From sequence record PZ445422.1: a DNA stretch of 56,589 bases; one strand, written 5' to 3'. This document shows, in pieces, positions 1 to 56,589 of the stretch. The translations under genes were made by a program, and so were the position numbers. The first letter of the stretch is position 1. Every line of letters starts with the position of its first letter. The notes below the pieces were generated by a model, which was not told where the DNA came from, did no database searches, and saw only the letters and a list, made by a program, of their open reading frames with translations. This DNA is from a phage.

Positions 1-273
1 GTCTTGCCACTCCCCACGAAGTGCAGCAGCAATAAGATCATCGAAGGTGTCGAAGGACATTTCGCCCGTTACTGTACCTTCAACACTGCGAGCACCGAGG
101 CGGAAGTCCGCAGTTTCCGCATCATCGCGCAGTTCTTCAGATTCCAGCGTTGCAATATTAATGTCCAGACCGGAACTGGTTACACGGAACGGAGTAAACT
201 TCGCGCTCGCTGGCGTAGTGTTGCTTACATCTTCTTTGACGTAGTAACACGAATAACGTGAACCTGTAGCCAT
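1..273 (-). CDS. major tail (tube) protein, N-terminal part; ORF runs off the window start
   Basis: ATG at 273 preceded by GAGAGG RBS; open to position 1 (MATGSRYSCYYVKEDV...); follows head-tail genes; in frame with the ORF entering from the window end (55939..56589). Confidence 0.45.
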   Translation of the reverse strand, partial: MATGSRYSCYYVKEDVSNTTPASAKFTPFRVTSSGLDINIATLESEELRDDAETADFRLGARSVEGTVTGEMSFDTFDDLIAAALRGEWQD

Positions 274-287
274 ATTTAGATCCTCTC

Positions 288-737
288 TTACCTCGGCTCA
301 CGAGCCGACCAATAGATTGTGATAAAGTTAACGTCCCAGTTATCTTCAACCCCGCCTTTGGTAAAATCGTTCAGCGAAGTTTGTCCACCTTGCGAAAAGT
401 CTAAACTGACAATCCGTAACGTGTGGTCATCCGGGCACGGGATACGCAAGCCCAGTTTAAACTTTTTCCGAATAGAATCCAAGATTTGATTCTGCTTAGA
501 CGTTCCAGTGTTTAAAGGACTATATACTGTGATTTGGTAGAAGCCTGGAATTTCATTCAGACCGTTATCACCTAGCGTTGCAGCGTAAGTGGAAGCGGGA
601 GCATTGATTGCCTTTAACCACATCTGGTTAGCTTTAGGTGTAAACTTCTTATTCTTCCACGCTATACCAATATCCGGTCCAACTGCTTCGCGTAGCATCT
701 TATTAAATGCATCATTAATGAAATCGTATTCAAGCAT
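288..737 (-). CDS. hypothetical virion protein in head-tail joining region (tail completion/terminator candidate)
   Basis: 149 aa ORF, same strand and tightly packed between capsid genes and major tail gene; function from position only. Confidence 0.45.
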   Translation of the reverse strand: MLEYDFINDAFNKMLREAVGPDIGIAWKNKKFTPKANQMWLKAINAPASTYAATLGDNGLNEIPGFYQITVYSPLNTGTSKQNQILDSIRKKFKLGLRIPCPDDHTLRIVSLDFSQGGQTSLNDFTKGGVEDNWDVNFITIYWSAREPR

Positions 738-1144
738 TATAGTTTTCCTTCTGCTATAGCTTGACGTATCAACATTGGAAGCTTCGCTACGTTAATACGA
801 ACCATACCGTTCGGGGCTTGCTGTGACCAACCTAAGAACTCCAGTTTGCCAGCATATGGTGTCAGGTTGCTAAAATAGAAAGTCCAGTCTTTATCATTAG
901 GTAGTTGGCGTGCAACAACTCGGGCTTCAGCTTTAGCCATCTCTCCAGTAGGATCGAGGCGGATAGTTTCCGTTGCATACGGCGCACCAATGGATGATCG
1001 CCAACCACCTTTTGTGCGTCCGGTCTTAACAGGAGTATCCTGTATCACGTTCTCTGTGAACTTGACAACGACTTTTTTAGCCTGCTCGCTTGTCTGAACA
1101 AGTACCTTCTGACTTGCACGTCGAATATCCGCCCCGAATCCCAT
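737..1144 (-). CDS. hypothetical head-tail joining protein
   Basis: 135 aa ORF, stop/start abutting neighbours (737, 1144) typical of morphogenesis operons. Confidence 0.45.
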   Translation of the reverse strand: MGFGADIRRASQKVLVQTSEQAKKVVVKFTENVIQDTPVKTGRTKGGWRSSIGAPYATETIRLDPTGEMAKAEARVVARQLPNDKDWTFYFSNLTPYAGKLEFLGWSQQAPNGMVRINVAKLPMLIRQAIAEGKL

Positions 1145-1524
1145 TATCGCGTCACCTTAAAAGTGTAAAGAACAGAAACGTTAGCTGGTCGTGTATCAAC
1201 AAACTCATTTATTGTCCACACTTCCAGTTCCCCATCCGGTGACACACGCTCAATGCGTGCAGTCATTGCTTTATCGCGAGTCAATGGAGGTGTCATTGGG
1301 TAAGTCAACACTTTCAGTTCACCAGCAGAAACAAGACTGCCACCAATCATTTTTTCCTTCGGTGAAAGGAAAGCTCCAATGAATGGGTATCGTTTTTCAA
1401 CGCTCGGATCGTCCCATTCATCTTGACCTTCCCCTTGCTCCATAACAACAAGGGTACAGTTAACACCAGCATCGTTGATCATTTGCTTTGCAGCTTCAAC
1501 TAGCTGCTCGTAAGGAAAGCTCAT
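1144..1524 (-). CDS. hypothetical head-tail joining protein
   Basis: 126 aa ORF, start 4 nt from upstream gene end; position between capsid and tail genes. Confidence 0.45.
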   Translation of the reverse strand: MSFPYEQLVEAAKQMINDAGVNCTLVVMEQGEGQDEWDDPSVEKRYPFIGAFLSPKEKMIGGSLVSAGELKVLTYPMTPPLTRDKAMTARIERVSPDGELEVWTINEFVDTRPANVSVLYTFKVTR

Positions 1525-1527
1525 AAA

Positions 1528-2034
1528 TCACCGTATCAATCTATTACCCATTTGATAGCCCAGCAAAGGTGATAAAAACGTCATAGCTTTATCATATGTT
1601 TTTGCTGGACCTGACTGTGCTGTGCTACCAGTTGCATATTCAATCTCAAGACCTTCTACTTTAGTTCTTTTGACTGCATATGCGGTAGTTTTCCCATTAA
1701 GAGGACCGCCAGTAGCTGAGTCCGCTGTAAGCTGGCAAACAGCGTTTATAAGCGCCTTTGGTAAGGGGCTTTGGGGTAGCTCGAACCCATCCACAAACAC
1801 CCCGTAGCGTGGCCAATTTAGCGGTTGCTGTGGGTCAATTTTATAACCTTTAAAGCGTTGGCTGTACCCTTCCACAAAATCCATAGCGTCAAAGATCTTT
1901 GTCTTTAGATCTTCGTCTTCACTTGGAAGTACAATACCTCGCATTGCAGCATACATGCGGACTTGTTCAATGGTGACATAACTGTTGGCGTCCGGTACAC
2001 CAGTACCATCTTCAACTATCAGTGGAATCTCCAT
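1528..2034 (-). CDS. hypothetical head-tail connector/adaptor candidate
   Basis: 168 aa ORF in structural operon; position only. Confidence 0.4.
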   Translation of the reverse strand: MEIPLIVEDGTGVPDANSYVTIEQVRMYAAMRGIVLPSEDEDLKTKIFDAMDFVEGYSQRFKGYKIDPQQPLNWPRYGVFVDGFELPQSPLPKALINAVCQLTADSATGGPLNGKTTAYAVKRTKVEGLEIEYATGSTAQSGPAKTYDKAMTFLSPLLGYQMGNRLIR

Positions 2035-2172
2035 CTTTCTTCCTCATTGCGATGGTTGTAGGGATAAGTGGCGGGAGCTCTTCTTCAGGAACAGAAACGG
2101 CGTCTTCTTGACGCCGTTTTCTATTACGTCGGAGGAGCCACAACACATATTGTCTATGGCTCATTTCCATGG

Positions 2173-2826
2173 TTAACCTCGACGCATCATATTACGTGCA
2201 ACCATACGGGCGACAGGATCGTCAATAGGGTTCTGGAAGCGATGGTCAGAAAGCATGTCTTCCGGTTTACGTTTTTTCTGCGCTTCAAGATACATCTGAG
2301 TTGCAGTGAGACCGGACTTAGGACGACGACGCTCCTGCTCAACGATAATCTTATCCAGATCCGCTTGAACGTCTGCGATAGCGAGCTCCAACGCGTGCTT
2401 AGTGTGGGCAATCTCTTTAACCACATTGCTAAGCTTTTCGCGCTTCGCCTTCAGTTCTTCATTGGTTAAGCTGGAAGCGTCACCGATTTTTTCCGGCTCC
2501 AGAAGAGCACGCAGTGCTTCGCTAATCTTAACTTCGATTTGCATCGTTGCAACCGCGACTTTCTTTTGTTCTTCATGAGCTTTCTCCTGTTTGACAGCTT
2601 CATGTAAAACTGGGTCAGCAGATTTAACAGATTCCACTGGCTCGGGCTCTTCCAGCACGCGGTTATCGCGGGTAAACAGCGGAGCAGCAGTTGTAATATC
2701 GTCGCGGGTTAAAGACGGGTTAGCGGTAGCGAAACGCAGAGCGTCTACTTTAGGTAAGCCATCGCTGGTCCAATGATTCGGGTTTTCCGGATCAAGTTCT
2801 AACAATGCTTCAATTAATGTCTTCAT
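2173..2826 (-). CDS. hypothetical virion protein (charged, coiled-coil rich)
   Basis: 217 aa ORF downstream of capsid gene on same strand; E/K-rich central region. Confidence 0.45.
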   Translation of the reverse strand: MKTLIEALLELDPENPNHWTSDGLPKVDALRFATANPSLTRDDITTAAPLFTRDNRVLEEPEPVESVKSADPVLHEAVKQEKAHEEQKKVAVATMQIEVKISEALRALLEPEKIGDASSLTNEELKAKREKLSNVVKEIAHTKHALELAIADVQADLDKIIVEQERRRPKSGLTATQMYLEAQKKRKPEDMLSDHRFQNPIDDPVARMVARNMMRRG

Positions 2827-2842
2827 TGTTTAATCCTTATTT

Positions 2843-3166
2843 TTAGGTCACATTAATAACACATGTACCAGTAACACTATCCTTTGCCTTGGACGTTACT
2901 GTCAAGTTTGAAGTACCGCTGCTTTCGGTTGTGGTCACGGTAATTGTACCGTCCCCGTTGTCTTTAATTGTAGCAGAGGAACCGTCAACTGACGCGCTAT
3001 ACGCTTTGTTTGTAGTTCCGCCTGGGACAAAGTTTATTTTAACAGTAACCGTTTTTACTTCTGAAGTTGTGGTGTCAATCTTAGCAGGATCGAGAGTAAT
3101 CGAAATTGGCTCCACCTGCAACGATTTTTCCATCAAGTCATGTCGCTCATAACGTTGATAACGCAT
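2843..3166 (-). CDS. Ig-like domain protein (possible head decoration)
   Basis: 107 aa, Thr/Val-rich beta-strand pattern (TVTVKINFVPGG...TITVTTTESSGTSNLTVTSKAKDSVTGTCVINVT) resembling bacterial Ig-like folds; immediately after capsid gene. Confidence 0.4.
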   Translation of the reverse strand: MRYQRYERHDLMEKSLQVEPISITLDPAKIDTTTSEVKTVTVKINFVPGGTTNKAYSASVDGSSATIKDNGDGTITVTTTESSGTSNLTVTSKAKDSVTGTCVINVT

Positions 3167-3236
3167 GGTTGTTCTCCTAAAAAAGAGGGGACATAAGATG
3201 TCCCCAAAATACTACAGCGCGGCGTTGAGTGAAGCC

Positions 3237-4298
3237 TTAGGAACCCTGATACTCACGAGTGATCAGGCGTGCAACTTTAAGCTGCTTGCGCTCAGGGAAC
3301 GCACGACGCCAGGAATCTTCATGAGCCAGGTTGTTAGTGGTAGCAGCGTTAGACGGACCACCTTTAGCAGTTTGAGCAGCAGCCCAAGCATGGCCAACCG
3401 GATGCAGAATCCATTCAACACGGTTGTGAAGAACTTCTTCACCAGCGCCTTGGTTAGCGGCTTCGTCACGCACCACAGCGGTCGGAACTTTCGGTGATCC
3501 AGCACCCATTGCAGTTGCGCCCGGGCCGAACAGCCAGCTTTCAAACACACCAGTAGACGGATCGTGTGGCATGGAGTCGTCTTCAATAATACGCAGACCC
3601 TGATAATACTCAAACTGAGTTTCACCGCGAGCATCTGGAATGAAGTCGATCAGGTTCAACTGACGCATACGGTTACGAACGGTAGAGTGTACCATAATCA
3701 TAGTCAGACCGCGGGCAGCATCACCCATCGTTGCAGTTGCGTTGATGAAGTTAGACGCGGTAAAGTTGGTCTGGTTATTTACAAAAGAAGAACCAGAGAT
3801 GTCGAAAGTCAAATCGTCACCATGTGATTTCTTCGCATTAGCAAATACACCTTTCCAGGTTGCGATGTATGCAGCTTGCAGACGGCGAACCCACCACGCA
3901 GACACGCGGTTACCGATAGCGGTCATTGGGTCGTTACCAATCAAAGCTGATACCAGATCCGCAGAACCCCAGGATTTTGAACGACTCATACGAACCTGAA
4001 CTTCAGATCCGGTAGTGATGTTAGACGGTTTGGACGGATCGCCTTTATCAACCGCGATATCTTCGTCTTCATCTTTCAGGTCGTTATAGAACGGCTCGTT
4101 AAAAGTCAGACCTGCACCAGCAAGGTTAGCAGATAAACGCTCGTCCATTACGACCGCACCGGATTGAATCAGAGCAGAAAGTTCAGCGGTCTGCGTCTGC
4201 ACATAACCAGTGAAGATCTCAGGGACAATGACATCCTTCAAACGAGTCAGGTCAGTTTCACCACGACCAAATGGCAGAATAATTTTAGATTTAGACAT
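3237..4298 (-). CDS. major capsid protein
   Basis: 353 aa ORF directly downstream of scaffold and portal genes; size and order typical of major capsid; no catalytic motifs. Confidence 0.65.
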   Translation of the reverse strand: MSKSKIILPFGRGETDLTRLKDVIVPEIFTGYVQTQTAELSALIQSGAVVMDERLSANLAGAGLTFNEPFYNDLKDEDEDIAVDKGDPSKPSNITTGSEVQVRMSRSKSWGSADLVSALIGNDPMTAIGNRVSAWWVRRLQAAYIATWKGVFANAKKSHGDDLTFDISGSSFVNNQTNFTASNFINATATMGDAARGLTMIMVHSTVRNRMRQLNLIDFIPDARGETQFEYYQGLRIIEDDSMPHDPSTGVFESWLFGPGATAMGAGSPKVPTAVVRDEAANQGAGEEVLHNRVEWILHPVGHAWAAAQTAKGGPSNAATTNNLAHEDSWRRAFPERKQLKVARLITREYQGS

Positions 4299-4340
4299 AC
4301 TTGTCTCCAGGAAAAGGATTGATTTGTTTACTGTTGGTAG

Positions 4341-4400
4341 CCTTTCCCCGTGGAAGGCTGTTTAGGAACCCGTGTCCCTGATGTGTTGAAACTTAACATC
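4341..4400 (-). promoter_or_regulatory. two stable RNA hairpins between scaffold and capsid genes
   Basis: inverted repeats agccttcc/ggaaggct (4341..4361) and tccctgatgt/acatcaggga (4370..4400) in the 120 nt gap between two co-oriented genes. Confidence 0.3.
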
Positions 4401-4420
4401 AGGGACGTCGGGATGTCAAC

Positions 4421-5293
4421 TTATTTCTTAGCAGGACGTACAGGCTTCAGCGGATCTACGCCATTCTTTTCAGCTAAGCGTTTAGCTAAAGATTGATTAG
4501 TTTTCCAGAGATTCATCTGCTTAGAGATGTTCCAACCGTCGTGACTGTATGGGTCTTCACCGTGATGGCCGCCAGCGCCCGGACCAGATGCACCGCCACC
4601 AGCAGAACCTTCAACCCAGTGAGGACGTTTCGGGAGGATCTCGTTAAGCCAATCCGCCGGGGTTAGGTATGGAGTTACACCAGCCCCATCTTTCGTAACC
4701 ACATTACCGTTCTCGTCGACGGTCATTTGCAACTGTGCATAAGTCACCGCATCTTCGATAGCAGACGGACGCAGCTTAGCACCGGATGCAGCAGCAATAA
4801 CTGCGTCTTTAATCTTCGCTTTAGTTTCGCGAGTGCGGTAGCCTTCAATTTCCTGCTTAACGGAATCGCGTTCAGCTGCTACAGTTTGCAATTGACGCTC
4901 AAGCGGAGCAAGACGGGCTTTAACCATCTTTTCGATGTCTTCCGGAGTACCTTTACCGTTAGCGGCAGCTTCCAGTTGAGGGATACGATCAAGGTCCGCA
5001 AGGACTTCTTCAACCGGACGCCCAAGTGCGCTAATCTGTTGCTTCACCTGGCGATGGTCGTTACGTTCTTTAGCTAACGCACTTTCCAGACGACGAACGC
5101 TATCAGCAGGGGCTACACCTTTAACTTTTGCAAGAACGTATTTACCGCCCTGCTCTGCGTAAAGAGTTGCAAACTCTGCCGGGATCTCTTCCGCAGATGC
5201 ATATTCGTATTCCAGTTCCACATCACCTTCACCGCGAGCGCGTGGATTAATTAAAGCCATACCAACACTAATAGCTACAGAACTCTTTTTCAT
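4421..5293 (-). CDS. scaffolding protein candidate
   Basis: 290 aa, highly charged and helical (AKERNDHRQVKQQISALGR..., LERQLQTVAAERDSVKQEIEGYR), located between portal and capsid. Confidence 0.5.
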   Translation of the reverse strand: MKKSSVAISVGMALINPRARGEGDVELEYEYASAEEIPAEFATLYAEQGGKYVLAKVKGVAPADSVRRLESALAKERNDHRQVKQQISALGRPVEEVLADLDRIPQLEAAANGKGTPEDIEKMVKARLAPLERQLQTVAAERDSVKQEIEGYRTRETKAKIKDAVIAAASGAKLRPSAIEDAVTYAQLQMTVDENGNVVTKDGAGVTPYLTPADWLNEILPKRPHWVEGSAGGGASGPGAGGHHGEDPYSHDGWNISKQMNLWKTNQSLAKRLAEKNGVDPLKPVRPAKK

Positions 5294-5388
5294 TTCTTAT
5301 CTCCGTTGTCACCCGTGTGACGTTTTTGGAGCTGAGCCGTCCCAGCCCCGTGTTCGTTAATATAAACCGATCAACTTGGAAGTTGCAA

Positions 5389-6885
5389 CTATTCTTTATC
5401 GGAAGCGTTGTCTTCCTTAGGATCTTTGCTCACTTGCTGCTCTGCGTTTAAATCAGCTTTAGCATCATCAGGCAGAGGCCACTTCTTAAGCTCTTCTTCA
5501 AGAATTGCCATTTCTTCTTCAAAGCTTAGTGTGGTTAAGCCCTGATCAACAAGCCAGCCATGAATAGACTGCAAGCTAATCGGAGCCTTAAGGTTGCGTG
5601 CAGTAATAATTTGAACAAAGTCCTGACCGTTAAACATGCTCTTGGTAAATTCAAGATTAGGCTTAACCACAACTTTCTCGGGATCAGCGCCCATCCACTT
5701 AGCGCAAACCTTCAGCAAGTTTTCCAGACCAGCCGCACCAGTATATGCAATTCGAATCAGACTAGCTGTACGCGCAGCAATACGCGTTTTCATGGCTTCG
5801 CCCGATTCCTGCGTACTCTTGGTATTGTTTACCATTTGCCCGGCTTTAATTTGGGCTTCCTGCTTATCCGCTGCCAGTGCGAGACGTTGCTCGGACAAAC
5901 CGTCACCGCTAACACCTACATATTTAGCGTCACCACCAATAGCAACGTTAATGACAGCGCCAGGGCCGATGCGTTGAGGGGCTTTATCCCCATTCTCCCC
6001 AGTACCACCAACAACGACTAAAGTGTCCTGACCCTGCATATGCAAGCTTTGGCGGTAATCCGCGTCACTTCGGTACATGCTTAGACAAATGTTAGCAAGA
6101 CCCAACAATGGCGGCGCTTCCGGTGCTGGGGTAATATCTGTTGTATTGACAAACTGGAAAGGTATTTCATCCAGCGTATTACCTTTATAATAAGGAGCAA
6201 TCATTTGCCCTTCATCATAATTGGTATTGTTAATAAACAGATGTTGGGAGTAGACAGCTCCACCTGCAACTTCATCTGTGTCCATTGGACCTAATTGTAG
6301 TACACGATAACGCTTCTCTTCTTTCCAGTCAAACTGATTGACACGTACAGGGCCGCTTTCATCCAGAACAACCATGTTCAAGTTGATATTGCCCAATTCA
6401 TCTTTACCATCATCCCAGTTGATAATGGATAAAGCGTCATAAACGCTAATATAAGGTCTGTTATTTACATCCTCACCTTTAGGCAAGTCCAGCAGCAGCC
6501 CCAAACGCCCATTTTTTAACTGCATTTCATTGATGCGACGTAGCAGAGCAATAATGTCTTCACCGTCCGCAGTACACAGCTCCCGCATGTATTCCATTTC
6601 AGGTGGAAGCTGGATTGTAGGAGGCTTCTGGTGCAGCAGGCCTAAATTGTTTGTAACCGCACTTGAATAATCGTCAGGGAAGTTAGCACGCAGACGATAA
6701 GCGAGCCAACGTTGAAAGCCCAAATCATTAGGATTATTCATCCCATCAATAATCATGGAAGCTAAAGGTGGTAGATATTTAACACCTTCTTCCTTAATTT
6801 TATCTTCACCCTCATAGCAGTCGTTGCACTTAACCCATGCGTCCTTCCACTTGTTATATAGCGGGTGAGTTGCGTCAATACCCAT
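5389..6885 (-). CDS. portal protein
   Basis: 498 aa ORF immediately downstream of large terminase; size and position typical of portal. Confidence 0.65.
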   Translation of the reverse strand: MGIDATHPLYNKWKDAWVKCNDCYEGEDKIKEEGVKYLPPLASMIIDGMNNPNDLGFQRWLAYRLRANFPDDYSSAVTNNLGLLHQKPPTIQLPPEMEYMRELCTADGEDIIALLRRINEMQLKNGRLGLLLDLPKGEDVNNRPYISVYDALSIINWDDGKDELGNINLNMVVLDESGPVRVNQFDWKEEKRYRVLQLGPMDTDEVAGGAVYSQHLFINNTNYDEGQMIAPYYKGNTLDEIPFQFVNTTDITPAPEAPPLLGLANICLSMYRSDADYRQSLHMQGQDTLVVVGGTGENGDKAPQRIGPGAVINVAIGGDAKYVGVSGDGLSEQRLALAADKQEAQIKAGQMVNNTKSTQESGEAMKTRIAARTASLIRIAYTGAAGLENLLKVCAKWMGADPEKVVVKPNLEFTKSMFNGQDFVQIITARNLKAPISLQSIHGWLVDQGLTTLSFEEEMAILEEELKKWPLPDDAKADLNAEQQVSKDPKEDNASDKE

Positions 6886-6896
6886 ATACCCTCCAG

Positions 6897-8456
6897 TTAA
6901 ATACCGATAGTTTTGCCAACACCTGTATAAACAGCTTGATCCAGAACCATATAACGAACTTCATCACCCATATGGTCTTCACATTCCGTATCAACGTCGT
7001 CCTGATCTACTTCATCGCGAGGTAGACTTGGAACCAGCTCAAAGAAATAGTTGCAGTTATCAAAAATGTACATTGCTGGATTCTCGCGCGGACCGGGCAA
7101 AGGTTTACCGTTCGCATCTTCCCGCAGTGCAGCTTTAAGAAACTCACGCATTTTCTGCCAGCCCCGTTTACGTGACCCAGCAGACTTATCACTGCGCTTC
7201 CAATGTATACCGTTGTATAACTTCCCGTTAAGACGAATTTTCTTCGCCATTGTTGCAGCGGTGGAGTTATTGTTCTCCAGATCCCAAATGGAGTTATCCG
7301 CAGGACCAGGAACTACACGATCGTGTATACCCCAGGCCAATTCCCGCTCCAGTATACCGCTTGCAATTTCTGAGTCCAGCAAATGTAGACCTTCGTTTGT
7401 TTTACCGTTGGTCCCATACCATTCGTTAATCCTAAACAGGTCACCGCGGACCGTGGAGAATGTAGTGCCATCTTCACGCACAACATCCGAACCATCACTA
7501 ATAGCCCACCAACCGACAGAGAACGGTTTTGAAGAACCCCAGTCGAAAGAACGTGTAATCTTCCAACTCGCTGGAATCGGGAATGGTCGTACTTTGTGAA
7601 CAGTGCTACGCCACAGGTCATCGAACATACCACCGGATGTAATATCCCAGCTCCCGCCCAACCATGCAGCACGCTTGTTCGGGTCTGTGATAGACATAAG
7701 TTCTGCAATATATTTTGGACTTAGGTTTTTGTTTTCACGGTACGAACCAAAGATATGGCATTGCGTCGTAACCACATCTTCGTCTTTCTGCGTCCTCGGG
7801 TTAAACACTCGCGTAGTCTTCCTGAGTATTTTACCCATCGGTGCAGCGTCAATGAAGCGTTTCTTAACCCAGTTATGCCCCGCACCAAACGGGTTACTGG
7901 TAGCAAACACTTCAAGAGGGATATCCGGTAAATATGTGACCGTACCATCTGGATTGATAATTGGGTTATCTTCTGGTAAGAAAGATGAACGGTTACAGGA
8001 CATCATAGCTTCAAACAAACGCCCGTCCGGATATTTTGTTAATTCGTTCCATCCGATAAATGGGTATTCGTGACCGTGATAAGACCAGTAATCCTTTTCT
8101 TTACAAGCAACGCGGAACAATAGCTCTTCACCTGTAGGCCAAACCCATTTATAATCAGACTTAGAGCTAAGGAATTTAGCCCCGTCTTTAAATTCAGGAA
8201 ACCAGCGCTGGGATTTAGTTACAAGGTCATCAAGGTTTTTATATTCACGGTCGAATATAATGCCCTTCCAAAACTTACCGTACCCTACACCAACATTCTT
8301 ACGGAAACGCATAAGCTGGCAGTCCGTTTTTCCAGGACCGCGAGTTCCGTGGTATAGGATAATATCAGCGGGGCAGGATAGAGCGAGTGTCTGTGAACCT
8401 GGATGAGGTTTCCAGACGACTCGCAGCATGTTATCAGGTTGTCGGTTTAGCTCCAT
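6897..8456 (-). CDS. terminase large subunit
   Basis: 519 aa; Walker A-like GTRGPGKT near N-terminus and C-terminal nuclease-region pattern FATSNPFGAGHNWV; overlaps small terminase end. Confidence 0.8.
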   Translation of the reverse strand: MELNRQPDNMLRVVWKPHPGSQTLALSCPADIILYHGTRGPGKTDCQLMRFRKNVGVGYGKFWKGIIFDREYKNLDDLVTKSQRWFPEFKDGAKFLSSKSDYKWVWPTGEELLFRVACKEKDYWSYHGHEYPFIGWNELTKYPDGRLFEAMMSCNRSSFLPEDNPIINPDGTVTYLPDIPLEVFATSNPFGAGHNWVKKRFIDAAPMGKILRKTTRVFNPRTQKDEDVVTTQCHIFGSYRENKNLSPKYIAELMSITDPNKRAAWLGGSWDITSGGMFDDLWRSTVHKVRPFPIPASWKITRSFDWGSSKPFSVGWWAISDGSDVVREDGTTFSTVRGDLFRINEWYGTNGKTNEGLHLLDSEIASGILERELAWGIHDRVVPGPADNSIWDLENNNSTAATMAKKIRLNGKLYNGIHWKRSDKSAGSRKRGWQKMREFLKAALREDANGKPLPGPRENPAMYIFDNCNYFFELVPSLPRDEVDQDDVDTECEDHMGDEVRYMVLDQAVYTGVGKTIGI

Positions 8457-8991
8457 CTTCAGTCTCTTTAACTAGTCGTTGTTGAGACTCGGATGCAGTT
8501 TTTTCCCATTCGTCAATATTTGCTACAGCAGGGACTATCATTACGCCGCCTCTGTTAGTAACATCAATCTTAGCCTTCTTGGGAGCATCCAAATCATAAA
8601 TTTGTGCAAGCTTGCCCAATGCGGCGACTCTAGCAGCTTGAGAAGATCCCGGTCCTGTATAATGAGCTTCACGTTTTAATGCTTCAATGATATGCTGACG
8701 CTCAAGGTCTGCTTCAATGTTAGCTTGCTCAGAAGTACGTTGAACACGGGATCTTTCAATCTCCTTGAGCTTCCATCGAACATAACAGTCCGTGGCAAAG
8801 CGTTGGCCAAGCTCCTGTGCAAACATAGCATTGAACCCGCATCTCATGCAAGCGTTAGTCCAATTGTAGTCGAACATGTACTCAGCAACAACTTTGTCAC
8901 GTATTGCCATCTCTTCAGCGGACAAGCTATTTGCATACTGGATGTAATTCGTCCAGTCACGATCATATTGCTCTTGACTTGCCCCGTTCAT
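8434..8991 (-). CDS. terminase small subunit candidate
   Basis: 185 aa ORF overlapping the start of the large terminase by 23 nt; position-based. Confidence 0.5.
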   Translation of the reverse strand: MNGASQEQYDRDWTNYIQYANSLSAEEMAIRDKVVAEYMFDYNWTNACMRCGFNAMFAQELGQRFATDCYVRWKLKEIERSRVQRTSEQANIEADLERQHIIEALKREAHYTGPGSSQAARVAALGKLAQIYDLDAPKKAKIDVTNRGGVMIVPAVANIDEWEKTASESQQRLVKETEDGAKPTT

Positions 8992-9011
8992 GGAAGCCCC
9001 CTTTCTTATTG

Positions 9012-9317
9012 CTATTTAGGCTGAATATAATTGCTTGATCCTACAAAATCAAGCGAAACATTTTCAGCTTCATAGCGTATGATTTCCTTAACCCTCAGTT
9101 TACATTCAGTCAGAGCTGTTTCTGTATCCTGCAAACGTTGGATAATGTCCCTTGTATAAACCAAAGGATATTTATCAACTTCCCGACATTCTACCAACAG
9201 ATGGGCCGGAAGTTTTATCTTCACTATCTGCGGCGGTGGTGGAGGTTGTATCTCCGTCGAGCAGCCTGCGCAAATCATCAGGAACACGCTCATTAAGATA
9301 AGCTTTGACGTCGGCAT
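9012..9317 (-). CDS. Rz1: o-spanin (Rz1-like outer membrane lipoprotein); true start may be internal
   Basis: hydrophobic leader with lipobox LMICAGC followed by PPPPPQ proline run; ORF begins inside the i-spanin gene in another frame. Confidence 0.55.
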   Translation of the reverse strand: MPTSKLILMSVFLMICAGCSTEIQPPPPPQIVKIKLPAHLLVECREVDKYPLVYTRDIIQRLQDTETALTECKLRVKEIIRYEAENVSLDFVGSSNYIQPK

Positions 9318-9651
9318 TGCTTTTCTCCAGTGCTTTTAATTTGTCCTGAAGCAACCTGTGGTTATGTTGCTCACTTTCAATTGCTGAAGCCAATTTTCGA
9401 TAGGATTCAGTATCCTTCTCCCGTTGGGATGCAAGAAATACAACAGCTTCGCCCAGCTTTGCATTGTCCCGTTCTACAACGGTTAGTCTTTGCTCAGCAT
9501 GATTTAAATTAGTTTTGCTGAGCTCGTTCTGTGACCACAAGTATGCAGCCACCCCGCATAAAAACACAACCGCGCCGATCATCAAATACTCGATAAACAG
9601 ACGCGGTTTAGTTTTTATAAAACTGAAGAAGTTATTTAGAATCGTTTTCAT
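9175..9651 (-). CDS. Rz: i-spanin (Rz-like)
   Basis: 158 aa; N-terminal TM segment (LMIGAVVFLCGVAAYLW) then long charged helical region; overlaps Rz1-like ORF and follows holin. Confidence 0.55.
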   Translation of the reverse strand: MKTILNNFFSFIKTKPRLFIEYLMIGAVVFLCGVAAYLWSQNELSKTNLNHAEQRLTVVERDNAKLGEAVVFLASQREKDTESYRKLASAIESEQHNHRLLQDKLKALEKSNADVKAYLNERVPDDLRRLLDGDTTSTTAADSEDKTSGPSVGRMSGS

Positions 9652-9976
9652 GTTTGCAGTCCCCTGAATCGAGTTTAACCCCTGTCCGTGAAGCTATAAG
9701 CGACGTTAGGGCTTTTAGCGTAGCACGTGAACCTGCCCAAGCAAATAGGCCAGCAAGGCCAAAAGCGAACCAAAGGCTGATGTTAAACTCCCTGTAGATC
9801 GCATACATTATAACGCCAAAGAAAGCGGCGGATAAGCCTTCAAGAAACGCAATACTTGCTCGTACTTTCTTACCAGCGTCTATTGTACGCATGACATAAC
9901 CGAGAGCTCCCCCAATGAGGGAGATAAACGCAAACCCCGCTAGAACTGCCCAATGTTCGTTGGGTGAATTGAACAT
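9632..9976 (-). CDS. holin (three predicted TM segments)
   Basis: 114 aa; three hydrophobic stretches and charged C-terminal tail; sits between endolysin candidate and spanins. Confidence 0.55.
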   Translation of the reverse strand: MFNSPNEHWAVLAGFAFISLIGGALGYVMRTIDAGKKVRASIAFLEGLSAAFFGVIMYAIYREFNISLWFAFGLAGLFAWAGSRATLKALTSLIASRTGVKLDSGDCKHENDSK

Positions 9977-10012
9977 GTTCCCTCCAAATAAAAGGGGCTA
10001 ACGCCCCGTCAG

Positions 10013-10450
10013 TTAAAGTACCATTGCAATAGCGCGGTTAATTACGTCGTCGGTATAGGGCATCATGCCATTTTCATGACGAATGATTGCTTTCACCAAT
10101 CCTGACATAATTGACTTGTCGAAGACATTAATTGGATCGTTAGGTTGAACACCAATTGCTTTGGCAACAGAGCGAATATACGCTTCCGTATCGTTTTCGT
10201 TAGGCGGTGCCCAGCGAGCGATAATTTCACGTACAGTGTCGATGTTTTTCTTACCCACATTGGGCAAGCCTTCACGTTTGGTGTAGTTTGTCAGGATTTT
10301 CGCTAACGCACGAATGCCGTAAATCGGTTGCGTGAATTGAGCAAAAGATTTATCGGTTCGCTTATCAGCAGGAACTAAGCCCTGCCAATTATCACCCCAG
10401 CGAATATTGCCTGGATTGTTATTACGAATACCACGAGGTTGAAGTGCCAT
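10013..10450 (-). CDS. putative endolysin / cell wall hydrolase (family not assigned)
   Basis: internal ATG at 10450 with GGAGG RBS (preferred over the 235 aa track ORF); 146 aa starting MALQPRGIRNNNPGNIRWGDNWQG; directly upstream of holin. Confidence 0.4.
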   Translation of the reverse strand: MALQPRGIRNNNPGNIRWGDNWQGLVPADKRTDKSFAQFTQPIYGIRALAKILTNYTKREGLPNVGKKNIDTVREIIARWAPPNENDTEAYIRSVAKAIGVQPNDPINVFDKSIMSGLVKAIIRHENGMMPYTDDVINRAIAMVL

Positions 10451-10532
10451 ATCGAGTTCCTCCGCTTGACATGAACCACTCAAGGGTAACAGAGAAACTT
10501 GATACGGCGCAAGGAGAATTGATCTAAGGAGA

Positions 10533-10793
10533 TTACCCGTCAAACCACTCGCTAATGTACCAGCTAACAAGGCTTTTTCCACCTTTATCGACCCCGTAGC
10601 TGGAGTAAAAAGTGAAGTTATCTGGTTCGTGTTGCAGGATAACCATAAAGTCATGCTGAGTGCTGTCAATAATTGCAATGGCGATTTCCTCGTTATCTGT
10701 GATAAAGATTTCGCCACCAATTACAACATGCGTCCCGTGGTCAACTACCTTACTATGATAAGCAGGTGGGATCAGGTGACTGAATGTAGTCAT
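10533..10793 (-). CDS. hypothetical protein
   Basis: 86 aa ORF co-oriented in accessory block. Confidence 0.4.
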   Translation of the reverse strand: MTTFSHLIPPAYHSKVVDHGTHVVIGGEIFITDNEEIAIAIIDSTQHDFMVILQHEPDNFTFYSSYGVDKGGKSLVSWYISEWFDG

Positions 10794-11258
10794 TTAAAAA
10801 CCCTCAAATGATATTGTATCAACTCCCAGGAATGCGCATGTGGTGTGTTTAATTGCCAACTCAATAGCTTCGCTCGCACTTGCACCAGCAGCTAACGCGC
10901 CAGCAGCAAACACACAACCGCTACCCTCAGACCCCCATCCATCCAGCATGGGCTCGCTCAAAGTACCATCATTATAAATAAAATGGCAAGTACCTTCCGG
11001 AGTGACAGCAAGACCGCAAGTTTGCCCGTAATCATCATCTTTACTGTAAAGTTTAATATCAGGGAACTTAACAGGTTCCGCGCTATTAAAATAACGCAAC
11101 ACCTGATCGGTAAATGCTGTAAGGCCGCACAAGCCCAGTAAAAACCGTCCACGATGTCCATTTACGCTATGAACTTTCTTATAAGCAGTCACAGCTTCCC
11201 CGCGCATAACTCCACGGTCCGCAGCTAATACTTTTCCATCGAACGCAATTGTGGTCAT
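10794..11258 (-). CDS. Ntn-hydrolase family protein, HslV/proteasome beta-like
   Basis: N-terminus MTTIAFDGKVLAADRG (Thr directly after Met as in HslV MTTIV...) and GSEGSGCVFAAGALAAG block resembling the HslV GSGG..A..AL region. Confidence 0.45.
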   Translation of the reverse strand: MTTIAFDGKVLAADRGVMRGEAVTAYKKVHSVNGHRGRFLLGLCGLTAFTDQVLRYFNSAEPVKFPDIKLYSKDDDYGQTCGLAVTPEGTCHFIYNDGTLSEPMLDGWGSEGSGCVFAAGALAAGASASEAIELAIKHTTCAFLGVDTISFEGF

Positions 11259-11440
11259 TTAACTTTCCTTTGGTCTTGGATAATAACAATGCATAAAACA
11301 AATAGAATAAGACAGATGCAAAGCCCTGTACTTGCAAAGATTCGGATAACCGTGGAAGGTTGTTCGACTACTGTATAGGTATAAAGCCCAGCGAACATCA
11401 ACGTCGCAAATAAAAACAATCCGGCGTATAGTTTGGTCAT
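11255..11440 (-). CDS. small membrane protein
   Basis: 61 aa, two hydrophobic segments (LFLFATLMFAGLY, LCICLILFVLCIVII). Confidence 0.4.
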   Translation of the reverse strand: MTKLYAGLFLFATLMFAGLYTYTVVEQPSTVIRIFASTGLCICLILFVLCIVIIQDQRKVK

Positions 11441-11502
11441 TGTGTACCCCTCTTATTCGATGGGTACACAATACAATGAAGGGTTATGTGATAGCAAGAA
11501 AA

Positions 11503-11928
11503 TTAATAAGGCAGGATTTCAACGTCTTTGACCCAAGTATGAATGATAAAAGCTCCAGGCTCTTCAGGATCTTGATCCGGACCAACATAGAACTTTTTAC
11601 CTTCCCATCCTTTAATTGGATCATGCACAATAAACTTGTGATCCGTCATATCAATCACAATCTGGTGCAATGCGCCAGGAATATTAAGACTTGGCACCGT
11701 GCATAGGAACAAACCTCCCATATGCAAAGTTTCACGCCCACCACCTTCTGAACAATGATGCTGGACGCCGTTTTTAGTCAAATATTCGCTGATAGTGATT
11801 TCCCAGTTGTTATAATAACGACTATGAAATTCCTCAATGACCTTCTCAACAGGTTTATTAAGGATCATTGCCAAACACGCAGAAACGCATGTATTTAAAG
11901 TTGGCTGTTTGACAAAATTTACTGACAT
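11503..11928 (-). CDS. papain-like cysteine peptidase candidate (C39-like motif)
   Basis: QPTLNTCVSACLAMIL resembles the C39 catalytic-Cys block (Q....DCG.ACL.MI); downstream His-containing KFIVHDP. Confidence 0.35.
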   Translation of the reverse strand: MSVNFVKQPTLNTCVSACLAMILNKPVEKVIEEFHSRYYNNWEITISEYLTKNGVQHHCSEGGGRETLHMGGLFLCTVPSLNIPGALHQIVIDMTDHKFIVHDPIKGWEGKKFYVGPDQDPEEPGAFIIHTWVKDVEILPY

Positions 11929-11929
11929 T

Positions 11930-12400
11930 TTATGCCTCGTATATGACTTCCGGCTCGTTATTATAAGGACGCAGCAGCAAACGCGCTACCAGCGCCGTAC
12001 GCTCGCTTAACCCTTGCGGATGTACAAACCCAACGAACTGGTAATGACAGCCGCGCAGGTGGTGCAAGCTCTTAGCACAATGACACGCTTCCAAACGCAG
12101 TGTCTCACCCGACTGCCATTTAACCACAATAGTAGAGCTCGCGGTCATGTTAATTTCTACATCACCAATATCAATTTGAAGATATAATAAATCCTCAAGA
12201 ATATTGCGGACGTAAACGAGGATCTGTGATGTGGGCATAACAATAAGCCCGTTCCAGTCTTTCCCGCGCCCCAGTCCACAATAACGCACAAAATTACAGA
12301 CCAACTGAGTCTCTGTAACCTGTTTTACTTCAAATGACTTCTTCAGTTGGCAGTCTTTGGATTCGTCCATTGCATCAACAATAGTTTTAACGTCAGCCAT
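11930..12400 (-). CDS. hypothetical protein
   Basis: 156 aa ORF abutting neighbours. Confidence 0.45.
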   Translation of the reverse strand: MADVKTIVDAMDESKDCQLKKSFEVKQVTETQLVCNFVRYCGLGRGKDWNGLIVMPTSQILVYVRNILEDLLYLQIDIGDVEINMTASSTIVVKWQSGETLRLEACHCAKSLHHLRGCHYQFVGFVHPQGLSERTALVARLLLRPYNNEPEVIYEA

Positions 12401-12403
12401 TAT

Positions 12404-12796
12404 TTACTCCGCTAATGTGTAAGGGATACCGGATGCTTTAATCCGTCTGTACATATCCATAGTACCAGCTCCGCCAGGAAACACAATAGCGTGATCTGGT
12501 TTAGGATCAGTATCCAGCATTAATTGGTTGCGGTAAGCGCCTGCTTGTGCATTATAAGCACCCTTGGCGTTATACCGTATCTTGGTATTTGGTAAGGAAA
12601 GATTGTCCCACGGGGCTGGGAACGCTTCTGTCTTAATACCGTTGCGCTCTGCCCAATGTGCGCAAATCCGGTCAACACCGTCAGCGTCACCGTGGCGAAG
12701 TGTGGTTATCCTTCTTTGCATATGCAGCTTATCCAATTGAGCGTAAATATACTCCACATGCTTAAAATCTCGACCTCCGGTGACGACTAATAGCAT
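12404..12796 (-). CDS. SLOG-family (DUF2493/YspA-like) nucleotide-binding protein
   Basis: MLLVVTGGRDF...HGDADGVDRICAHWA...AIVFPGGAGTMDMY matches the Rossmann-like SLOG pattern (GGR, GxDxxA, GGxGT). Confidence 0.5.
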   Translation of the reverse strand: MLLVVTGGRDFKHVEYIYAQLDKLHMQRRITTLRHGDADGVDRICAHWAERNGIKTEAFPAPWDNLSLPNTKIRYNAKGAYNAQAGAYRNQLMLDTDPKPDHAIVFPGGAGTMDMYRRIKASGIPYTLAE

Positions 12797-12859
12797 TATT
12801 TCTTCTCCAATGGTTTCAACATTTCGTCAATAAAGCCTTTCCAATATTTGATATTTTCT

Positions 12860-13414
12860 TCAATCACCAATAACCTCCTTAAAACGGTTATACAAATCAC
12901 GATAGAACAAAGGACCATATTTATTACGACGCAGGAAGTCCTTTGCTACAGCTTCCAGAGCTTCGCAGCGATCACGCAACTCTTGAGCCTTCTTCTCGGT
13001 ATGCACCCACACCTCTTCGCTGCTCACACCAGGCGGATTCATTGCACCAACAATTTGACGCAAACGAATATAAGAATCGGATAGAGCGCGCTCAGCAGCA
13101 CGCATGTTGACAAGATCCGTCTCAGCATTTTCTGCACGTTCTTCCTGAGCACGCCATTCAGCTTCTAGCTGGTCAATGCGCATGTCACGATAGCCCAGCT
13201 CCGCAGCAATATCACCTTTGCTGTGCAAACCTTCGGATGTCATTGCCATAACATGGCGGGAGTAATAACCTCCAGCTTGATCCAGCTCCCAAGCATCACG
13301 CTCACGATATAAACAATCGCACTCCACCAGAATAGGATCACCCCACGGTTGAACTCCACCACTATCAACCATTCCCGTTCCGTTACATTTTTGACAGATC
13401 ATTATTATCTCCAC
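12860..13414 (-). CDS. hypothetical protein with N-terminal zinc-ribbon-like Cys cluster
   Basis: CQKCNGTG ... CDC near N-terminus; charged helical C-terminus. Confidence 0.45.
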   Translation of the reverse strand: MEIIMICQKCNGTGMVDSGGVQPWGDPILVECDCLYRERDAWELDQAGGYYSRHVMAMTSEGLHSKGDIAAELGYRDMRIDQLEAEWRAQEERAENAETDLVNMRAAERALSDSYIRLRQIVGAMNPPGVSSEEVWVHTEKKAQELRDRCEALEAVAKDFLRRNKYGPLFYRDLYNRFKEVIGD

Positions 13415-13629
13415 CTGTTACGGTCATTGCATTTATATTCATACTCAGTAATAACCTGAGGATACATTGACATAACATTACCTTTTGCATCGTAAATATA
13501 TTGCCAAATAATATCATCCCGGCTGTTACCAGTACGTTGGCAGTTTTGCCGCTCCATTTCTTTAGAGTCTACAATTGCAAATACAACGAAAGCGGCAAGT
13601 ATAACGCCTAACACCATGAGTAAGCGCAT
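13405..13629 (-). CDS. small membrane protein
   Basis: 74 aa, N-terminal TM (LLMVLGVILAAFVVFAIV). Confidence 0.4.
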   Translation of the reverse strand: MRLLMVLGVILAAFVVFAIVDSKEMERQNCQRTGNSRDDIIWQYIYDAKGNVMSMYPQVITEYEYKCNDRNRWR

Positions 13630-13705
13630 AAACTATCCCATCATTAAATCTAACTTAGCTATAAGGAATAAAGCAACAGCAAAAGCTATTATAAATGTCG
13701 TAACT

Positions 13706-14002
13706 TCAGCCGCGGACATCTTTAATCTCCTTCAACGTATCGCGCCAGTCCGCACCTTCAATGTCAACTTCGCCGCAGTAGCGAACATGCAAACCGTATA
13801 CGCCAAGCATCCATTGCTTACCAGATTCATAGCAAGAAGGTTTGGCGTCATAACAATGTACTTTACCGTCTGCGTCTACAGCGATAAAGTTAGCCCAGGG
13901 CTCAACAGGGACAGCAGACCCGTAATAGTCGGTAAATACTTGCGTCTCCTTGTTAACGGAAGGAATCGCGTGTCCAGTTTCGTCCATTCCTAAATACAGC
14001 AT
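13706..14002 (-). CDS. hypothetical protein
   Basis: 98 aa ORF; hairpin gggctc/gagccc just upstream (14024..14040). Confidence 0.45.
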   Translation of the reverse strand: MLYLGMDETGHAIPSVNKETQVFTDYYGSAVPVEPWANFIAVDADGKVHCYDAKPSCYESGKQWMLGVYGLHVRYCGEVDIEGADWRDTLKEIKDVRG

Positions 14003-14158
14003 AACAACCTCCAGATAATTAAGGGCTCCTTAGAGCCCATTATAGATTGATAATTACACTTCCTCCAGGAAATTGGCGCCTACAAGACCAGTATAACTGA
14101 TTTCGTAAGCATCCTCTTCTTCATCGTATTTATCGCTACCCTGGCTAACAATTACAGT

Positions 14159-14338
14159 ATGGTTCCACTGCCCGAAAAGCTATGCAAATCAAACACCACC
14201 TTATTAACAGTGACAATAGAACCAGCTTTCAGTTCCTGGAACTCCGTACCATCGCCCGGAGTATACCCAACACCGCCAATATCGGTCAGTAAACGATACT
14301 CTTTACCTTCAACAATCTCTTCTACACGCATTCTTCCT
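14159..14338 (-). CDS. small hypothetical protein (about 59 aa, below ORF-track cutoff)
   Basis: own translation of minus strand: MRVEEIVEGKEYRLLTDIGGVGYTPGDGTEF...; fills the gap between neighbouring co-oriented genes. Confidence 0.3.
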
Positions 14339-14573
14339 GCTCCTCTACATATTTAGTGACACATTTTTGAAAATTAAGAACGATATTTTTCTCTTTTACG
14401 GAATGAAATTTAACACGTTCTGGACAGATAATCCAGCCTTCAAAACGTTGAGTAGCGTCATTCCATGCTGCCCGACCATAATACCCGCGATAGGGGCCTA
14501 ATCGCATTGCATTTACCTCTGTAACCACATTGCTGGAGGTGCTGGGTGTAGCGCTTGCACTGGTGTCGCACAT
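14322..14573 (-). CDS. hypothetical protein
   Basis: 83 aa; strong AGGAGG RBS upstream of ATG at 14573. Confidence 0.5.
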   Translation of the reverse strand: MCDTSASATPSTSSNVVTEVNAMRLGPYRGYYGRAAWNDATQRFEGWIICPERVKFHSVKEKNIVLNFQKCVTKYVEEQEECV

Positions 14574-15281
14574 AAATACCTCCTTGATGCTCTAAAAAAC
14601 AGGTGTGAATTGATAGAAATTGGTTGCATCCGCTTAAAGATGATAGCTATGGAGCAGCTACAAGACGAATTATACGTTGACGACTCAGAATTTACTACCA
14701 AAATCCATATATTTAGAAAGGATGAGCGCAATATATTCAAAAAGAAGGTAGGTGGGGTCATGGATGTAGGTGGATAGGAATGTGACAGGTGAGATTTAGA
14801 CAAGGACTTACTATCAGGATAGATAAGGCGCCCTCGGGTGATTATTAGTACCCTGATGATCCTAGGTGGGGTCTATGAGTCGGCTCATTGGACCGGTCTA
14901 TGACTGCAAGATCTGTTATTCTTCCAGACGAATCTATTTCATTCGTTATTATATTAATGTATATCGTGAGCTGGCTATGTATGTGGCGTGCATATAGCAG
15001 AGCAGGCCGTACGAGTTAACGTACAGCCTGTGAGTGTTGAAATTAGCGCCGCTTTGTGGGGTACAGCGTGCTCGTTGTGTGTTGGTAATGCATTACCATT
15101 ACCTTTGAGCTTTAGCTCGCTGTGGTGCTGCTGTGTGCGTTATCCTTGCGAGCGTATGTCCGCATATATGCTTTTACCGCGCATCATGGCACTATGCCAG
15201 CCATGAACTGCATATTCTGCGCGCATTGCTGCAATTAATAACGCGTGCTGTGCGCGTGTAAGCGTGTATTTGCGTGACATA

Positions 15282-15467
15282 TTAGTACACCTCTACCAGT
15301 TCGATAATGGCTGCAAAATCGGCGATTCCAATCTGCATCTCTGCGCGAACGAAACCTTCTGCAGCTACACGGTTCGGAGCTGTAACGTCTCCGATATATT
15401 CGCCATAGTACATAACTTTAAATGTTCTGTTGCTATTATTTACAGACTTTACAGTGTTCGTAGACAT
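15282..15467 (-). CDS. hypothetical small protein
   Basis: ATG at 15467 with GAGGTG RBS (internal start of track ORF 15282..15482). Confidence 0.4.
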   Translation of the reverse strand: MSTNTVKSVNNSNRTFKVMYYGEYIGDVTAPNRVAAEGFVRAEMQIGIADFAAIIELVEVY

Positions 15468-15535
15468 AATACACCTCGTCATAATTAGTTAGCTTATTAA
15501 TGGGCACTGTAATAATGCCCATTGTATAAACAAAC

Positions 15536-15799
15536 TCAGATCTTACCTTCCTGCATAAGCCCTTCAACACGGGACATTTGATAGCGAGCAGGTTTCCAGG
15601 CTGCCAGAGCTTTCTCGGCACCTTTTAAAGTTTTATACGCTTTAATGCCCGGGACAATAGTGCTGCTTACCCCTGCGCCGTTGCCGTAATCAACCTCTTT
15701 AACAACACGGTATAAACCGTCGATTTGTTTTACTAACATACGTTTGAATGCAATAGCGCCAGTAGCTTCGTTTTTATAACGTTCCAGAATGCGAATCAT
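15536..15799 (-). CDS. hypothetical protein
   Basis: 87 aa; GGAGGTG RBS before ATG at 15799. Confidence 0.5.
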   Translation of the reverse strand: MIRILERYKNEATGAIAFKRMLVKQIDGLYRVVKEVDYGNGAGVSSTIVPGIKAYKTLKGAEKALAAWKPARYQMSRVEGLMQEGKI

Positions 15800-15825
15800 T
15801 TTGCACCTCCTGTAAGTTGATTATC

Positions 15826-16029
15826 TTATTTAAATTCAAAGACGGCAATAGTTTTCATTGTATCCGAACTATAGATGTAGATATTTCCGCGGTCTTCTAC
15901 TACTGCACGCCATTCCTCTTCACCTTTAATAATGCAACGAGTTTTAAGATCCATTTTATACTCTGCACCTTCTACGAAACCGAAATTATTGTTTGCAACC
16001 ATTACACAGATAACGTTACGAATAGACAT
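15826..16029 (-). CDS. hypothetical protein
   Basis: 67 aa; AAAGGGG RBS before ATG; first gene of the minus-strand block at the divergent region. Confidence 0.45.
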   Translation of the reverse strand: MSIRNVICVMVANNNFGFVEGAEYKMDLKTRCIIKGEEEWRAVVEDRGNIYIYSSDTMKTIAVFEFK

Positions 16030-16176
16030 GATGTAGACCCCTTTAAGTTAATTTGTAGTACCGTTGCGGTATGTGTATATAGTAGGGTTAGATTGATCAT
16101 ATGTCTACACCTTTTTGCATCTTTTTATAAAAATATTTTGGACCAGCTTACAGGACGACCGGAGACGGTTGAGCGC

Positions 16177-16289
16177 CCCTGGTATTTCCGGCGCCCACAT
16201 AGTACCGATCCTACCTGGTATTTTCGATACAGGGAGCTGGCCCCACCTGGTAGATTCTACACATACGCGGAACCGGATGCCCCTGGTAG
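16177..16289. repeat. four phased copies of CC(C/A)CCTGGTA(T/G) in divergent intergenic region
   Basis: copies starting about 16177, 16212, 16243, 16280 (spacing 33-36 bp) in a GC-rich segment with no credible ORF. Confidence 0.5.
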
Positions 16290-16506
16290 ATCCGACGCCG
16301 CCTTATATGTATGCATGCACGCGTGTAGACCGGATCGTGTGATATTAGTTATGCCATTGGTGCTAATATGCAATGCAAGCATGATTTTCACTAGACGCAA
16401 AATAATTCTAAAATAGCACTTTTGGCCTATTCAATATCACGATGCATCGCTATTATGTACCCATAGCAACACGGTACTACTTCTTAACCACACTTGGAGG
16501 CGCGTT

Positions 16507-16674
16507 ATGTCCAGCTCATACTTCACTATTATGTACTTCGGTCGCAGCTATTGCATCGATAACAAATATCGCCACCTTACCCGCGCTCAGCTGGAGTGGG
16601 CCATCAGCTTATATAAGCAGGAAGAATTCTATTTCCTCGAAGCTGCACTGGATTATGTAAGCGAAAATAGTTGA
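16507..16674 (+). CDS. small hypothetical protein (55 aa)
   Basis: own translation MSSSYFTIMYFGRSYCIDNKYRHLTRAQLEWAISLYKQEEFYFLEAALDYVSENS; GGAGG RBS 7 nt upstream of ATG; first plus-strand gene. Confidence 0.4.
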   Translation: MSSSYFTIMYFGRSYCIDNKYRHLTRAQLEWAISLYKQEEFYFLEAALDYVSENS

Positions 16675-16700
16675 TTTATATCTTGCCTAGTTGATCTGAC

Positions 16701-16725
16701 TGGGCAATAATAAGTCAACTTAAAC
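16701..16725 (+). promoter_or_regulatory. conserved upstream motif TGGGCAATAATAAGTCAACT (copy 1), promoter candidate
   Basis: near-identical 20-mer also at 17021..17043; each lies about 42-44 nt before an early-gene ATG. Confidence 0.3.
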
Positions 16726-16742
16726 AAAACGAGGATTACATC

Positions 16743-16991
16743 ATGGCTACTTCTATCGTCACCAAATTTTTGGCACCAACTAACACCAAAGGCGCACGCA
16801 TTGCAGTTAAAGGTTTTGGCAAGCGCAAAGTCTATAGCTGGGACTATGCTATCGACGTAACGCTTAACCATAAAGCAGCGGTACAGCAGTTCCTCAAAGC
16901 GTTTAACGCCGAGAACGACACCGACTATGACATCGTTGCTTTCGCAAGCATGGATATCGCAACCGCCGATTTCGTAGCAATCGCGCAATAA
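16743..16991 (+). CDS. hypothetical early protein
   Basis: 82 aa; GAGGA RBS; preceded by conserved motif. Confidence 0.5.
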   Translation: MATSIVTKFLAPTNTKGARIAVKGFGKRKVYSWDYAIDVTLNHKAAVQQFLKAFNAENDTDYDIVAFASMDIATADFVAIAQ

Positions 16992-17020
16992 GTTTTCTTA
17001 TACACTGCTCATCATTACGG

Positions 17021-17043
17021 TGGGCAGTAATAAGCAAACTAAC
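17021..17043 (+). promoter_or_regulatory. conserved upstream motif TGGGCAGTAATAAGCAAACT (copy 2), promoter candidate
   Basis: matches motif at 16701..16725; upstream of ATG at 17065. Confidence 0.3.
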
Positions 17044-17064
17044 ATTAACGAAAGGAGCTATACC

Positions 17065-17679
17065 ATGTCTAAAGTAACTCACCGCGAACAGGACAAAATG
17101 CGTTACACCATGAAAACGAATGCACGCCGCGCCCTGAAAACTCGCTGGGGCCAGGTTGCACGCGACGCACACGAACAGTTAATCCATCAGGACGACATCG
17201 GTTTTTACATCGTCGAGAAGGAAGTCCTTCAGGTGCTGCGCGATCACGAAAAAGCTCAGAAGCCGGAGCAGAAAGTCCCAGCACCGACCGCCGCGCCAGC
17301 CGCCAGCGTCTCGGTACTGCGCCCGATGGTAAATCCGGAAATCGTCAAAAGCTGCCTCGAAGCTTTGGAGCAGGAGGAAGAGAAAGATATGAAACACGCA
17401 AAAGCTGCCACGCAGGTTTCTGAAATCAAAATTGAAGAGCCAAAAGCTGCCGCGCCAAAACAGGATGCAAAAGCTGCTCGCTGTGATTTCAAAAATGGCG
17501 CTCGCAAGCCGCTGAAAGGAAAAACCGCCGAAGTGTGGGCAATGGGCGACAAACTTTTATCCGAACTGGGTCGCACTCCGGAGCTGAAAGAAATGAAAGC
17601 TGCAATGCCTTCTTACAACGGGACAACAGTCGCCATTCAGTTCTACGCATGGCGCAAATACAACGGACTGGACGCATAA
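17065..17679 (+). CDS. hypothetical early protein
   Basis: ATG at 17065 with AAAGGAG RBS (internal start of track ORF 17020..17679); 204 aa, charged. Confidence 0.5.
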   Translation: MSKVTHREQDKMRYTMKTNARRALKTRWGQVARDAHEQLIHQDDIGFYIVEKEVLQVLRDHEKAQKPEQKVPAPTAAPAASVSVLRPMVNPEIVKSCLEALEQEEEKDMKHAKAATQVSEIKIEEPKAAAPKQDAKAARCDFKNGARKPLKGKTAEVWAMGDKLLSELGRTPELKEMKAAMPSYNGTTVAIQFYAWRKYNGLDA

Positions 17680-17731
17680 TCTATAACCACATCAACCGAC
17701 GGGCTTCTGCGGGAGCCCTAAGGATAAGAAG

Positions 17732-17908
17732 ATGCAATTAGATAGTTTCGCAACTCAATACTTAAAAGACCTTCAACTCCGTGTAAATGAAGCTCGCGCC
17801 AAAGAAGGCCTTAAACCTCTAAACCAGTCCCAGCTTGTTGGCGAATTAATCGAGCAAGCTGCCACTCAGTCAACATTATTCGTCGGCTCTGTGTTCGTAA
17901 GGAAATAA
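17732..17908 (+). CDS. small hypothetical protein (58 aa)
   Basis: own translation MQLDSFATQYLKDLQLRVNEARAKEGLKPLNQSQLVGELIEQAATQS...; AAGGA RBS; fills gap between flanking genes. Confidence 0.35.
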   Translation: MQLDSFATQYLKDLQLRVNEARAKEGLKPLNQSQLVGELIEQAATQSTLFVGSVFVRK

Positions 17909-17910
17909 AT

Positions 17911-18237
17911 ATGAAAAAGTTCATCCGCTCTTACACTGACATCAGAGGTCTACGTAAAGGAACGGTTTATGAAGTTGCCGACTTCGGAAATAAAATATTG
18001 GTCCCTTATTACAATAAAGACGAAAAGCCGGTTCCAATGACCAGCGTCTGCTTCACCCGCCTTATGCAGGACAAGTTCCTTGCAGAAGTGCAACCGATGC
18101 GCAAAGAAGGCACATCCGAGATCTGGTTTGTACACCGCCAGGAACCGGATAGTATTTGGTCCGAATGGGTAAGCGAAAAACTGTCGGGTATTATGTCCGA
18201 CGATACGCTAGCCCACTTCACACCTGTACAACTCTAA
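17911..18237 (+). CDS. hypothetical early protein
   Basis: 108 aa; start overlaps previous stop region; followed by hairpin ccgggccag/ctggtccgg. Confidence 0.5.
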   Translation: MKKFIRSYTDIRGLRKGTVYEVADFGNKILVPYYNKDEKPVPMTSVCFTRLMQDKFLAEVQPMRKEGTSEIWFVHRQEPDSIWSEWVSEKLSGIMSDDTLAHFTPVQL

Positions 18238-18360
18238 ACTACTTCCGGGCCAGCCCTCCTACTGGTCCGGTTAACCGCGCAATAAAGTCCTCCTCCAATA
18301 TCCCGCGATTAAGCGCATTATAGCTTGATATACCTTCCGATCACAATAGTTCAATAATTT

Positions 18361-18720
18361 ATTCCATTATTCCAATTATTCCGGAATCTGGAATAATACT
18401 GTATATCCATACACCATATTCCATTAACAATCCTGTCACGATTTGTATTCTTTCACTTTTTGTGAGTTTTGGGACTTTTTAACAATGACCCAAAAACATT
18501 CAAATAATACCAATAGGTACTATATACATTACTAATAAATCCTTATTTTATATATATTTATGGTATTACTTATTAACTTTTAGTTTCTATCCGTTTTTAG
18601 TCTGTTGACTGAAAGTTTTAGGTTTTTGCGCTCTGGAGTACCGATTCCATTATTCTATCAAGTAGGAATAATTTATTCCACTTCCATCATTTGGATTTCT
18701 ACCCATTCCATTCACTATTC
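18361..18720. repeat. AT-rich region with multiple direct and inverted TTCCATTATTCC / GGAATAAT elements
   Basis: copies near 18361, 18375-18397 (inverted pair ttattccggaat...ggaataat), 18415, 18645, 18663, 18705; no credible ORF. Confidence 0.5.
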
Positions 18721-18867
18721 ATTTAGTATCTATCTTATTGATTTATATACGTTTTTTACTAACAGTCGGGATTAGGGTATTAGGGTAAAAAATGCGTTTT
18801 ACCCCAAAACGCAAAAACTTACTGCACCAACTTATTGTTTTTATTAAAGTTTTTAGCAACAGTGGCA

Positions 18868-18965
18868 CCACAAAACTTCGCAAAACTTTGCAAAACTCAC
18901 AAAACTTTCCGTCACATTGTGCAAACTGTGGAGCACCAACTATTCCTACCCAAAACTTTCCATTA
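18868..18965. repeat. tandem 9-10 bp iterons CAAAACTT (4 contiguous copies plus one downstream)
   Basis: ccacaaaacttcgcaaaactttgcaaaactcacaaaactttcc then cccaaaactttcc; helical-phase spacing. Confidence 0.5.
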
Positions 18966-19066
18966 CATGTGGTTATATATTAACAATCCGCTCACATCAT
19001 AACTTCAGGTGGAATAATTGTGGCTGGCCTACTATGGATTGTGTATAGTGCTGTTAGGAGGTAGGT

Positions 19067-19282
19067 ATGGACTGTCAAAAAGAATTTGATCTTAAATACA
19101 TAACCACATCAGAAATTGAAAACCGCTTCGGTCTTAGTCGTCGCAAATTATGTTCGCTTCGCGGTAAGCTGCCGGGCGAAGTTAAGATTGCTAACGTGTA
19201 TGTTTATGTTCGTGCAGTTGCAGAACCTGTCTTAATGTTGCACGCTGGCCGGGTTGTGCCGGAGGTTGGTCGTGGGTCGTAA
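19067..19282 (+). CDS. hypothetical small protein (possible DNA-binding)
   Basis: 71 aa; strong AGGAGG RBS; first gene after the AT-rich region. Confidence 0.45.
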   Translation: MDCQKEFDLKYITTSEIENRFGLSRRKLCSLRGKLPGEVKIANVYVYVRAVAEPVLMLHAGRVVPEVGRGS

Positions 19283-19553
19283 GTGCAGGACTGTCCCGGG
19301 CAGTAATTTCAAAGGGCGCGGGCTCGCACGCCGGAAACCGCGAGTGCCTCGGGAAAATGTGAGCGGGCGTGAGGGCGTTACTTTCGATTATAAAACTGGT
19401 AAATGGCTTGCCCGATTAACATGGGTAGATGCAGGCGGAGAAACAAGGCGAACTTTCCTTGGACTGTATGACAGCATGAAAGACGCTTGCGAAGTATATG
19501 ACGCAAATAATTCAGCATACGAAGAATGGCGGAGGAAACAGATTTATGGCTAG
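19254..19553 (+). CDS. AP2-domain DNA-binding protein candidate
   Basis: VTFDYKTGKWLARLTWVDAGGETRRTFLGLYDSMKDACEVYD follows the AP2/ERF pattern (GKW.A.I....G..R..LG.F...E.A..AYD); start uncertain, overlaps previous gene. Confidence 0.4.
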   Translation: MCRRLVVGRKCRTVPGSNFKGRGLARRKPRVPRENVSGREGVTFDYKTGKWLARLTWVDAGGETRRTFLGLYDSMKDACEVYDANNSAYEEWRRKQIYG

Positions 19554-19815
19554 AAAAATACCATATATAGGTAAAGAGATGATTCGATTCCCTGCTCCAT
19601 GGCTGGGAGAAGGACAATTTGAGGATGTATGCGCTTATTTTGAAGAGGTGGAATTAAAAGGTGGGATTACACAATATCGCGCATTTATTAGAGTCATGGA
19701 TGAGTATCAGTATATTGGCACATATGCCACAATGGATACAGCTTTCGTCACTATCGATAAAGTCAAGGATGTAATTACATCTCTGTTAAAAGTGATTGTT
19801 AACGAAGGTAAATGA
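19546..19815 (+). CDS. hypothetical protein
   Basis: ATG at 19546 with GGAGGAAA RBS (internal start of track ORF 19498..19815). Confidence 0.45.
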   Translation: MARKIPYIGKEMIRFPAPWLGEGQFEDVCAYFEEVELKGGITQYRAFIRVMDEYQYIGTYATMDTAFVTIDKVKDVITSLLKVIVNEGK

Positions 19816-22151
19816 TGGAACTGTTTCCCGCTGAAATTAAAGCTTTCCCACAATGGGCGGTCGCCGATGCGGATAAAAAGCCGCTCGTATGGGATAACGA
19901 TATTGGACGTTTGATGGCGGCGGACGTTACCGATCCGGATATGCTTATGACGTTTGAAGCTGCCAAAGGTTGTGCTGCTCATTTCAATAAACCTTATATT
20001 GGCTTCGTGCTTACTGCGCAAGACCCGTTCACCTGTATCGACCTGGATGTGAAGAACGCAACCAATGAACCGGATCCCAAGAAGCACACAACGCCGGAAC
20101 AGTTGCGCCGCTTCGAACAGATCATGACTGCGTTCGATACTTACACCGAAGTAAGTCGCTCAGGCTTGGGCGTCCACCTGTGGTTAAGAGGGAACATCGG
20201 TAAAGGTCGCCGACGTGATGGTGTCGAGGTTTATAGTCAGGAGCGTTTTATTATCTGCACTGGTAATCCTGTCTACAACAAACCAGTTGCAGAACGTGAT
20301 CATTACCTTACTATGCTTGTGAATGAAATTGATCTTCAGCGCAAGACATATGAAATTGAACTGGTAGAAAAAGATCCGGTAGAAGATGATGCAACTATTC
20401 ATCAGCGCGCACTTGAAGCAGACAACGGCGATAAGTATGCACGCCTATTCAATGGCGAATGGGTTGAAATGGGATTCCCTTCCCAGTCTGAAGCAGACCT
20501 TGCCCTTATTTCCATGTATGCATTTTACACAGAAAGTAATGAGCAATGTCGCCGTCTGTTCCGTTACAGTGCACTGGGCAAACGTGAGAAGGCTAATAAG
20601 AACAATGTTCATATTGACCGTTGTTTGCGTATGTGTCGCGGTCGCATGGAGCGTGAACGCATTGCCCAGGAAAACGTAGCGGCGCTGGCGCGGGATTACG
20701 CTGCTCGTATGCAAGCTGCACACAGTGCAATGCAGCAGGTAACGGAAATGCCTGTAACCACAGTCAGCCCGTCCGGTGAAATAGTAGTTGCAGAAAGCAC
20801 GTCCATTGATGCAACAGCTATTGAATGGCCGCCGGGACTTGCTGGTGAGCTTGCGAAGTATATCTACAAAGCATCGCAGCGTCCGGTGAAAGAAATTGCA
20901 ATCACTGCATCGTTAGCATTCTTGTCAGGTGTATGCGGTAAGGTATGGAATACTATCACCAACACAGGGCTGAACGGTTACTTTGTGCTCATTGCCCGAT
21001 CAGGTGTGGGTAAAGAAATGCTTCACGCTGGGCCCAGCTATATTTGTAAGCAGGTAGGCGAGCAATTACCGCAAGTGCATGAATTTGTAGACATGACTAA
21101 CTATGCTTCCGGTCCTGCCTTGCGTAAAAGTTTTGCGGATCATACTTCGTTTGTGAATATTAACGGCGAGTTCGGTAAAACCATTAAAGGTATGGCAACA
21201 GCTCAACCTGGCACTGCAAACTACACCCTGAAGCAAACTATTACAGATGTGTATCAAAAATCTGGTGCGATGGATGTTGTTGGCGGTATCGGATATTCTG
21301 ATAAGGCTAATAATACCAAAACAATGGAAGGGGTAGCGTTCAGCATTTTGGGCGAAACAACACCGGACACATTCTTTGAAGCGTTAACACGTGAAATGAT
21401 GGAAGACGGTTTCTTGTCCCGTTTCCACATTGTGCAATATGAAGGGGATCGTGTTCCTGCAAACGAGAATCCTGAAATTACAATGCCGCAGCAATTAAAG
21501 GACATGGTGTGCCATCTTGTTAACCACACGTTAGTGACAATGGCGAAGTTCCAGACCGTTACCGTCCAGTTAAGCTCTGAAGCGGAAAGGATTGAACGGG
21601 AGTTTAACTTGCTGTGTGATGAACACATTAACGCAACTAAAGACGAAGCTATCCGTCAGCCGTGGAACCGTGCTCACCTTAAAGCTCTGCGTCTTGCTTC
21701 CCTGTTAGCAGTGGGGGAAAACTGGATCAATCCTGTCGTTCAGCCCAATCACATGCAATGGGCGGTAGATTTTGTTACGCATGGGCAGGACATCATGATC
21801 AACGCATGGGAAAAAGGTACTATTGGCGGTGATGATGAAACGCGTGTGAAGGCTATCTGTCAGGTCTGCAAAGATTATCTTGGCGGTAAAATTGCATGCG
21901 ATCGTAAGGAGCTGCGAGTTGACGGTATTATTCCGAAGGCAACTATCACACGCAGAACCTACGGGTTAGCAGCATTCAAGAATCACAGGATGGGAGCAGG
22001 TACTGCAACAGACCTCACTATCAAACAACTTGTAGACATGGGCGCGCTTGTTCCGGTTACGCGTGAAGATGCGTTGAAGCGTAATTTCAGGGGATTGGGA
22101 TGGTATATAGACGAGTCAATTGAGAGTGTTTTCAAGGACTTAAGCAAATAA
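19812..22151 (+). CDS. DNA primase-polymerase (Prim-Pol) with C-terminal NTPase-like region
   Basis: 779 aa; N-terminal block GFVLT..DPFTCIDLDVKN and VSRSGLGVHLWL match Prim-Pol catalytic motifs; C-terminal region with P-loop-like LIARSGVGKE. Confidence 0.65.
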   Translation: MMELFPAEIKAFPQWAVADADKKPLVWDNDIGRLMAADVTDPDMLMTFEAAKGCAAHFNKPYIGFVLTAQDPFTCIDLDVKNATNEPDPKKHTTPEQLRRFEQIMTAFDTYTEVSRSGLGVHLWLRGNIGKGRRRDGVEVYSQERFIICTGNPVYNKPVAERDHYLTMLVNEIDLQRKTYEIELVEKDPVEDDATIHQRALEADNGDKYARLFNGEWVEMGFPSQSEADLALISMYAFYTESNEQCRRLFRYSALGKREKANKNNVHIDRCLRMCRGRMERERIAQENVAALARDYAARMQAAHSAMQQVTEMPVTTVSPSGEIVVAESTSIDATAIEWPPGLAGELAKYIYKASQRPVKEIAITASLAFLSGVCGKVWNTITNTGLNGYFVLIARSGVGKEMLHAGPSYICKQVGEQLPQVHEFVDMTNYASGPALRKSFADHTSFVNINGEFGKTIKGMATAQPGTANYTLKQTITDVYQKSGAMDVVGGIGYSDKANNTKTMEGVAFSILGETTPDTFFEALTREMMEDGFLSRFHIVQYEGDRVPANENPEITMPQQLKDMVCHLVNHTLVTMAKFQTVTVQLSSEAERIEREFNLLCDEHINATKDEAIRQPWNRAHLKALRLASLLAVGENWINPVVQPNHMQWAVDFVTHGQDIMINAWEKGTIGGDDETRVKAICQVCKDYLGGKIACDRKELRVDGIIPKATITRRTYGLAAFKNHRMGAGTATDLTIKQLVDMGALVPVTREDALKRNFRGLGWYIDESIESVFKDLSK

Positions 22152-22178
22152 ATAAAGGGCCTTTCGGCCCTTTATTGT
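22152..22178. terminator. bidirectional intrinsic terminator
   Basis: aaagggcc-tttc-ggcccttt hairpin flanked by A and T tracts between convergent genes. Confidence 0.6.
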
Positions 22179-22402
22179 TAGTTGAAATAGTAATCGTCGA
22201 CGTCGTACCTTGCCATAATTTCGGATGCTTCCGCCGCACTTTCCGCTTCTTCATAAGCTTTCTCAGCGTCATCATAAGTACCGTAATACATCCAACCTTC
22301 ACCCATTGGACGGATGTATGCTTCAAATTTACCAGTACGCGGGCGACGTACAACTTTATAATCCGCGCCCATTGTGCTATATACTTTATTCAGCATGACC
22401 AT
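22178..22402 (-). CDS. AP2-domain DNA-binding protein, antisense island in the plus-strand module
   Basis: YKVVRRPRTGKFEAYIRPMGEGWMYYGTYDDAEKAYEEAESAA fits the AP2 pattern; GGAGG RBS 8 nt before ATG at 22402. Confidence 0.5.
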   Translation of the reverse strand: MVMLNKVYSTMGADYKVVRRPRTGKFEAYIRPMGEGWMYYGTYDDAEKAYEEAESAAEASEIMARYDVDDYYFN

Positions 22403-22560
22403 TTTGTAATCCTCCGCTCTGTTTATGAGTTAATAGTACAGCTAGACGGATCAAAGGTAAAGGCAAATCGTGCTATTTTATAGATGCATTTCAAGTCTAA
22501 AGTTGTTGCATACATCTCAAGTCCTGCTATACTTACAGCATAAAGTTAACGGAGGGAACA

Positions 22561-22635
22561 ATGTTCGAGCTTTTAAAATTATTTGCGGGTGCTATTTTCG
22601 TAGCTGGTTACTTCTGGTTTATGTATATTCTGTGA
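22561..22635 (+). CDS. 24 aa hydrophobic peptide (MFELLKLFAGAIFVAGYFWFMYIL)
   Basis: own translation; GGAGGG RBS 5-6 nt upstream; single TM-like segment. Confidence 0.3.
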   Translation: MFELLKLFAGAIFVAGYFWFMYIL

Positions 22636-22643
22636 GGTGTGAG

Positions 22644-22841
22644 ATGGATCAACAATTATTTAATATTGCTTTACAAGCAATAGTAGATACCGCAAAACAG
22701 GCTTATATTGAAGGTTATAATCAGTGTTTAATTAGTGCTGCTTATTCGCCTGAAGAACCTTCACAAATTGAAGAAGACTGGCAGAACTCTTCTGTAAAAG
22801 CTGCCTGTGATAGAATGATTCAAAACTTAAGGGGTAAATGA
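22644..22841 (+). CDS. hypothetical small protein
   Basis: ATG at 22644 with GAGGTG RBS (internal start of track ORF 22470..22841). Confidence 0.45.
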   Translation: MDQQLFNIALQAIVDTAKQAYIEGYNQCLISAAYSPEEPSQIEEDWQNSSVKAACDRMIQNLRGK

Positions 22842-23155
22842 TGGGAATTGTAAACACTATCTGTGAAGCAATTTATGCGGAGCTTATCCGTATTGAAACT
22901 AATCTGCATAAAGAAGGACGAAAAGAAATCAAAAGAATTCTTGTAGATTTCCCTACAGCAATGGATATTCGAAGAGATGGTCATTTATACTATTGGGGTA
23001 GTGAATACATCGACGAATGTGATGGAGGGTGTCGTATCCACATGGCTATTATGAATTACCCTATTGTTCCAACCGATCAAGTAACAGGTTTTGAGTTGAT
23101 GTTAAATGATGGTACTTTAGCACCAAAAGCGGCAAAGGGAACCGCGCAAAATTGA
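22838..23155 (+). CDS. hypothetical protein
   Basis: 105 aa; start overlaps previous stop. Confidence 0.5.
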   Translation: MMGIVNTICEAIYAELIRIETNLHKEGRKEIKRILVDFPTAMDIRRDGHLYYWGSEYIDECDGGCRIHMAIMNYPIVPTDQVTGFELMLNDGTLAPKAAKGTAQN

Positions 23156-23467
23156 AGCTTGCCATTCAAGACTGCATCCTTTAAGATAACCACAGTTAAC
23201 GAGGTTTAACAATTTAACAACATTAACTTAGTGAACGATGCTTAACTCAAGCCCTTGAAAGCGGTAGCTGTACCTCCTTACAGCAACTACTTTCGCTGGG
23301 CTTCCTGGAGCGGACAGGATAAACCCGCAACTTACTGAACGATGTGAACGATGTTTAACGCGACGGCGCCAGATGTACCAAACCGTCACCAGCCTTTGGC
23401 GAGGCTGTACAAGTAGGCCAGGATAGACGAAGACGGCAGTCAAAGTAAGCTATCCGACAATCAAGAG

Positions 23468-23498
23468 AGCCCAGGAATCCTTATGCCTGGGCTTTTTT
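23468..23498 (+). terminator. intrinsic terminator
   Basis: agcccagg ... cctgggct stem followed by TTTTTT. Confidence 0.6.
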
Positions 23499-23573
23499 GT
23501 TCCTTGAGATCAACAGAACTTCAATATAAAATTCTTTATGAAGTGTTTTACATTAAAGTTATGGAGACAAACA

Positions 23574-24040
23574 TGGCAGTAAATATTCGCGCTAAAGGTC
23601 AACGCGGTGAGCGGGAAGTATGCGATTTCTTTAATGCAATTTATGCCGAAATCTACGCAGAGCTGGGGATGCAGTTACCGGAGAAACCTATTGCTCAGCG
23701 TAACCAGAATCAAAGTGCGGTCGGTGGTTGCGACATTAGCAATACGTGCCACCATGCGGTTGAAGTAAAAAACCATGCTACGCCACAGGTGAACACATGG
23801 TGGAAACAGACTGTTCAATCCGCTAAAGAGCTTGGCAGATATCCAGTTCTGATGTATAAAATAGAACGTAAAGGATGGAAGGTTGTTCTACCGCTTAATC
23901 CAGTCGTCTTTAGCAATGGTGAGTGGCAGTGGTACGAAGTTAAAGATTCCATCCGCGCGGAGATTAGTCTTGATGACTACCGCATTATTTTTAAAGCGCA
24001 CGCGAAACAATGGTTAATTGATCGCGGTTCAATTCAATAA
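23574..24040 (+). CDS. Holliday junction resolvase, Hjc-like PD-(D/E)XK nuclease
   Basis: KGQRGEREV ... GGCDIS ... AVEVKN ... RYPVLMYK follows the Hjc pattern (KG..ERE, D, EVK, PVL); ATG at 23574 with GGAG RBS. Confidence 0.55.
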
Positions 24041-24049
24041 GGTGAAATT

Positions 24050-24643
24050 ATGACTGACGTATTAAATATCACAAAAAATTCTTTTGCAATTGATGTTGAA
24101 AAATTTGCCGCATCATTAAGCACAATTCCTGTCGGTGTGAAGCGCTTAACAGACACCGCAATTCTACCAGCGTTCGCCACTGCTGGGGCAGCTTGCTTTG
24201 ACCTGCACGCGGATCTCAAAAGTGAAGACGGTTGTGAACAAATCATTTTCTCTTACGAGCACATATTCCGCACAGGGTTAGCGTTTGATATCCCTAAAGG
24301 GTATGCGCTTATGGTCTATTCCCGTAGTGGACACGGATTCAAAAATGACGTGCGTTTGGCAAACTGCGTGGGTGTTATTGATAGCGATTACACTGGCGAA
24401 GTTAAAGTTAAGCTCACTATTGATAATGATGGTAGTTTTATAGTCAGTCATGGCGACCGTATTGCGCAAGCTATGCTTATTAAGGTGCCTTGCGTGCAAC
24501 TGGTAGAAGTAGACGAGCTCAAAACTACTGAGCGCGGTGCTAATGGCTTTGGGTCCACTGGTACATCTGCCAATGTGGTTACAGCAGAGGAAGAAGCTGC
24601 TACGCATCCGATTATGACTTCACGTCATTTAGATAAAAAATAA
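24050..24643 (+). CDS. dut: dUTP diphosphatase (dUTPase)
   Basis: motifs AGAACFDL, YSRSGHG, GVIDSDYTGE, GDRIAQ, RGANGFGSTG in canonical order. Confidence 0.85.
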   Translation: MTDVLNITKNSFAIDVEKFAASLSTIPVGVKRLTDTAILPAFATAGAACFDLHADLKSEDGCEQIIFSYEHIFRTGLAFDIPKGYALMVYSRSGHGFKNDVRLANCVGVIDSDYTGEVKVKLTIDNDGSFIVSHGDRIAQAMLIKVPCVQLVEVDELKTTERGANGFGSTGTSANVVTAEEEAATHPIMTSRHLDKK

Positions 24644-24706
24644 GTCTTGCCTAAGCACATGGATGTGCTACTATACATACATCGAAACACAACAGAGGAC
24701 AGAAAA

Positions 24707-25117
24707 ATGTTCGACGCAGATAAAGCAGTACAAGCAACAGAAGCAGATGTAATTGAGTGGTATAAAACTAAAGCGGAATTGCAGAAGCTGCAAGCTCGTG
24801 AGCGAGCACTCCGTGATAAGATTATTAAGTCCTATTTCCCAGCGCCGTCTGAGGGGACTAATAAAGTTGAAATTACTGGCGGGGTTATGAAAATGACCCA
24901 CAAGATTGATCGTAAAATTGATCTTCCAAGTCTTAACGGAATCCTGGGTGATCTGATTAAAGTTGGTGTTAACGTTGATCAGCTTGTGGAAAATAAACCT
25001 GTATTGAAAGTTGCGGCTTGGCGTAAACTTACAGCGGAGCAAGCCGCAGTCTTCAACCAGTGCGTTGAATCTAAAGTTGGATCTGCGTCACTGGAAATCG
25101 TTCCAAATAAAGCTTAA
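24707..25117 (+). CDS. hypothetical protein
   Basis: ATG at 24707 with GAGGA RBS (internal start of track ORF). Confidence 0.45.
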   Translation: MFDADKAVQATEADVIEWYKTKAELQKLQARERALRDKIIKSYFPAPSEGTNKVEITGGVMKMTHKIDRKIDLPSLNGILGDLIKVGVNVDQLVENKPVLKVAAWRKLTAEQAAVFNQCVESKVGSASLEIVPNKA

Positions 25118-25158
25118 CCACATTAACGGGCGGTCAATCCGCCCAAGAGGAAACTAAA

Positions 25159-25950
25159 ATGCGTAAAGAATTTCAGAAAGCTTATCATGCCCTGTTAAAA
25201 GGTGTTGTAACTGTCAAAGTTAAGTTTGAAGCAGGTGGTCGTCTTTATACATACCGTGCCCTGGAAAGCGATGAATTACAGCCGGGCGATACTGTTGTTA
25301 TTCAATATAACGGCAAGTTCTTTACTACGGAAGTAGTAGAAGTGGATCAATATCCGGACTTCAGTAAGGATGTTGAATACAAATGGATTGTCTGCAAAGT
25401 GGATGAAGAGCGCTATGCCCACTTCCTGGAACAGGAACACATGTTCGAACAACAGATGTTGGCTTTGTCCGCAAACAAAGAAGCAGAAGCGACCAAGAAA
25501 GAACTGATCGAGTTGTACGGTGAAGAAAATGTCGGTTATTTGGCAGGTATTGCCCAGGGCAAAGTGACGGTTCCAACATTGAATGACGTTATTGAAACTA
25601 TGCTACACAACTTTGCGGATGGTGCAGATCTTAACGGTAGTGTTGTTGAGTTTAAAACCGGACCTTATAATGGCGAAGCTGTACAACGTCAGAAAGATTT
25701 ATATGTACAGGTGCTTGGGCGCGGTTTACGCAAGATGGAAGGTCCGCGTGTGGACTGGGAAAGTCGTTACAATAAACACATCGCTAAGATGCATAATCTG
25801 AACGGTTTTACATGGCGTGATTTTATGGCACCGGGCGCAAGTAAAGAGAGCGACGAAGACGTAGAATCTGCTAAAATCTTGTTTGATCGTTTCAAGCGTA
25901 AGCAGTATCCGATCGAGCAATATATCGAAGAGTTCAAAGACAAACTGTAA
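25159..25950 (+). CDS. hypothetical protein
   Basis: 263 aa; AGAGGAAA RBS. Confidence 0.5.
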   Translation: MRKEFQKAYHALLKGVVTVKVKFEAGGRLYTYRALESDELQPGDTVVIQYNGKFFTTEVVEVDQYPDFSKDVEYKWIVCKVDEERYAHFLEQEHMFEQQMLALSANKEAEATKKELIELYGEENVGYLAGIAQGKVTVPTLNDVIETMLHNFADGADLNGSVVEFKTGPYNGEAVQRQKDLYVQVLGRGLRKMEGPRVDWESRYNKHIAKMHNLNGFTWRDFMAPGASKESDEDVESAKILFDRFKRKQYPIEQYIEEFKDKL

Positions 25951-25961
25951 ACGGGGGAATA

Positions 25962-26192
25962 ATGGCTGTAAGAAAGATCAAAGCGACCGATGCGCTTCCT
26001 GGAATGATTTACCGTGACTTTTACGGTAACGAAATGAAAGTAGAAAGTATCTGTCATTACGAGCAGGATAATACGATAGCCCTTACCTTTGCTTTCGGGC
26101 GCCCAGGAGATGGTTTCCGTCTAACCTTCCAAAATGAAGAAGAGATTGAAATCGTGATCCCTGAAGAACCGGAAGAATCTATTCCTGCATAA
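25962..26192 (+). CDS. hypothetical protein
   Basis: 76 aa; GGGGGAA RBS. Confidence 0.45.
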   Translation: MAVRKIKATDALPGMIYRDFYGNEMKVESICHYEQDNTIALTFAFGRPGDGFRLTFQNEEEIEIVIPEEPEESIPA

Positions 26193-26197
26193 CTTAC

Positions 26198-26224
26198 AAG
26201 GGGGTCTTTCGATCCCCTTTTTAT
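26198..26224 (+). terminator. intrinsic terminator
   Basis: gggggtc-tttc-gatcccc stem followed by TTTTT. Confidence 0.55.
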
Positions 26225-26236
26225 TAAGGAAAAACA

Positions 26237-26899
26237 ATGAGAGTAACAATTATTTCTGATGCAAGTTTTTGCCCAAATACAAAAGCCGCGGGATATGGTG
26301 GATGGGTAGTTTGTAACCGTGGAAATAATGCTAACGGTGGTCCATTACGCGGTGCTCCGGATAACAATGCAGCTGAAACAATGGCAATCTGTAATGTTAT
26401 TTGGGAAGGATTGAAAGCTAATTTAATTCAATCGGGTGATCATTTAATTGTGCAAACAGATTGTTCAACAGCTATTAAAGTGTATAAAGAGGCAAGCTGG
26501 AAAAGCGAACAGGAAGGTACAGCTTTCAAATGGTTGAACGATCAACTTCGTAAATATAACCTTACTATTGAGTTTCGCCACGTTAAAGGTCATACAAGTA
26601 ATCAGGACCAGCGTAGCAAAGCTCAAAGATTTTGTGATGAACGTGCGCGTTCTGCTATGCGATTGGAAAGAAGCAAGATCCGTTTGCAGGAATGCAAAGA
26701 GCTTATTTCCGAAGCAAAGAAAAAGGAAAACAGACCTAAAAAGGGTAGCGGGCATTTACGTCGTAATACCCGTATGAAAGAGAAAGCTTTTTTGGCTGCT
26801 CGTTCAGAAGACGATAAAGCTGTTGCAGAACGTAATGAGCGTATTCGTAAATTAAAATTCGTACATTCTTTTATGAATAGAGGTGCAAATGGCATTTAA
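26237..26899 (+). CDS. ribonuclease H
   Basis: ISDASF..AGYGGWVV, NNAAETMAI, VQTDCSTAI, FRHVKGH and CDERAR parallel the RNase HI catalytic blocks. Confidence 0.55.
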   Translation: MRVTIISDASFCPNTKAAGYGGWVVCNRGNNANGGPLRGAPDNNAAETMAICNVIWEGLKANLIQSGDHLIVQTDCSTAIKVYKEASWKSEQEGTAFKWLNDQLRKYNLTIEFRHVKGHTSNQDQRSKAQRFCDERARSAMRLERSKIRLQECKELISEAKKKENRPKKGSGHLRRNTRMKEKAFLAARSEDDKAVAERNERIRKLKFVHSFMNRGANGI

Positions 26900-27803
26900 A
26901 CCACATTTAGCAACTGACGCGGTTGAAGAAAAGATTAAGTTTCCATGCTGTATACTGCCTAAAATCGACGGTGTACGCGGTTTAAATCCGGACGGGCAGA
27001 TAGTAGGGCGAAGCTTAAAGCTGTTTAAAAACCGCCATACAAGCGAAATTTTCAGCGGTCCTCAATACATGGGCTATGACGGGGAGCTCGCGGCAGGTGT
27101 AGAAACAGATCCAGACCTGTGCCGTAAAACAACCAGTGCGGTAAACACAATTGAAGGCGAACCGTTCCTGAAATGGCACATCTTTGATCTGTGCGCGGAA
27201 AGTGTTGCAGAGCTGGGCTATGAAGCACGCTACAACATGATGAAAGACTTTATAACCACACAGCACGCTAAAGGCGAATTGCTCGACCTGCAAGTTGTGC
27301 CGATGTATGTGGTTAAGTCTTTGCAAGAGCTGCTTTACTGGGAAAACATTTGGCTTGATATGGGTTATGAAGGTATTATTATCCGTGATCCAGGCAAGCC
27401 CTATAAGCATGGGCGCGGTACAGTTCGCGAAGGTGGATATCTTCGTATTAAACGCTTTATTCAGGAAGACGCTATTGTCCTCGATATTATTGAGGGTGAA
27501 ACTAATCTTAATGAAGCCACTGTTAACGAGCTGGGAAGGACTACACGATCTTCACATCAGGAGAATAAAGTTCCTAACGGTATGATCGGGACGCTTGTTT
27601 GTAAAGACGTTAAGACGGGCAATACCATCAACGTTAGTCCTGGTAAACTAACGCAAGAGGATAAGATTTATTATTGGAATAACCCTGACAAGATTAAAGG
27701 TCGGACTATTTCATATAAACACTTCCCTCATGGTGTTAAAGATAAACCGCGTTTTGCTAACTTTATGCATTTCCGCGATGAAACTGATCAGGCTTTAGAT
27801 TAA
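26889..27803 (+). CDS. ATP-dependent DNA ligase
   Basis: nucleotidyltransferase motif I ILPKIDGVRG (KxDG) and GYEGIIIRDP block; ATG at 26889 with AGAGGTG RBS. Confidence 0.65.
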   Translation: MAFKPHLATDAVEEKIKFPCCILPKIDGVRGLNPDGQIVGRSLKLFKNRHTSEIFSGPQYMGYDGELAAGVETDPDLCRKTTSAVNTIEGEPFLKWHIFDLCAESVAELGYEARYNMMKDFITTQHAKGELLDLQVVPMYVVKSLQELLYWENIWLDMGYEGIIIRDPGKPYKHGRGTVREGGYLRIKRFIQEDAIVLDIIEGETNLNEATVNELGRTTRSSHQENKVPNGMIGTLVCKDVKTGNTINVSPGKLTQEDKIYYWNNPDKIKGRTISYKHFPHGVKDKPRFANFMHFRDETDQALD

Positions 27804-27868
27804 AAAGTAATTGAGGGTTCAAAGTATATTACGTTACAATGAGCACGAACTTAAAAGAGAGGCGTTAA

Positions 27869-28597
27869 ATGGCCATTGAAATTAAAATGTCTTCACAAGT
27901 AGTGCAAGACACAGGCGTTAAAATTCTGGTTTACGGTGAAGCGGGTATGGGTAAAACCAGCCTTGTAGCCACACTACCTAAACCAATTTTGATCAGCGCA
28001 GAGTCCGGTCTGTTATCTATTGCAGCGGAAAACCTTAATCGCGTTTATGGTAACATGGGATTGCCGATCGTTTATGATATCCCAGTTATTGAAGTTAAAT
28101 GTCTGGAGGACGTTGAAGCTGCTTATCAGTGGTGTGTAACTCCAGCTAACCAGCAGTATTTCGATTCTATTGCGCTTGACAGCTTGAGCGAAATTGCTGA
28201 ACAATGTTTAAACAATGCGAAAAAAGGAACAAAAGATCCTCGTCAAGCTTATGGTACTTTGCTTGAAAAGATGCAAGATCTGATCCGTAAATTTCGCGAT
28301 ATTCCTGGCAAACATGTTTATATGTCTGCTAAAATGGGCAAAGACAAAGATGAAGTCTCCGGTGTTACCGCGTATGCTCCATCTATGCCTGGGTCCAAAT
28401 TGGGGCAAATGCTCCCTTACTTCTTCGACGAAGTGTTTCGTCTGAATGTAAATAAGGATCAGCAAGGTAACTCATATCGTTACTTGCAAACTCAACCGGA
28501 CTTTAATACAATCGCTAAGGATCGTTCGGGACGTTTAGATGCGGTTGAAGTCCCACACTTAGGTTCTGTTATCAACAAAATGAAAGGTATCAACTAA
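27869..28597 (+). CDS. RecA-fold ATPase, Sak4-like recombination protein
   Basis: Walker A ILVYGEAGMGKTS near N-terminus; 242 aa; directly upstream of SSB-like gene. Confidence 0.55.
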   Translation: MAIEIKMSSQVVQDTGVKILVYGEAGMGKTSLVATLPKPILISAESGLLSIAAENLNRVYGNMGLPIVYDIPVIEVKCLEDVEAAYQWCVTPANQQYFDSIALDSLSEIAEQCLNNAKKGTKDPRQAYGTLLEKMQDLIRKFRDIPGKHVYMSAKMGKDKDEVSGVTAYAPSMPGSKLGQMLPYFFDEVFRLNVNKDQQGNSYRYLQTQPDFNTIAKDRSGRLDAVEVPHLGSVINKMKGIN

Positions 28598-29460
28598 TGA
28601 CTATGCCAACTAATTTCCACTTTGACGCGAGCAGCTATCAAGCACCTTCTTACGGCGCATTGCCGAAAGGTTGGTATAAAGCAGTAATTGAAGCATCTGA
28701 ATTTAAACCGACCAAAAATGGCGGTATGGCGATCCAGGTAACGTTTAGCATCATTGACGGTTTTGCTAAAGGGCGTAAAATCTTTGCTCGTTATAACGTC
28801 ATCAATGACAACGAAGATACTGTGCGTATCGCTTACGAGCAACTGGGCGCTCTGTCTCATGCAGTTGGTGTGATTCGCTGGGATACTCCTGCTCAACTGC
28901 ATAACATTCCGCTGAACCTGCGTCTGAAAGTTCGTTCTCAGGAAGGCTATGAAGACAGCAACGAGCCGAACGGTTACGCTAACATTAACGATCCGGTTAA
29001 ATATGCGGAAAAAGCAGCAGAGGCTCCATCAATGGGTGCTCCAGCAGTAGCCAACCCGTTTGGTGCAGGTGCGCCAGCACAGCAGCCAACTTTCCCGGGC
29101 GCAGCGCCACAGCAGCCAGCAGCTAACCCGTTTGCTCAGCAACAGCAAGCACCTGTACAGCAACAGCAGCCAGTTCAGCAGCCAGTTCAGCAACCAGCAC
29201 CGCAGCAGGGCGCAGCAGCTCAACCGTGGCAGAACGCAGCACCGCAGCCGTGGGATAATCCTGCTCAAAACGCAGCGCCGCAGCAGCCAGTTCAGCAAGC
29301 TCCGGTACAACAGCCATTAGCACCGGAAGCAGCTCAGCAGCCGTGGGCGCAGCAGGTAGCACAGCCGGGCCAGGCAGCAGCACCACAGCAGCAAGCGCAG
29401 CCACAGCAGCAAGCTGAACCGCATCCGGCACAAGCAGCAGTCCCGCCGTGGCAGCAGTAA
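28597..29460 (+). CDS. single-strand DNA-binding protein candidate (DUF669-like N-domain) with Q/P/A-rich C-terminal tail
   Basis: N-terminal 130 aa globular region; C-terminal 150 aa of QQP/AAP repeats; partner position next to Sak4-like ATPase. Confidence 0.45.
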   Translation: MTMPTNFHFDASSYQAPSYGALPKGWYKAVIEASEFKPTKNGGMAIQVTFSIIDGFAKGRKIFARYNVINDNEDTVRIAYEQLGALSHAVGVIRWDTPAQLHNIPLNLRLKVRSQEGYEDSNEPNGYANINDPVKYAEKAAEAPSMGAPAVANPFGAGAPAQQPTFPGAAPQQPAANPFAQQQQAPVQQQQPVQQPVQQPAPQQGAAAQPWQNAAPQPWDNPAQNAAPQQPVQQAPVQQPLAPEAAQQPWAQQVAQPGQAAAPQQQAQPQQQAEPHPAQAAVPPWQQ

Positions 29461-29486
29461 GTTAACCCTCCCTCTGTAGTGTCCCT

Positions 29487-29513
29487 AAGCCGTCGAAAGA
29501 CGGCTTATTTTTC
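29487..29513 (+). terminator. intrinsic terminator
   Basis: aagccgtc-gaaa-gacggctt stem followed by ATTTTT. Confidence 0.55.
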
Positions 29514-29525
29514 TAAGGTACTCCA

Positions 29526-30434
29526 ATGGCTATTTATATTGCAGAAAAAACACTTCAAGCGATCAATGACGGTGTGCAAAAAGATCAGGGTGGGACTTAC
29601 CGTAAATATCTTGGCGTAGTTATTCCCACAATTGAAGACGCATATCGTCCTGAAAGCGGGAACCGCAGTCACTTAGGTGCTTCCCTTATTGGACAACAAT
29701 GTGCTCGCAAGCTGTTCTACGGGTATCGCTGGGCTACGCGTAAAGAGTTCGATGGACGCCAGCTCCGCCTATTTAACCGCGGACATCTGGAAGAAGCGCG
29801 TTTCATTGCTATGCTTCTTGCGGCAGGTATGCAGGTCTACCAGCAGGATGAAAACGGACACCAGTTCCGTATCAGCGAAGCTGGCGGACACTTTGGCGGT
29901 TCCTGCGATGGTGTGGTTATAGGTTGTCCGGACGTTCAGCCTGGAATGCCCGTGCTTACTGAAATGAAGACTCATAATGATAAGTCTTTCAAGAAGCTGA
30001 AAGCTAAAGGTGTCAAAGAAGCTAAACCTGAGCACTATGTACAGATGAACGTGTACATGCGAAAGCTTGGACTTGGCGCAGCGTTATATCTTGCTGTAAA
30101 CAAGAACGATGATGAAGTTTACGCAGAAATTATTCCATTTGATCCGGTCACTGCGGACATGTATATTGATCGTGGTGTGCAGATTGCTATTGCTACGGAT
30201 ATTCCTGACCGTGCATTCAAAGACTCTACCTTCTTCGAATGCAAATGGTGTGACCACTCCTCATTGTGCTGGCGTAAAACTATGCCGGAAGTAAACTGTC
30301 GCACATGTCAATTTCTTGAGCCAAAAGATGATGGAACATGGTATTGCAATTTCCATTCCGTTGCAGTAGATACTCAGGGTCAAAAAGTTGGTTGTCAAAA
30401 CTATCAAGTAGCTAACTATTACGGGAAAGATTGA
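29526..30434 (+). CDS. PD-(D/E)XK-family nuclease with C-terminal Cys cluster (Cas4/RecB-like exonuclease)
   Basis: 302 aa; C-terminal CKWCDHSSLCWRK...CRTCQF four-Cys cluster typical of Cas4-like nucleases; within recombination gene set. Confidence 0.45.
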   Translation: MAIYIAEKTLQAINDGVQKDQGGTYRKYLGVVIPTIEDAYRPESGNRSHLGASLIGQQCARKLFYGYRWATRKEFDGRQLRLFNRGHLEEARFIAMLLAAGMQVYQQDENGHQFRISEAGGHFGGSCDGVVIGCPDVQPGMPVLTEMKTHNDKSFKKLKAKGVKEAKPEHYVQMNVYMRKLGLGAALYLAVNKNDDEVYAEIIPFDPVTADMYIDRGVQIAIATDIPDRAFKDSTFFECKWCDHSSLCWRKTMPEVNCRTCQFLEPKDDGTWYCNFHSVAVDTQGQKVGCQNYQVANYYGKD

Positions 30435-30436
30435 TT

Positions 30437-32413
30437 ATGCAGCTCCGCGATTATCAACAGGAAGCAGTTTATAGCGTATTCCGCTATTTTGATGCTGAAA
30501 AGGGTAACGCGGGGAACCCTTTGATCCTGTTACCAACAGGGACAGGAAAATCGCTCGTTATCGCGGGGTTCCTCGATCTGCTTTATAAATGGTATCCAAA
30601 CCAGCGCGTAATGATGTTAACTCACGTCAAAGAGTTGATTGCGCAAAACTATGATAAATTAATGAAAGTCTGGCCTGAAGCGCCAGCAGGTATTTACAGC
30701 GCAGGTTTGAAGCGTAAAGAAGTTTATAATCTTATCACATTTGCGGGGATTGCATCCGTTGCTAAGCATCCTAAAAAGTTCGGCAAGGTTGATCTAATCT
30801 TTGTGGATGAAGCGCACCTTATTAGTCCGCGTGATGCAACAATGTATAAGAAGTTCTTTGCAGCATTGCGTGAAGTTAACCCGTATTTAAAAATCATCGG
30901 TCTTACCGCTACACCTTACCGACTGGGTTACGGCTCAATTGTTAAGGAAAACGAAGACGATGATGCGTTATTTGATAAAGTAACGTTTGATGCAACTACC
31001 CCTGAAGCCTTTAACTGGTTCCTGGAGCAAGGCTATTTGCTTCCGGTTGTGCCAAAGCGTACAAAGATGGAGTTGGACCTCAACGGGGTAGGTAAACGCG
31101 GCGGTGAGTTTATCCAGAGTGAGCTGCAAAGCGCGGTGAACCGCGACGATGCAACACTCCGCGCGCTTGAGGAAGCCATTGAATGTGGTGAAGACCGCCA
31201 AAGCTGGCTTATATTTTGTTCTGGCATTGAACACGCTAAAGACGCGTGTGATATGCTGAACGATATGGGTATTAGTTGCGGATGTATCCATTCAAAACTT
31301 GATGCAAAAGAGCGTGACGAAATTATTGAAAAGTTCAAGCGTGGAGAGTTTCGAGCGTTAACGAACAACAACGTCTTAACCACAGGTTTTGACCATCCGA
31401 TGCTCGATCTAATTATCATGCTCCGCCCCACTGCGTCGGCGGTGCTATGGGTTCAGATGCTGGGTCGCGGTACGCGTCCGGTATACGCGGAAGGCTTTGA
31501 TCTTTCCACGCAGGAAGGCCGCTTGCAAGCTATTGCAGCAAGCCCTAAGCAAAACTGCCTTGTACTGGATTTCAGCGGTAATACGCGCCGTTTGGGGCCT
31601 ATTAACGACCCTGTTAAACCTAAGCGCCCGGGCGAAAAAGGTGCTGGTACTGCTCCGGTTAAAGAATGCGATGTGTGCGGGTCGTATAATCATGCATCTT
31701 CTCGCTATTGCGGTGGCTTTGCACCAATCCCTATGGACAGCGTTACACAGGAACAAGTTCAACAATTATATTTGAAGGGATTCAGACTACGTGGAACGGA
31801 TTATGTTAAAGAAGGATTTTGCGGTCATGAGTTTAAGTTCCAGACAAAACTTAAAAAGGCAGCAAGTACCGAAGCATTAATCAAGCAGGACATTCCGGTA
31901 GTTGAAGACTTTAAAGTTACGCATGTGACTTATGCGAAGCACACTAAACGCAATGACAGCTCCAAACCTCCAACAATGAAGGTGACTTATTATTGCGGCA
32001 GTAAAATATTTAGCGAATGGGTAGCTTTGCTGCATGGCGACTGGGCTGGTCGTAAAGCGGTTGCATGGTGGAAAAAAAGGACGCATCTTCCTTTACCACA
32101 AACTATTGAAGAAGCTCTTGATGTTGCTGCAATGCTCAAAACACCGAAATACATCAAAGTTCATACTAATAAGAAATGGCCTGAGATATTGAACTATGAT
32201 TATGATGGTACGTGTTTCGGTAAGTTTGAAGCTCCACAGGACGAAGAAGCTATTCAGGTTAAAGTATACGGGCAGGATGGAACAACCGAAGGTCCAAGCT
32301 ATAACGATGATGTGAGCTGGGATGATATTGTTTCACAGAATACGCAAGGTATAACGGTGAATAATGTGGTTAATCCTGTACAAGTAGATGATCCGGATTA
32401 CGTTCCGTTCTAA
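30437..32413 (+). CDS. superfamily 2 DNA helicase (DEAH-box)
   Basis: Walker A LLPTGTGKS, motif II IFVDEAHL, helicase C-terminal arginine block MLGRGTRP; Cys-rich insert CDVCGSYNHASSRYCGG. Confidence 0.75.
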   Translation: MQLRDYQQEAVYSVFRYFDAEKGNAGNPLILLPTGTGKSLVIAGFLDLLYKWYPNQRVMMLTHVKELIAQNYDKLMKVWPEAPAGIYSAGLKRKEVYNLITFAGIASVAKHPKKFGKVDLIFVDEAHLISPRDATMYKKFFAALREVNPYLKIIGLTATPYRLGYGSIVKENEDDDALFDKVTFDATTPEAFNWFLEQGYLLPVVPKRTKMELDLNGVGKRGGEFIQSELQSAVNRDDATLRALEEAIECGEDRQSWLIFCSGIEHAKDACDMLNDMGISCGCIHSKLDAKERDEIIEKFKRGEFRALTNNNVLTTGFDHPMLDLIIMLRPTASAVLWVQMLGRGTRPVYAEGFDLSTQEGRLQAIAASPKQNCLVLDFSGNTRRLGPINDPVKPKRPGEKGAGTAPVKECDVCGSYNHASSRYCGGFAPIPMDSVTQEQVQQLYLKGFRLRGTDYVKEGFCGHEFKFQTKLKKAASTEALIKQDIPVVEDFKVTHVTYAKHTKRNDSSKPPTMKVTYYCGSKIFSEWVALLHGDWAGRKAVAWWKKRTHLPLPQTIEEALDVAAMLKTPKYIKVHTNKKWPEILNYDYDGTCFGKFEAPQDEEAIQVKVYGQDGTTEGPSYNDDVSWDDIVSQNTQGITVNNVVNPVQVDDPDYVPF

Positions 32414-32428
32414 TTGACTTCAACATCT

Positions 32429-32460
32429 AATGCCCCTACTATTGGGGCATTACTTATTTA
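32429..32460 (+). terminator. intrinsic terminator
   Basis: aatgcccc-tactatt-ggggcatt stem followed by T-rich tract. Confidence 0.5.
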
Positions 32461-32472
32461 TAGGGGATTGCA

Positions 32473-32967
32473 ATGTACGTCCTAATTGATACAGATAAAT
32501 TTGAACTCTTGGCAAAGCACCCCAATTGGCTGACACTACACCAACTTGGAATTATTTGTTGCCCTGAGTCAACACTGGTAACACCAGTAGACGATTTACA
32601 CGATCTTGAAGATGTTGATCTTCAAATGCTTTATATTAACTTGACAGAAAATTTAGGAGCGGCACCTTATGAACGGGAAATCGTTGAGCGCATTTTGTTT
32701 GATTACTTTACGCAACTTCCAGAAACAATCATGGATCACGCCCAAATCAGCGCACAAGCCGAATTCTGTGTGGAATACGATATCCAAGGCTTTTGCTCAC
32801 CTCAAATTGGGCAATACGTTCCGTCAATGGATGAAGGACTTTGGAAACCTGCCCGTGTCAAATACGATGCTGAACGGGAGGGTGGTATTATTTCCGGTGC
32901 CAGGGTCGTTTGTGAGCAACCCGCATTGCAAGCTGCATGGACACCGGGCAGAGGGGCAAAGAGTTAG
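32473..32967 (+). CDS. hypothetical protein
   Basis: 164 aa; AGGGGA RBS. Confidence 0.5.
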   Translation: MYVLIDTDKFELLAKHPNWLTLHQLGIICCPESTLVTPVDDLHDLEDVDLQMLYINLTENLGAAPYEREIVERILFDYFTQLPETIMDHAQISAQAEFCVEYDIQGFCSPQIGQYVPSMDEGLWKPARVKYDAEREGGIISGARVVCEQPALQAAWTPGRGAKS

Positions 32968-33094
32968 TAAGTTCTAAGCTTGATCAAAAATATTTTTAAA
33001 AATATTCAGATAAGGGGTTGCGTGTCACAAAATCCTTTGGTACATTTAACCCCGTTGGTAACAAACGAACCCATAACAATTCGGAGTGAAGAGA

Positions 33095-33898
33095 ATGAGC
33101 AACATTGAAGATAAAAAAGCCGCTGCCGCTGCTGCCGCTGCTGCCGCTGCAAAATCTGCTAAACCTGCAAAGAAAGAAGCTACTGTGAATGATGCAGAAG
33201 CTAAGAAAGCCGCTGCCGCTGAAGCTGCACGCGTAGCAAAAGAGAAAAAAGAAGCAGAGAAAAAAGCTGCCGCTGAAAAGAAACAAGCTGAAATCCGCAC
33301 TGAAGCGGAAAACAAATTTAATGCGATTGCTAACGCTGCTGAAATCCTGAAAAACTCTTTGGCTACCGTCACCGACGAAAGCACTGTTGAACAAATCACG
33401 GAAGCAGAAACTCAGGGATCTGCAAACCTGAAGACCATTAAAGAAGCTCTGAAAGAGCTGAAAGCTGTCGTTAAGAAGTCTAAAGGTGAAGACCTGTCCG
33501 GTGCTGTAACTTCTGCCCAGGGTCTGGTGGATGGTCTGGAAGCTACTATTAAAGGCTTCAAAGACAAGATCCGTGCTGCAAAACAGGCAGAAAAAGAAGC
33601 GGAAAAAGCACGCGCTAAAGAGCTCCGCGAGAAAGAAAAAGAAGCTAATCGTATGCCGGAACAGAACGGTGTTCGTCGCCCACAACCGGAAACTTCCTGC
33701 GGTCGTGCCTGGGCCCTGATGGACCAGATTAGCGCTACGCTGGGTCAGCCTGCTCCGATCTCTTATGTTCTGAACCTGGCTGGTCGCCATGGTCTGAACG
33801 AAGATACCGTTAAAACCCAATATGCACGCTGGAAGAAATTTAATGGTGTAACTGGTCGCGTACCTGTGCCAGTACCGGAAGCTTTGAACGGCTTGTAA
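33095..33898 (+). CDS. Ala/Lys-rich histone H1-like protein with distinct C-terminal domain
   Basis: ATG at 33095 with GGAGTGAAGAGA RBS; N-terminal two-thirds is KAAAAAAAAAAAK / AEKKAAAEKK low complexity; C-terminal 80 aa globular. Confidence 0.5.
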   Translation: MSNIEDKKAAAAAAAAAAAKSAKPAKKEATVNDAEAKKAAAAEAARVAKEKKEAEKKAAAEKKQAEIRTEAENKFNAIANAAEILKNSLATVTDESTVEQITEAETQGSANLKTIKEALKELKAVVKKSKGEDLSGAVTSAQGLVDGLEATIKGFKDKIRAAKQAEKEAEKARAKELREKEKEANRMPEQNGVRRPQPETSCGRAWALMDQISATLGQPAPISYVLNLAGRHGLNEDTVKTQYARWKKFNGVTGRVPVPVPEALNGL

Positions 33899-33923
33899 TA
33901 TCAAAACATATCACGTTATAATG

Positions 33924-33950
33924 AAGGCGCCCAATGAGGCGCTTTCTTTT
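33924..33950 (+). terminator. intrinsic terminator
   Basis: aaggcgcc-caatga-ggcgcttt stem followed by T-rich tract. Confidence 0.5.
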
Positions 33951-33967
33951 TCACTAGAGGATTTAAG

Positions 33968-34675
33968 ATGAATATTAATCAACAAGCTCCCGAGTCTCGT
34001 TCTAAAGAAAACGATATGTATTTAGACGTGCATTCGGTATTCTCTACCATTCAGGGTGAAGGTCCATTCTGCGGTCAACCTGCGGTATTTGTGCGCCTTG
34101 CTGGATGTAACCTGCAATGCCCGGGCTGCGACACGGATTATACTGTTGGTCGTTCTCTTTACCACATTGTTGATATCATGCGTTTAATCGAAAGCCGTAA
34201 GCTGGAATCAGGCAATAGCACCTCACTTGTGGTTATTAGTGGGGGTGAACCGTTCCGTCAGCAAATTAACCCGTTTATTGAACAACTGTTATCGCGCGGG
34301 TATCTTGTACAGATTGAAACGAATGGGTCTATGCCTTTACCTAAGAACTTTTCCCAGCTACCTGTCATTGTATGCAGTCCTAAGACTTCAAAGATTCATC
34401 CTTCTGTGCTGTACCGCGCTAATGCATTTAAATATGTACTTAAAGCGTGCTGTGTAAACGTGGAAGATGGTTTGCCTCTTCAAGCATTAGATCATCAAGC
34501 TACGCCATTTATCGCTAGACCTCCGAAGGGGTTCAAGGGTAAGATATATTTACAGCCAATGGACGAGCAGGATGAAGATCTTAACCACAGTAACATCAAA
34601 GCGGTTGTCCAAAGCTGTATGAAACACGGGTACACGTTGCAGCTTCAGGTTCACAAATATATCGGGGTGGAATAA
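33968..34675 (+). CDS. queE: 7-carboxy-7-deazaguanine synthase (radical SAM)
   Basis: FSTIQGEGPFCGQPAVFVRLAGCNLQCPGCDTDYT matches the QueE N-terminal Cx14CxxC radical-SAM signature; AGAGGA RBS. Confidence 0.85.
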   Translation: MNINQQAPESRSKENDMYLDVHSVFSTIQGEGPFCGQPAVFVRLAGCNLQCPGCDTDYTVGRSLYHIVDIMRLIESRKLESGNSTSLVVISGGEPFRQQINPFIEQLLSRGYLVQIETNGSMPLPKNFSQLPVIVCSPKTSKIHPSVLYRANAFKYVLKACCVNVEDGLPLQALDHQATPFIARPPKGFKGKIYLQPMDEQDEDLNHSNIKAVVQSCMKHGYTLQLQVHKYIGVE

Positions 34676-34887
34676 TGATCACTTTAGAAGAAGCGAAACA
34701 GCATCAGGAAATGATCACTGAGCTGGTAGAAAAACTTAATTCTGCAATTGCTCACGCTACCATGCAGGGAGTGCATGTAGAATTGGATATTAATCACGTT
34801 AGTACAATCGGGGCACGCAATCATCCAATTGTGATGTCAAATGTAACAATCAATCCTTGTAATATTAAAGGTGTAGAAGATGAATGA
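34675..34887 (+). CDS. hypothetical small protein, paralog of next ORF
   Basis: 70 aa; LNSAIAHATMQGVHVELDI parallels LNDAICRAASKNIHSELEI in the adjacent ORF. Confidence 0.45.
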   Translation: MITLEEAKQHQEMITELVEKLNSAIAHATMQGVHVELDINHVSTIGARNHPIVMSNVTINPCNIKGVEDE

Positions 34888-35068
34888 AGAGACTGTGGTT
34901 CTTATGCAGAAGATGCAACGTTTACAAGACGAGCTGAATGACGCTATCTGTCGTGCTGCATCCAAGAACATACATTCGGAGCTTGAAATTCATAAGCGTC
35001 AGATGACATCTGATGATGTAGTTGAACAAGTGGTCGTTAATCTTAATATTAGCCTTAAAGGGTTCTAA
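34880..35068 (+). CDS. hypothetical small protein, paralog of previous ORF
   Basis: 62 aa; overlaps previous ORF by 8 nt; shared sequence pattern. Confidence 0.45.
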   Translation: MNEETVVLMQKMQRLQDELNDAICRAASKNIHSELEIHKRQMTSDDVVEQVVVNLNISLKGF

Positions 35069-35069
35069 G

Positions 35070-35777
35070 ATGAATAAATTAGATAAACTGGTATTCCCTG
35101 TAAAAAATCATAACTCCGCCGTTGTCGTCCTGTCTGGCGGCCAGGACAGCGTGACCTGTTTAGGTCTTGCACTTAATAACTATGATAAGGTTTACGCTAT
35201 TGGTTTTGCATACGGTCAACGTCATAACATTGAGCTGGCTTGTGCTAATCAAATTTGTAAAGAGCACGATGTCCAATTTGTTGTCTTTGAATTACCTGCT
35301 TTGAAACAGATTGGCAATAGCGCTTTAATCGGGAACGAAGGTGATGTTAACGAACATCACGAACAGCACAACAACCTTCCGGCTAGCTTTGTGCCAAACC
35401 GTAATGCTCTTTTTCTGACTACCGCGCACGCCTACGCGCAGAAAGTTGGCGCCCGATATGTGGTTACGGGCGTTTGCGAAACGGACTATAGCGGTTATCC
35501 GGATTGCCGTCAGCAGTTTGTAGATTTGCTTGAAGCTACGTTAAACGTTGGATATGAAACAGATATTCATTTCGTTACCCCGCTTATGCGTTTAAATAAA
35601 GCAGAAACGTTTGAGCTGGCGGATAAGGTTGGTTTCTTAACCACAGTAATTGAACAATCCCATACTTGCTATAACGGCGTCCGTCGCACTCTGCATGACT
35701 GGGGATATGGTTGCGGTGAATGTCCTGCGTGCAAACTGCGTGCTAAGGGGTACAGCGAATTTATTAGCAAAGCTTGA
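35070..35777 (+). CDS. queC: 7-cyano-7-deazaguanine (preQ0) synthase
   Basis: AVVVLSGGQDSVTCL PP-loop motif and YAIGFAYGQRHNIEL block typical of QueC; ATG at 35070 immediately after previous stop. Confidence 0.85.
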   Translation: MNKLDKLVFPVKNHNSAVVVLSGGQDSVTCLGLALNNYDKVYAIGFAYGQRHNIELACANQICKEHDVQFVVFELPALKQIGNSALIGNEGDVNEHHEQHNNLPASFVPNRNALFLTTAHAYAQKVGARYVVTGVCETDYSGYPDCRQQFVDLLEATLNVGYETDIHFVTPLMRLNKAETFELADKVGFLTTVIEQSHTCYNGVRRTLHDWGYGCGECPACKLRAKGYSEFISKA

Positions 35778-35897
35778 TCTTACCGCGAAAACCGCACCGC
35801 TAGCGCATTGTTTAGGGTGCGGGAACCCAACTATACTACTAAAGCTTTTAAACCCAACAACCAGCGAATAACGCTGTTAAAACTGGAGAACAAAAGT

Positions 35898-36377
35898 ATG
35901 AAATTTATCGTTGCTTATCTGGCTGCAATTACATTCGTAAACCTGGGCTTTTCCTACCTTCCAATACTTAACACGCCGCTTGGCGTAGTCCCGATGATGG
36001 CTTTCTTTGTAGGTATTATCTTTGTGTTGCGCGACTACGCACAGCGTAACGCTGGCAAAGGCGTCATCCCTGCAATGATTATCGGTTGTATTCTTAGCTG
36101 GGTATTCGGGGATCCTGCGGTTGTAGTTGCATCAGTTGCATCCTTTGCACTTAGCGAGTTTGCGGACTATGCGGTATACACGATTACTAAGAAGCCTTTC
36201 CATCAACGAGTATTTATCAGCTCTTTGGTAGCTGTACCGATTGACTCCATTGTGTTCTTAAGTATTATAGGTATTGTTAATCCGGGATCAATGGTAGCAA
36301 TGAGCTTAAGTAAGTTCACAGCATCCGCTATCCTTTGGATTGTTTACGAAGTTCAATCACGTACAGCGAGAGCGTAA
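35898..36377 (+). CDS. integral membrane protein, possible queuosine-precursor transporter (YhhQ/DUF165-like)
   Basis: ATG at 35898 with GGAG RBS; about 5 TM segments; assignment rests mainly on location inside the deazaguanine cluster. Confidence 0.35.
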   Translation: MKFIVAYLAAITFVNLGFSYLPILNTPLGVVPMMAFFVGIIFVLRDYAQRNAGKGVIPAMIIGCILSWVFGDPAVVVASVASFALSEFADYAVYTITKKPFHQRVFISSLVAVPIDSIVFLSIIGIVNPGSMVAMSLSKFTASAILWIVYEVQSRTARA

Positions 36378-36378
36378 A

Positions 36379-36969
36379 ATGAAAGATAATCTTAATAAAA
36401 TTTGGCACCAGCACGATGGGAAAGGAATGCCAATCTTTCTTCGCAATGAAAAGTTTGAAGTTCGTTTGCGCAACGGCACACACGTTAAGAATCTATTACA
36501 TGGATGGGATTGGGCTATAGAAGGGCGTTCAGCTATGGATGAAAATAGCCCTTATAAAGTTCAAGATATTATAGCCTGGCGATATATCGTTGCGGATGAT
36601 TACGTCAAACAAGCCAGCGAAAACACTCGCTCCGGAGTGTACCATCAACCTTCTTCTGGAATAAGCATAAGTAATACATTTAATGGTGCAGTTTTTACCA
36701 AATATGAACCATCTAAAATTCCCATGAATAAATATCAGAAAATTATTTATGGTAAAGATCAAAACGGCAATGTTGTAAAATGCATCGTGGACGTGTATGA
36801 TGTCTTGGAAGCTTGGAAAACAACTAACCCAGCTTTACAACATTTGATTAAAAAGGCGTTGCAGCCGGGCGAACGTGGTCATAAAAGTCTGGTAGAAGAT
36901 TTGAAAGACATTATTGCATCCGCACAGCGTGCATTAGAAATTGAACAGTCTAAAGAGGTATTAAAATGA
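36379..36969 (+). CDS. hypothetical protein embedded in deazaguanine cluster
   Basis: 196 aa; ATG at 36379 right after previous stop; stop overlaps queD start; no recognisable motif. Confidence 0.5.
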   Translation: MKDNLNKIWHQHDGKGMPIFLRNEKFEVRLRNGTHVKNLLHGWDWAIEGRSAMDENSPYKVQDIIAWRYIVADDYVKQASENTRSGVYHQPSSGISISNTFNGAVFTKYEPSKIPMNKYQKIIYGKDQNGNVVKCIVDVYDVLEAWKTTNPALQHLIKKALQPGERGHKSLVEDLKDIIASAQRALEIEQSKEVLK

Positions 36970-37502
36970 GCTATACAGTAATTCGTTCACATGAAATTTG
37001 CGCCGGACATCGTGTTGTAGGTCACGAAAGCAAATGTCGCCACCTCCACGGTCACAACTATAAGTTTCACTTTAAGGTTGCTCCGAAGCATGGATGCGGA
37101 AAAGTAGTGACACGAGGAAAGCTGATTGAGGACGGTCTGGACAGCGTTGGGCGCGTGATTGACTTTAGTGTGGTTAAAGCTACGCTCTGCCAGTGGCTAG
37201 AAGATAACTGGGATCATAAGTTTCTACATTGGGAAAAGGATATGTTGATCAACGGACTGCAATGTTGTATTGAAACGGATACTCAATCTGAACGCGGTTG
37301 GCCTACTTTCGGTGAAGGGGATGAAGATCTTAAAGCTTTTAACGATTCACTGGTATCTTTGCCGTTCAACCCAACTGCGGAAAACCTAGCTGCATATATG
37401 GTTGAAGTAATTGGTCCGCAACTGCTTGACGAACATAGTGTTCAACTTGTAGAATGCACCATCGAAGAAACTTCGAAATGCCACGTAAACTATAGCCTGT
37501 AA
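36966..37502 (+). CDS. queD: 6-carboxy-5,6,7,8-tetrahydropterin synthase
   Basis: ICAGHRVVGHESKCRHLHGHNY carries the QueD/PTPS Cys and His-x-His zinc motif. Confidence 0.8.
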   Translation: MSYTVIRSHEICAGHRVVGHESKCRHLHGHNYKFHFKVAPKHGCGKVVTRGKLIEDGLDSVGRVIDFSVVKATLCQWLEDNWDHKFLHWEKDMLINGLQCCIETDTQSERGWPTFGEGDEDLKAFNDSLVSLPFNPTAENLAAYMVEVIGPQLLDEHSVQLVECTIEETSKCHVNYSL

Positions 37503-37503
37503 T

Positions 37504-38127
37504 ATGACCACATTAACAAGGAAACTGCAAACCATGTCTAAATATAGTATTAATAGTGAAGGTGTTCAATTCCGTATTGCTAACGCTGTGCGTACTTTAC
37601 TATCCCAAATTGAAGTTAGCGCGGTTCTGCGCCCAGGGCTGGAGGAAACTCCGGAGCGTGTAGCGAAAGCTTATGCAACGTGGTTTAGCGGTTACGATGT
37701 AGATATCGCTGGATTGTTTAAAACCTTTGAAGATGGTGCGGAAGGTACGGATGAAATGGTCATTGTCCGTGATATTCCTGTATACAGTCATTGTGAGCAT
37801 CACATGGCCCCTATCATCGGGCGTGCTGTTGTGGGTTATGTCCCCAATGGGAAGATCGTTGGGCTTAGTAAGCTGTCTCGCGTTGTGGATGCTTTTAGTC
37901 GTCGACTGCAAGTTCAGGAACGTCTTACTAACCAGATTGCAGATGCTATCCAGGAGCATTTAGACCCGAAAGCTGTGTGCGTTTACATCGATGCTAAGCA
38001 TATGTGCATGGAATCGCGCGGGGTTAAGCAGGTATGCGGAAGCTCTACCATTACTAAAGCTTTCCGCGGTGCTGCATCGTTTAAAGGTGATGCTTGGCGC
38101 CGGGAGTTCCTTGAAGCTTGTAAATAA
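37504..38127 (+). CDS. folE: GTP cyclohydrolase I (alternative start at 37534)
   Basis: CEHHMAPIIGRAVVGYVPNGKIVGLSKLSRVVDAFSRRLQVQERLT matches the FolE active-site region nearly residue for residue. Confidence 0.9.
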   Translation: MTTLTRKLQTMSKYSINSEGVQFRIANAVRTLLSQIEVSAVLRPGLEETPERVAKAYATWFSGYDVDIAGLFKTFEDGAEGTDEMVIVRDIPVYSHCEHHMAPIIGRAVVGYVPNGKIVGLSKLSRVVDAFSRRLQVQERLTNQIADAIQEHLDPKAVCVYIDAKHMCMESRGVKQVCGSSTITKAFRGAASFKGDAWRREFLEACK

Positions 38128-38146
38128 TAGATAGCTTTACAGATCA

Positions 38147-38182
38147 AGCCCATATCGGTCATAATACTGGTATGGGCTTTTT
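38147..38182 (+). terminator. possible terminator or attenuator hairpin
   Basis: agcccata ... tatgggct stem with large loop followed by TTTTT. Confidence 0.3.
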
Positions 38183-38198
38183 AGTCATTGGAGGAAAT

Positions 38199-38405
38199 AT
38201 GTCAAGACAACTAATCTTAGAGACAGCATTCTACCAGCTTAAAGCAGGTACTGCGGATGCTTGCTCTGCAATACAGAATGATGCGCCTACAGATGTTTTA
38301 AAGCAGCAGCTTATTGACGCTAAACATCGAGCGGACGAAGCATTTAATGAAGCGTGGCGTACTTTAGAATTAATTGATCAGTTTGGAGGACCATTCCAAA
38401 AATGA
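38199..38405 (+). CDS. hypothetical small protein
   Basis: ATG at 38199 with GGAGGAAAT RBS; 68 aa. Confidence 0.45.
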   Translation: MSRQLILETAFYQLKAGTADACSAIQNDAPTDVLKQQLIDAKHRADEAFNEAWRTLELIDQFGGPFQK

Positions 38406-39322
38406 ACGTATTTATGGCAGCAGTTTACACAAACGGATATATGCCTGGACAGCAGCGTTATGAGAAGCTGTCTGAGCATGAGAAAAATATCACGCGCAAT
38501 CTGCCCCATATTTTGGAATCATATCACTACGTTGGGCGTCAGAAGTATGTTGATCAAATGCGTGCGGACGGGGCTAAAGTGTTTCTCGACTCCGGTGCAT
38601 TCTCTGCGCACTCTTTAGGTGCTCACATTGATATTGTCGAATATTGCGAATACATCAAACGCAATAAAGATATCCTGCGGGTAGAAGATGGTGCGGTAAT
38701 GGCGTCGGTACTTGATGGTATCGGTGATCCGTTACAAACCTACCGTAACCAGCTTGAAATGGAAGCACGCGGTGCTAAACCGTTACCGTGCTTTCACTTT
38801 GGTGAGGACTTCCGCTATCTTGAATATTACATGAAGAACTACGAATATATCACCATCGGGGGCATGGTAGGGCGTTCGACAGACACGCTTAAAACATGGC
38901 TTGACCGTATGTGGGACAAATACATTTGCGATGGTAGCGGTTGCCCTAAGATTAAGCTTCATGCATTTGGTATTACGTCCACTACCATCATGGAACGTTA
39001 TCCGTGGTATAGCTGTGACTCGTCCTCCTGGATTCAAGCGGCAGCGTTTGGAAGTGTGGTTACTCCTCCGTGGGGACCAATGCGCGTATCAGATAAGTCA
39101 CCGGACCGCCATCATTTTGGTAAGCATGTTTCAACATTAACTGAAATTGAACAAGACGCTGTCCTTAAATACCTTGAGCAAAACGGTTTCACTTACGAAC
39201 GTTTATCAACAATCTATGAATCACGTGCCGCCTTCAACTTATGGGCGTATGGTGTAATTGCTGCAAACATTAACGCTACCCATGACGGCACATTCCGTGA
39301 TCGTGTAATGGAGTTGTTCTGA
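38402..39322 (+). CDS. dpdA: 7-deazaguanine DNA transglycosylase (TGT-like)
   Basis: 306 aa; VFLDSGAFSAHSLG resembles the TGT catalytic-Asp block (DSGGFQ); co-located with folE-queD-queC-queE; start overlaps upstream stop. Confidence 0.65.
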   Translation: MNVFMAAVYTNGYMPGQQRYEKLSEHEKNITRNLPHILESYHYVGRQKYVDQMRADGAKVFLDSGAFSAHSLGAHIDIVEYCEYIKRNKDILRVEDGAVMASVLDGIGDPLQTYRNQLEMEARGAKPLPCFHFGEDFRYLEYYMKNYEYITIGGMVGRSTDTLKTWLDRMWDKYICDGSGCPKIKLHAFGITSTTIMERYPWYSCDSSSWIQAAAFGSVVTPPWGPMRVSDKSPDRHHFGKHVSTLTEIEQDAVLKYLEQNGFTYERLSTIYESRAAFNLWAYGVIAANINATHDGTFRDRVMELF

Positions 39323-39549
39323 TGGCTAACTTAAGAAGACCAAAAGGTAAACGTAAATATACTCACACAGGCGTAAGAATTAATTATTACAGTGAAAACA
39401 GAGTAGTATTTCTCCACAAGACACCTAAGCAGTGGCAGGATCCGTCAGGCACATGGTTTAATGCGCAAGGAAAACAAATGGGACTTTATGGATTACCTCC
39501 AACATGTGAATTAGACTTAACCACAATTAGAGCAATCGAGGATCGCTAA
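39322..39549 (+). CDS. hypothetical small protein
   Basis: 75 aa; ATG overlaps dpdA stop. Confidence 0.45.
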   Translation: MANLRRPKGKRKYTHTGVRINYYSENRVVFLHKTPKQWQDPSGTWFNAQGKQMGLYGLPPTCELDLTTIRAIEDR

Positions 39550-39785
39550 TGACACCAGTGTGTGAAGAATATATTACTTCCCAATCTAAAGCTGGGGGTA
39601 AAGCGGTAGGTCGTGTTGCCATCGCTAAGTTAACAAACGCGGGCTATGTACCAAAAGTTACCCCACCACCCCCTGAGCCCTGGATATGGGAGAAAAACGA
39701 GGGTCGTATTATGGCCATTACATCGTATATGGGACCTTTTAGATTAAAGATTGAGTATCTTGTAGACTTAGATGGGGACTCCTAA
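39549..39785 (+). CDS. hypothetical small protein
   Basis: 78 aa; TAATG stop-start overlap on both sides. Confidence 0.45.
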   Translation: MTPVCEEYITSQSKAGGKAVGRVAIAKLTNAGYVPKVTPPPPEPWIWEKNEGRIMAITSYMGPFRLKIEYLVDLDGDS

Positions 39786-40738
39786 TGCTTGACGCTCTTA
39801 AATTTGTTCAAGGCTCTGTTGCTAAAAAGGAACTGGTAGAAGGGCTTACTAGCTTTCTTATTCGTGACGGGCAGGTACAAGGCTTTAACGGTGTTATTGC
39901 ACTGGGTAGTCCTATTGAGCTGGATATTGATTGCAAGCCCGAAGCTGGGCCTATGATTAAAGCTATCTCAAACTGTGACGAAACCGTACAGTTAACAATG
40001 ATGGCTAACGGTAAACTTAATATCAAGTCCGGACCGTTTCGTGTTGCTATACGCTGCATTGATAAAGAAACGCTGCACGTATTCCCTGAAGGCGATTTGT
40101 ACGAAATAGATGGTGCTCGCTTCGTTCATGGTGTGAAGTCCGTTGCTCCGTTTGTAGGCTCGGATGCGTCCCGTCCGTGGGCTTGCGGGATCCTGATTAA
40201 TAACGGTAGTCTATTTGCTACAAATAACGTCACCATTGCGGAATACTGGTTTGGTAATCAGTTTCCTATTGATTGCATAATACCTTCCGTTGCAATTAAA
40301 GAAATACTGCGTATTAAAGCTAACCCGACGCATATTCAGGTTAGCAAGAACAATGTCACGTTTCATTATCCGGAAGGTCGCTGGTTGCGCACACAGCTTA
40401 TTGATGCGGAGTGGCCCGATATACGTCGTATTTTAAATGTTCAATGCAATGCGCATCCTGTTGATCCAGGTCTTTTTGAAGGCTTGCATAAAATTAAACC
40501 GTTCGCAGAAGACCGACCGCGTGTATATATTGAAAACGGTCTGGCGCGTACCCATTACGACGATGCAGAAGGTGCAAGCTTCGTATTACAAGACCGAACA
40601 ATAACGGGAGTGTACAATATTGATATCCTGCTATTGCTTGAAAATGTGGTTAAGACTGCGGACTTTAGTTTGTATCCGCAACCTTGCGCATTCTTTGGGG
40701 AAAATCTTCGCGGTGTATTAATTGGAGAACGTGTCTAA
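39785..40738 (+). CDS. DNA polymerase sliding clamp (DnaN-like)
   Basis: 317 aa; HYPEGRWLRTQLIDAEWPDIRRIL parallels the DnaN domain II-III junction (..FTSKLVDGRFPDYRRVL); directly upstream of polymerase. Confidence 0.5.
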   Translation: MLDALKFVQGSVAKKELVEGLTSFLIRDGQVQGFNGVIALGSPIELDIDCKPEAGPMIKAISNCDETVQLTMMANGKLNIKSGPFRVAIRCIDKETLHVFPEGDLYEIDGARFVHGVKSVAPFVGSDASRPWACGILINNGSLFATNNVTIAEYWFGNQFPIDCIIPSVAIKEILRIKANPTHIQVSKNNVTFHYPEGRWLRTQLIDAEWPDIRRILNVQCNAHPVDPGLFEGLHKIKPFAEDRPRVYIENGLARTHYDDAEGASFVLQDRTITGVYNIDILLLLENVVKTADFSLYPQPCAFFGENLRGVLIGERV

Positions 40739-42723
40739 TGCGGACAGATGCTATTGGTTTCTTTTGGCAGGACTTACCGCCTGAGCCAAAAGCAAAGAAA
40801 GAAAAGGTTAAACGTTTACCGCCGGAGCGCACTTGGGAGCGCCCGGATTATCTGCCTAACCTTGAAGAAGCGCGGAACTTCCAATACAACCTGTATACGC
40901 AGGACGAACTTATTCAAGCATGGATTAACCGCGAACCGCTTGTATACGATATTGAATGTTATCCAAACTATTTCTTAATCGCGTTTCGCGGAGTACGGAC
41001 TAAGAAAGTTGTCTACTTCGAAATGTATCACGGTTGTAGTTTGAATTGCTTGTTACTTAACTGGATAATGACAAACTTCCTTATCGTAAGCTTTAACGGT
41101 AACGGGTACGATATGCCAATTGCTACGCTTGCGCTTAACGGCTGCTCTAATGCTCAGCTTAAAGATGCAACCGATAAGATAATCGTGGAAGACTGGCGTC
41201 CTTCCGATGTGTTGAAGAGTTACCGCCTTAAGCGTATGCAGAACGTTAACCACATTGATATTATGGAAGTTCTGCCTGGATCTGGTGGTTTGAAACAATA
41301 TGGCGGACGTGTACATACTCGCCGTATGCAGGATTTACCGTTCAAGCCAAATACAATGTTGACGCAGGACCAGATGTTAATTGTACGCTGGTACTGTATT
41401 AACGACCTTGTACAGACGGAAGAATGTTTTATTGCATTGCAAGAGCCTTTGCACCTTCGTGAAATTATGTCGCAAGAATACGGTGTGGATCTGCGTTCAC
41501 GTTCTGATGCGCAGATTGCAGAAGACGTAATTAAACACGAAATTCAAGCGTTAACGGGCGTGCGTCCGCAGCGTCCACAAGTTTATCCTGGAACTAAGTA
41601 TGCATATAACATACCGGACTTTATTCGTTTTCAAACACCTCTGATGAACAGTGTTTTGGATATTGTTCGGGACTGCCGTTTTGTTGTTAGCGATAACGGT
41701 GGTGTTAGCTTACCTCCAGCGTTAACAGGCCTTGAAATCAAGATTGCGGACGGTGTCTACCGTATGGGCATTGGTGGTTTGCACAGCTCTGAAGAATGTG
41801 CTGGACATGGTAAAGAGCCAGGTATTAAAAAGCGGGACATTGACGTAACGTCCTATTACCCTTCTATTATTCTTAATCAGGGCTTGTATCCTGAGCAGTT
41901 GGGACCAGCGTTTCTTCGTGTTTATAAAAGCATTGTAGACCGACGTATTGCAGCTAAGCACTCAGGGGACAAGAACACAGCCAATACGCTGAAGATCGTA
42001 ATTAACGGATCGTTTGGTAAATTGGGTTCAATGTGGTCCGTACTGTACGCTCCGCAATTGTTGATACAGGTAACTATCACAGGGCAACTATCACTGTTAA
42101 TGCTTATTGAAGCATTTGAGCTGAACGGTGTTAAAGTAATTTCAGCTAACACGGATGGTATTGTGGTTAAGTATCCTGACCACATGCAGGACTTCGTTGA
42201 TAACATGATCAAGTGGTGGGAATCCGTCACAGGTTTTGAAATGGAATCCACTTATTATGACAAGCTATATAGCGCGAACGTTAACAACTATGTAGCTGTC
42301 AAAGAACCTGATGCAGAAGGTAACGTTGAAGTTAAGCGTAAGGGCTGGTTTGCCAAGACAGGGCTTCAAAAGAACTGTACTGGTGAAATTATTATGGAAG
42401 CTGTATGTGAATGTTTGGCCCACGGTACGCCTGTTTCTCGTACTATACGCAATTGCAACGATATTAGAAAATTCATTATCCTACGTGCAGTAAAAGGCGG
42501 CGCGGTATGGAATGGCGAATTTTTGGGTAAGGTTGTACGCTGGTATTTAAGCACCAATGAAGAAACCCCTGAAATAATCTATGCTAACTCGGGCAACCGT
42601 GTAGCTGGTAGCGCGGGAGGTGTCCCAATCATGACGCTACCGGATAAAATACCGGACGACATAGATTATGATGCTTATATAGCTAAAGCAGAGAAGTATC
42701 TCGAAGACATGGGTTATGCCTAA
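40738..42723 (+). CDS. family B DNA polymerase with 3'-5' exonuclease domain
   Basis: Exo I-like YDIECYPNYF; family B motif A DVTSYYPSIIL; motif C-like variant ISANTDGIVV; ATG at 40738 overlaps clamp stop. Confidence 0.75.
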   Translation: MRTDAIGFFWQDLPPEPKAKKEKVKRLPPERTWERPDYLPNLEEARNFQYNLYTQDELIQAWINREPLVYDIECYPNYFLIAFRGVRTKKVVYFEMYHGCSLNCLLLNWIMTNFLIVSFNGNGYDMPIATLALNGCSNAQLKDATDKIIVEDWRPSDVLKSYRLKRMQNVNHIDIMEVLPGSGGLKQYGGRVHTRRMQDLPFKPNTMLTQDQMLIVRWYCINDLVQTEECFIALQEPLHLREIMSQEYGVDLRSRSDAQIAEDVIKHEIQALTGVRPQRPQVYPGTKYAYNIPDFIRFQTPLMNSVLDIVRDCRFVVSDNGGVSLPPALTGLEIKIADGVYRMGIGGLHSSEECAGHGKEPGIKKRDIDVTSYYPSIILNQGLYPEQLGPAFLRVYKSIVDRRIAAKHSGDKNTANTLKIVINGSFGKLGSMWSVLYAPQLLIQVTITGQLSLLMLIEAFELNGVKVISANTDGIVVKYPDHMQDFVDNMIKWWESVTGFEMESTYYDKLYSANVNNYVAVKEPDAEGNVEVKRKGWFAKTGLQKNCTGEIIMEAVCECLAHGTPVSRTIRNCNDIRKFIILRAVKGGAVWNGEFLGKVVRWYLSTNEETPEIIYANSGNRVAGSAGGVPIMTLPDKIPDDIDYDAYIAKAEKYLEDMGYA

Positions 42724-42733
42724 ATTCTACTTG

Positions 42734-42758
42734 CAGACCCTTCGCGGGTCTGTTTTAA
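42734..42758 (+). terminator. intrinsic terminator
   Basis: cagaccc-ttcgc-gggtctg stem followed by TTTTAATA. Confidence 0.55.
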
Positions 42759-42787
42759 TATATGCATACAACAAGAGGAGATGCAAA

Positions 42788-43072
42788 ATGAGCTTAGTAG
42801 ACGATTACAACAAAGGTAAAATCGACGCGGTGGAACTTAACCGTCAGCTTAATAAACAAAATGAAGAACGCAAACAAGGTAAATACCTTACAATGATTGT
42901 TGCGCTTATCTTCACTGTTATTGGTGGATGTGTTTACGGCTACATTAACCACACTGTTGAAGTTGGCTACGAATGTCGCGCTAAATATCCAATTCACGTT
43001 GGTGTAACTCCACAGGAAGACATTGATGCGCTTCTGGAACTTCAAGCCTTATGTCGTAAAGGGAAAGCATAA
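42788..43072 (+). CDS. small membrane protein
   Basis: ATG at 42788 with AGAGGAG RBS; central TM segment LTMIVALIFTVIGGCVYGYI. Confidence 0.45.
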   Translation: MSLVDDYNKGKIDAVELNRQLNKQNEERKQGKYLTMIVALIFTVIGGCVYGYINHTVEVGYECRAKYPIHVGVTPQEDIDALLELQALCRKGKA

Positions 43073-43365
43073 TGAAACGTTTATTACTCGTAACTTTGCT
43101 GATAGCGCCTGGTGTCCAAGGTGTGGATTTAAAAGATGCAGCAAAGAAACTATGCCAAGACCATCCTATTAAGTTACAATGTGAAGACCTTGTATCCAGC
43201 ATGTTAACTCATTCTTACGTGATGGGACAAACGCAGCTTGGATGTGAGTTAGGTATTATTGATGCGTGCAAAGCAGCGCGTACCAATAAACATTTTGAAA
43301 AGAACGCACGTTGGCTGGAGCAGCGCATTAGAACCCTTGATCATAGGGGTACTTTTGGGGGCTAG
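43072..43365 (+). CDS. secreted Cys-containing small protein
   Basis: N-terminal signal-like MKRLLLVTLLIAPGVQG; six Cys in mature part. Confidence 0.45.
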   Translation: MKRLLLVTLLIAPGVQGVDLKDAAKKLCQDHPIKLQCEDLVSSMLTHSYVMGQTQLGCELGIIDACKAARTNKHFEKNARWLEQRIRTLDHRGTFGG

Positions 43366-43397
43366 CCGCGTGTAAAACCTTAAAGGGGTATATTAGC

Positions 43398-43604
43398 ATG
43401 GCTGGTAAAGAAAAGAGCGTAGCAAGCGATTTAGGTGTGGATGTAGTAAGTCGCGAACCGTGGCAACATGGTGACAAACCAGTAGTTTACATTCACGTCT
43501 ATTACTGGAATAATATGACCGCTGAGCAACAAGAAGCGTTAAAGGTTTTAGCCGACGTTATTGTTGTTCCAGATGAGCCAACTCCGGAATCACCGGAAGT
43601 GTAA
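43398..43604 (+). CDS. hypothetical small acidic protein
   Basis: 68 aa; followed by terminator. Confidence 0.45.
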   Translation: MAGKEKSVASDLGVDVVSREPWQHGDKPVVYIHVYYWNNMTAEQQEALKVLADVIVVPDEPTPESPEV

Positions 43605-43613
43605 TAAAATAAT

Positions 43614-43637
43614 ACCCGCGTTCGCGCGGGTATTTTA
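43614..43637 (+). terminator. intrinsic terminator
   Basis: acccgcg-ttcg-cgcgggt stem followed by ATTTT. Confidence 0.6.
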
Positions 43638-43647
43638 AGGAGTGAAT

Positions 43648-43833
43648 ATGGCTAGAGCAGCAAAAGGTTACAGACAGACTTTTAAGCTAATTGGTGGACC
43701 GTGGGATGGGCAAAAAGTACAACTATATAGCGCGGGAACTTTAGAATTTTCCGTTAAAAGTTTTGATCCACGCCCTGGGCGTTATGTACCATCAAGCTAT
43801 CGTAATACTTTAGAATGGGAGTTTACTAAATGA
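43648..43833 (+). CDS. hypothetical small protein
   Basis: ATG at 43648 with AAGGAG RBS. Confidence 0.45.
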   Translation: MARAAKGYRQTFKLIGGPWDGQKVQLYSAGTLEFSVKSFDPRPGRYVPSSYRNTLEWEFTK

Positions 43834-44036
43834 ATGAATATGTAGTTATTTATTTCATTATTGGTGCTGTGATTGCAACAATGACTTATTTCTTTTGTTG
43901 GAATAACTATGATTATGCACTAGCCTATAAGAAACGTTGGGAGAAGATTGTAAGTCTTCTATGTATACTCGCTTGCTGGCCAGTCACTATTATTGCGACT
44001 ACTTATGATCAATACATGTACAGGAGAAGACGTTGA
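43830..44036 (+). CDS. small membrane protein
   Basis: 68 aa, two hydrophobic segments. Confidence 0.45.
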   Translation: MNEYVVIYFIIGAVIATMTYFFCWNNYDYALAYKKRWEKIVSLLCILACWPVTIIATTYDQYMYRRRR

Positions 44037-44314
44037 TGGAATACTTGCTAGTAATTGTTGCGCTGTTTCTTATTATTGTGGTTATAATGACTGGAGACAG
44101 TAACGAGAAAGGTTTCACAGCAATGAGCAGGGCGTTATTACGCGCCCTTGCTGTTGCACTGCTTGGGACAAGTTTTGCTATGGCGTTTGGGATTGTGGAG
44201 ATCCCTAGCACCTATTACGGTTTTGTTAAAGTTCAACACCAACTTACTTATGCTACCGTCGTCGGATTGGGTGCTGTAACACTTGCAATCCTGTCAGCTT
44301 TTCATAAGCGTTAA
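44033..44314 (+). CDS. small membrane protein
   Basis: 93 aa, three hydrophobic segments; last plus-strand gene. Confidence 0.45.
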   Translation: MMEYLLVIVALFLIIVVIMTGDSNEKGFTAMSRALLRALAVALLGTSFAMAFGIVEIPSTYYGFVKVQHQLTYATVVGLGAVTLAILSAFHKR

Positions 44315-44315
44315 A

Positions 44316-44340
44316 GAAAGGGGCGTTTGCCCCTTTTCTC
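44316..44340. terminator. bidirectional intrinsic terminator between convergent modules
   Basis: aaggggc-gttt-gcccctt stem with A tract before and T tract after. Confidence 0.6.
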
Positions 44341-44343
44341 TTC

Positions 44344-44547
44344 TTAGAATATACGAAAGAAAGCACCGTATGGGTATACGCCAAAAGTATTGAAAACAGA
44401 CGGTGCAAAAGCATTTACAAACACAGGAGTTGGCGCTACTGGTTGAAAAGTTTTGCAATTGCACGCTGCTTGAGCCAATTGCCCCTGAAGTATACCTGCT
44501 TGTGTTGCAGGACTGCCTAGACAGCAACGGTTAGTATTACCACACAT
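44344..44547 (-). CDS. small Cys-rich hypothetical protein
   Basis: 67 aa; AAGGAGG RBS before ATG at 44547. Confidence 0.45.
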   Translation of the reverse strand: MCGNTNRCCLGSPATQAGILQGQLAQAACNCKTFQPVAPTPVFVNAFAPSVFNTFGVYPYGAFFRIF

Positions 44548-44558
44548 AGTAGACCTCC

Positions 44559-44843
44559 TTAAAGGTCGCTTTCGTTATCCTGCTTGGAACTGGGCTTTTC
44601 GGCTTCAATCATCCCAAGTACCGCAATAACTTTAACAGCAATACGTTGAGCTAGACTGATTTGCTGCTGGGTTAATTTTCCGGTCGACATCACAGTCATT
44701 AACCCGCTTAAGTTTCCAAGTGACTTGAAATCGCTGAATGCGGATTTCATAATAGTAAGTTGATCATGACCTTCATCTGCTATAACATGAGCACGAATAG
44801 AAAGTCCTTCAACAACTTTATCAATACCTTCATTCTTCGTCAT
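44559..44843 (-). CDS. hypothetical protein
   Basis: 94 aa, co-oriented downstream of tail fiber. Confidence 0.45.
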   Translation of the reverse strand: MTKNEGIDKVVEGLSIRAHVIADEGHDQLTIMKSAFSDFKSLGNLSGLMTVMSTGKLTQQQISLAQRIAVKVIAVLGMIEAEKPSSKQDNESDL

Positions 44844-45360
44844 TTGGTTTTACCTTCTGCTCCGGTTTCTGAGGGATCGTTTGAGCGGTCTTTGGTTGCA
44901 GCACTTCCTGATCAATCATGGGTGGCCACGGGCTAATATGCTCGCGTGCTTCTACAGGCTGCTCTGGTTGCATACCAAGAAACTTACTAATAAAATCCCC
45001 TGCGAAGTCTGTGCCATCGCTGACGTAAACATGCATACGATCAAGATCTGATTGACTAATGGAGTTTGGAGCAATTGTAATCTTGAACTGGTGGAAGCCG
45101 ACATACATCACATTCACGGGTCGTTCGATAGTGCCCGGCGTAGGCGGTATCACTCCCATAATCCAACAGTAATGAACCCTTCCATCACCCATAGGTTCAC
45201 ATCCAGCATTAAGCCAGCTCACCTTCTGGTGTGGGAACATGGTAGTTGAATCGGTAGCGTCCCGACGTAACGTCCAATCAACACCGCCCATGTTGATGGA
45301 GTTTTTCGGTTTCATCCCGTTGAACTGGGTTACGCCCATTCCTGCGTTTACGTTTTGCAT
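44830..45360 (-). CDS. hypothetical protein
   Basis: 176 aa; AGGAAG RBS. Confidence 0.45.
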   Translation of the reverse strand: MQNVNAGMGVTQFNGMKPKNSINMGGVDWTLRRDATDSTTMFPHQKVSWLNAGCEPMGDGRVHYCWIMGVIPPTPGTIERPVNVMYVGFHQFKITIAPNSISQSDLDRMHVYVSDGTDFAGDFISKFLGMQPEQPVEAREHISPWPPMIDQEVLQPKTAQTIPQKPEQKVKPNDEE

Positions 45361-45375
45361 GTCGGCTTCCTATTC

Positions 45376-45744
45376 TTACATATCTTTCATTTTTTGAAGA
45401 GCGCAAGTACAAGCTGCGGCAAGATCAGTCAACTCTTTCATGATCCCTGCGCGGTCACCTTCTTTCTTACACTCCATTAATTCGCGGTATTCCATTTCAA
45501 CAATGGACATCATACCGCCGGGCTTGTCGTGGTACGCCGCCCACGTATGCGGAGGTTCTTCCATCCGGTCAAGAACATTTGACATAGCTGCCATATGTTC
45601 ATGATCTCGAGCATAAGAGTGAGCATGTTTATATTCCTCTTTCTCATGTTCATGGTTGTGCTCACCTACGCTAATGCGAGGTAAAGCAACCTTAGGCAAT
45701 TTAACCCGTGGCATTCCCATCGTTGCGATTTTAATGTGGCTCAT
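45376..45744 (-). CDS. His-rich hypothetical protein (weak MazG-like helical pattern)
   Basis: EHNHEHEKEEYKHAHSYARDHEH His-rich stretch; EMEYRELMECKKEGD...KELTDL loosely resembles MazG EExxE/D; AGAGGT RBS. Confidence 0.35.
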   Translation of the reverse strand: MSHIKIATMGMPRVKLPKVALPRISVGEHNHEHEKEEYKHAHSYARDHEHMAAMSNVLDRMEEPPHTWAAYHDKPGGMMSIVEMEYRELMECKKEGDRAGIMKELTDLAAACTCALQKMKDM

Positions 45745-45792
45745 GATATTACCTCTGTTAAAAGCGCCCCAAGCGGAGGAGCGAAAGGCGCT

Positions 45793-46966
<1,174 letters not shown>

Positions 46967-47036
46967 ATTTATTTGACTTACTCAACACAACAAGTATATT
47001 AAAATTGAACCTTGACAACAACACAAAGGAGTCCCG

Positions 47037-47270
47037 ATGAAATACGCTCTAATTATGCTGGCATTATGTTTATCCCTCACTGCATGTGGTAATGGTTTAA
47101 ATACTGGTAAACCTAATTCCGGCGTCATTCCAAAACCTTTGGATCGCGATGGTAACGGTTCTTTAATTTATGATACCGAAAAGCTTCCAATGACTGGGCA
47201 ATGGTGCCATGAAATTGATCACGAATACCGACGAATTGGCTCACCTTCAAACTGTGTGATTGATTATTGA
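47037..47270 (+). CDS. lipoprotein (candidate superinfection-exclusion factor)
   Basis: signal peptide with lipobox LSLTACG; 77 aa; opposite strand between tail fibre genes; followed by bidirectional terminator. Confidence 0.5.
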   Translation: MKYALIMLALCLSLTACGNGLNTGKPNSGVIPKPLDRDGNGSLIYDTEKLPMTGQWCHEIDHEYRRIGSPSNCVIDY

Positions 47271-47273
47271 AAA

Positions 47274-47300
47274 TTAACCCCTCAAACGAGGGGTTAATTA
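47274..47300. terminator. bidirectional intrinsic terminator
   Basis: ttaacccctc-aaac-gaggggttaa stem flanked by A/T tracts. Confidence 0.6.
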
Positions 47301-47304
47301 TTTA

Positions 47305-50300
47305 TTACGACCAACTACCAGTTCCGCGAGTCATTAATATTACAGACGGACGCAAGTAGCTTCCATAGACGTTCGTATACTCCTCCTTAACGCTTATTGT
47401 TACGCTCGACGCTGTCTTTCCTTTCACTGCTAAAGGTATGGTTACATCCATCGCAGGACCCTTAGCAGCTCGCTCAATCCTCCTTGTAATTGATGTCCCC
47501 CCTATGTTAGCAGTCACAATTATACGGCTTGCCTGATTTGATGTATATGCGGTTAAACTATAACTTAATAGCAACACAAAGTCTTTAGATAATGTTGAAC
47601 CGGATGAGTCTTTGAAAGTTTTTGTCCAGGTTCTTGAACTTGTAGTTTGTGTGTTTGGTATTGCAGACTCAGCAATGACACACATATTCGCAACATCACC
47701 CACAAAACTGGTAGCTTCCACAGTACCCTTGAATTTACCGCTTGTTGCGTTCACTGTGCCTGTGAAAGATCCGTTGCTAGCGTATACAGTACCTCTTATC
47801 GTTACGTTGTTAAACTGAGCGCTACCATTCTTGTTAATCATCCAACCCGCGCTATTGCTTGCGTAGTTTGTTGACTGAATTTGATTTGAAATTTTAGCGC
47901 TGTCAATAGTACCATTTTCAATAAACGCAGCCTTCATGAACACTTGACCGTTCTTAACAGCAAATGCTAGTTCTGCTACGCTATTTGTCGGGTTATAGAT
48001 AGCAAAGTTGTTAGCGCTTACCATGAAGTAAGACTGAACAGCTCCACCGGACCCTTCCATACCTAACTGGATACCAGCAACGTATTTTTGCCCTTTACTA
48101 TCTACCTGTACTTTAGCACCCCATTGAGCGTTAACATTACCTTCCAGATCTACAACTGCTTTACTTGTCTCCTGCACGGTCGCGCTAACCGTTTCAATAG
48201 TCTTACCTTGAGTGTCAATCAACTTACCCTGTGCATCGATGAGCTGTCCTTGTTCATTAATGGTAACGCCCTGATCCTGAACAACACCATCCAAAGTGAT
48301 AACGCTTTGTTGAACATTGCTAACGCTTTGACTTAAACGCTGTTCAGTTTCTACCACAGTTTGGCTAAGCTGAGTAACTCCATCTTTAACGCCTGTGATT
48401 TCAGTAGTAAGCTCTTTGTAAGTCTCCGTCTTCTTAAACTCAGAATCAATTTGTGGCATCAAATCTGTAGCTGTCGTAAAGCACAATGCAGCTACTTCTA
48501 CAAATGCGGAAGATCCGAAAGCGTTAATAGTGCGCACATACCAGTAATAAGTGTGGTCATTCTTCAAACCTTCCGAAGTCCAGGTTGTGCCCATACCTTT
48601 ACGAGTTGCTTCACGCTCAACAACGTCTGTAGACACGGAAGACAACCTTGTTTCACCGGACGTCCAGAAATCATATTGTGTGCTAACGTTCGCAATATCC
48701 GCAGATTTTGGGATCAAACTTATAGCAAAGTAACCCTGTTGTACTTCAACAGATGTTGGTGGTGGCGGAGCCTGAATATTAAATTGAAGATACGCTTCCG
48801 GCGATATTGCCCCGCTATAAGCTACCGCTTGAACATGCGCTGTATACGCGCCACGCAGCAGCCCAGTAACGCGAACGTTTTGGCCAGGGACTTGTGCGGT
48901 CCAAACCGTTGTACCTCCCTGTCGCACGGCTACGCGGTTATATGCCACCTGTCCAATATTACTCCACGTTAAAACACCCTGCACAACATCGCTGATCTGC
49001 AATATCTGATACTGAAGGTTTTGCGGTTGGGCAATAGCACCAGACGGAAGGTCTACCAGATCCGGGCGCTCCATTGGTTTACCAATAGCGTCGTCCCACA
49101 TTTCCAGGAAGTCTTGACGAAGGACAAGATTAATCCCACCTTTAGGATCGAATGACCATTTAGTAACGCGCATCTCAACGTTTTTCATTCCGATATTTGA
49201 AATGGTTACGTTGACATACATGCCGGGGCGGAATTTATACCCCTTCATGTTACACGGCACTTCAATTGTTCGACCAACACGCTTACGACGTAAAATAATA
49301 TTAGCAAGACGTTGAGCTTGATATTCACTTGTAACAAAGCGGAAATCCATGTCTTGCGTTATTTCACCGCCATCTTTTTCCACCCATTCCTTAACCACAA
49401 CTGGAGGGAAATCTGCTTCAGCGTATGTTTGCTTCGGGTCGACGAATGTACCTGTAATGGTATTGGTACGCTCTTTATAAGACGTCTCAGGGATTATTTT
49501 AATATCCCCAGCAATACAGCTTTCATCCAAAGTCATGGTAGCTGGGCCGTAATAAGCACCAACTAACAGACCATGCTTGCCGCCAATATAGGTAAGCTCC
49601 CCGCCGCAAGCTTCAAGCATAGCATCAAGGATTTTGGCAGGTGCTTCATCCACTTCAAACTCACCGTTAATGCGGTAGCGTCTTTCCGTAGTGTTATCTG
49701 CGTTAGTAACAAACTCATCGCAGATGTTAGCAGCTTCCTTGAATTGGTCCCAGTTAATATTCTCGTCCTTGCGCTTTAAATACGTGCGGAAATAATCAAG
49801 AATAACAAGAGCAGCGTTATCGCTAAAGACAGTTTGACCGGAACGTGGGTCATAGACTCTACGCCCCTTTTTCAACACCTTGACGTTTGGCAAACCAGAT
49901 GGGAATTTTTCAGCATCAAACTTTAAGCTTAAACGTAGCCATGCAATACCCTTGCCAATCATATCCTCCTTCCAGGAAGGACAATGTCTTAACATGAATG
50001 GGTCAACAGTCTGACGGTCGTTATGAAACTCCCAAGTAGCGTTTTCACCAAACCAATCAATTCCGTCATCACCCAACCAAATCGTTTCAATACCTTCCAA
50101 TTTATGACTAGCAAGAACAACAACAAGATGCATCCATTCACCTTCATCTTGATCTCCAGCTTCTTCCTCCGCAAATGCTAATAGTCCGGACGCTACGGTC
50201 GTGCCATATACAACAGAACGTGACGCTGTAGCTGCACGCAGGACCTGTTTACGTTCTTGCTGACCCTTGTAAGCATCAAAGTTCATATTTGGTGTCTTAG

Positions 50301-50439
50301 TCAAAAGAGCACCTGCTGCGGTTGCAGCAATACCGATAACGAGAGCGGTAGTAGCTGAAATAATACTAGCCGCAGCAGCAGCCGACGCACCTAAAGCTAT
50401 CGCTGCTCCAATTATTGCTGGTGGCATTAGACCCTCCAA
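47305..50439 (-). CDS. tail tip / central fibre protein (lambda J-like host specificity protein)
   Basis: 1044 aa; follows K/L/M-like genes in lambda order; beta-rich C-terminal region. Confidence 0.6.
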   Translation of the reverse strand: MEGLMPPAIIGAAIALGASAAAAASIISATTALVIGIAATAAGALLTKTPNMNFDAYKGQQERKQVLRAATASRSVVYGTTVASGLLAFAEEEAGDQDEGEWMHLVVVLASHKLEGIETIWLGDDGIDWFGENATWEFHNDRQTVDPFMLRHCPSWKEDMIGKGIAWLRLSLKFDAEKFPSGLPNVKVLKKGRRVYDPRSGQTVFSDNAALVILDYFRTYLKRKDENINWDQFKEAANICDEFVTNADNTTERRYRINGEFEVDEAPAKILDAMLEACGGELTYIGGKHGLLVGAYYGPATMTLDESCIAGDIKIIPETSYKERTNTITGTFVDPKQTYAEADFPPVVVKEWVEKDGGEITQDMDFRFVTSEYQAQRLANIILRRKRVGRTIEVPCNMKGYKFRPGMYVNVTISNIGMKNVEMRVTKWSFDPKGGINLVLRQDFLEMWDDAIGKPMERPDLVDLPSGAIAQPQNLQYQILQISDVVQGVLTWSNIGQVAYNRVAVRQGGTTVWTAQVPGQNVRVTGLLRGAYTAHVQAVAYSGAISPEAYLQFNIQAPPPPTSVEVQQGYFAISLIPKSADIANVSTQYDFWTSGETRLSSVSTDVVEREATRKGMGTTWTSEGLKNDHTYYWYVRTINAFGSSAFVEVAALCFTTATDLMPQIDSEFKKTETYKELTTEITGVKDGVTQLSQTVVETEQRLSQSVSNVQQSVITLDGVVQDQGVTINEQGQLIDAQGKLIDTQGKTIETVSATVQETSKAVVDLEGNVNAQWGAKVQVDSKGQKYVAGIQLGMEGSGGAVQSYFMVSANNFAIYNPTNSVAELAFAVKNGQVFMKAAFIENGTIDSAKISNQIQSTNYASNSAGWMINKNGSAQFNNVTIRGTVYASNGSFTGTVNATSGKFKGTVEATSFVGDVANMCVIAESAIPNTQTTSSRTWTKTFKDSSGSTLSKDFVLLLSYSLTAYTSNQASRIIVTANIGGTSITRRIERAAKGPAMDVTIPLAVKGKTASSVTISVKEEYTNVYGSYLRPSVILMTRGTGSWS

Positions 50440-50861
50440 ATATCCGTAATTTTGATCTTATTAAGCGGGAATGTTTCCACACCGTTCGGACCCATAGCCC
50501 ATACATATCCAGTCCATAATATGCCAGCAGTTAAGCCCAATGCTCCCTCAAATGTAACCACATCGCCTCTTTGCGCATAGTTCTTGTCAACTCGTTCTCT
50601 GAGGTAAGTATCCAATAACAATGGAAGGTAAGCGGTTCCAACTCTTTCAATAGTGAACTTTTTACTTCCAAGCTCGGTACTATATTTTCCAGCAACTTGT
50701 TCGTAGATATTTGTGCCGTATTGCGCATCAACACATTTAGCCGCGAAGGTGCAGCAATCATTTTCACCCCAAGAAAAAGGAGTCGATGACAACTCCTTTA
50801 CTGTGGTTAATAAACGTGTCTGCCAGCCCGGCAACTTACTCATAGGAGAACCCTGGCGCAT
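50427..50861 (-). CDS. tail assembly protein, lambda K-like (NlpC/P60-type Cys motif)
   Basis: ATG at 50861 with GGGGGAG RBS (internal start of track ORF); NDCCTFAAKCVD resembles the NlpC/P60 catalytic Cys block. Confidence 0.45.
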   Translation of the reverse strand: MRQGSPMSKLPGWQTRLLTTVKELSSTPFSWGENDCCTFAAKCVDAQYGTNIYEQVAGKYSTELGSKKFTIERVGTAYLPLLLDTYLRERVDKNYAQRGDVVTFEGALGLTAGILWTGYVWAMGPNGVETFPLNKIKITDIWRV

Positions 50862-51420
50862 CTTTCTTACTCCCCCAAAAGATTGAACGTTCAGCCATTT
50901 GTGCAATGTATCTAAAGAAACGGTCGCCTGGATATAAACGCTGTTGACTTTCATCTGTATAGCGATCCGGTAAACCTTGTGACCAACGCTCAAACACGTT
51001 GGAAATAACATAACTCAAGGCATTCTGTTGACCTGCTTGTAATGCGGTGTCTGTAATAAAACCTTCAAATAAAATATTAGCAGCAATGACATTTCCTTGC
51101 TCGTTCATTACTGCAATATAGCAAACAACATTACGTCCGATAACTTCTTCGTTTAATGTCTCCCCAACAAGACTCATGTCCAGACCGCTAAGCGCCATGG
51201 ACATTGTGCTGGAGCTAGTGCTGTTTTCCTCAGTCACGGACCCAACGTCCCCAAGAGTACCAACACCCAGGAAAGTCTGACCATTAATAACAACAACCCC
51301 TGTCCCAGTATGCACACGCGTTACACCAGAAGGAAAGTCAATCTCCGCAGCAAGAACCAGGCTAACATTTGATTGCTCCATTGCGTCAAGAAGCGTATCG
51401 CTGAAAGGACTGAATAGCAT
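50836..51420 (-). CDS. minor tail protein, lambda L-like
   Basis: 194 aa; position between M-like and K-like genes. Confidence 0.45.
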   Translation of the reverse strand: MLFSPFSDTLLDAMEQSNVSLVLAAEIDFPSGVTRVHTGTGVVVINGQTFLGVGTLGDVGSVTEENSTSSSTMSMALSGLDMSLVGETLNEEVIGRNVVCYIAVMNEQGNVIAANILFEGFITDTALQAGQQNALSYVISNVFERWSQGLPDRYTDESQQRLYPGDRFFRYIAQMAERSIFWGSKKDAPGFSYE

Positions 51421-52004
51421 TAGAACGCCTCCGAGAATTTTAGAGTGAATGAATTATTAAAAGCTGGTTGACGCTTAACCCCGTTAGTATTTTCCGCTAA
51501 CCGGAAAGCCCCTTGTGGCTTTTGAGTTTCGATTTTAGCCCCATTCGGTGGAATAGTCCTTAGCATCGGGGCGATATTTAATATCACGTTGCCAGAAGAA
51601 TCGCTCCAAGCATCCTCGGTTATTAATTTTAATTCATTGTTTACTGCAATGTAATCCCCTTCCCATAAAACCTTTCTATTAGGCGTCCAACCTTTAGTTG
51701 ATAAAGTTGTCCCTGTATTGTTTGCACCGTTAACCACAGGTGATCCAATCGGTGCGCGTCCCCAACGACCAAAATCTTGAAGCATAATTCGACCAGCTTT
51801 ACCATCAAGCTTAGCTAATGTTGATTCGAGCTTTCTGGATTGCCAGTCATTTAAATTACTAAATGTCAACGTTGCTTCCCATCGTGATCCAGGATAGGAC
51901 ACAGTTTGGGAAGCCCCATTGAAGGGGCTTGTAAATTCTACAGAGTTTGAAACTAGATACCATTCCATCTCAGACGGTCTAATTTCTTCGGGCCAAGTGA
52001 GCAT
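51420..52004 (-). CDS. minor tail protein, lambda M-like (distal tail)
   Basis: 194 aa; immediately downstream of tape measure gene. Confidence 0.45.
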   Translation of the reverse strand: MLTWPEEIRPSEMEWYLVSNSVEFTSPFNGASQTVSYPGSRWEATLTFSNLNDWQSRKLESTLAKLDGKAGRIMLQDFGRWGRAPIGSPVVNGANNTGTTLSTKGWTPNRKVLWEGDYIAVNNELKLITEDAWSDSSGNVILNIAPMLRTIPPNGAKIETQKPQGAFRLAENTNGVKRQPAFNNSFTLKFSEAF

Positions 52005-52007
52005 ATA

Positions 52008-55000
52008 TTACCCCATTGCAGTTCTACGAATTGTTCCTCGGGATGCAAAGTCATTAAGAACTTTATTATATCCCTGCTCAGCGCCATCACGGGCCGCTTT
52101 TTGCATGGCTTGTGTGAGTGCTGCATCGCCATTTCCTTGCACCGTGATATACTGAACAATGCTAACACCACCGGACATATTCACGCCACCTTGTTGTGAA
52201 GCTTGGCTATCCAGGAAGCGATTTAACTTGTCATTAGACGGAGCATTAAGTACACGTTCACCCTTATCCAGCAACCATGTACCTTCACGCGGAACGTTAT
52301 CAATACCGTCGTGAGCCATACCAGCAATCGCTAAGCCACCCACAGTAGCAGCCGAGGCGTAACCCATAGTTTTCACTATAGCCGCCATTGTTGCACCCAT
52401 CGTGGCACCGCCTTGCTGTGTACCCCATGCAAGCGCCGCAGATGCTGCCGTTTCCGTGTTGGCAAGGATTGATGGGATTTGCATTGCTTTCTGTGCTGCA
52501 AACATAGCTTTATAAAAGAAGTTCTGCTGGCTTACAGCCTGTGACAGCCCATCCATTATAATGCCTAAGGATTCCTGAGAAAAGGATATCATTCGGTTCA
52601 TAAGAACTTTATCCAGGTTTTCCCTTTCCATGCTTGCTTTTTTCAGCACTTGGGTTTTAGCATCTTCGTAAAGCTGATAGTAAGCTAAATCATCGGCTCG
52701 CTGTTTTGCATTAAGCTCTGCAATCTTTGTATTTTGCTCGTACGCGATTTTTTCATAGTCTGTCATACCTTCATCTAACAGACCCTGAGCAAATTTACGA
52801 TTCTTCTTACGCTCGTCCAGTTTCTTTTGAGCTTCTTCTGCATCGTAAATTGCAGCAGCAAGACTAACAACTTCTGCTTTTTCCGCGGCAGTTGCAGACG
52901 TATTGAGCTTGTTTAAAGCCACAGCTTGAGCTTTCGCTTTGGCGTTTTCCTTAACCCCTGTGGTTACTTCGTTAAGCTTGTTTCGTAGATCGTCAATAAC
53001 CTTAGCGTTTTGTTGATCCGCCTTAATAGCGTCTTTTGTAGCTTTAGTCCGGTTTCTCTCTGCTTCTTCAAGATCGTAGTTTTTGCCAAGAGCTTGGGCT
53101 AAATCTTGAGCATATTTAACAAGCTCTTTAGCGGACTCGCTTGTTGCCTCTGAGCTAACGTCCTGACCCATAGCTACTTTGCGAATAAGGCTTCCGTATG
53201 TATCCGCATCCTTGCCCAGCGTCTGATACAGTCCACTAAGGATTGCAGCTTGGCGAGCATTACCAGCACCCTTAACCGTGTTAACATCAATCTCACGGTT
53301 AACGTCCCCTAGTTGACCTTTAAAGCGGTCCAATACTTTTTCGTCAATCAACGGACCGGATTTAATGTTAAGGACAGCCTTCATATCCGCAGCAAGCTGA
53401 CGCGCTAGAGGGATTATTTTCTCTATAGCGGGACTTGTCATTTCAAGCACATTGTTGTAACGACGTTGAGCTTCTTCAGCACGTTCCGCAGCAAGCTTGA
53501 CGTTATCCGTAGCAATTTGTAAGTTCTTCTCGGCACTAGCTGTATCACGACCGGACGCAGCACGACGTTTTAATTGTGCTTCATAGAACTTCTGCGTTTC
53601 CGTTGCAGATTTAAGAGCAGTTTGCTCCCGCTTCATTTGCTCTTCAAGTTCGGGGAGGATTGCGCGAGCTTTAACTGCGTTAGCTGCCAACTGAGCTTCT
53701 GTCATCTGCATCAGTTTCTCGCGTACAGAATCAACACTATCCGCAAACTGATTGTTTTCCGCACGACCAGCTTCCAGCGATGCTTTATAAGAGTAAATTG
53801 CACCCGCTGCCAGCATTGCTACACCAACAGGACCGCCAATTAACCCCATAGCACCGCGCAGCACGCTCATTGCTGTAGCTGCCCGGCTTGCGGCTGGTAC
53901 AGTTGCATTAAGCGCGGCATTGAGCGCCTGCCGCGCTTGCACGTCCGCCATAATTGCCGCAGAGTGGGCACGGGTGGCATTGATAAGCGCAAGACGAGCG
54001 CCCGCTTCCGCTGCCGTACCCTTAGCAACCGCTAACGCACCGCGTGCAACCTGCAAAGATGCAAGGGAAGCAGCACGGTCCGCAGCCGCTTTTTGTGCAG
54101 TAACGCCAATGGAGCTTTGCATCACCGCCGTAGTTGCCGCAGTTTGTGCAGCTTCCATCTGAGATGCTTTTGCAGCAGCTATAGACGCTTTAGTCTTAGC
54201 AAGCATTGCCGTAATGATACGGGCGGTGATCACTGTGGCTAAAGCTGAACCAACCGTTACAACCGTTCCTAAGTTTTCGGATAATGCAACAAACGTCTGT
54301 CCCAATGCAGCGACCGCACCTTGAGTCTTTTGGGATTCGCCCATAAACTTAGTCAGGTTGTTTGTTGCAACTGTCCATTGCTGGTTGAACGTTGGCATAG
54401 TGCGGCTAAATTCTTTATCAATTGTATCCGCAGCACCAGACAACGATTTGATAACCACATCGGCTGTTAACTTGCCGCTGTAGGCCAGTTCACGCAATTG
54501 TCCAATGGTAACACCTAAAGAATCGGACAGGATTTGAGTTAAGCGCGGAGCTTGTTCTGCAACAGAGCGGAATTCATCCCCACGCAGAACACCGGATGTC
54601 ATTGCTTGCGAAAACTGAATAAGGGCAGCACTTGCTTCATGGGATGTTGCACCGGAAACAATCATCGCTTTGTTAATTGTTTCGGTAATGCGTCCAAGCT
54701 CCATCCCTGTCATACCAGTATTCTTCATCGCACGCTGGAGACGGGAGTACAGAGTTGCAGTCGCTTCTAAGCTTGTACGAGAACGCTGGGCAATATCAAA
54801 CACGCGTTGCTGCGCATCTGCAACGGTTTCATTACCCGTACGAGCCAGTTCAAGTTTGTTGGTGAGGATAGTCCAGGAGTCCGATAGCGAAATAACACGG
54901 CTAATAGTGTCAACGCTAATCATTCCTACAATTGCAGCATCCAAACGACTTGTGACAGTTGCAAGTTCGTTAGATGTGTTAGACAATGTTTTATAGCTGG

Positions 55001-55124
55001 AGGTAACACGTTGAGCAGACCGCTCCGCTGTGTCACCTGTACGCGCTAAGTTCCGCAACATAGAGTCCGCGGTACTAATCCCTCTCGCGTCAACTCTGAT
55101 TACTAGCGAAGCGGTTTCGGCCAT
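52008..55124 (-). CDS. tail tape measure protein
   Basis: 1038 aa, Ala/Gln-rich helical protein; follows chaperone genes; start overlaps the stop of the frameshift extension. Confidence 0.85.
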   Translation of the reverse strand: MAETASLVIRVDARGISTADSMLRNLARTGDTAERSAQRVTSSYKTLSNTSNELATVTSRLDAAIVGMISVDTISRVISLSDSWTILTNKLELARTGNETVADAQQRVFDIAQRSRTSLEATATLYSRLQRAMKNTGMTGMELGRITETINKAMIVSGATSHEASAALIQFSQAMTSGVLRGDEFRSVAEQAPRLTQILSDSLGVTIGQLRELAYSGKLTADVVIKSLSGAADTIDKEFSRTMPTFNQQWTVATNNLTKFMGESQKTQGAVAALGQTFVALSENLGTVVTVGSALATVITARIITAMLAKTKASIAAAKASQMEAAQTAATTAVMQSSIGVTAQKAAADRAASLASLQVARGALAVAKGTAAEAGARLALINATRAHSAAIMADVQARQALNAALNATVPAASRAATAMSVLRGAMGLIGGPVGVAMLAAGAIYSYKASLEAGRAENNQFADSVDSVREKLMQMTEAQLAANAVKARAILPELEEQMKREQTALKSATETQKFYEAQLKRRAASGRDTASAEKNLQIATDNVKLAAERAEEAQRRYNNVLEMTSPAIEKIIPLARQLAADMKAVLNIKSGPLIDEKVLDRFKGQLGDVNREIDVNTVKGAGNARQAAILSGLYQTLGKDADTYGSLIRKVAMGQDVSSEATSESAKELVKYAQDLAQALGKNYDLEEAERNRTKATKDAIKADQQNAKVIDDLRNKLNEVTTGVKENAKAKAQAVALNKLNTSATAAEKAEVVSLAAAIYDAEEAQKKLDERKKNRKFAQGLLDEGMTDYEKIAYEQNTKIAELNAKQRADDLAYYQLYEDAKTQVLKKASMERENLDKVLMNRMISFSQESLGIIMDGLSQAVSQQNFFYKAMFAAQKAMQIPSILANTETAASAALAWGTQQGGATMGATMAAIVKTMGYASAATVGGLAIAGMAHDGIDNVPREGTWLLDKGERVLNAPSNDKLNRFLDSQASQQGGVNMSGGVSIVQYITVQGNGDAALTQAMQKAARDGAEQGYNKVLNDFASRGTIRRTAMG

Positions 55125-55929
55125 TATCTTCTCCTTTTTCTTCTACCTTTATTTTGATTTTGCATTTGACTTTCCATGAGTTTAGCATTTTGTTCAGCTT
55201 CTGACACGCGCTTTTCAAGCCATAGCTGCCGCAGTATTTCGCATTCGTACGGTTGAAGATGTAAGCCCATTGTCACTTGATAGCTGTGCAATTCTGTATA
55301 ACTAAAATCTCCTCCAGTGTAGATATCATCAAATAAAGTAGATAGATATTCGAAGCAAAGCGGTATTTCCTTTTCCCGATATTCTTTAAGCTTAGGTGGC
55401 GTCTTACCAGACTGTTCCTCAACCTTTTGCAGTTGCGATAATAAAGAAGATCCCCCGCCGGGGACTTTACTATTTAGTTCCCATTGGAGGATCTTCTTAT
55501 CAATTAACTGTCTGCGCGCTTTTAGAAAAAATTACTATCTTTAGCGGCAAATACGTTAAGGTCTTCTCGAACAGTTGGATTCTCCGTTAAGAACTCAAAC
55601 ACGTTGTCAACAGTTGGTGGCTCGTCAAACGTCCAACCTGCTACAAGATTACACAGTGAACGGGTAAGGATATCTTCCTTCATAGCATCCGTTACTTCCC
55701 CGTCTTTACCCTGCATAAGTGCCAACAGTTGACGTTGTGCTTTCAATTCTGCGTCACGATACTCTGTGCAGTAGCGACTACGAATGTAGAGTTTTTCGCC
55801 AGTGTCGCCTACACCAGGAATAACCACATTCATAGGCTTAGTGTTTGCCGGATCGTTAGCCCGGCTCACAGTTTTAAAATCACGGAAGCTTTTAGCTACT
55901 GCAACTTTGCCTTTTTTGGTGTCGGTCAT
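55124..55929 (-). CDS. tail assembly chaperone, -1 frameshift-extended isoform (G-T-like)
   Basis: my translation of the -1 frame after the slippery site is open for about 133 codons and ends at TAA overlapping the tape measure ATG (TAATG). Confidence 0.55.
55522..55929 (-). CDS. tail assembly chaperone (G-like, short isoform)
   Basis: 135 aa ORF between major tail protein and tape measure gene; ends ...KDSNFF at slippery site. Confidence 0.6.
   Translation of the reverse strand: MTDTKKGKVAVAKSFRDFKTVSRANDPANTKPMNVVIPGVGDTGEKLYIRSRYCTEYRDAELKAQRQLLALMQGKDGEVTDAMKEDILTRSLCNLVAGWTFDEPPTVDNVFEFLTENPTVREDLNVFAAKDSNFF
55525..55531 (-). promoter_or_regulatory. -1 programmed ribosomal frameshift slippery heptamer U UUU UUC
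   Basis: minus-strand TTTTTTC in X XXY YYZ phase, 1 codon before the chaperone stop. Confidence 0.55.
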
Positions 55930-55938
55930 TTCTTATCC

Positions 55939-56589
55939 TTATTCTGTCGCTAAAACGCGGGTAATTTTGATGGAACTTGCGGTTGTTGGGTCCAGCAATC
56001 CGCGGTAGCCCATATTAAGCATGATATCACCTTCACCGTCAATAGGACGCGGAGCTTCAGTGAATTTCACGCGAGGGATTTCCACTGTGTATTTCTGTTC
56101 CGGATTGGTCGGGTCAATCAGATCAAACTTGATTGAAGTTTCCACTTCATTCAGATACTTCATACGCAGCTTGTTATCCAGGAAGTACACGTTAGCTGTA
56201 CCAGTTACCGCACGACGACCAGCGGACGGTTCAATGGAGAACTTAGAACCAACAACAAAGCGCGGCGCAATATCGTTTTCAACGGTAAGACCGATTTCCG
56301 TAATAACGCTGATTTCTTCGTTGTTTTCCAGCAAGCGACCGGAGAAACCATCCATCGGTGAAGTAGTCGTACGGTCTTTGATAGTTGCACCAGATGGGAG
56401 CGATTCCGCAATTTCCATCGAGCGACCAACAATACCGAATTCCACTGTGGTCATGTTTTCCGCAGACAATGAGAAAGTCATGCTATTAACTTCGCAACCG
56501 CGATAAATTGTATATTTACCTGACGGCAGATCTGCGTTATAGTCTACGAAAGTAAATGACTGACGGACAATACCGCCTTTAAGGACGTT
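55939..56589 (-). CDS. major tail (tube) protein, C-terminal part; ORF enters from beyond the window end
   Basis: reading frame open from 56589 (no stop upstream of the annotated Met at 56481); in phase with the ORF fragment 1..273. Confidence 0.5.
   Translation of the reverse strand, partial: NVLKGGIVRQSFTFVDYNADLPSGKYTIYRGCEVNSMTFSLSAENMTTVEFGIVGRSMEIAESLPSGATIKDRTTTSPMDGFSGRLLENNEEISVITEIGLTVENDIAPRFVVGSKFSIEPSAGRRAVTGTANVYFLDNKLRMKYLNEVETSIKFDLIDPTNPEQKYTVEIPRVKFTEAPRPIDGEGDIMLNMGYRGLLDPTTASSIKITRVLATE

Follow-up and report, generated by a model that had tools for sequence, protein, structure and literature searches.

In bacteria, clients of the β sliding clamp such as Pol II, Pol IV, MutS and Hda carry a QL[SD]LF-type motif, and the maintenance methyltransferase DNMT1 is tethered to PCNA by a PIP box. 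For phage T4 it has been proposed, on the basis of older in vitro data, that the α-glucosyltransferase rides on the gp45 clamp and modifies the DNA during replication, an interaction that a 2025 preprint (10.64898/2025.12.06.692756) could not reproduce. Related to this is bacterial Dpd restriction-modification (DpdA/B/C; PMC10164549), in which a homologous transglycosylase inserts preQ0 into DNA, acts with the ATPase DpdB and is encoded in an island of more than ten genes. In phage CAjan, dPreQ0 at GA and GGC sites requires DpdA and is abolished by deletion of dpdA (Hutinet 2019, PMC6884629; Kot 2020, PMC7544227).

The window analysed here, i.e. the whole stretch of 56,589 nucleotides (record PZ445422.1, genes already annotated), is Escherichia phage GottfriedDienst (Bas21; Seuratvirus, Queuovirinae). 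It is 93% identical to CAjan at the nucleotide level and both share the Seuratvirus module queE-queC-yhhQ-queD-folE-small ORF-dpdA-small ORF-clamp-polymerase; an additional ORF cassette of 237 nt, located in GottfriedDienst between small ORF and clamp gene, has no counterpart in CAjan. Unlike bacterial dpdA, its dpdA has no annotated dpdB or dpdC neighbour and lies in a putative replisome operon instead; DpdA matches PDB 7ui4 weakly (E 0.73, not significant). Like the bacterial β-clamp clients, DpdA ends in a short hydrophobic peptide with terminal LF past a variable linker, and its predicted partner is likewise a three-domain β clamp. Many DpdA relatives have the exact QxxLF of these clients, whereas GottfriedDienst has VMELF without the Gln. 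In contrast to the bacterial clients, DpdA is a DNA base-exchange enzyme (transglycosylase) whose clamp binding is predicted, and the clamp is phage-encoded and not accompanied by a phage clamp loader. The proposed DpdA would resemble T4 α-glucosyltransferase in being a phage DNA-modifying enzyme on a replisome clamp, but gp45 is a trimeric PCNA-like clamp, and T4 has no gene adjacency or terminal motif conserved in a comparable way. DNMT1:PCNA follows the same logic, i.e. a post-replicative modifier is recruited via a short clamp-binding peptide, although DNMT1 is a eukaryotic methyltransferase and its PIP box, which binds PCNA, is not located at the extreme C-terminus. Word searches of deazaguanine-phage papers (including PMC6884629 and PMC7544227) gave no mention of the clamp, the DpdA tail is not discussed there, and a DpdA:clamp link was not found in the literature searched. 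We propose, with a probability of roughly 0.55, that the block is an operon ensuring co-expression and that DpdA acts as a clamp client on new DNA.

Organization of the dpdA-clamp-polymerase block

The block comprises, in this order, a small ORF, dpdA, two small accessory ORFs, a β-type clamp gene and a family B polymerase gene, all on one strand (Table 1).

Table 1. Features of the block and its flanks (window coordinates)
Feature	Position	Strand	Description
Upstream boundary	38136..38184	+	14-bp hairpin 38146-38179, then U-run; intrinsic-terminator-like (predicted)
Small ORF bas21_0040	38199..38405	+	annotated from 38172; stop overlaps dpdA start (ATGA)
dpdA	38402..39322	+	DNA-guanine transglycosylase, preQ0 into DNA, DpdA1 type; phrog_887 E 3e-95
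DpdA tail codons R-V-M-E-L-F	39302..39319	+	L305-F306, proposed clamp-binding handle
Small basic ORF bas21_0038	39322..39549	+	75 aa, pI 10; phrog_38388 E 1e-55
Small ORF bas21_0037	39549..39785	+	78 aa; 237-nt cassette, TAATG on both sides
β sliding clamp, bacterial type, phage-encoded	39785..40738	+	317 aa, three domains; phrog_947 E 2e-80
Family B DNA polymerase, divergent	40738..42723	+	with 3'-5' exonuclease domain; phrog_1252 E 4e-229
Polymerase N-terminal leader, ~45 residues	40738..40872	+	MRTDAIGFFWQDLPP…PPE..W..PDYLP
Downstream boundary	42733..42757	+	intrinsic-terminator-like hairpin + U-run, 10 nt past polymerase stop

The upstream hairpin (38146-38184) has a folding energy of -20.8 kcal/mol (z -4.9), matched by none of 200 shuffles, and the boundary sequence is identical in CAjan. 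Promoter-like hexamers (TTTACA-18-CATAAT, 38136-38165, score 10/12) overlap this hairpin, with the -10 element in its loop, and of 64 related loci, 19 have a non-homologous hairpin at this site between folE and dpdA. The downstream hairpin (-13.6 kcal/mol, z -4.5) keeps its stem in Seuratvirus relatives while the loop varies. A scan of the block revealed no terminator-like hairpin, and among related loci one follows dpdA in 0/67 and the clamp gene in 1/68 cases; promoter-like matches inside the block are no more frequent than chance predicts (25 vs. 25.4 expected). The co-expression claimed in the first-pass annotation, which internal promoters or terminators would have contradicted, is thus backed by the architecture, i.e. 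one strand, flanking hairpins and none inside. Very likely, the region from ~38185 to 42757 forms a conserved operon of replication genes, and its transcription as a single unit would mean that DpdA is made together with the replisome.

The same annotation had described every junction from dpdA onwards as an ATGA or TAATG overlap and had deduced tight coupling. As read from the sequence, four consecutive junctions do overlap by 1 nt, but the first is TGATG (TGA 39320-39322, ATG 39322-39324) and only the other three are TAATG (TAA 39547-39549, ATG 39549-39551; TAA 39783-39785, ATG 39785-39787; clamp stop TAA 40736-40738, polymerase ATG 40738-40740). A fifth overlap, ATGA at 38402-38405 where the upstream small ORF meets dpdA, is real but had gone unlisted. 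Gene ends are annotated identically in GenBank MZ501071.1, and since CAjan has the same 1-nt overlaps they are no sequencing artefact that a correction might remove. Genome-wide, 31 of 84 same-strand junctions overlap (37%; 13 by 1 nt, 6 by 4 nt); a run of five is reached in 27% of shuffles (P ~0.27) and four consecutive 1-nt overlaps in 2.7% (post hoc test), so that the run exceeds chance only weakly. The junctions have nevertheless been maintained in evolution. Among 65 distinct related loci, 43 have a dpdA stop that overlaps the following start codon (36 by 1 nt), and 52 show such an overlap at the end of the clamp gene. The overlaps are best read as the general gene-packing style of this genome, giving co-expression but not obligatory coupling.

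The gene identities assigned at first pass are borne out. DpdA shares 99.3% of its residues with the CAjan enzyme, and D63 and D206 are invariant. The clamp is acidic (pI 5.56) and only 12-17% identical to cellular DnaN. Its AF2 model (mean pLDDT 92.9) has the bacterial β-clamp fold: all top 50 Foldseek hits are DnaN clamps (E about 1e-20, TM 0.8), and a profile search against the PDB gave E 3e-5. A clamp loader was not detected in this phage. The polymerase matches Sulfolobus PolB1 (E 9e-6) and E. coli Pol II (E 0.013) in the PDB and contains, in order, Exo I (D71xE), Exo II (N120) and Exo III (Y219), followed by motifs A (D369), B (K419) and C (NTDG, 471). A TTG start at 40684 was rejected in favour of the ATG at 40738 (Shine-Dalgarno (SD) energy +0.9 vs. 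-6.4). In the polymerase leader R2, D4, G7, F9 and W10 are invariant in nine polymerases, three of which belong to family A, and about 80 loci retain the motif; judged by this pattern, the leader is a candidate portable module that may bind the clamp or another partner.

The small ORFs are less widely distributed. The real start of bas21_0040 is probably 38199, where the SD energy is -9.3 kcal/mol as compared to -2.4 at 38172; phrog_20065 aligns to residues 10-77, the CAjan counterpart, gp36, has 68 aa, and no homologue was found in genera other than Seuratvirus. Homologues of bas21_0038, which has no Pfam match, likewise occur in Seuratvirus loci only. The bas21_0037 cassette, without a match in PHROG or Pfam, is missing in most Seuratviruses including CAjan, with exact indel boundaries, and the alignments of most relatives fall into two parts that together span 95% of the query. 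Across related loci, the set of accessory ORFs that separates dpdA from the clamp gene is variable.

The C-terminus of DpdA and the clamp gene

The order dpdA-then-clamp is conserved in phages of Proteobacteria, Cyanobacteria, Firmicutes and Bacteroidetes. dpdA-(small ORFs)-clamp-polymerase is found in Nonagvirus, Nipunavirus and Amoyvirus, in Vibrio, Stenotrophomonas, Shewanella, Aminobacter and Synechococcus phages, and in 77/77 complete metagenomic loci; wherever a clamp gene lies downstream of dpdA it is on the same strand (161/161 loci from three locus sets).

L305 and F306 of DpdA are invariant in nine DpdA proteins with identities down to 40%, whereas the eight positions preceding the LF motif are highly variable. 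L[FY] occurs within the last eight residues of 120/120 DpdA homologues, and DpdA is the sole protein ending in LF among the 95 of the genome. Elsewhere DpdA ends in QRRLF (Dp-1), QGKLF (Flasso), QMELF (a Stenotrophomonas phage), QMGLF (S0112) or LQDLFDE (phage 9g). We scored 206 loci, 161 with and 45 without a downstream clamp gene. The hydrophobic C-terminal motif (…LF, in many cases QxxLF) is present in 149 of the former (120 strict L[FY]) but in only 4 of the latter (2 strict), against a background in other ORFs of 2% (strict) and 16% (loose). Counted by 50%-identity clusters it is present in 12/13 with clamp vs. 3/17 without (Fisher p 1.2e-4). The correlation of motif and clamp may reflect only a few deep clades, in which case the loci would lack phylogenetic independence. 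The link between modification and replisome suggested at first pass thus gains support from a gene order conserved across phyla and from a tail that tracks the clamp gene.

A proposed clamp-borne transglycosylase and its alternatives

Judged from the sequence, we give even odds to DpdA itself being a sliding-clamp client. Its extreme C-terminal …LF tail, past the variable linker, would insert into the peptide-binding cleft of the phage (or host β) clamp, comparable to QL[SD]LF of bacterial clamp partners. Tethered in this way, the base-exchange enzyme would be brought onto the newly made duplex and may swap G for preQ0 at its target sites (GA and GGC for CAjan) before host nucleases meet unmodified DNA. 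Counting against this, a clamp is neither necessary nor sufficient for high modification, because Mycobacterium phage Rosebush reaches about 96,500 dPreQ0 per 10^6 nt, its type having modification genes next to terminase rather than polymerase genes, while in Streptococcus phage Dp-1, with tail and DnaN, just 1.7% of G is modified.

Alternatively, although this is rather unlikely, compact packing and inherited gene order may explain the locus. The replication/modification module would descend as a unit and the LF, needed by DpdA itself to fold, oligomerise or contact DNA, would have nothing to do with the clamp. The commonness of overlaps, the unremarkable run of five and the overall synteny of Queuovirinae-like genomes fit this explanation, as do the low confidence of the tail in the AF2 model (pLDDT below 50; mean 64 for this poor model) and the activity of DpdA in E. 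coli free of a phage clamp, where phage 9g DpdA with Gat-QueC modified up to 18% of plasmid G. However, unrelated backbones, i.e. Dp-1, Bacillus phage Flasso and Cellulophaga phiSM, also have dpdA upstream of a DnaN-like clamp gene, and the order outlasts both the replacement of family B by family A polymerase and the variable inserted ORFs. Moreover, the tail is absent from 41/45 clamp-less relatives despite the common catalytic core, whereas a tail with a structural role in the fold should be present with or without a clamp gene.

That the tail is a handle for another partner, e.g. the host β clamp, the polymerase or a preQ0-pathway enzyme, instead of the phage clamp appears improbable. The 9g enzyme does come near phage modification levels in uninfected E. 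coli with the host clamp only, and many tails match the bacterial consensus QxxLF, but the tail follows the phage-encoded clamp gene and not the bacterial host alone, and actinophage DpdAs are tail-less although their hosts possess β clamps.

We regard as highly improbable that translational coupling is obligatory, with dpdA ribosomes starting the downstream genes and fixing the DpdA:clamp:polymerase ratio. The four consecutive 1-nt overlaps, kept in relatives, would suit it, but the published CAjan deletion (del29212-29521, 310 bp) shifts the dpdA frame so that translation ends 181 nt before the next ATG. Since this mutant remains viable and reaches high titres, the downstream genes do not require coupling to dpdA. 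In addition, each gene of the block has its own normal SD in the 3' end of the preceding gene (-5.5 to -9.3 kcal/mol; genome median -6.4, random median -2.1), the ORFs between dpdA and the clamp gene vary, and annotated junctions in JenK1 and JG012 have gaps of 8 and 51 nt, respectively. The tight translational coupling claimed at first pass is putative at best, and the overlaps behind it are nothing special in this genome.

Hardly credible, finally, is that tail conservation is a nucleotide-level side effect of the downstream SD and U-rich spacer: the tail codons ATG-GAG do double as the GGAG of the next gene, as other block genes hold an SD in their last codons, NNG-GAG occurs in 39/49 tight junctions (elsewhere GAG makes up 45% of Glu codons) and position -4 varies (Q/R/M/A/P) with mostly G-ending codons, so that in the frequent QELF tail the 'QE' is confounded with the SD of the next gene, but LF itself is not SD-like, is retained where the next gene is 29-122 nt away and, in Dp-1, across an annotated terminator and promoter, and outgroup tails (KRRTLF, QKRLF, GFGL) encode no GGAG.

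Post-replicative action of DpdA, which the first-pass annotation had also suggested, is already the accepted view (Hutinet 2023). If DpdA is indeed a clamp client, this guanine-swapping enzyme would ride on freshly copied DNA.

Organisation and expression of the dpdA block

Over 4.3 kb the region matches Escherichia phage GottfriedDienst (Bas21, MZ501071.1; Seuratvirus, Queuovirinae; 56,589 bp) at 100% identity, and CAjan and about 35 further Seuratviruses at 93-96%. Relative to MZ501071.1, the window is reverse-complemented and circularly permuted with an offset of 8,991 nt, and a tail gene runs across its ends. In GenBank the genes of the block are labelled hypothetical protein, DpdA, two hypothetical proteins, 'DNA polymerase beta subunit' and DNA polymerase, with queE, queC, yhhQ, queD and folE annotated directly upstream. 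As genes and order are thus already in GenBank, there is no novelty in the operon itself; modification genes have been described as adjoining polymerase genes (Olsen 2023), and the gene order is also visible in published maps.

The first-pass annotation took overlapping stop and start codons at every junction as a sign of tightly coupled co-expression of DpdA with the replisome. The four 1-nt overlaps are indeed present, the first of them being TGATG and not ATGA or TAATG, and a fifth overlap, absent from the original list, joins the small upstream ORF to dpdA (Table). Sequencing errors, which had been considered as a possible source of the overlaps, do not account for them as CAjan has identical ones. 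Nevertheless, they are nothing unusual in this genome: 31 of the 84 same-strand junctions among all 95 annotated genes overlap (13 by 1 nt, 6 by 4 nt), and the run of five, although the genome's longest, is equalled in 27% of shuffles, i.e. overlap is the normal packing style here. Four 1-nt overlaps in a row are equalled in 2.7% of shuffles in a post hoc test. The overlaps are conserved, however: of 65 distinct related loci, 43 have the dpdA stop overlapping the following start, and 52 show this for the clamp stop. Among the small ORFs, bas21_0037 forms a cassette of 237 nt that consists of this single ORF and was inserted precisely at a stop/start overlap, TAATG flanking it on either side; of the matching phages only GottfriedDienst, phiG7 and WildeMaa carry it, and it is missing from CAjan. 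As all three small ORFs of the block have homologues only within the genus Seuratvirus, we rejected them as conserved partners.

With its genes on a single strand, stop/start overlaps and neither above-chance promoters nor terminator-like hairpins inside, the block has the anatomy of an operon. Internal transcription signals, to which the first-pass annotation had pointed as a possible objection, did not emerge: in a consensus scan promoter-like sites occurred at chance level (25 found vs 25.4 expected) and no terminator-like hairpin was detected on the + strand inside the block. In relatives, such a hairpin follows dpdA in 0 of 67 and the clamp gene in 1 of 68 cases. Strong hairpins followed by U-runs lie on either side of the block, and a promoter-like sequence overlaps the upstream one, its -10 element sitting in the loop. 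The folE/dpdA position holds non-homologous hairpins in 19 of 64 related loci, and in these loci dpdA groups with clamp and polymerase, not with the preQ0 synthesis genes. A terminator after the polymerase gene was detected in only 4 of 62 loci of other genera; thus, this boundary characterises Seuratvirus and is no rule for the family.

The annotated start of the small upstream ORF bas21_0040 (38172) falls within the hairpin stem, and translation more likely begins at ATG 38199, which is preceded by a GGAGG SD. The polymerase begins at ATG 40738 (SD energy -6.4 kcal/mol) rather than at the TTG with which the mechanical ORF opens further upstream (+0.9 kcal/mol). Every gene of the block has an SD within the preceding gene, and these are as strong as is normal here, their energies ranging from -5.5 to -9.3 kcal/mol (genome median -6.4, random -2.1 kcal/mol). 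Moreover, the published dpdA deletion of CAjan (del29212-29521, 310 bp) shifts the frame, and the mutant was propagated to high titre; when we simulated this deletion on the CAjan sequence, the mutant ORF stopped 181 nt before the next ATG. As the frameshift mutant is viable and each gene has its own SD, the downstream genes do not seem to depend on ribosomes arriving from dpdA, which is indirect evidence against an obligatory dependence on dpdA translation. The observation itself is confirmed, if ordinary as gene packing, and its interpretation is supported in part.

Table. Positions of features in the window and, where a locus number is given, in related loci
Feature	Coordinates	Strand	Remark
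Primase start M-M-E-L-F-P	19812-19829		
Replication module	23573-33898		
Superfamily II helicase end ...DDPDYVPF	32390-32413		
Region with promoter-like TTTACA-18-CATAAT, upstream hairpin and likelier bas21_0040 start	38136-38199		
Upstream hairpin	38146-38179		14-bp stem then U-run; dG -20.8, z -4.9
ATGA overlap	38402-38405	+	upstream small ORF end/dpdA start
dpdA	38402..39322	+	
DpdA C-terminal tail codons	39302..39319	+	
SD-doubling codons of dpdA	39308-39313	+	equivalent codons in related loci L013-L092
TGATG overlap, 1 nt	39320-39324	+	read from sequence
TAATG overlap, 1 nt	39547-39551	+	read from sequence
bas21_0037 cassette	39549-39785	+	
TAATG overlap, 1 nt	39783-39787	+	read from sequence
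Clamp gene	39785..40738	+	
TAATG overlap, 1 nt	40736-40740	+	read from sequence
Polymerase gene	40738..42723	+	
Polymerase leader	40738-40872	+	
Downstream hairpin	42733-42753		followed by UUUU; dG -13.6, z -4.5
Tail gene	55939..273		
Polymerase leader, related loci	L009:6868-, L010:6028-, L012:6892-		
Dp-1 terminator and promoter	L093:4733-4816		
phiSM dpdA region	L095:3129-4303		

The gene products and the conserved dpdA-clamp order

DpdA is 99.3% identical to CAjan DpdA and matches phrog_887 with an E of 3e-95. There was no match to Pfam even at E 10 and nothing significant in the PDB (DpdA 7ui4, E 0.73), the family being too divergent for these libraries, so that membership rests on the identity to CAjan. 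Deletion of dpdA in CAjan, which modifies nearly all GA and GGC sites, removes all dPreQ0. D63 and D206, for which catalytic roles were predicted from a model of the CAjan protein (Kot 2020, PMC7544227), are invariant among 9 DpdA sequences with identities down to 40%. The preQ0 pathway genes folE, queD, queE and queC co-occur directly upstream of dpdA, with Pfam matches to GTP_cyclohydroI (E 3e-64) and PTPS (E 2e-22). Modelling of DpdA with AF2 from 37 homologues of about 70% identity gave a poor result (pLDDT 64, tail below 50).

For the clamp (317 residues), AF2 predicts a three-domain beta-clamp fold with a pLDDT of 92.9 and a pTM of 0.87, and the best 50 PDB matches in Foldseek are all bacterial DnaN, full length, at 12-17% identity and a TM of about 0.8, with E about 1e-20 (2e-20). 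The clamp scores 20.8 bits against Pfam DNA_pol3_beta_2, below the cut-off of 27, and a profile of 40 homologues finds PDB clamps with an E of 3e-5. The phage clamp is a remote homologue of the bacterial beta clamp DnaN. Its acidic pI of 5.56 resembles that of ring clamps, unlike loader-less viral clamps, which are basic (Kazlauskas and Venclovas, PMC3201878). No clamp loader was recognisable among the proteins of the replication module, where unnamed genes match SSB, a Sak4-like annealing protein, RusA and a Cas4-domain exonuclease.

The polymerase contains the family B motifs in order (D71xE, N120..YD, Y219..D, D369..SYYPS, K419..NGSFG and NTDG 471), N replacing the first D of DTD in motif C. 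It matches Sulfolobus PolB1 (1s5j, E 9e-6) and E. coli Pol II (E 0.013) in the PDB and reaches 14.4 bits against Pfam DNA_pol_B_exo2, under the cut-off of 24. In phages of Stenotrophomonas, Shewanella and Synechococcus the same position is taken by a family A polymerase (Pfam DNA_pol_A, E below 1e-60) that is ~21% identical to the GottfriedDienst enzyme, the dpdA-clamp pair being unaltered. A leader of about 45 residues, M-R-x-D-x-x-G-[FLM]-F-W-x-D…PP..W..P.YLP, is common to the family B and family A polymerases at the same cassette position, with R2, D4, G7, F9 and W10 invariant, i.e. the polymerase core has been swapped and the N-terminal leader retained.

The order queE-queC-queD-folE-dpdA-(0-2 small ORFs)-clamp-(0-1 small ORF)-polymerase recurs, with DpdA identities down to 42%, in JenK1 (Nonagvirus), JG012 (Nipunavirus), R7M (Amoyvirus), Vibrio phage AL-2, a Stenotrophomonas phage, Shewanella phage S0112, Aminobacter phage Erebus and Synechococcus phage Ssp-JY38, and clamp and polymerase lie downstream of dpdA in 77 of 77 complete metagenomic loci (59-100% identity). 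The pattern is also seen beyond this lineage: Streptococcus phage Dp-1 has dpdA followed by two small ORFs and DnaN, an arrangement shared by Bacillus phage Flasso; in Cellulophaga phiSM the clamp lies 2.5 kb downstream of dpdA, and Mycobacterium phage Hilltopfarm has no clamp near dpdA. Locus searches from Dp-1 DpdA alone gave close relatives only. In the Dp-1 record a terminator and a promoter are annotated between dpdA and the DnaN gene, and thus the dpdA-clamp link there cannot rest on translational coupling.

The C-terminal tail of DpdA

Peptides that bind the bacterial clamp follow the consensus QL[SD]LF or QxxLF. GottfriedDienst DpdA ends in R-V-M-E-L-F, i.e. LF is present and the consensus Q is absent, and several relatives match QxxLF (QMELF, QMGLF, QRRLF, QGKLF and QKRLF); this likeness is a lead rather than a test. 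All in-group ends carry LF (RVMELF, IQELF, QMELF, QMGLF, EQRLF and PVLF, and LQDLFDE in Nonagvirus). L305 and F306 are invariant, and the linker preceding them is variable (entropy 2.7-3.5 bits at -7 to -14), the motif itself lying at the extreme C-terminus, in a low-confidence part of an AF2 model that is poor overall. L[FY] occurs within the last eight residues in 120 of 120 database homologues. Among more distant proteins, DpdA from Dp-1 (31% identical) ends QRRLF, that from Flasso QGKLF and that from Hilltopfarm NGQDV. DpdA is the only one of the 95 proteins of GottfriedDienst to end in LF, and also the sole one among those listed for the Dp-1 and Flasso regions. In phiSM, DpdA is a short protein of 240 aa without the LF tail; a ParB-like ORF that overlaps its gene ends SVNLF, and the protein was reported to be inactive in E. 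coli (Hutinet 2023).

We surveyed the tails in 240 loci from three sets (206 scorable), with clamps detected by iterated HMM, using a strict motif (L[FY]) and a loose hydrophobic one that includes ..LF, ..SLI, ..GFGL and ..GFF. Where a clamp gene lies downstream, always on the same strand, 149 of 161 loci have the loose and 120 the strict motif; where there is no clamp within 4 kb or more, the numbers drop to 4 and 2 of 45, and 3,440 other ORFs give a background of 16% and 2%. Grouped at 50% identity, 12 of 13 DpdA clusters with a clamp have the motif vs 3 of 17 without (Fisher p 1.2e-4). Few independent events may underlie this association.

At its 3' end, dpdA also encodes the SD of the gene that follows, with NNG-GAG at -4/-3 in 39 of 49 tight junctions. 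An SD in this position favours E, G and R at the C-terminus, and the result can be mistaken for conservation at the protein level. Residue -4 varies (Q/R/M/A/P) with a codon mostly ending in G, and GAG makes up 45% of the Glu codons elsewhere in the gene. 'QELF' with Q at -4 was therefore rejected as a clamp motif, the residues at -4/-3 mostly reflecting the GGAG SD of the next gene, so that 'QE' is largely a nucleotide-level feature. LF is no such by-product since it is kept where the next gene is 29-122 nt away, in Dp-1 despite the annotated terminator and promoter after dpdA, and in outgroup tails without SD-like codons. Thus, only LF, together with Q at -5 in many lineages, can safely be regarded as a protein-level signal.

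Two further termini are worth recording. The primase start resembles the V-M-E-L-F of the DpdA tail, and a search with the primase N-terminus returned relatives within the genus only. The C-terminal tip of bacterial SSB is acidic and reads DDDIPF; the end of the superfamily II helicase resembles it and may be another short docking peptide.

DpdA as a possible clamp client

Insertion by DpdA after replication is the accepted view (Hutinet 2023). Starting from what can be observed, i.e. how the operon is built, which genes it holds, the dpdA-clamp order across phyla and the association of tail and clamp gene, we infer that the block is co-transcribed, as its anatomy suggests, and propose that DpdA may dock via its LF tail on phage or host beta-type clamps left on the new duplex DNA, which would result in base exchange close behind replication. 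In this proposal DpdA would be a true clamp client, the polymerase leader a partner-binding module moved between families A and B, and the clamp a small hub for replication and anti-restriction modification; we put the probability of this reading at about 0.45, somewhat short of even odds.

A stricter version, in which modification requires the clamp, has evidence against it. In E. coli, where the phage clamp is absent, DpdA from phage 9g together with Gat-QueC reaches a modification of up to 18% of plasmid G. Rosebush, of the type with modification genes beside terminase and not polymerase genes, is heavily modified, and in Dp-1 only 1.7% of G is modified.

The nearest phage precedent for a DNA-modifying enzyme riding on a clamp is T4 alpha-glucosyltransferase with gp45, which is now contested as this binding was not reproduced in a 2025 preprint using C-terminally tagged enzymes (10.64898/2025.12.06.692756). 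No paper linking DpdA or deazaguanine to a clamp or DnaN was found in the literature searched, coverage of which is incomplete, and a word search of the Dp-1 phage-host interactome paper (PMC4840434) found gp7, gp10, DnaN and clamp unmentioned. DpdA as clamp client is thus a specific hypothesis that can be tested and has apparently not been reported before.

In tractable phages (CAjan, BASEL collection), such a handle offers a direct hypothesis; it is also relevant to DpdA as a DNA-labelling tool, and C-terminal tags could mask the recruitment of DpdA. The mechanism behind the dpdA-clamp pairing bears on the speed with which hundreds of sites per genome are modified to escape restriction. If our proposal is true, DpdA would be the first base-exchange (transglycosylase) enzyme shown to be tethered to a replisome clamp by a C-terminal LF peptide, and such tethering would occur in phages from four bacterial phyla or more.

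What the first reader, a model, noticed from the sequence alone, without database searches (positions are those of the whole stretch)
47037..47270. Lipoprotein gene on the opposite strand between tail fibre genes, candidate superinfection-exclusion factor
It is the only plus-strand ORF in the tail block. It has a signal peptide with a lipobox (LTACG), then a short mature domain, and is flanked by a bidirectional terminator. The location next to receptor-binding genes matches that of known phage lipoproteins that block the phage's own receptor.
Basis: partly seen in the sequence, partly recalled or inferred. Interest (0 to 1): 0.5.

Follow-up and report, generated by a model that had tools for sequence, protein, structure and literature searches.

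The report
Phage lipoprotein that blocks the LamB receptor
This is a real, strongly conserved small lipoprotein gene of coliphage GottfriedDienst (Bas21) that most likely disables the phage's own receptor, the maltoporin LamB; the idea is already published for near-identical genes and tested for a relative, so the finding is correct but not new.

Summary
The window is the reverse complement of Escherichia phage GottfriedDienst (Bas21, Seuratvirus). The ORF at 47037-47270 (+) is bas21_0021. It encodes a 77-aa prolipoprotein with lipobox LTAC and Cys17. It has its own sigma-70-like promoter, a strong Shine-Dalgarno sequence and a terminator hairpin shared with the convergent J gene. It is the only opposite-strand gene in the 28-gene structural block.

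The gene is under strong purifying selection (dN/dS about 0.1-0.2). It belongs to a very narrow enterobacterial phage family, PHROG 12984. It is 54% identical (E=3e-32) to Lpp010 (gp116) of temperate phage mEp010. Plasmid expression of Lpp010 excluded the LamB-dependent phages mEp010, mEp044, mEp554 and lambda.

Bas21 uses LamB. Among the 25 small BASEL siphoviruses, exactly the four LamB users carry this gene. Its position convergent with J is conserved in six phage lineages.

The mature domain shows no detectable relation to Llp, Cor or Rtp45, so it is an analogue rather than a member of those families.

A 2022 paper already called the Bas23 orthologue a likely exclusion lipoprotein. How a lipoprotein disables LamB remains unsolved.

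The parts
46973..47000 (+). Sigma-70-like promoter: -35 TTGACT (46973-46978), 16-nt spacer, -10 TATATT (46995-47000)
   Evidence: The consensus scan scores it 10 of 12. The -10 hexamer and spacer are conserved in Seurat, Bas22, 9g and a lambdoid prophage; the 70-nt intergenic region is 62-70 of 70 identical. Function is not tested.
47026..47031 (+). Shine-Dalgarno AAGGAG, 5 nt upstream of the ATG
   Evidence: Read directly from the sequence. Conserved in the homologues.
47037..47084 (+). Signal peptide, residues 1-16 (MKYALIMLALCLSLTA), ending in the lipobox L-T-A before Cys17
47085..47270 (+). Mature lipoprotein, Cys17 to Tyr77 plus the stop codon. It has an N-terminal Gly/Asn-rich tether (CGNGLNTGK), then a conserved core with PNSGV, DTEKLPMTGQWC and two invariant Cys (C57, C73).
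   Evidence: Alignment of 27 homologues. The core, residues 25-77, is identical in amino acids between Bas21 and Bas22 although pS=0.55. 54% identical to Lpp010.
47272..47299 (.). Terminator hairpin shared by the convergent lipoprotein and J genes
   Evidence: A hairpin with a different sequence lies at the same place in Bas22, mEp010 and AS5. Annotated as bidirectional in phage Seurat.
47305..50427 (-). J-like tail tip protein (bas21_0020). Its C-terminal part (about 47305-47700) is the presumed LamB-binding domain.
   Evidence: PHROG 31 'central tail fiber J', E=5.9e-184. The C-terminal 300 aa are 37% identical to the J proteins of mEp010 and of a lambdoid prophage, and 27% identical to lambda J. 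In the LptD-using phage VogelGryff, J is shorter (883-aa ORF against 1044 aa) and its C-terminal sequence differs after the shared FNNVT(V/I)RGTV motif.
46896..47304 (.). Mobile cassette: the first ~60 nt of the lateral tail fibre gene, the promoter, the lipoprotein gene and the terminator
   Evidence: A discrete 409-bp island 88% identical to lambdoid E. coli prophages. It ends exactly at the J stop codon, and the adjacent J 3' end (47305-47682) cannot be aligned. GC is 39.7% against 44.7% for the genome.
46373..46954 (-). N-terminal fragment of the lateral tail fibre gene (bas21_0022), the upstream divergent neighbour

Best explanation
bas21_0021 encodes a small outer-membrane lipoprotein that inactivates LamB (maltoporin), the terminal receptor of this phage.

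Proposed steps:
1. Host RNA polymerase transcribes the gene from its own sigma-70-type promoter, independently of the oppositely oriented late tail operon. This is inferred.
2. The precursor is exported, lipidated at Cys17 and cleaved by signal peptidase II. Because residue +2 is Gly, the Lol pathway sorts it to the inner leaflet of the outer membrane. This is inferred from the sequence and from established lipoprotein sorting rules.
3. The roughly 50-residue core hangs on a flexible Gly/Asn tether and is probably stapled by a C57-C73 disulfide. It binds the periplasmic or lumenal side of LamB and fixes or displaces surface loops, so that J-type receptor-binding domains can no longer bind or trigger. 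This is inferred by analogy with Llp-FhuA and Rtp45-LptD.
4. For a virulent phage the pay-off is that progeny are not wasted on infected cells or on LamB-bearing lysis debris. In prophages that carry the same cassette, it protects the lysogen from lambda-like phages.

Shown here: the gene is real, it is a lipoprotein family under strong constraint, it is homologous to an experimentally verified excluder of LamB-dependent phages, it is associated with LamB use, and its position next to J is conserved.

Not shown: expression timing, cellular location, direct binding to LamB, and whether adsorption or DNA ejection is the step blocked.
For: Homology to Lpp010 (mEp010 gp116): 54% identity, E=3e-32, with the same position between J and the tail fibre gene. 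Lpp010 excluded mEp010, mEp044, mEp554 and lambda, whereas the unrelated lipoprotein Lpp021 excluded only the OmpA-dependent phages (PMC11893012).

mEp013 is also LamB-dependent and still plated on Lpp010-expressing cells. This implies that LamB is still present and usable, so it is modified rather than removed.

Bas21 uses LamB. The gene is present in 4 of 4 LamB-using and 0 of 21 other small BASEL siphoviruses.

The core of the protein is identical between Bas21 and Bas22 although synonymous sites are half saturated, whereas the last ~150 residues of their J proteins are only about 25% identical. The constraint therefore comes from something invariant such as the host protein, not from the phage's binding domain.

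Lipobox, a +2 residue that is not Asp, and two invariant Cys in the mature part. Own promoter, SD and terminator.

Convergent-with-J synteny in Seuratvirus, Nonagvirus, Dhillonvirus, a Drexlerviridae phage of Enterobacter, mEpimmI phages and lambdoid prophages. In 28 of 31 IMG/VR loci a long J-sized frame ends about 30 nt after the lipoprotein stop.

The same layout holds for cor in T1 and rtp45 in Rtp. The Rtp45 structure shows a periplasmic exclusion lipoprotein acting on a receptor that is not a TonB-dependent transporter (PMC12685063).
Against: There is no experiment on this phage's copy. The verified homologue is only 54% identical, and only spot assays were done with it, so adsorption was not measured.

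LamB has no plug and no known allostery (noted in PMC9586334), so the Llp mechanism cannot simply be transferred.

The AlphaFold2 model is of low confidence (pLDDT 62.6) and gives no structural support.

The escape of mEp013 shows that exclusion is not absolute for all phages that use LamB.

The promoter is only a consensus match.
Confidence: 0.75

Rival explanations
1. The lipoprotein acts on the incoming phage rather than on LamB. It would bind the tail tip or the tape-measure protein in the periplasm and block DNA ejection after normal adsorption, as described for the lipoprotein Ltp of Streptococcus phage TP-J34 (from my own knowledge).
For: Lpp010 failed to exclude the LamB-dependent phage mEp013, which the authors attribute to variation in J. 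Only plating was measured, not adsorption.
Against: Lpp010 excludes lambda, a phage unrelated to mEp010 outside the tail tip. The lipoprotein core is invariant while the J receptor-binding ends diverge to about 25% identity. Presence of the gene tracks the receptor type across six unrelated phage backbones.
Confidence: 0.12
2. The lipoprotein is flipped to the cell surface and masks the outer face of LamB directly.
For: PMC9586334 raised this as a possibility for LptD and LamB exclusion lipoproteins. Surface exposure of some E. coli lipoproteins is reported.
Against: For both solved cases, Llp-FhuA and Rtp45-LptDE, the lipoprotein is periplasmic. A family variant appears to carry an ordinary signal-peptidase-I site instead of a lipobox, which would give a soluble periplasmic protein. 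No surface-export signal is evident.
Confidence: 0.08
3. It is a moron with a host-directed function unrelated to phage exclusion, for example an envelope or fitness factor like lambda Bor or Lom.
For: It has moron-like anatomy: its own promoter and terminator, lower GC, and a discrete island shared with prophages.
Against: It is kept under strong purifying selection in strictly virulent phages. It associates perfectly with LamB use. A homologue has a demonstrated exclusion phenotype.
Confidence: 0.04
4. It is the outer-membrane spanin (Rz1-like) of the lysis system, or simply a chance ORF.
For: It is a small outer-membrane-type lipoprotein, as o-spanins are.
Against: Bas21 has a complete lysis cassette with endolysin, holin, i-spanin and o-spanin at the other end of the genome. 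There is no i-spanin partner next to this gene. dN/dS of 0.1-0.2 and 19 invariant residues rule out a chance ORF.
Confidence: 0.01

Closest known systems
Lpp010 (gp116, type-C lipoprotein) of temperate coliphage mEp010 and its mEpimmI relatives (PMC11893012)
   Same: A true homologue: 54% identity over the whole protein, E=3e-32. It shares the lipobox, the PNSGVIP and DTEKLP.TGQWCHE motifs and two mature Cys. Its position is the same, convergent with J and followed by a terminator hairpin. Both phages use LamB.
   Different: The host phage is temperate and unrelated to Queuovirinae. The tether after the Cys differs (AVDKEAALHNL against GNGLNTGK). Its J is 1707 aa, with only 37% identity in the C-terminal 310 aa. 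Exclusion was shown for Lpp010, not for the Bas21 protein.
Rtp45 of phage Rtp, the exclusion lipoprotein for LptD (PDB 9RPS; PMC12685063)
   Same: A precursor lipoprotein of about 76 aa with a disulfide. It is encoded convergent with the J gene. Its target is an outer-membrane beta-barrel that is not a TonB-dependent transporter. It is the best mechanistic precedent: periplasmic binding that physically displaces surface loops.
   Different: A different receptor. There is no convincing sequence relation: hhalign probability is 72%, carried by the signal peptide, and the Cys residues do not align. rtp45 is co-transcribed with a separate receptor-binding gene, rtp44, whereas in Bas21 the binding domain is the C-terminus of J itself.
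Llp of phage T5, which blocks FhuA
   Same: The precursor is the same size (77 aa). It is an outer-membrane lipoprotein with an intramolecular disulfide, has its own promoter and lies next to the receptor-binding gene. It disables the phage's own receptor from the periplasm.
   Different: Only the signal peptide aligns. Llp acts through the plug-based allostery of a TonB-dependent transporter, and LamB has no plug. llp is divergent from oad, not convergent with it.
Cor of T1, phi80, N15 and HK022, which excludes FhuA-dependent phages
   Same: A small lipoprotein of about 75 aa. In T1 it is encoded on the strand opposite to the tail tip genes and ends at a shared terminator.
   Different: Only the signal peptide aligns. 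The receptor is FhuA, not LamB.

Membership tests
Lpp010-type lipoproteins that exclude LamB-dependent phages (PHROG 12984) | Full-length sequence homology to the family | tested here: met
   PHROG 12984 matches at E=7.5e-57 over residues 1-77 of 77. BLASTP against mEp010 gp116 gives 54% identity, E=3e-32.
Lpp010-type lipoproteins that exclude LamB-dependent phages (PHROG 12984) | Signal peptide with a lipobox Cys, and two further conserved Cys in the mature part | tested here: met
   C17, C57 and C73 are invariant in 27 sequences. The lipobox pattern is met in 25 of 27.
Lpp010-type lipoproteins that exclude LamB-dependent phages (PHROG 12984) | Gene lies immediately downstream of the J tail tip gene and convergent with it | tested here: met
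   28 of 31 IMG/VR loci
Lpp010-type lipoproteins that exclude LamB-dependent phages (PHROG 12984) | The carrier phage uses LamB as terminal receptor | tested here: met
   From published experiments, not repeated here. Bas21-24 use LamB (BASEL S5 table). The mEp010 group uses LamB.
Lpp010-type lipoproteins that exclude LamB-dependent phages (PHROG 12984) | Expression excludes LamB-dependent phages | not testable with these tools
   Shown only for Lpp010. It needs a plating and adsorption assay with bas21_0021.
Bacterial lipoprotein (signal peptidase II substrate) | n-region with Lys or Arg, hydrophobic h-region, and [LVI][ASTVI][GAS]C within the first ~35 residues | tested here: met
   K2, then YALIMLALCLSL, then L-T-A-C17. 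Weak matches to the LptM signal-peptide models involve the signal peptide only.
Cor family (T1, phi80, N15) | Sequence similarity of the mature domain | tested here: not met
   hhalign aligns only residues 1-21, the signal peptide.
Llp (T5) | Sequence similarity of the mature domain | tested here: not met
   hhalign aligns only residues 1-21, with probability 58%. No match to any PDB sequence.
Rtp45-type exclusion lipoproteins for LptD | Sequence similarity of the mature domain, including the Cys pair | tested here: inconclusive
   hhalign probability is 72% with a gapped alignment in which the conserved Cys do not correspond. No PDB sequence hit to 9RPS. The structure model is too poor for a fold comparison.
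o-spanin (Rz1-like) | Located in the lysis cassette with an i-spanin partner | tested here: not met
   The lysis cassette, with its own i-spanin and o-spanin, is at record positions 55131-56569, about 37 kb away.

The most novel reading that the evidence does not exclude
This family disables the trimeric, plug-less maltoporin by a third mechanism. That mechanism would differ both from Llp (allostery through the plug of a TonB-dependent transporter) and from Rtp45 (wedging beside the LptD barrel). One possibility is that the extended, disulfide-stapled core threads into the LamB channel from the periplasm. That would also shut maltodextrin uptake and would explain why every residue of the core is frozen. 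The lipid anchor might even be dispensable, as the variant with an ordinary signal peptide suggests.
Probability: 0.3. Interest if true: 0.55.

Novelty: already known. Interest (0 to 1): 0.22.

Why it matters
The gene explains how a LamB-using virulent phage can avoid losing progeny to infected cells and debris. In prophages that carry the same cassette, it explains how lysogens can become resistant to lambda-like phages.

It matters practically for phage cocktails: phages that share LamB would interfere with one another.

It also matters for the one question still open, raised in PMC9586334: how can a small periplasmic lipoprotein switch off a porin that has neither a plug nor known allostery? 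Two results from this analysis go slightly beyond the literature I could read. First, the BASEL LamB-type lipoproteins are homologous to the experimentally validated Lpp010. Second, the protein core is frozen while the J binding domain next to it diverges freely. Together they give a well-defined and very conserved candidate for a LamB co-structure.

Tried and rejected
Pfam and NCBIfam gave only sub-threshold matches to LptM-type signal peptides and no domain.

A PDB sequence search with the family profile found nothing meaningful.

AlphaFold2 with a 26-sequence alignment gave pLDDT 62.6 and pTM 0.38. This is too poor to use, so I did not run any fold search.

Profile comparisons with Rtp45, Cor and Llp aligned essentially only the signal peptides.

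An exhaustive profile search of 1.84 billion representatives found only three family clusters. It also found a weak repeat match (E=1.6e-7 over 9 repeats) in a 4467-aa adhesin-like protein, which I regard as a short-motif coincidence.

An Rfam scan of 46500-47800 gave one hit far below threshold (RefA5, 24.7 bits against a gathering score of 91), which I take as chance.

The 9g genome paper does not discuss the gene. The Avs2 paper, which mentions both Seuratvirus and lipoproteins, is irrelevant.

No paper in the library reports a LamB-lipoprotein structure.

The spanin idea was rejected after the real o-spanin was found.

Full report
IDENTITY OF THE WINDOW. The 2.5 kb around the finding matches Escherichia phage GottfriedDienst (Bas21 of the BASEL collection, MZ501071, 56,589 bp, Seuratvirus, Queuovirinae) at 100% identity on the reverse strand. 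The record length equals the window length. The ORF at 47037-47270 (+) is the annotated CDS bas21_0021, 'hypothetical protein'. Its orthologue in phage Seurat is annotated 'putative lipoprotein', followed by a 'bidirectional terminator between end of gene and end of apparent moron'.

The ORF starts with ATG and encodes 77 residues, MKYALIMLALCLSLTACGNGLNTGKPNSGVIPKPLDRDGNGSLIYDTEKLPMTGQWCHEIDHEYRRIGSPSNCVIDY.
- Residues 14-17 (LTAC) form a canonical lipobox after a Lys-containing n-region and a hydrophobic core.
- The residue after the Cys is Gly. Under established Lol sorting rules this predicts an outer-membrane location.
- A promoter-like site TTGACT-16 nt-TATATT lies at 46973-47000 (10 of 12 matches).
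- AAGGAG lies at 47026-47031, 5 nt before the ATG.
- A 12-bp stem hairpin at 47272-47299 fills the 34-nt gap to the stop codon of the convergent J gene. It folds well on both strands: -18.2 kcal/mol (z = -5.2) and -17.6 kcal/mol (z = -4.4). Only the + strand passes the scan's T-run rule.
- The gene is the only one on its strand among bas21_0001 to 0028, the entire 21-kb packaging, head and tail block.

IT IS A REAL GENE UNDER STRONG CONSTRAINT. PHROG 12984 ('lipoprotein') matches end to end at E=7.5e-57. Pairwise dN/dS against seven homologues is 0.09-0.2. In an alignment of 27 homologues, 19 positions are invariant. These include the lipobox Cys17, the motif PNSGV (26-30), GQWC (54-57) and Cys73, so the mature protein has two invariant cysteines, presumably forming a periplasmic disulfide.

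The family is very small. It has 29 clusters at 90% identity among 5.8 billion proteins and three clusters at 50% identity among 1.84 billion representatives. Every named member comes from an enterobacterial phage or prophage; most carry no source name.

WHAT IT IS RELATED TO. A tblastn search of 50,697 phage records found 44 full-length copies:
- Seuratviruses, including CAjan at 100% identity, Seurat, Greed, and Bas22, Bas23 and Bas24
- Nonagvirus 9g (91%)
- Dhillonviruses: EP23, PNS1, Maverick, CS16 and HH3 (74-77%)
- the Enterobacter Drexlerviridae phage AS5 (56%)
- the temperate 'mEpimmI' coliphages mEp010, mEp013, mEp044 and mEp554 (53-54%, E about 3e-22)

The mEp010 hit is CDS mEp010_116. 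This is gp116, called 'Lpp010' by Front Microbiol 2025 (PMC11893012). The authors cloned that gene under Ptac and showed in spot assays that it excludes the LamB-dependent phages mEp010, mEp044, mEp554 and lambda. It did not exclude the LamB-dependent phage mEp013. A different lipoprotein, Lpp021, excluded only OmpA-dependent phages. BLASTP of the Bas21 protein against Lpp010 gives 54% identity, E=3e-32, over the whole length.

LINK TO THE RECEPTOR. The BASEL S5 table gives LamB as the terminal receptor of Bas21, Bas22, Bas23 and Bas24. The other 21 small siphoviruses (Bas01-20 and Bas25) use LptD, FhuA, BtuB, TolC or YncD. Exactly the four LamB users appear among the tblastn hits, and none of the other 21 does. 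If the phages were independent, this 4-of-4 against 0-of-21 split would have a probability of 1 in 12,650. They are not independent, since all four are Seuratviruses. However, the fifth Seuratvirus, Bas25 (LptD), lacks the gene. At the same place it has a shorter J (883 aa) followed by a convergent 333-aa ORF.

In Bas21, J carries a C-terminal extension. It is homologous to the C-termini of J from mEp010 and from a lambdoid prophage (37% identity over about 300 aa) and more weakly to lambda J (27%). This fits a receptor-binding domain that is part of J itself, as in lambda.

CONSERVED ANATOMY ACROSS PHAGE LINEAGES. In Bas22, 9g, EP23, AS5, mEp010 and lambdoid E. coli prophages, the gene always lies immediately after the J stop codon and convergent with it, with a hairpin in between. 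The hairpin sequences differ (AACCCCTC/GAGGGGTT, CCCCGC/GCGGGG, GGCTCCC/GGGAGCC) while the structure is kept. In 28 of 31 IMG/VR loci, a frame of 790 to more than 1,650 codons on the opposite strand ends about 30 nt after the lipoprotein stop.

The known exclusion genes cor of T1 and rtp45 of Rtp are arranged in the same way relative to their J genes. llp of T5 lies next to the receptor-binding gene oad and has its own promoter.

A MOBILE CASSETTE AND A TELLING ASYMMETRY. Between Bas21 and lambdoid prophages there is a discrete 409-bp island of 88% DNA identity at window 46896-47304. It runs from the first ~60 nt of the lateral tail fibre gene through the promoter, the lipoprotein gene and the terminator, and it stops exactly at the J stop codon. 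The adjoining 3' end of J (47305-47682) cannot be aligned. The gene's GC content is 39.7%, against 44.7% for the genome.

Between Bas21 and Bas22, residues 25-77 of the lipoprotein are identical in amino acids, although more than half of the synonymous sites differ (pS=0.55). The last ~150 aligned positions of their J proteins are only about 25% identical. The lipoprotein is therefore held constant by something that does not vary, most simply the host protein LamB, and not by the phage's own binding domain. This agrees with Lpp010 excluding lambda. Because mEp013 still infects Lpp010-expressing cells through LamB, the receptor must remain in the membrane. It is altered rather than removed (inference).

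MOST LIKELY MECHANISM. The protein is an outer-membrane lipoprotein made from its own promoter. It is tethered by a flexible CGNGLNTGK linker to the inner leaflet of the outer membrane. Its small disulfide-stapled core binds LamB from the periplasmic or lumenal side and makes the surface loops unusable for J-type binding domains.

The closest mechanistic precedent is Rtp45. The cryo-EM structure shows Rtp45 bound at the periplasmic rim of LptD, pushing extracellular loop 4 outward by up to 20 Å. This is a steric mechanism, not an allosteric one (PMC12685063). For T5 Llp the effect is allosteric through FhuA (PMC9586334). Location, binding and the step blocked are inferred for the Bas21 protein and have not been shown.

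MEMBERSHIP. The protein is a member of the Lpp010 / PHROG 12984 family. It is not a detectable member of the Cor, Llp or Rtp45 families:
- Profile comparisons with Cor and Llp align only the signal peptides.
- The Rtp45 alignment has 72% probability, is gapped, and does not align the cysteines.
- No PDB sequence matches.
- The AlphaFold2 model is too uncertain (pLDDT 62.6) for a fold comparison, so none was run.
- It is not the o-spanin. Bas21 has endolysin, holin, i-spanin and o-spanin genes at the other genome end.

NOVELTY. [quoted passage not shown] van den Berg et al. 2022 wrote that phages targeting LamB '(e.g., Bas23)' 'likely do have SE lipoproteins', and asked how these could work on a receptor without allostery (PMC9586334). 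The Bas23 protein is 97% identical to the one studied here. A homologue has since been tested (PMC11893012).

What remains open is the structural mechanism on LamB; I found no such structure in the searchable library. The mEpimmI passages I read do not mention the BASEL phages, so the homology between Lpp010 and the BASEL LamB-type lipoproteins may not have been pointed out.

VERDICT. The kind of element is already known. Interest is low to moderate, at 0.22.

Noticed in passing
window 45793-46966 (- strand): The lateral tail fibre gene of Bas21 looks like a pseudogene. Compared with the intact 973-aa fibre of phage Greed (97% DNA identity), there is a 1-nt A insertion near 46383 that shifts the frame after about residue 192. 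The distal ~1.8 kb is deleted at about 45842. The annotation shows three fragments (197, 36 and 113 aa). This resembles the stf frameshift of laboratory lambda PaPa and fits isolation on rough K-12. A sequencing error at the A-run cannot be excluded, but the deletion is real.
   Followed up: partly
L047:3020-3238 and L048 (IMG/VR contigs); protein P0027: One subgroup of the family has no lipobox but a signal-peptidase-I-like site (…NAFA|NTNEPNSGVIP…). It would be a soluble periplasmic form. It is not next to a J gene and lies about 3 kb upstream of terminase genes.
   Followed up: partly
L006-L008 at 8001-8225 and L030; protein P0020: In several lambdoid E. coli prophages integrated beside dusA/pspG, the lipoprotein gene is frameshifted after residue ~54, giving …TGSGVTRLITNTDESVALLTVL. 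These copies are probably inactive.
   Followed up: no
window 46896-47304 compared with L007, L021, L023, L024: A sharply bounded 409-bp island (lipoprotein gene with promoter, terminator and the first ~60 nt of the fibre gene) is 88% identical between this virulent phage and temperate lambdoid prophages. The neighbouring J 3' end cannot be aligned, which indicates exchange of the cassette on its own.
   Followed up: partly
window 47037-47270 and 47305-47750 compared with L010 (Bas22): The lipoprotein core (residues 25-77) is identical in Bas21 and Bas22 despite pS=0.55, whereas the C-terminal ~150 residues of J are only about 25% identical. The exclusion protein is frozen while the binding domain next to it diverges.
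   Followed up: yes
L005:3828-4829 (phage VogelGryff, Bas25): In the LptD-using Seuratvirus, the slot after J holds a convergent 333-aa ORF, presumably the separate receptor-binding protein. No lipoprotein ORF of 40 aa or more was seen between it and the fibre gene.
   Followed up: no
L045 and L046 (IMG/VR), lipoprotein C-terminus: Two mEp010-like copies read …SPSNRVANY. The invariant second cysteine (C73 in Bas21 numbering) is replaced by Arg.
   Followed up: no
protein P0031 (4467 aa, from the representative library): The family profile (positions 32-63) weakly matches nine repeats of a giant adhesin-like protein, with the motif D-x-N-G-D-I-T…P-G-E-G-T-W (E=1.6e-7). It is probably a short hairpin-motif resemblance rather than homology.
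   Followed up: no
window 46626-46698 (+): A sub-threshold Rfam match to Enterococcus sRNA RefA5 (24.7 bits against a gathering score of 91, E=0.028) lies inside the fibre gene. I regard it as chance.
   Followed up: no

What the first reader, a model, noticed from the sequence alone, without database searches (positions are those of the whole stretch)
55124..55929. Canonical -1 programmed frameshift in the tail assembly chaperone
The chaperone ORF ends ...AAT TTT TTC TAA on the minus strand, so the heptamer T TTT TTC (55525..55531) sits in X XXY YYZ phase. The -1 frame after it is open for about 133 codons and stops at TAA overlapping the tape measure ATG. This matches the conserved G/G-T chaperone arrangement of long-tailed phages.
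Basis: partly seen in the sequence, partly recalled or inferred. Interest (0 to 1): 0.5.

Follow-up and report, generated by a model that had tools for sequence, protein, structure and literature searches.

The report
Tail chaperone G/GT -1 frameshift
This is the ordinary, widely conserved -1 ribosomal frameshift that lets a long-tailed phage make a short and a long tail-assembly chaperone from one gene; the same site is already annotated in the sister phage Seurat, though it is split into two separate ORFs in this phage's own record.

Summary
The window is phage GottfriedDienst (Bas21, Seuratvirus), reverse-complemented and rotated. The 135-codon chaperone ORF (55522..55929, minus) ends AAT TTT TTC TAA, so T TTT TTC (55525..55531) is in X XXY YYZ phase. 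The -1 frame is open for 133 codons from the heptamer to a TAA that overlaps the tape-measure ATG (TAATG).

The only stretch where a 0-to-minus-1 shift can give a fusion is 10 nt, TTTTTTCTAA. The first 78 codons of the -1 frame have no ATG, GTG or TTG, yet they evolve like coding sequence: 20 of 24 differences from phage Skure are at third positions.

The fused 268-aa protein matches PHROG 569 end to end, and its T half matches Pfam Phage_TAC_18. All 12 phages examined, down to about 25% identity, carry an in-phase TTTTTTC or TTTTTTA. All 67 metagenomic viral loci with both halves have T in the -1 frame, with AAAAAAG or AAATTTT replacing the heptamer in some. GenBank and RefSeq Seurat and SA126VB already annotate the joined CDS at this site.

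Verdict: real, canonical and already known, so low interest. One side observation is new: a hairpin conserved in structure, not sequence, lies 22-36 nt downstream, too far to be a classical stimulator.

The parts
55939..56589 (-). 3' part of the major tail (tube) gene, bas21_0013 'tail subunit'. The gene is cut by the window end and continues at 1..273.
   Evidence: Coordinates map as window + record = 65581.
55936..55940 (-). Shine-Dalgarno-like AAGGA, 6 nt before the G start codon.
   Evidence: Read directly.
55522..55929 (-). G: the short tail-assembly (tape-measure) chaperone, 135 aa, 15.2 kDa. This is the product of normal frame-0 translation (bas21_0014).
   Evidence: PHROG 569 E 4e-25 and PHROG 313 'tail assembly chaperone' E 3.6e-11.
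55525..55531 (-). Slippery heptamer T TTT TTC in X XXY YYZ phase. P-site UUU and A-site UUC tRNA-Phe can both re-pair on UUU UUU one base back.
   Evidence: An in-phase TTTTTTC or TTTTTTA is present in all 12 phages examined and in 46 of 67 metagenomic viral loci. U_UU.U_UU.C is classed as shift-prone in E. coli (PMC4066793).
55532..55537 (-). TAG TAA in the -1 frame, directly 5' of the heptamer. These stops close the -1 frame upstream, so the permissive shift stretch is only 10 nt.
55522..55524 (-). Frame-0 stop codon TAA of G, flush against the heptamer.
55124..55525 (-). T: the -1 frame extension of 133 codons plus TAA. Its first 78 codons have no ATG, GTG or TTG, so it can be reached only by frameshifting from G. 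The fusion GT is 268 aa, 30.9 kDa.
   Evidence: Pfam Phage_TAC_18 E 1e-9, 38.8 bits against a cut-off of 27. PHROG 569 positions 130-256. Third-codon-position bias in the -1 frame.
55124..55270 (-). The 48-aa ORF annotated separately in this phage's own record (bas21_0015, 'putative tape measure chaperone'). It is best read as the C-terminal end of T, not an independent gene.
   Evidence: No Shine-Dalgarno sequence lies upstream of its ATG (read). The 85 codons upstream of that ATG are conserved as protein.
55439..55502 (-). Long hairpin inside T, starting 23 nt after the heptamer. The main stem pairs 55502..55486 with 55456..55439 (17 bp, one bulge). An alternative short G+C hairpin at 55465..55450 has a U-rich tail.
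   Evidence: Function not established.
55131..55135 (-). AGGAG Shine-Dalgarno sequence of the tape-measure gene, embedded in the basic C-terminal codons of T.
   Evidence: Read. The matching ribosome-binding-site feature is annotated in Seurat.
52008..55124 (-). Tape measure protein gene (1038 aa). Its ATG overlaps the T stop codon as TAATG.

Best explanation
**What it is.** A programmed -1 ribosomal frameshift produces two tail-assembly chaperones from one start codon.

**How it works.** Most ribosomes translate G (135 aa) and terminate at the TAA flush with the heptamer. A minority slip back one base while tRNA-Phe occupies UUU in the P site and UUC in the A site of U UUU UUC. Both tRNAs re-pair on UUU. 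Those ribosomes then read CUA AAA GCG ... for 133 more codons, giving the 268-aa fusion GT, which ends at the TAA overlapping the tape-measure ATG.

**Presumed function, by analogy with lambda gpG/gpGT.** The G domain coats the tape-measure protein. The rare T domain recruits the tail tube protein, so the G:GT ratio set by the shift frequency matters for tail assembly.

**Shown here:**
- the sequence anatomy;
- that T can only be reached from G;
- that T is a conserved protein in the -1 frame;
- that the slip site is conserved family-wide.

**Inferred:** that the fusion is actually made, its ratio to G, and the binding partners.
For: **Anatomy of the site**
- Heptamer phase, frames and stop codons were checked directly.
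- The permissive stretch is 10 nt and is filled by the heptamer.
- The -1 frame has no start codon for 78 codons.

**T is translated in the -1 frame**
- That start-less stretch shows third-position bias: 9 of 11 variable columns among six close genomes, and 20 of 24 differences against Skure.
- T half: Pfam Phage_TAC_18, above the curated cut-off.

**The fusion is a real protein family**
- The fused protein matches PHROG 569 colinearly: residues 1-268 to profile positions 11-256, E 1.8e-76.
- tblastn of the fused protein returns two adjacent pieces in 39 of the 40 records listed, of 91 that match.
- The fused proteins of 12 phages align across the junction, sharing ...AAxDSxFF|L+xR+xLI....

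**The slip site is conserved**
- All 12 phages have an in-phase TTTTTTC or TTTTTTA in the overlap, whether G stops immediately or 16 codons later.
- All 67 metagenomic viral (IMG/VR) loci with both halves have T in the -1 frame. In some, the slip site is another in-phase X XXY YYZ heptamer at the same place: A AAA AAG or A AAT TTT. A AAT TTT argues for tandem tRNA slippage and against polymerase slippage on a homopolymer.
- U_UU.U_UU.C is among the efficient motifs in E. coli and is used by IS elements (PMC4066793).

**Prior annotation and the model system**
- The same site is annotated as a joined CDS with 'ribosomal slippage' in Seurat, and as a joined CDS in SA126VB.
- Lambda has the same layout V-G-T-H, with G GGA AAG in phase. 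Its mechanism is reviewed in PMC5009743.
Against: - There is no experimental detection of GT in this phage or any Seuratvirus or Nonagvirus. No paper found reports one: 'frameshift' has no occurrence in five of the six papers listed that describe phages of this group, and the sixth was not opened.
- There is no stable RNA structure in the 48 nt after the heptamer, so nothing lies at the classical 5-9 nt spacing (MFE -2.4 kcal/mol, z +1.1), and no upstream Shine-Dalgarno-like stimulator is visible. In E. coli, heptamers without stimulators shifted at only 2-10 times a background of about 0.05% (PMC4066793). The source of a percent-level shift is therefore unexplained.
- There is no detectable sequence similarity to lambda G/T (hhalign probability 1.5%). 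The functional roles are transferred by analogy only.
- The chaperone fold of G could not be tested (single-sequence model, pLDDT 49).
Confidence: 0.9

Rival explanations
1. The downstream frame is an independent small gene. This is how the phage's own record treats it (bas21_0015, 48 aa, from ATG 55270), and Skure starts it at a TTG. No frameshift would be needed.
For: GottfriedDienst, CSP1C, Skure, 9g, Vid5, EC151 and others annotate a separate downstream ORF.
Against: - The annotated starts differ between records, and the ATG at 55270 has no Shine-Dalgarno sequence.
- The 78 codons with no possible start codon are conserved as protein from Seuratvirus to Pseudomonas phages.
- Those codons show third-position bias in the -1 frame.
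- Pfam Phage_TAC_18 and PHROG 569 matches begin 35 and 6 residues into T, far upstream of any start codon.
Confidence: 0.03
2. The reading-frame change is made by RNA polymerase, not the ribosome. Slippage on the T6 run would insert one extra U into a fraction of the mRNAs, and these would then be translated normally into GT.
For: The site is a homopolymer run: T6 here, and T7 in 9g, K9PH25C2 and PaMx11. Transcriptional slippage is a known way to make such fusions (PMC5009743).
Against: - A run of six is short. As I recall, documented bacterial cases use about nine.
- Relatives replace the site with A AAT TTT, which is not a homopolymer, or keep only an in-phase U UUU.
- Conservation follows the X XXY YYZ phase, which matters for tRNA re-pairing and not for polymerase slippage.
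Confidence: 0.05
3. The open -1 frame is a relic or a chance feature, and no fusion of functional importance is made.
For: No experimental product is reported. No classical stimulator is present.
Against: The open frame, the slip site and the protein sequence are conserved over 12 phage genomes examined closely and 67 metagenomic viral loci, down to about 25% identity. The substitution pattern is that of coding sequence.
Confidence: 0.02

Closest known systems
Phage Seurat CPT_Seurat13/14 'tape measure chaperone' (KM236243 / NC_027378), and SA126VB_14/15
   Same: The heptamer and its flanks are identical, the GT protein is 99% identical, and the gene order is the same. The joined CDS spans the same 806 nt. 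Seurat notes 'ribosomal slippage (10236)', a position inside the same TTTTTTC.
   Different: Nothing of substance. Only the annotation differs: GottfriedDienst's record lists G plus a 48-aa ORF instead of the join.
Bacteriophage lambda gpG/gpGT (Levin et al. 1993; Xu et al. 2004, 2013, 2014, as cited in PMC5009743)
   Same: - Gene order tube (V) - G - T - tape measure (H).
- A -1 shift at an in-phase X XXY YYZ heptamer near the end of G.
- Sizes: the heptamer ends at codon 135 of G in both (lambda's full G runs 5 codons further, 140 aa), and GT is 279 aa in lambda against 268 aa here.
- T ends at the start of the tape-measure gene.
   Different: - The heptamer is G GGA AAG in lambda, U UUU UUC here.
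- Lambda G continues 5 codons past the heptamer. Here the stop is flush.
- T overlaps H by 8 nt in lambda, 1 nt here.
- There is no detectable sequence similarity (hhalign probability 1.5%), and no lambda-type Pfam family appeared in the scan.
-1 frameshift sites of IS elements and dnaX in E. coli (PMC4066793)
   Same: Same class of X XXY YYZ tandem-slippage motif. U_UU.U_UU.C is one of the 16 heptamers found in IS elements, and belongs to the efficient H_HH.U_UU.Y group.
   Different: Those sites typically rely on a hairpin or pseudoknot at short spacing, or on an upstream Shine-Dalgarno sequence. Neither is seen here. The nearest stable structure starts 23 nt downstream.

Membership tests
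Conserved G/GT tail-assembly-chaperone frameshift of long-tailed phages (Xu, Hendrix & Duda 2004) | The gene pair lies between the major tail (tube) gene and the tape-measure gene. | tested here: met
   Tube 55939..56589, G 55522..55929, T 55124..55525, tape measure 52008..55124, all on the minus strand.
Conserved G/GT tail-assembly-chaperone frameshift of long-tailed phages (Xu, Hendrix & Duda 2004) | The second ORF overlaps the end of the first in another frame and has no start site of its own. | tested here: met
   T is in the -1 frame, closed by TAG TAA just 5' of the heptamer. No ATG, GTG or TTG occurs for 78 codons.
Conserved G/GT tail-assembly-chaperone frameshift of long-tailed phages (Xu, Hendrix & Duda 2004) | A slippery sequence lies in the overlap, in the right phase. 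| tested here: met
   T TTT TTC at 55525..55531 fills the 10-nt overlap.
Conserved G/GT tail-assembly-chaperone frameshift of long-tailed phages (Xu, Hendrix & Duda 2004) | The arrangement is conserved among relatives despite sequence divergence. | tested here: met
   12 of 12 phages and 67 of 67 metagenomic viral loci have T in the -1 frame, and 60 of the 67 have an in-phase canonical heptamer.
Conserved G/GT tail-assembly-chaperone frameshift of long-tailed phages (Xu, Hendrix & Duda 2004) | A fusion protein is made at a low, fixed ratio to G and is required for tail assembly. Neither protein is present in the virion. | not testable with these tools
   Needs proteomics and genetics. No report was found for this phage group.
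Pfam Phage_TAC_18 (PF23812) | Score above the curated gathering cut-off. | tested here: met
   T part scores 38.8 bits against a cut-off of 27, E 1e-9, residues 35-104 to profile positions 1-74 of 79.
Pfam Phage_TAC_4 (PF08748) | Score above the curated gathering cut-off. | tested here: not met
   G part scores 14.2 bits against a cut-off of 21.1. G does match PHROG 313 'tail assembly chaperone' (E 3.6e-11) and PHROG 569.
Lambda gpG / gpT sequence families | Detectable sequence homology to lambda G or T. | tested here: not met
   hhalign of the 10-member GT alignment against lambda GT gives probability 1.5%. The relation to lambda is one of layout and presumed function, not demonstrated homology.
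Tail assembly chaperone fold | Predicted structure of G resembles solved chaperone structures. | tested here: inconclusive
   The single-sequence AlphaFold model had pLDDT 49 and is unusable. A profile search of PDB sequences found nothing relevant.
Classical bipartite -1 PRF signal (heptamer plus 3' structure at 5-9 nt, or 5' Shine-Dalgarno sequence) | A stable hairpin or pseudoknot starts 5-9 nt after the heptamer. | tested here: not met
   MFE of +1..+48 is -2.4 kcal/mol, z +1.1 against synonymous shuffles. The first strong stem starts at +23. Some distant relatives (ZQG1, L032, L027, L061) do have a hairpin whose first paired base is 3-8 nt after the heptamer.

The most novel reading that the evidence does not exclude
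The conserved hairpin 22-36 nt after the slip site may be a functional RNA element tied to this frameshift cassette in the enterobacterial branch (Seuratvirus, Nonagvirus, and the EC151-like and Vid5-like phages). The window's copy is at 55502..55439. Stem sequences differ between lineages, and two stem pairs show compensatory changes.

Two roles are possible:
- a stimulator or modulator acting at a non-classical distance, perhaps together with the stop codon flush against the heptamer;
- a structure that protects or regulates the roughly 400 nt of T that most ribosomes never translate, for example against Rho or RNases, so that the tape-measure gene is still expressed.

If so, the G:GT:tape-measure stoichiometry would be set by more than the heptamer.
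Probability: 0.25. Interest if true: 0.4.

Novelty: already known. Interest (0 to 1): 0.15.

Why it matters
For biology at large it adds little. It is one more instance of the best-known recoding event in tailed phages, and the identical site is already annotated in the type phage of the genus.

Its practical value is for annotation.
- The GenBank records of GottfriedDienst and many relatives (other BASEL Seuratviruses, CSP1C, Skure, 9g, Vid5, EC151, PaMx11 and others) list a truncated or arbitrary downstream ORF instead of the joined GT product.
- In the RefSeq copies of Seurat, 9g, SE1 and PSTCR4 and in the Klebsiella phage assemblies, and in PHROG 569 itself, the chaperone is labelled 'tail length tape measure protein'.

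The family-wide survey here gives a clean rule for correcting these records: T is always in the -1 frame, with TTTTTTC/A, AAAAAAG or AAATTTT at one fixed protein position.

The distant hairpin, and the lack of any short-range stimulator, is a small open question about how the shift frequency is set.

Tried and rejected
- **Structure of G.** Single-sequence AlphaFold gave pLDDT 49, so no fold search was run.
- **PDB profile search and NCBIfam.** Nothing relevant.
- **hhalign against lambda GT.** No similarity.
- **RNAalifold on 11 diverse sequences.** No consensus structure, because the 3' arms sit in different registers in each lineage. I used per-lineage folds and one lineage-pair count instead.
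- **Rfam.** No family at the hairpin, only sub-threshold hairpin-like hits on the opposite strand.
- **Terminator reading of the inner G+C hairpin.** Not adopted. The U-rich tail is absent in the 9g, K9PH25C2, EC151 and Vid5 lineages.
- **Other in-phase heptamers with long -1 frames (33112..33319, minus).** Rejected. The host 117-aa ORF is nested inside a 302-aa ORF, 32996..33904, minus, and that larger ORF's frame is the long open -1 frame.
- **Structure downstream of the heptamer across all 30 diverse loci.** The trend is only weak (mean z -1.5 against -0.4 to -0.9 in control windows; Wilcoxon p from 0.10 to 0.0008 depending on the control). The hairpin claim is therefore restricted to the enterobacterial branch.
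- **Literature searches.** No experimental report of this frameshift in Seuratvirus or Nonagvirus was found.
Full report
**Identity of the window.** A 1.1-kb stretch around the finding (55000..56100) is 100% identical to Escherichia phage GottfriedDienst (Bas21, MZ501071.1; Seuratvirus, Queuovirinae). That record is also 56,589 bp, the length of the window. The window is the reverse complement of the record, rotated so that window + record coordinate = 65581. The tail tube gene is therefore split across the window ends.

**Checking the observation.**
- The minus-strand ORF 55522..55929 (135 aa) ends GAT AGT AAT TTT TTC TAA.
- T TTT TTC lies at 55531..55525, in X XXY YYZ phase.
- The -1 frame reads TAG TAA TTT TTT CTA AAA GCG ... 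and stays open for 133 codons, to TAA 55126..55124. That stop shares a base with the tape-measure ATG at 55124..55122.

**The site is tightly constrained.**
- The -1 frame is closed by TAG TAA immediately 5' of the heptamer, and frame 0 is closed by TAA immediately 3' of it.
- The only stretch where a 0-to-minus-1 shift can produce a fusion is therefore the 10 nt TTTTTTCTAA.
- Among 63 in-phase XXXYYYZ heptamers in all ORFs of at least 80 aa in the window, this one has the longest -1 extension and is the only one at an ORF end.
- The runners-up, at 33112..33319, sit in a 117-aa ORF nested inside a 302-aa ORF and are artefacts.
- TTTTTTC occurs 12 times in the window, against 19 +/- 4 expected.

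**T is translated, and only through G.**
- The -1 frame has no ATG, GTG or TTG in its first 78 codons.
- That start-less stretch nevertheless evolves as coding sequence in the -1 frame. Among six close genomes, 9 of 11 variable columns are third positions. Against Skure, and against the metagenomic relative L007, 20 of 24 differences are third positions.
- Across the whole T region of the six close genomes, 16 of 18 variable columns are third positions, and only 2 of 134 residues vary.
- The phage's own record annotates a separate 48-aa ORF from ATG 55270 (bas21_0015). That ATG has no Shine-Dalgarno sequence. Records of relatives place the 'start' of the second ORF at different, arbitrary positions.

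**Protein-family evidence.**
- The fused 268-aa protein (30.9 kDa; G alone is 15.2 kDa) matches one profile, PHROG 569, end to end: residues 1-268 to profile positions 11-256, E 1.8e-76. G covers positions 11-126 and T covers 130-256.
- G also hits PHROG 313 'tail assembly chaperone' (E 3.6e-11).
- T passes the curated cut-off of Pfam Phage_TAC_18, with 38.8 bits against 27.
- G is below threshold for Phage_TAC_4.
- There is no detectable similarity to lambda GT (hhalign probability 1.5%), no solved relative by sequence, and no usable single-sequence model (pLDDT 49).

**Comparative evidence.**
- tblastn of the fused protein against 50,697 phage records finds 91 records. In 39 of the 40 records listed, the match is two adjacent pieces in different frames.
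- I examined the window's phage and 11 others in detail: Seurat, Skure, Hafnia yong3, 9g, Klebsiella K9PH25C2, Pantoea Vid5, Enterobacter EC151, Providencia PSTCR4, Salmonella PMBT28, and Pseudomonas PaMx11 and ZQG1. Identity to the window's GT runs from 99% down to about 25%.
- In all 12, the -1 frame is open for 124-141 codons and ends within 4 nt of the tape-measure start, or overlaps it by 22-34 nt in PaMx11 and ZQG1.
- In all 12, an in-phase TTTTTTC (TTTTTTA in EC151) lies in the overlap, at the same protein position (...AAxDSxFF). This holds whether G stops at once or 16 codons later.
- The 12 fused proteins align colinearly across the junction.
- In 68 metagenomic viral (IMG/VR) loci fetched with a profile of these proteins, 67 have both halves, and T is in the -1 frame in all 67.
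- Sixty of the 67 have a canonical in-phase heptamer: TTTTTTC in 40, AAAAAAG in 8, TTTTTTA in 4, and AAATTTT without either TTTTTT motif in 8. The remaining 7 still appear to keep an in-phase T TTT tetramer, judged by parsing two of the three overlap patterns by eye, not by a script.
- Replacement of one shift-prone motif by another at a fixed position, including the non-homopolymeric A AAT TTT, is what tandem tRNA slippage predicts. It argues against polymerase slippage.

**Prior knowledge.**
That position is inside the same heptamer. SA126VB carries the same two-piece CDS.
- The Seurat genome paper mentions only a 'tape measure chaperone' (PMC4342423).
- 'Frameshift' has no occurrence in five of the six papers listed that describe phages of this group; the sixth, a retron-defence paper with one occurrence, was not opened.
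- The general phenomenon is textbook. In lambda, a -1 shift at G GGA AAG gives G and GT at a ratio of about 30:1, G binds the tape measure, and T binds the tube protein (PMC5009743). I confirmed lambda's layout directly.
- U_UU.U_UU.C is in the efficient H_HH.U_UU.Y class in E. coli and is used by IS elements (PMC4066793).

**Mechanism and what remains open.**
- The slip itself is straightforward. As I recall, E. coli has a single tRNA-Phe species, anticodon GAA, which reads both UUU and UUC, so both tRNAs re-pair on UUU after moving back one base.
- What sets the frequency is not clear. There is no upstream Shine-Dalgarno-like element.
- There is no stable structure in +1..+48 (MFE -2.4 kcal/mol, z +1.1 against synonymous-codon shuffles).
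- In reporter assays, heptamers without stimulators shifted at only 2-10 times a background of about 0.05%.
- Two features might compensate. Both are inferences.
- The first is the frame-0 stop codon flush with the heptamer. It is shared by Seurat-like phages, yong3, 9g and K9PH25C2.
- The second is a long hairpin starting 23 nt after the heptamer.

**The distant hairpin (a side finding).**
- In the window, 55502..55486 pairs with 55456..55439 (17 bp, one bulge) around a smaller inner stem-loop. The 126-nt region has z -3.0 against dinucleotide shuffles and -2.9 against synonymous-codon shuffles.
- Hairpins of the same architecture, at the same place in the alignment but with different stem sequences, are predicted in yong3, in the 9g group, in the K9PH25C2 group, in the EC151 group and in Vid5.
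- All nine members of this enterobacterial branch have z between -1.8 and -5.0, while control windows in the same genes average about -0.5.
- Between the 9g and K9PH25C2 lineages, the shared 8-bp outer stem is 96% paired. Two of its pairs changed on both sides (C-G to U-A, A-U to G-C), partly through synonymous third-position changes. This amounts to about one evolutionary split, so the support is modest.
- By my own inspection of the sequences, not a counted test, EC151 and L023 also show a G-C to C-G swap in the stem.
- The signal is weak or absent in the Pseudomonas and environmental relatives. Several of those instead have a hairpin close to the heptamer, with its first paired base 3-8 nt downstream (ZQG1, L032, L027, L061).
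- The 22-36 nt spacing is too long for a classical stimulator. No Rfam family matches.
- The terminator-like look of the inner G+C hairpin in Seurat-like phages is not shared by the other lineages.
- Its function is open.

**Verdict.** The frameshift is an already known, already annotated feature of this phage genus and an instance of a classic mechanism, so interest is low. The useful by-products are:
- a correction to the annotation of this and many related records;
- a family-wide rule for locating the slip site;
- a conserved downstream hairpin of unknown role.

Noticed in passing
window 55439..55502 (minus); also L009, L010, L011, L012, L017-L024, L087-L091: A long two-tier hairpin lies inside the T frame, 22-36 nt after the slip heptamer. 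It is conserved in position and architecture but not in sequence across Seuratvirus, Nonagvirus, and the K9PH25C2-, EC151- and Vid5-like phages. Its z against synonymous shuffles is -1.8 to -5.0, and there are compensatory changes between lineages. It is too far downstream to be a classical frameshift stimulator, and no Rfam family matches.
   Followed up: partly
window 55124..55270 (minus): The phage's own GenBank record annotates the last 48 codons of T as a separate gene (bas21_0015) and has no joined GT CDS. Many relatives do the same with arbitrary starts. In the RefSeq copies of Seurat, 9g, SE1 and PSTCR4, in the Klebsiella phage assemblies and in PHROG 569, the chaperone is labelled 'tail length tape measure protein'.
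   Followed up: yes
window 1..273 and 55939..56589: The window is the complete 56,589-bp GottfriedDienst genome, reverse-complemented and rotated (window + record = 65581). The tail tube gene is therefore split across the two window ends.
   Followed up: partly
L069-L073, L077, L078 (metagenomic viral, IMG/VR, loci): Seven distant relatives have T in the -1 frame but no canonical X XXY YYZ heptamer in a 22-91 nt overlap. From parsing two of the three overlap patterns by eye, they appear to keep only an in-phase T TTT tetramer (GCC AAT TTT ATC, GCG GTT TTT ACC), which suggests single-tRNA slippage there.
   Followed up: no
L016 (ZQG1), L027, L032, L061; compare window 55477..55524: Some Pseudomonas and environmental relatives, in which G runs 11-16 codons past the heptamer, have a stable hairpin close to it, with its first paired base 3-8 nt downstream (-16 to -22 kcal/mol, z -2.1 to -3.0). 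The window and other phages with a flush stop codon have none. Across the 30 loci compared, the association between a flush stop and the lack of a near hairpin looked weak by eye; it was not tested formally.
   Followed up: partly
window 33046..33399 (minus): A 117-aa ORF carries four in-phase slippery heptamers (two of them TTTTTTC) with long open -1 frames. It is nested in the 302-aa ORF 32996..33904, so the 'open -1 frame' is simply that larger ORF's frame. This is not a frameshift candidate.
   Followed up: partly
window 55124..55139 (minus): The tape-measure Shine-Dalgarno sequence AGGAG (55135..55131) is embedded in the codons of the basic C-terminal tail of T (KGRRKRRR). The T stop and the tape-measure start overlap as TAATG. 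Since most ribosomes leave at the G stop about 400 nt upstream, the tape-measure gene must mostly be translated by fresh initiation.
   Followed up: no
L089 40..55 (phage HdSG1): The HdSG1 record annotates a putative transcription terminator between the tube gene and G. In the window, the tube-to-G spacer is only 9 nt and holds no such element.
   Followed up: no
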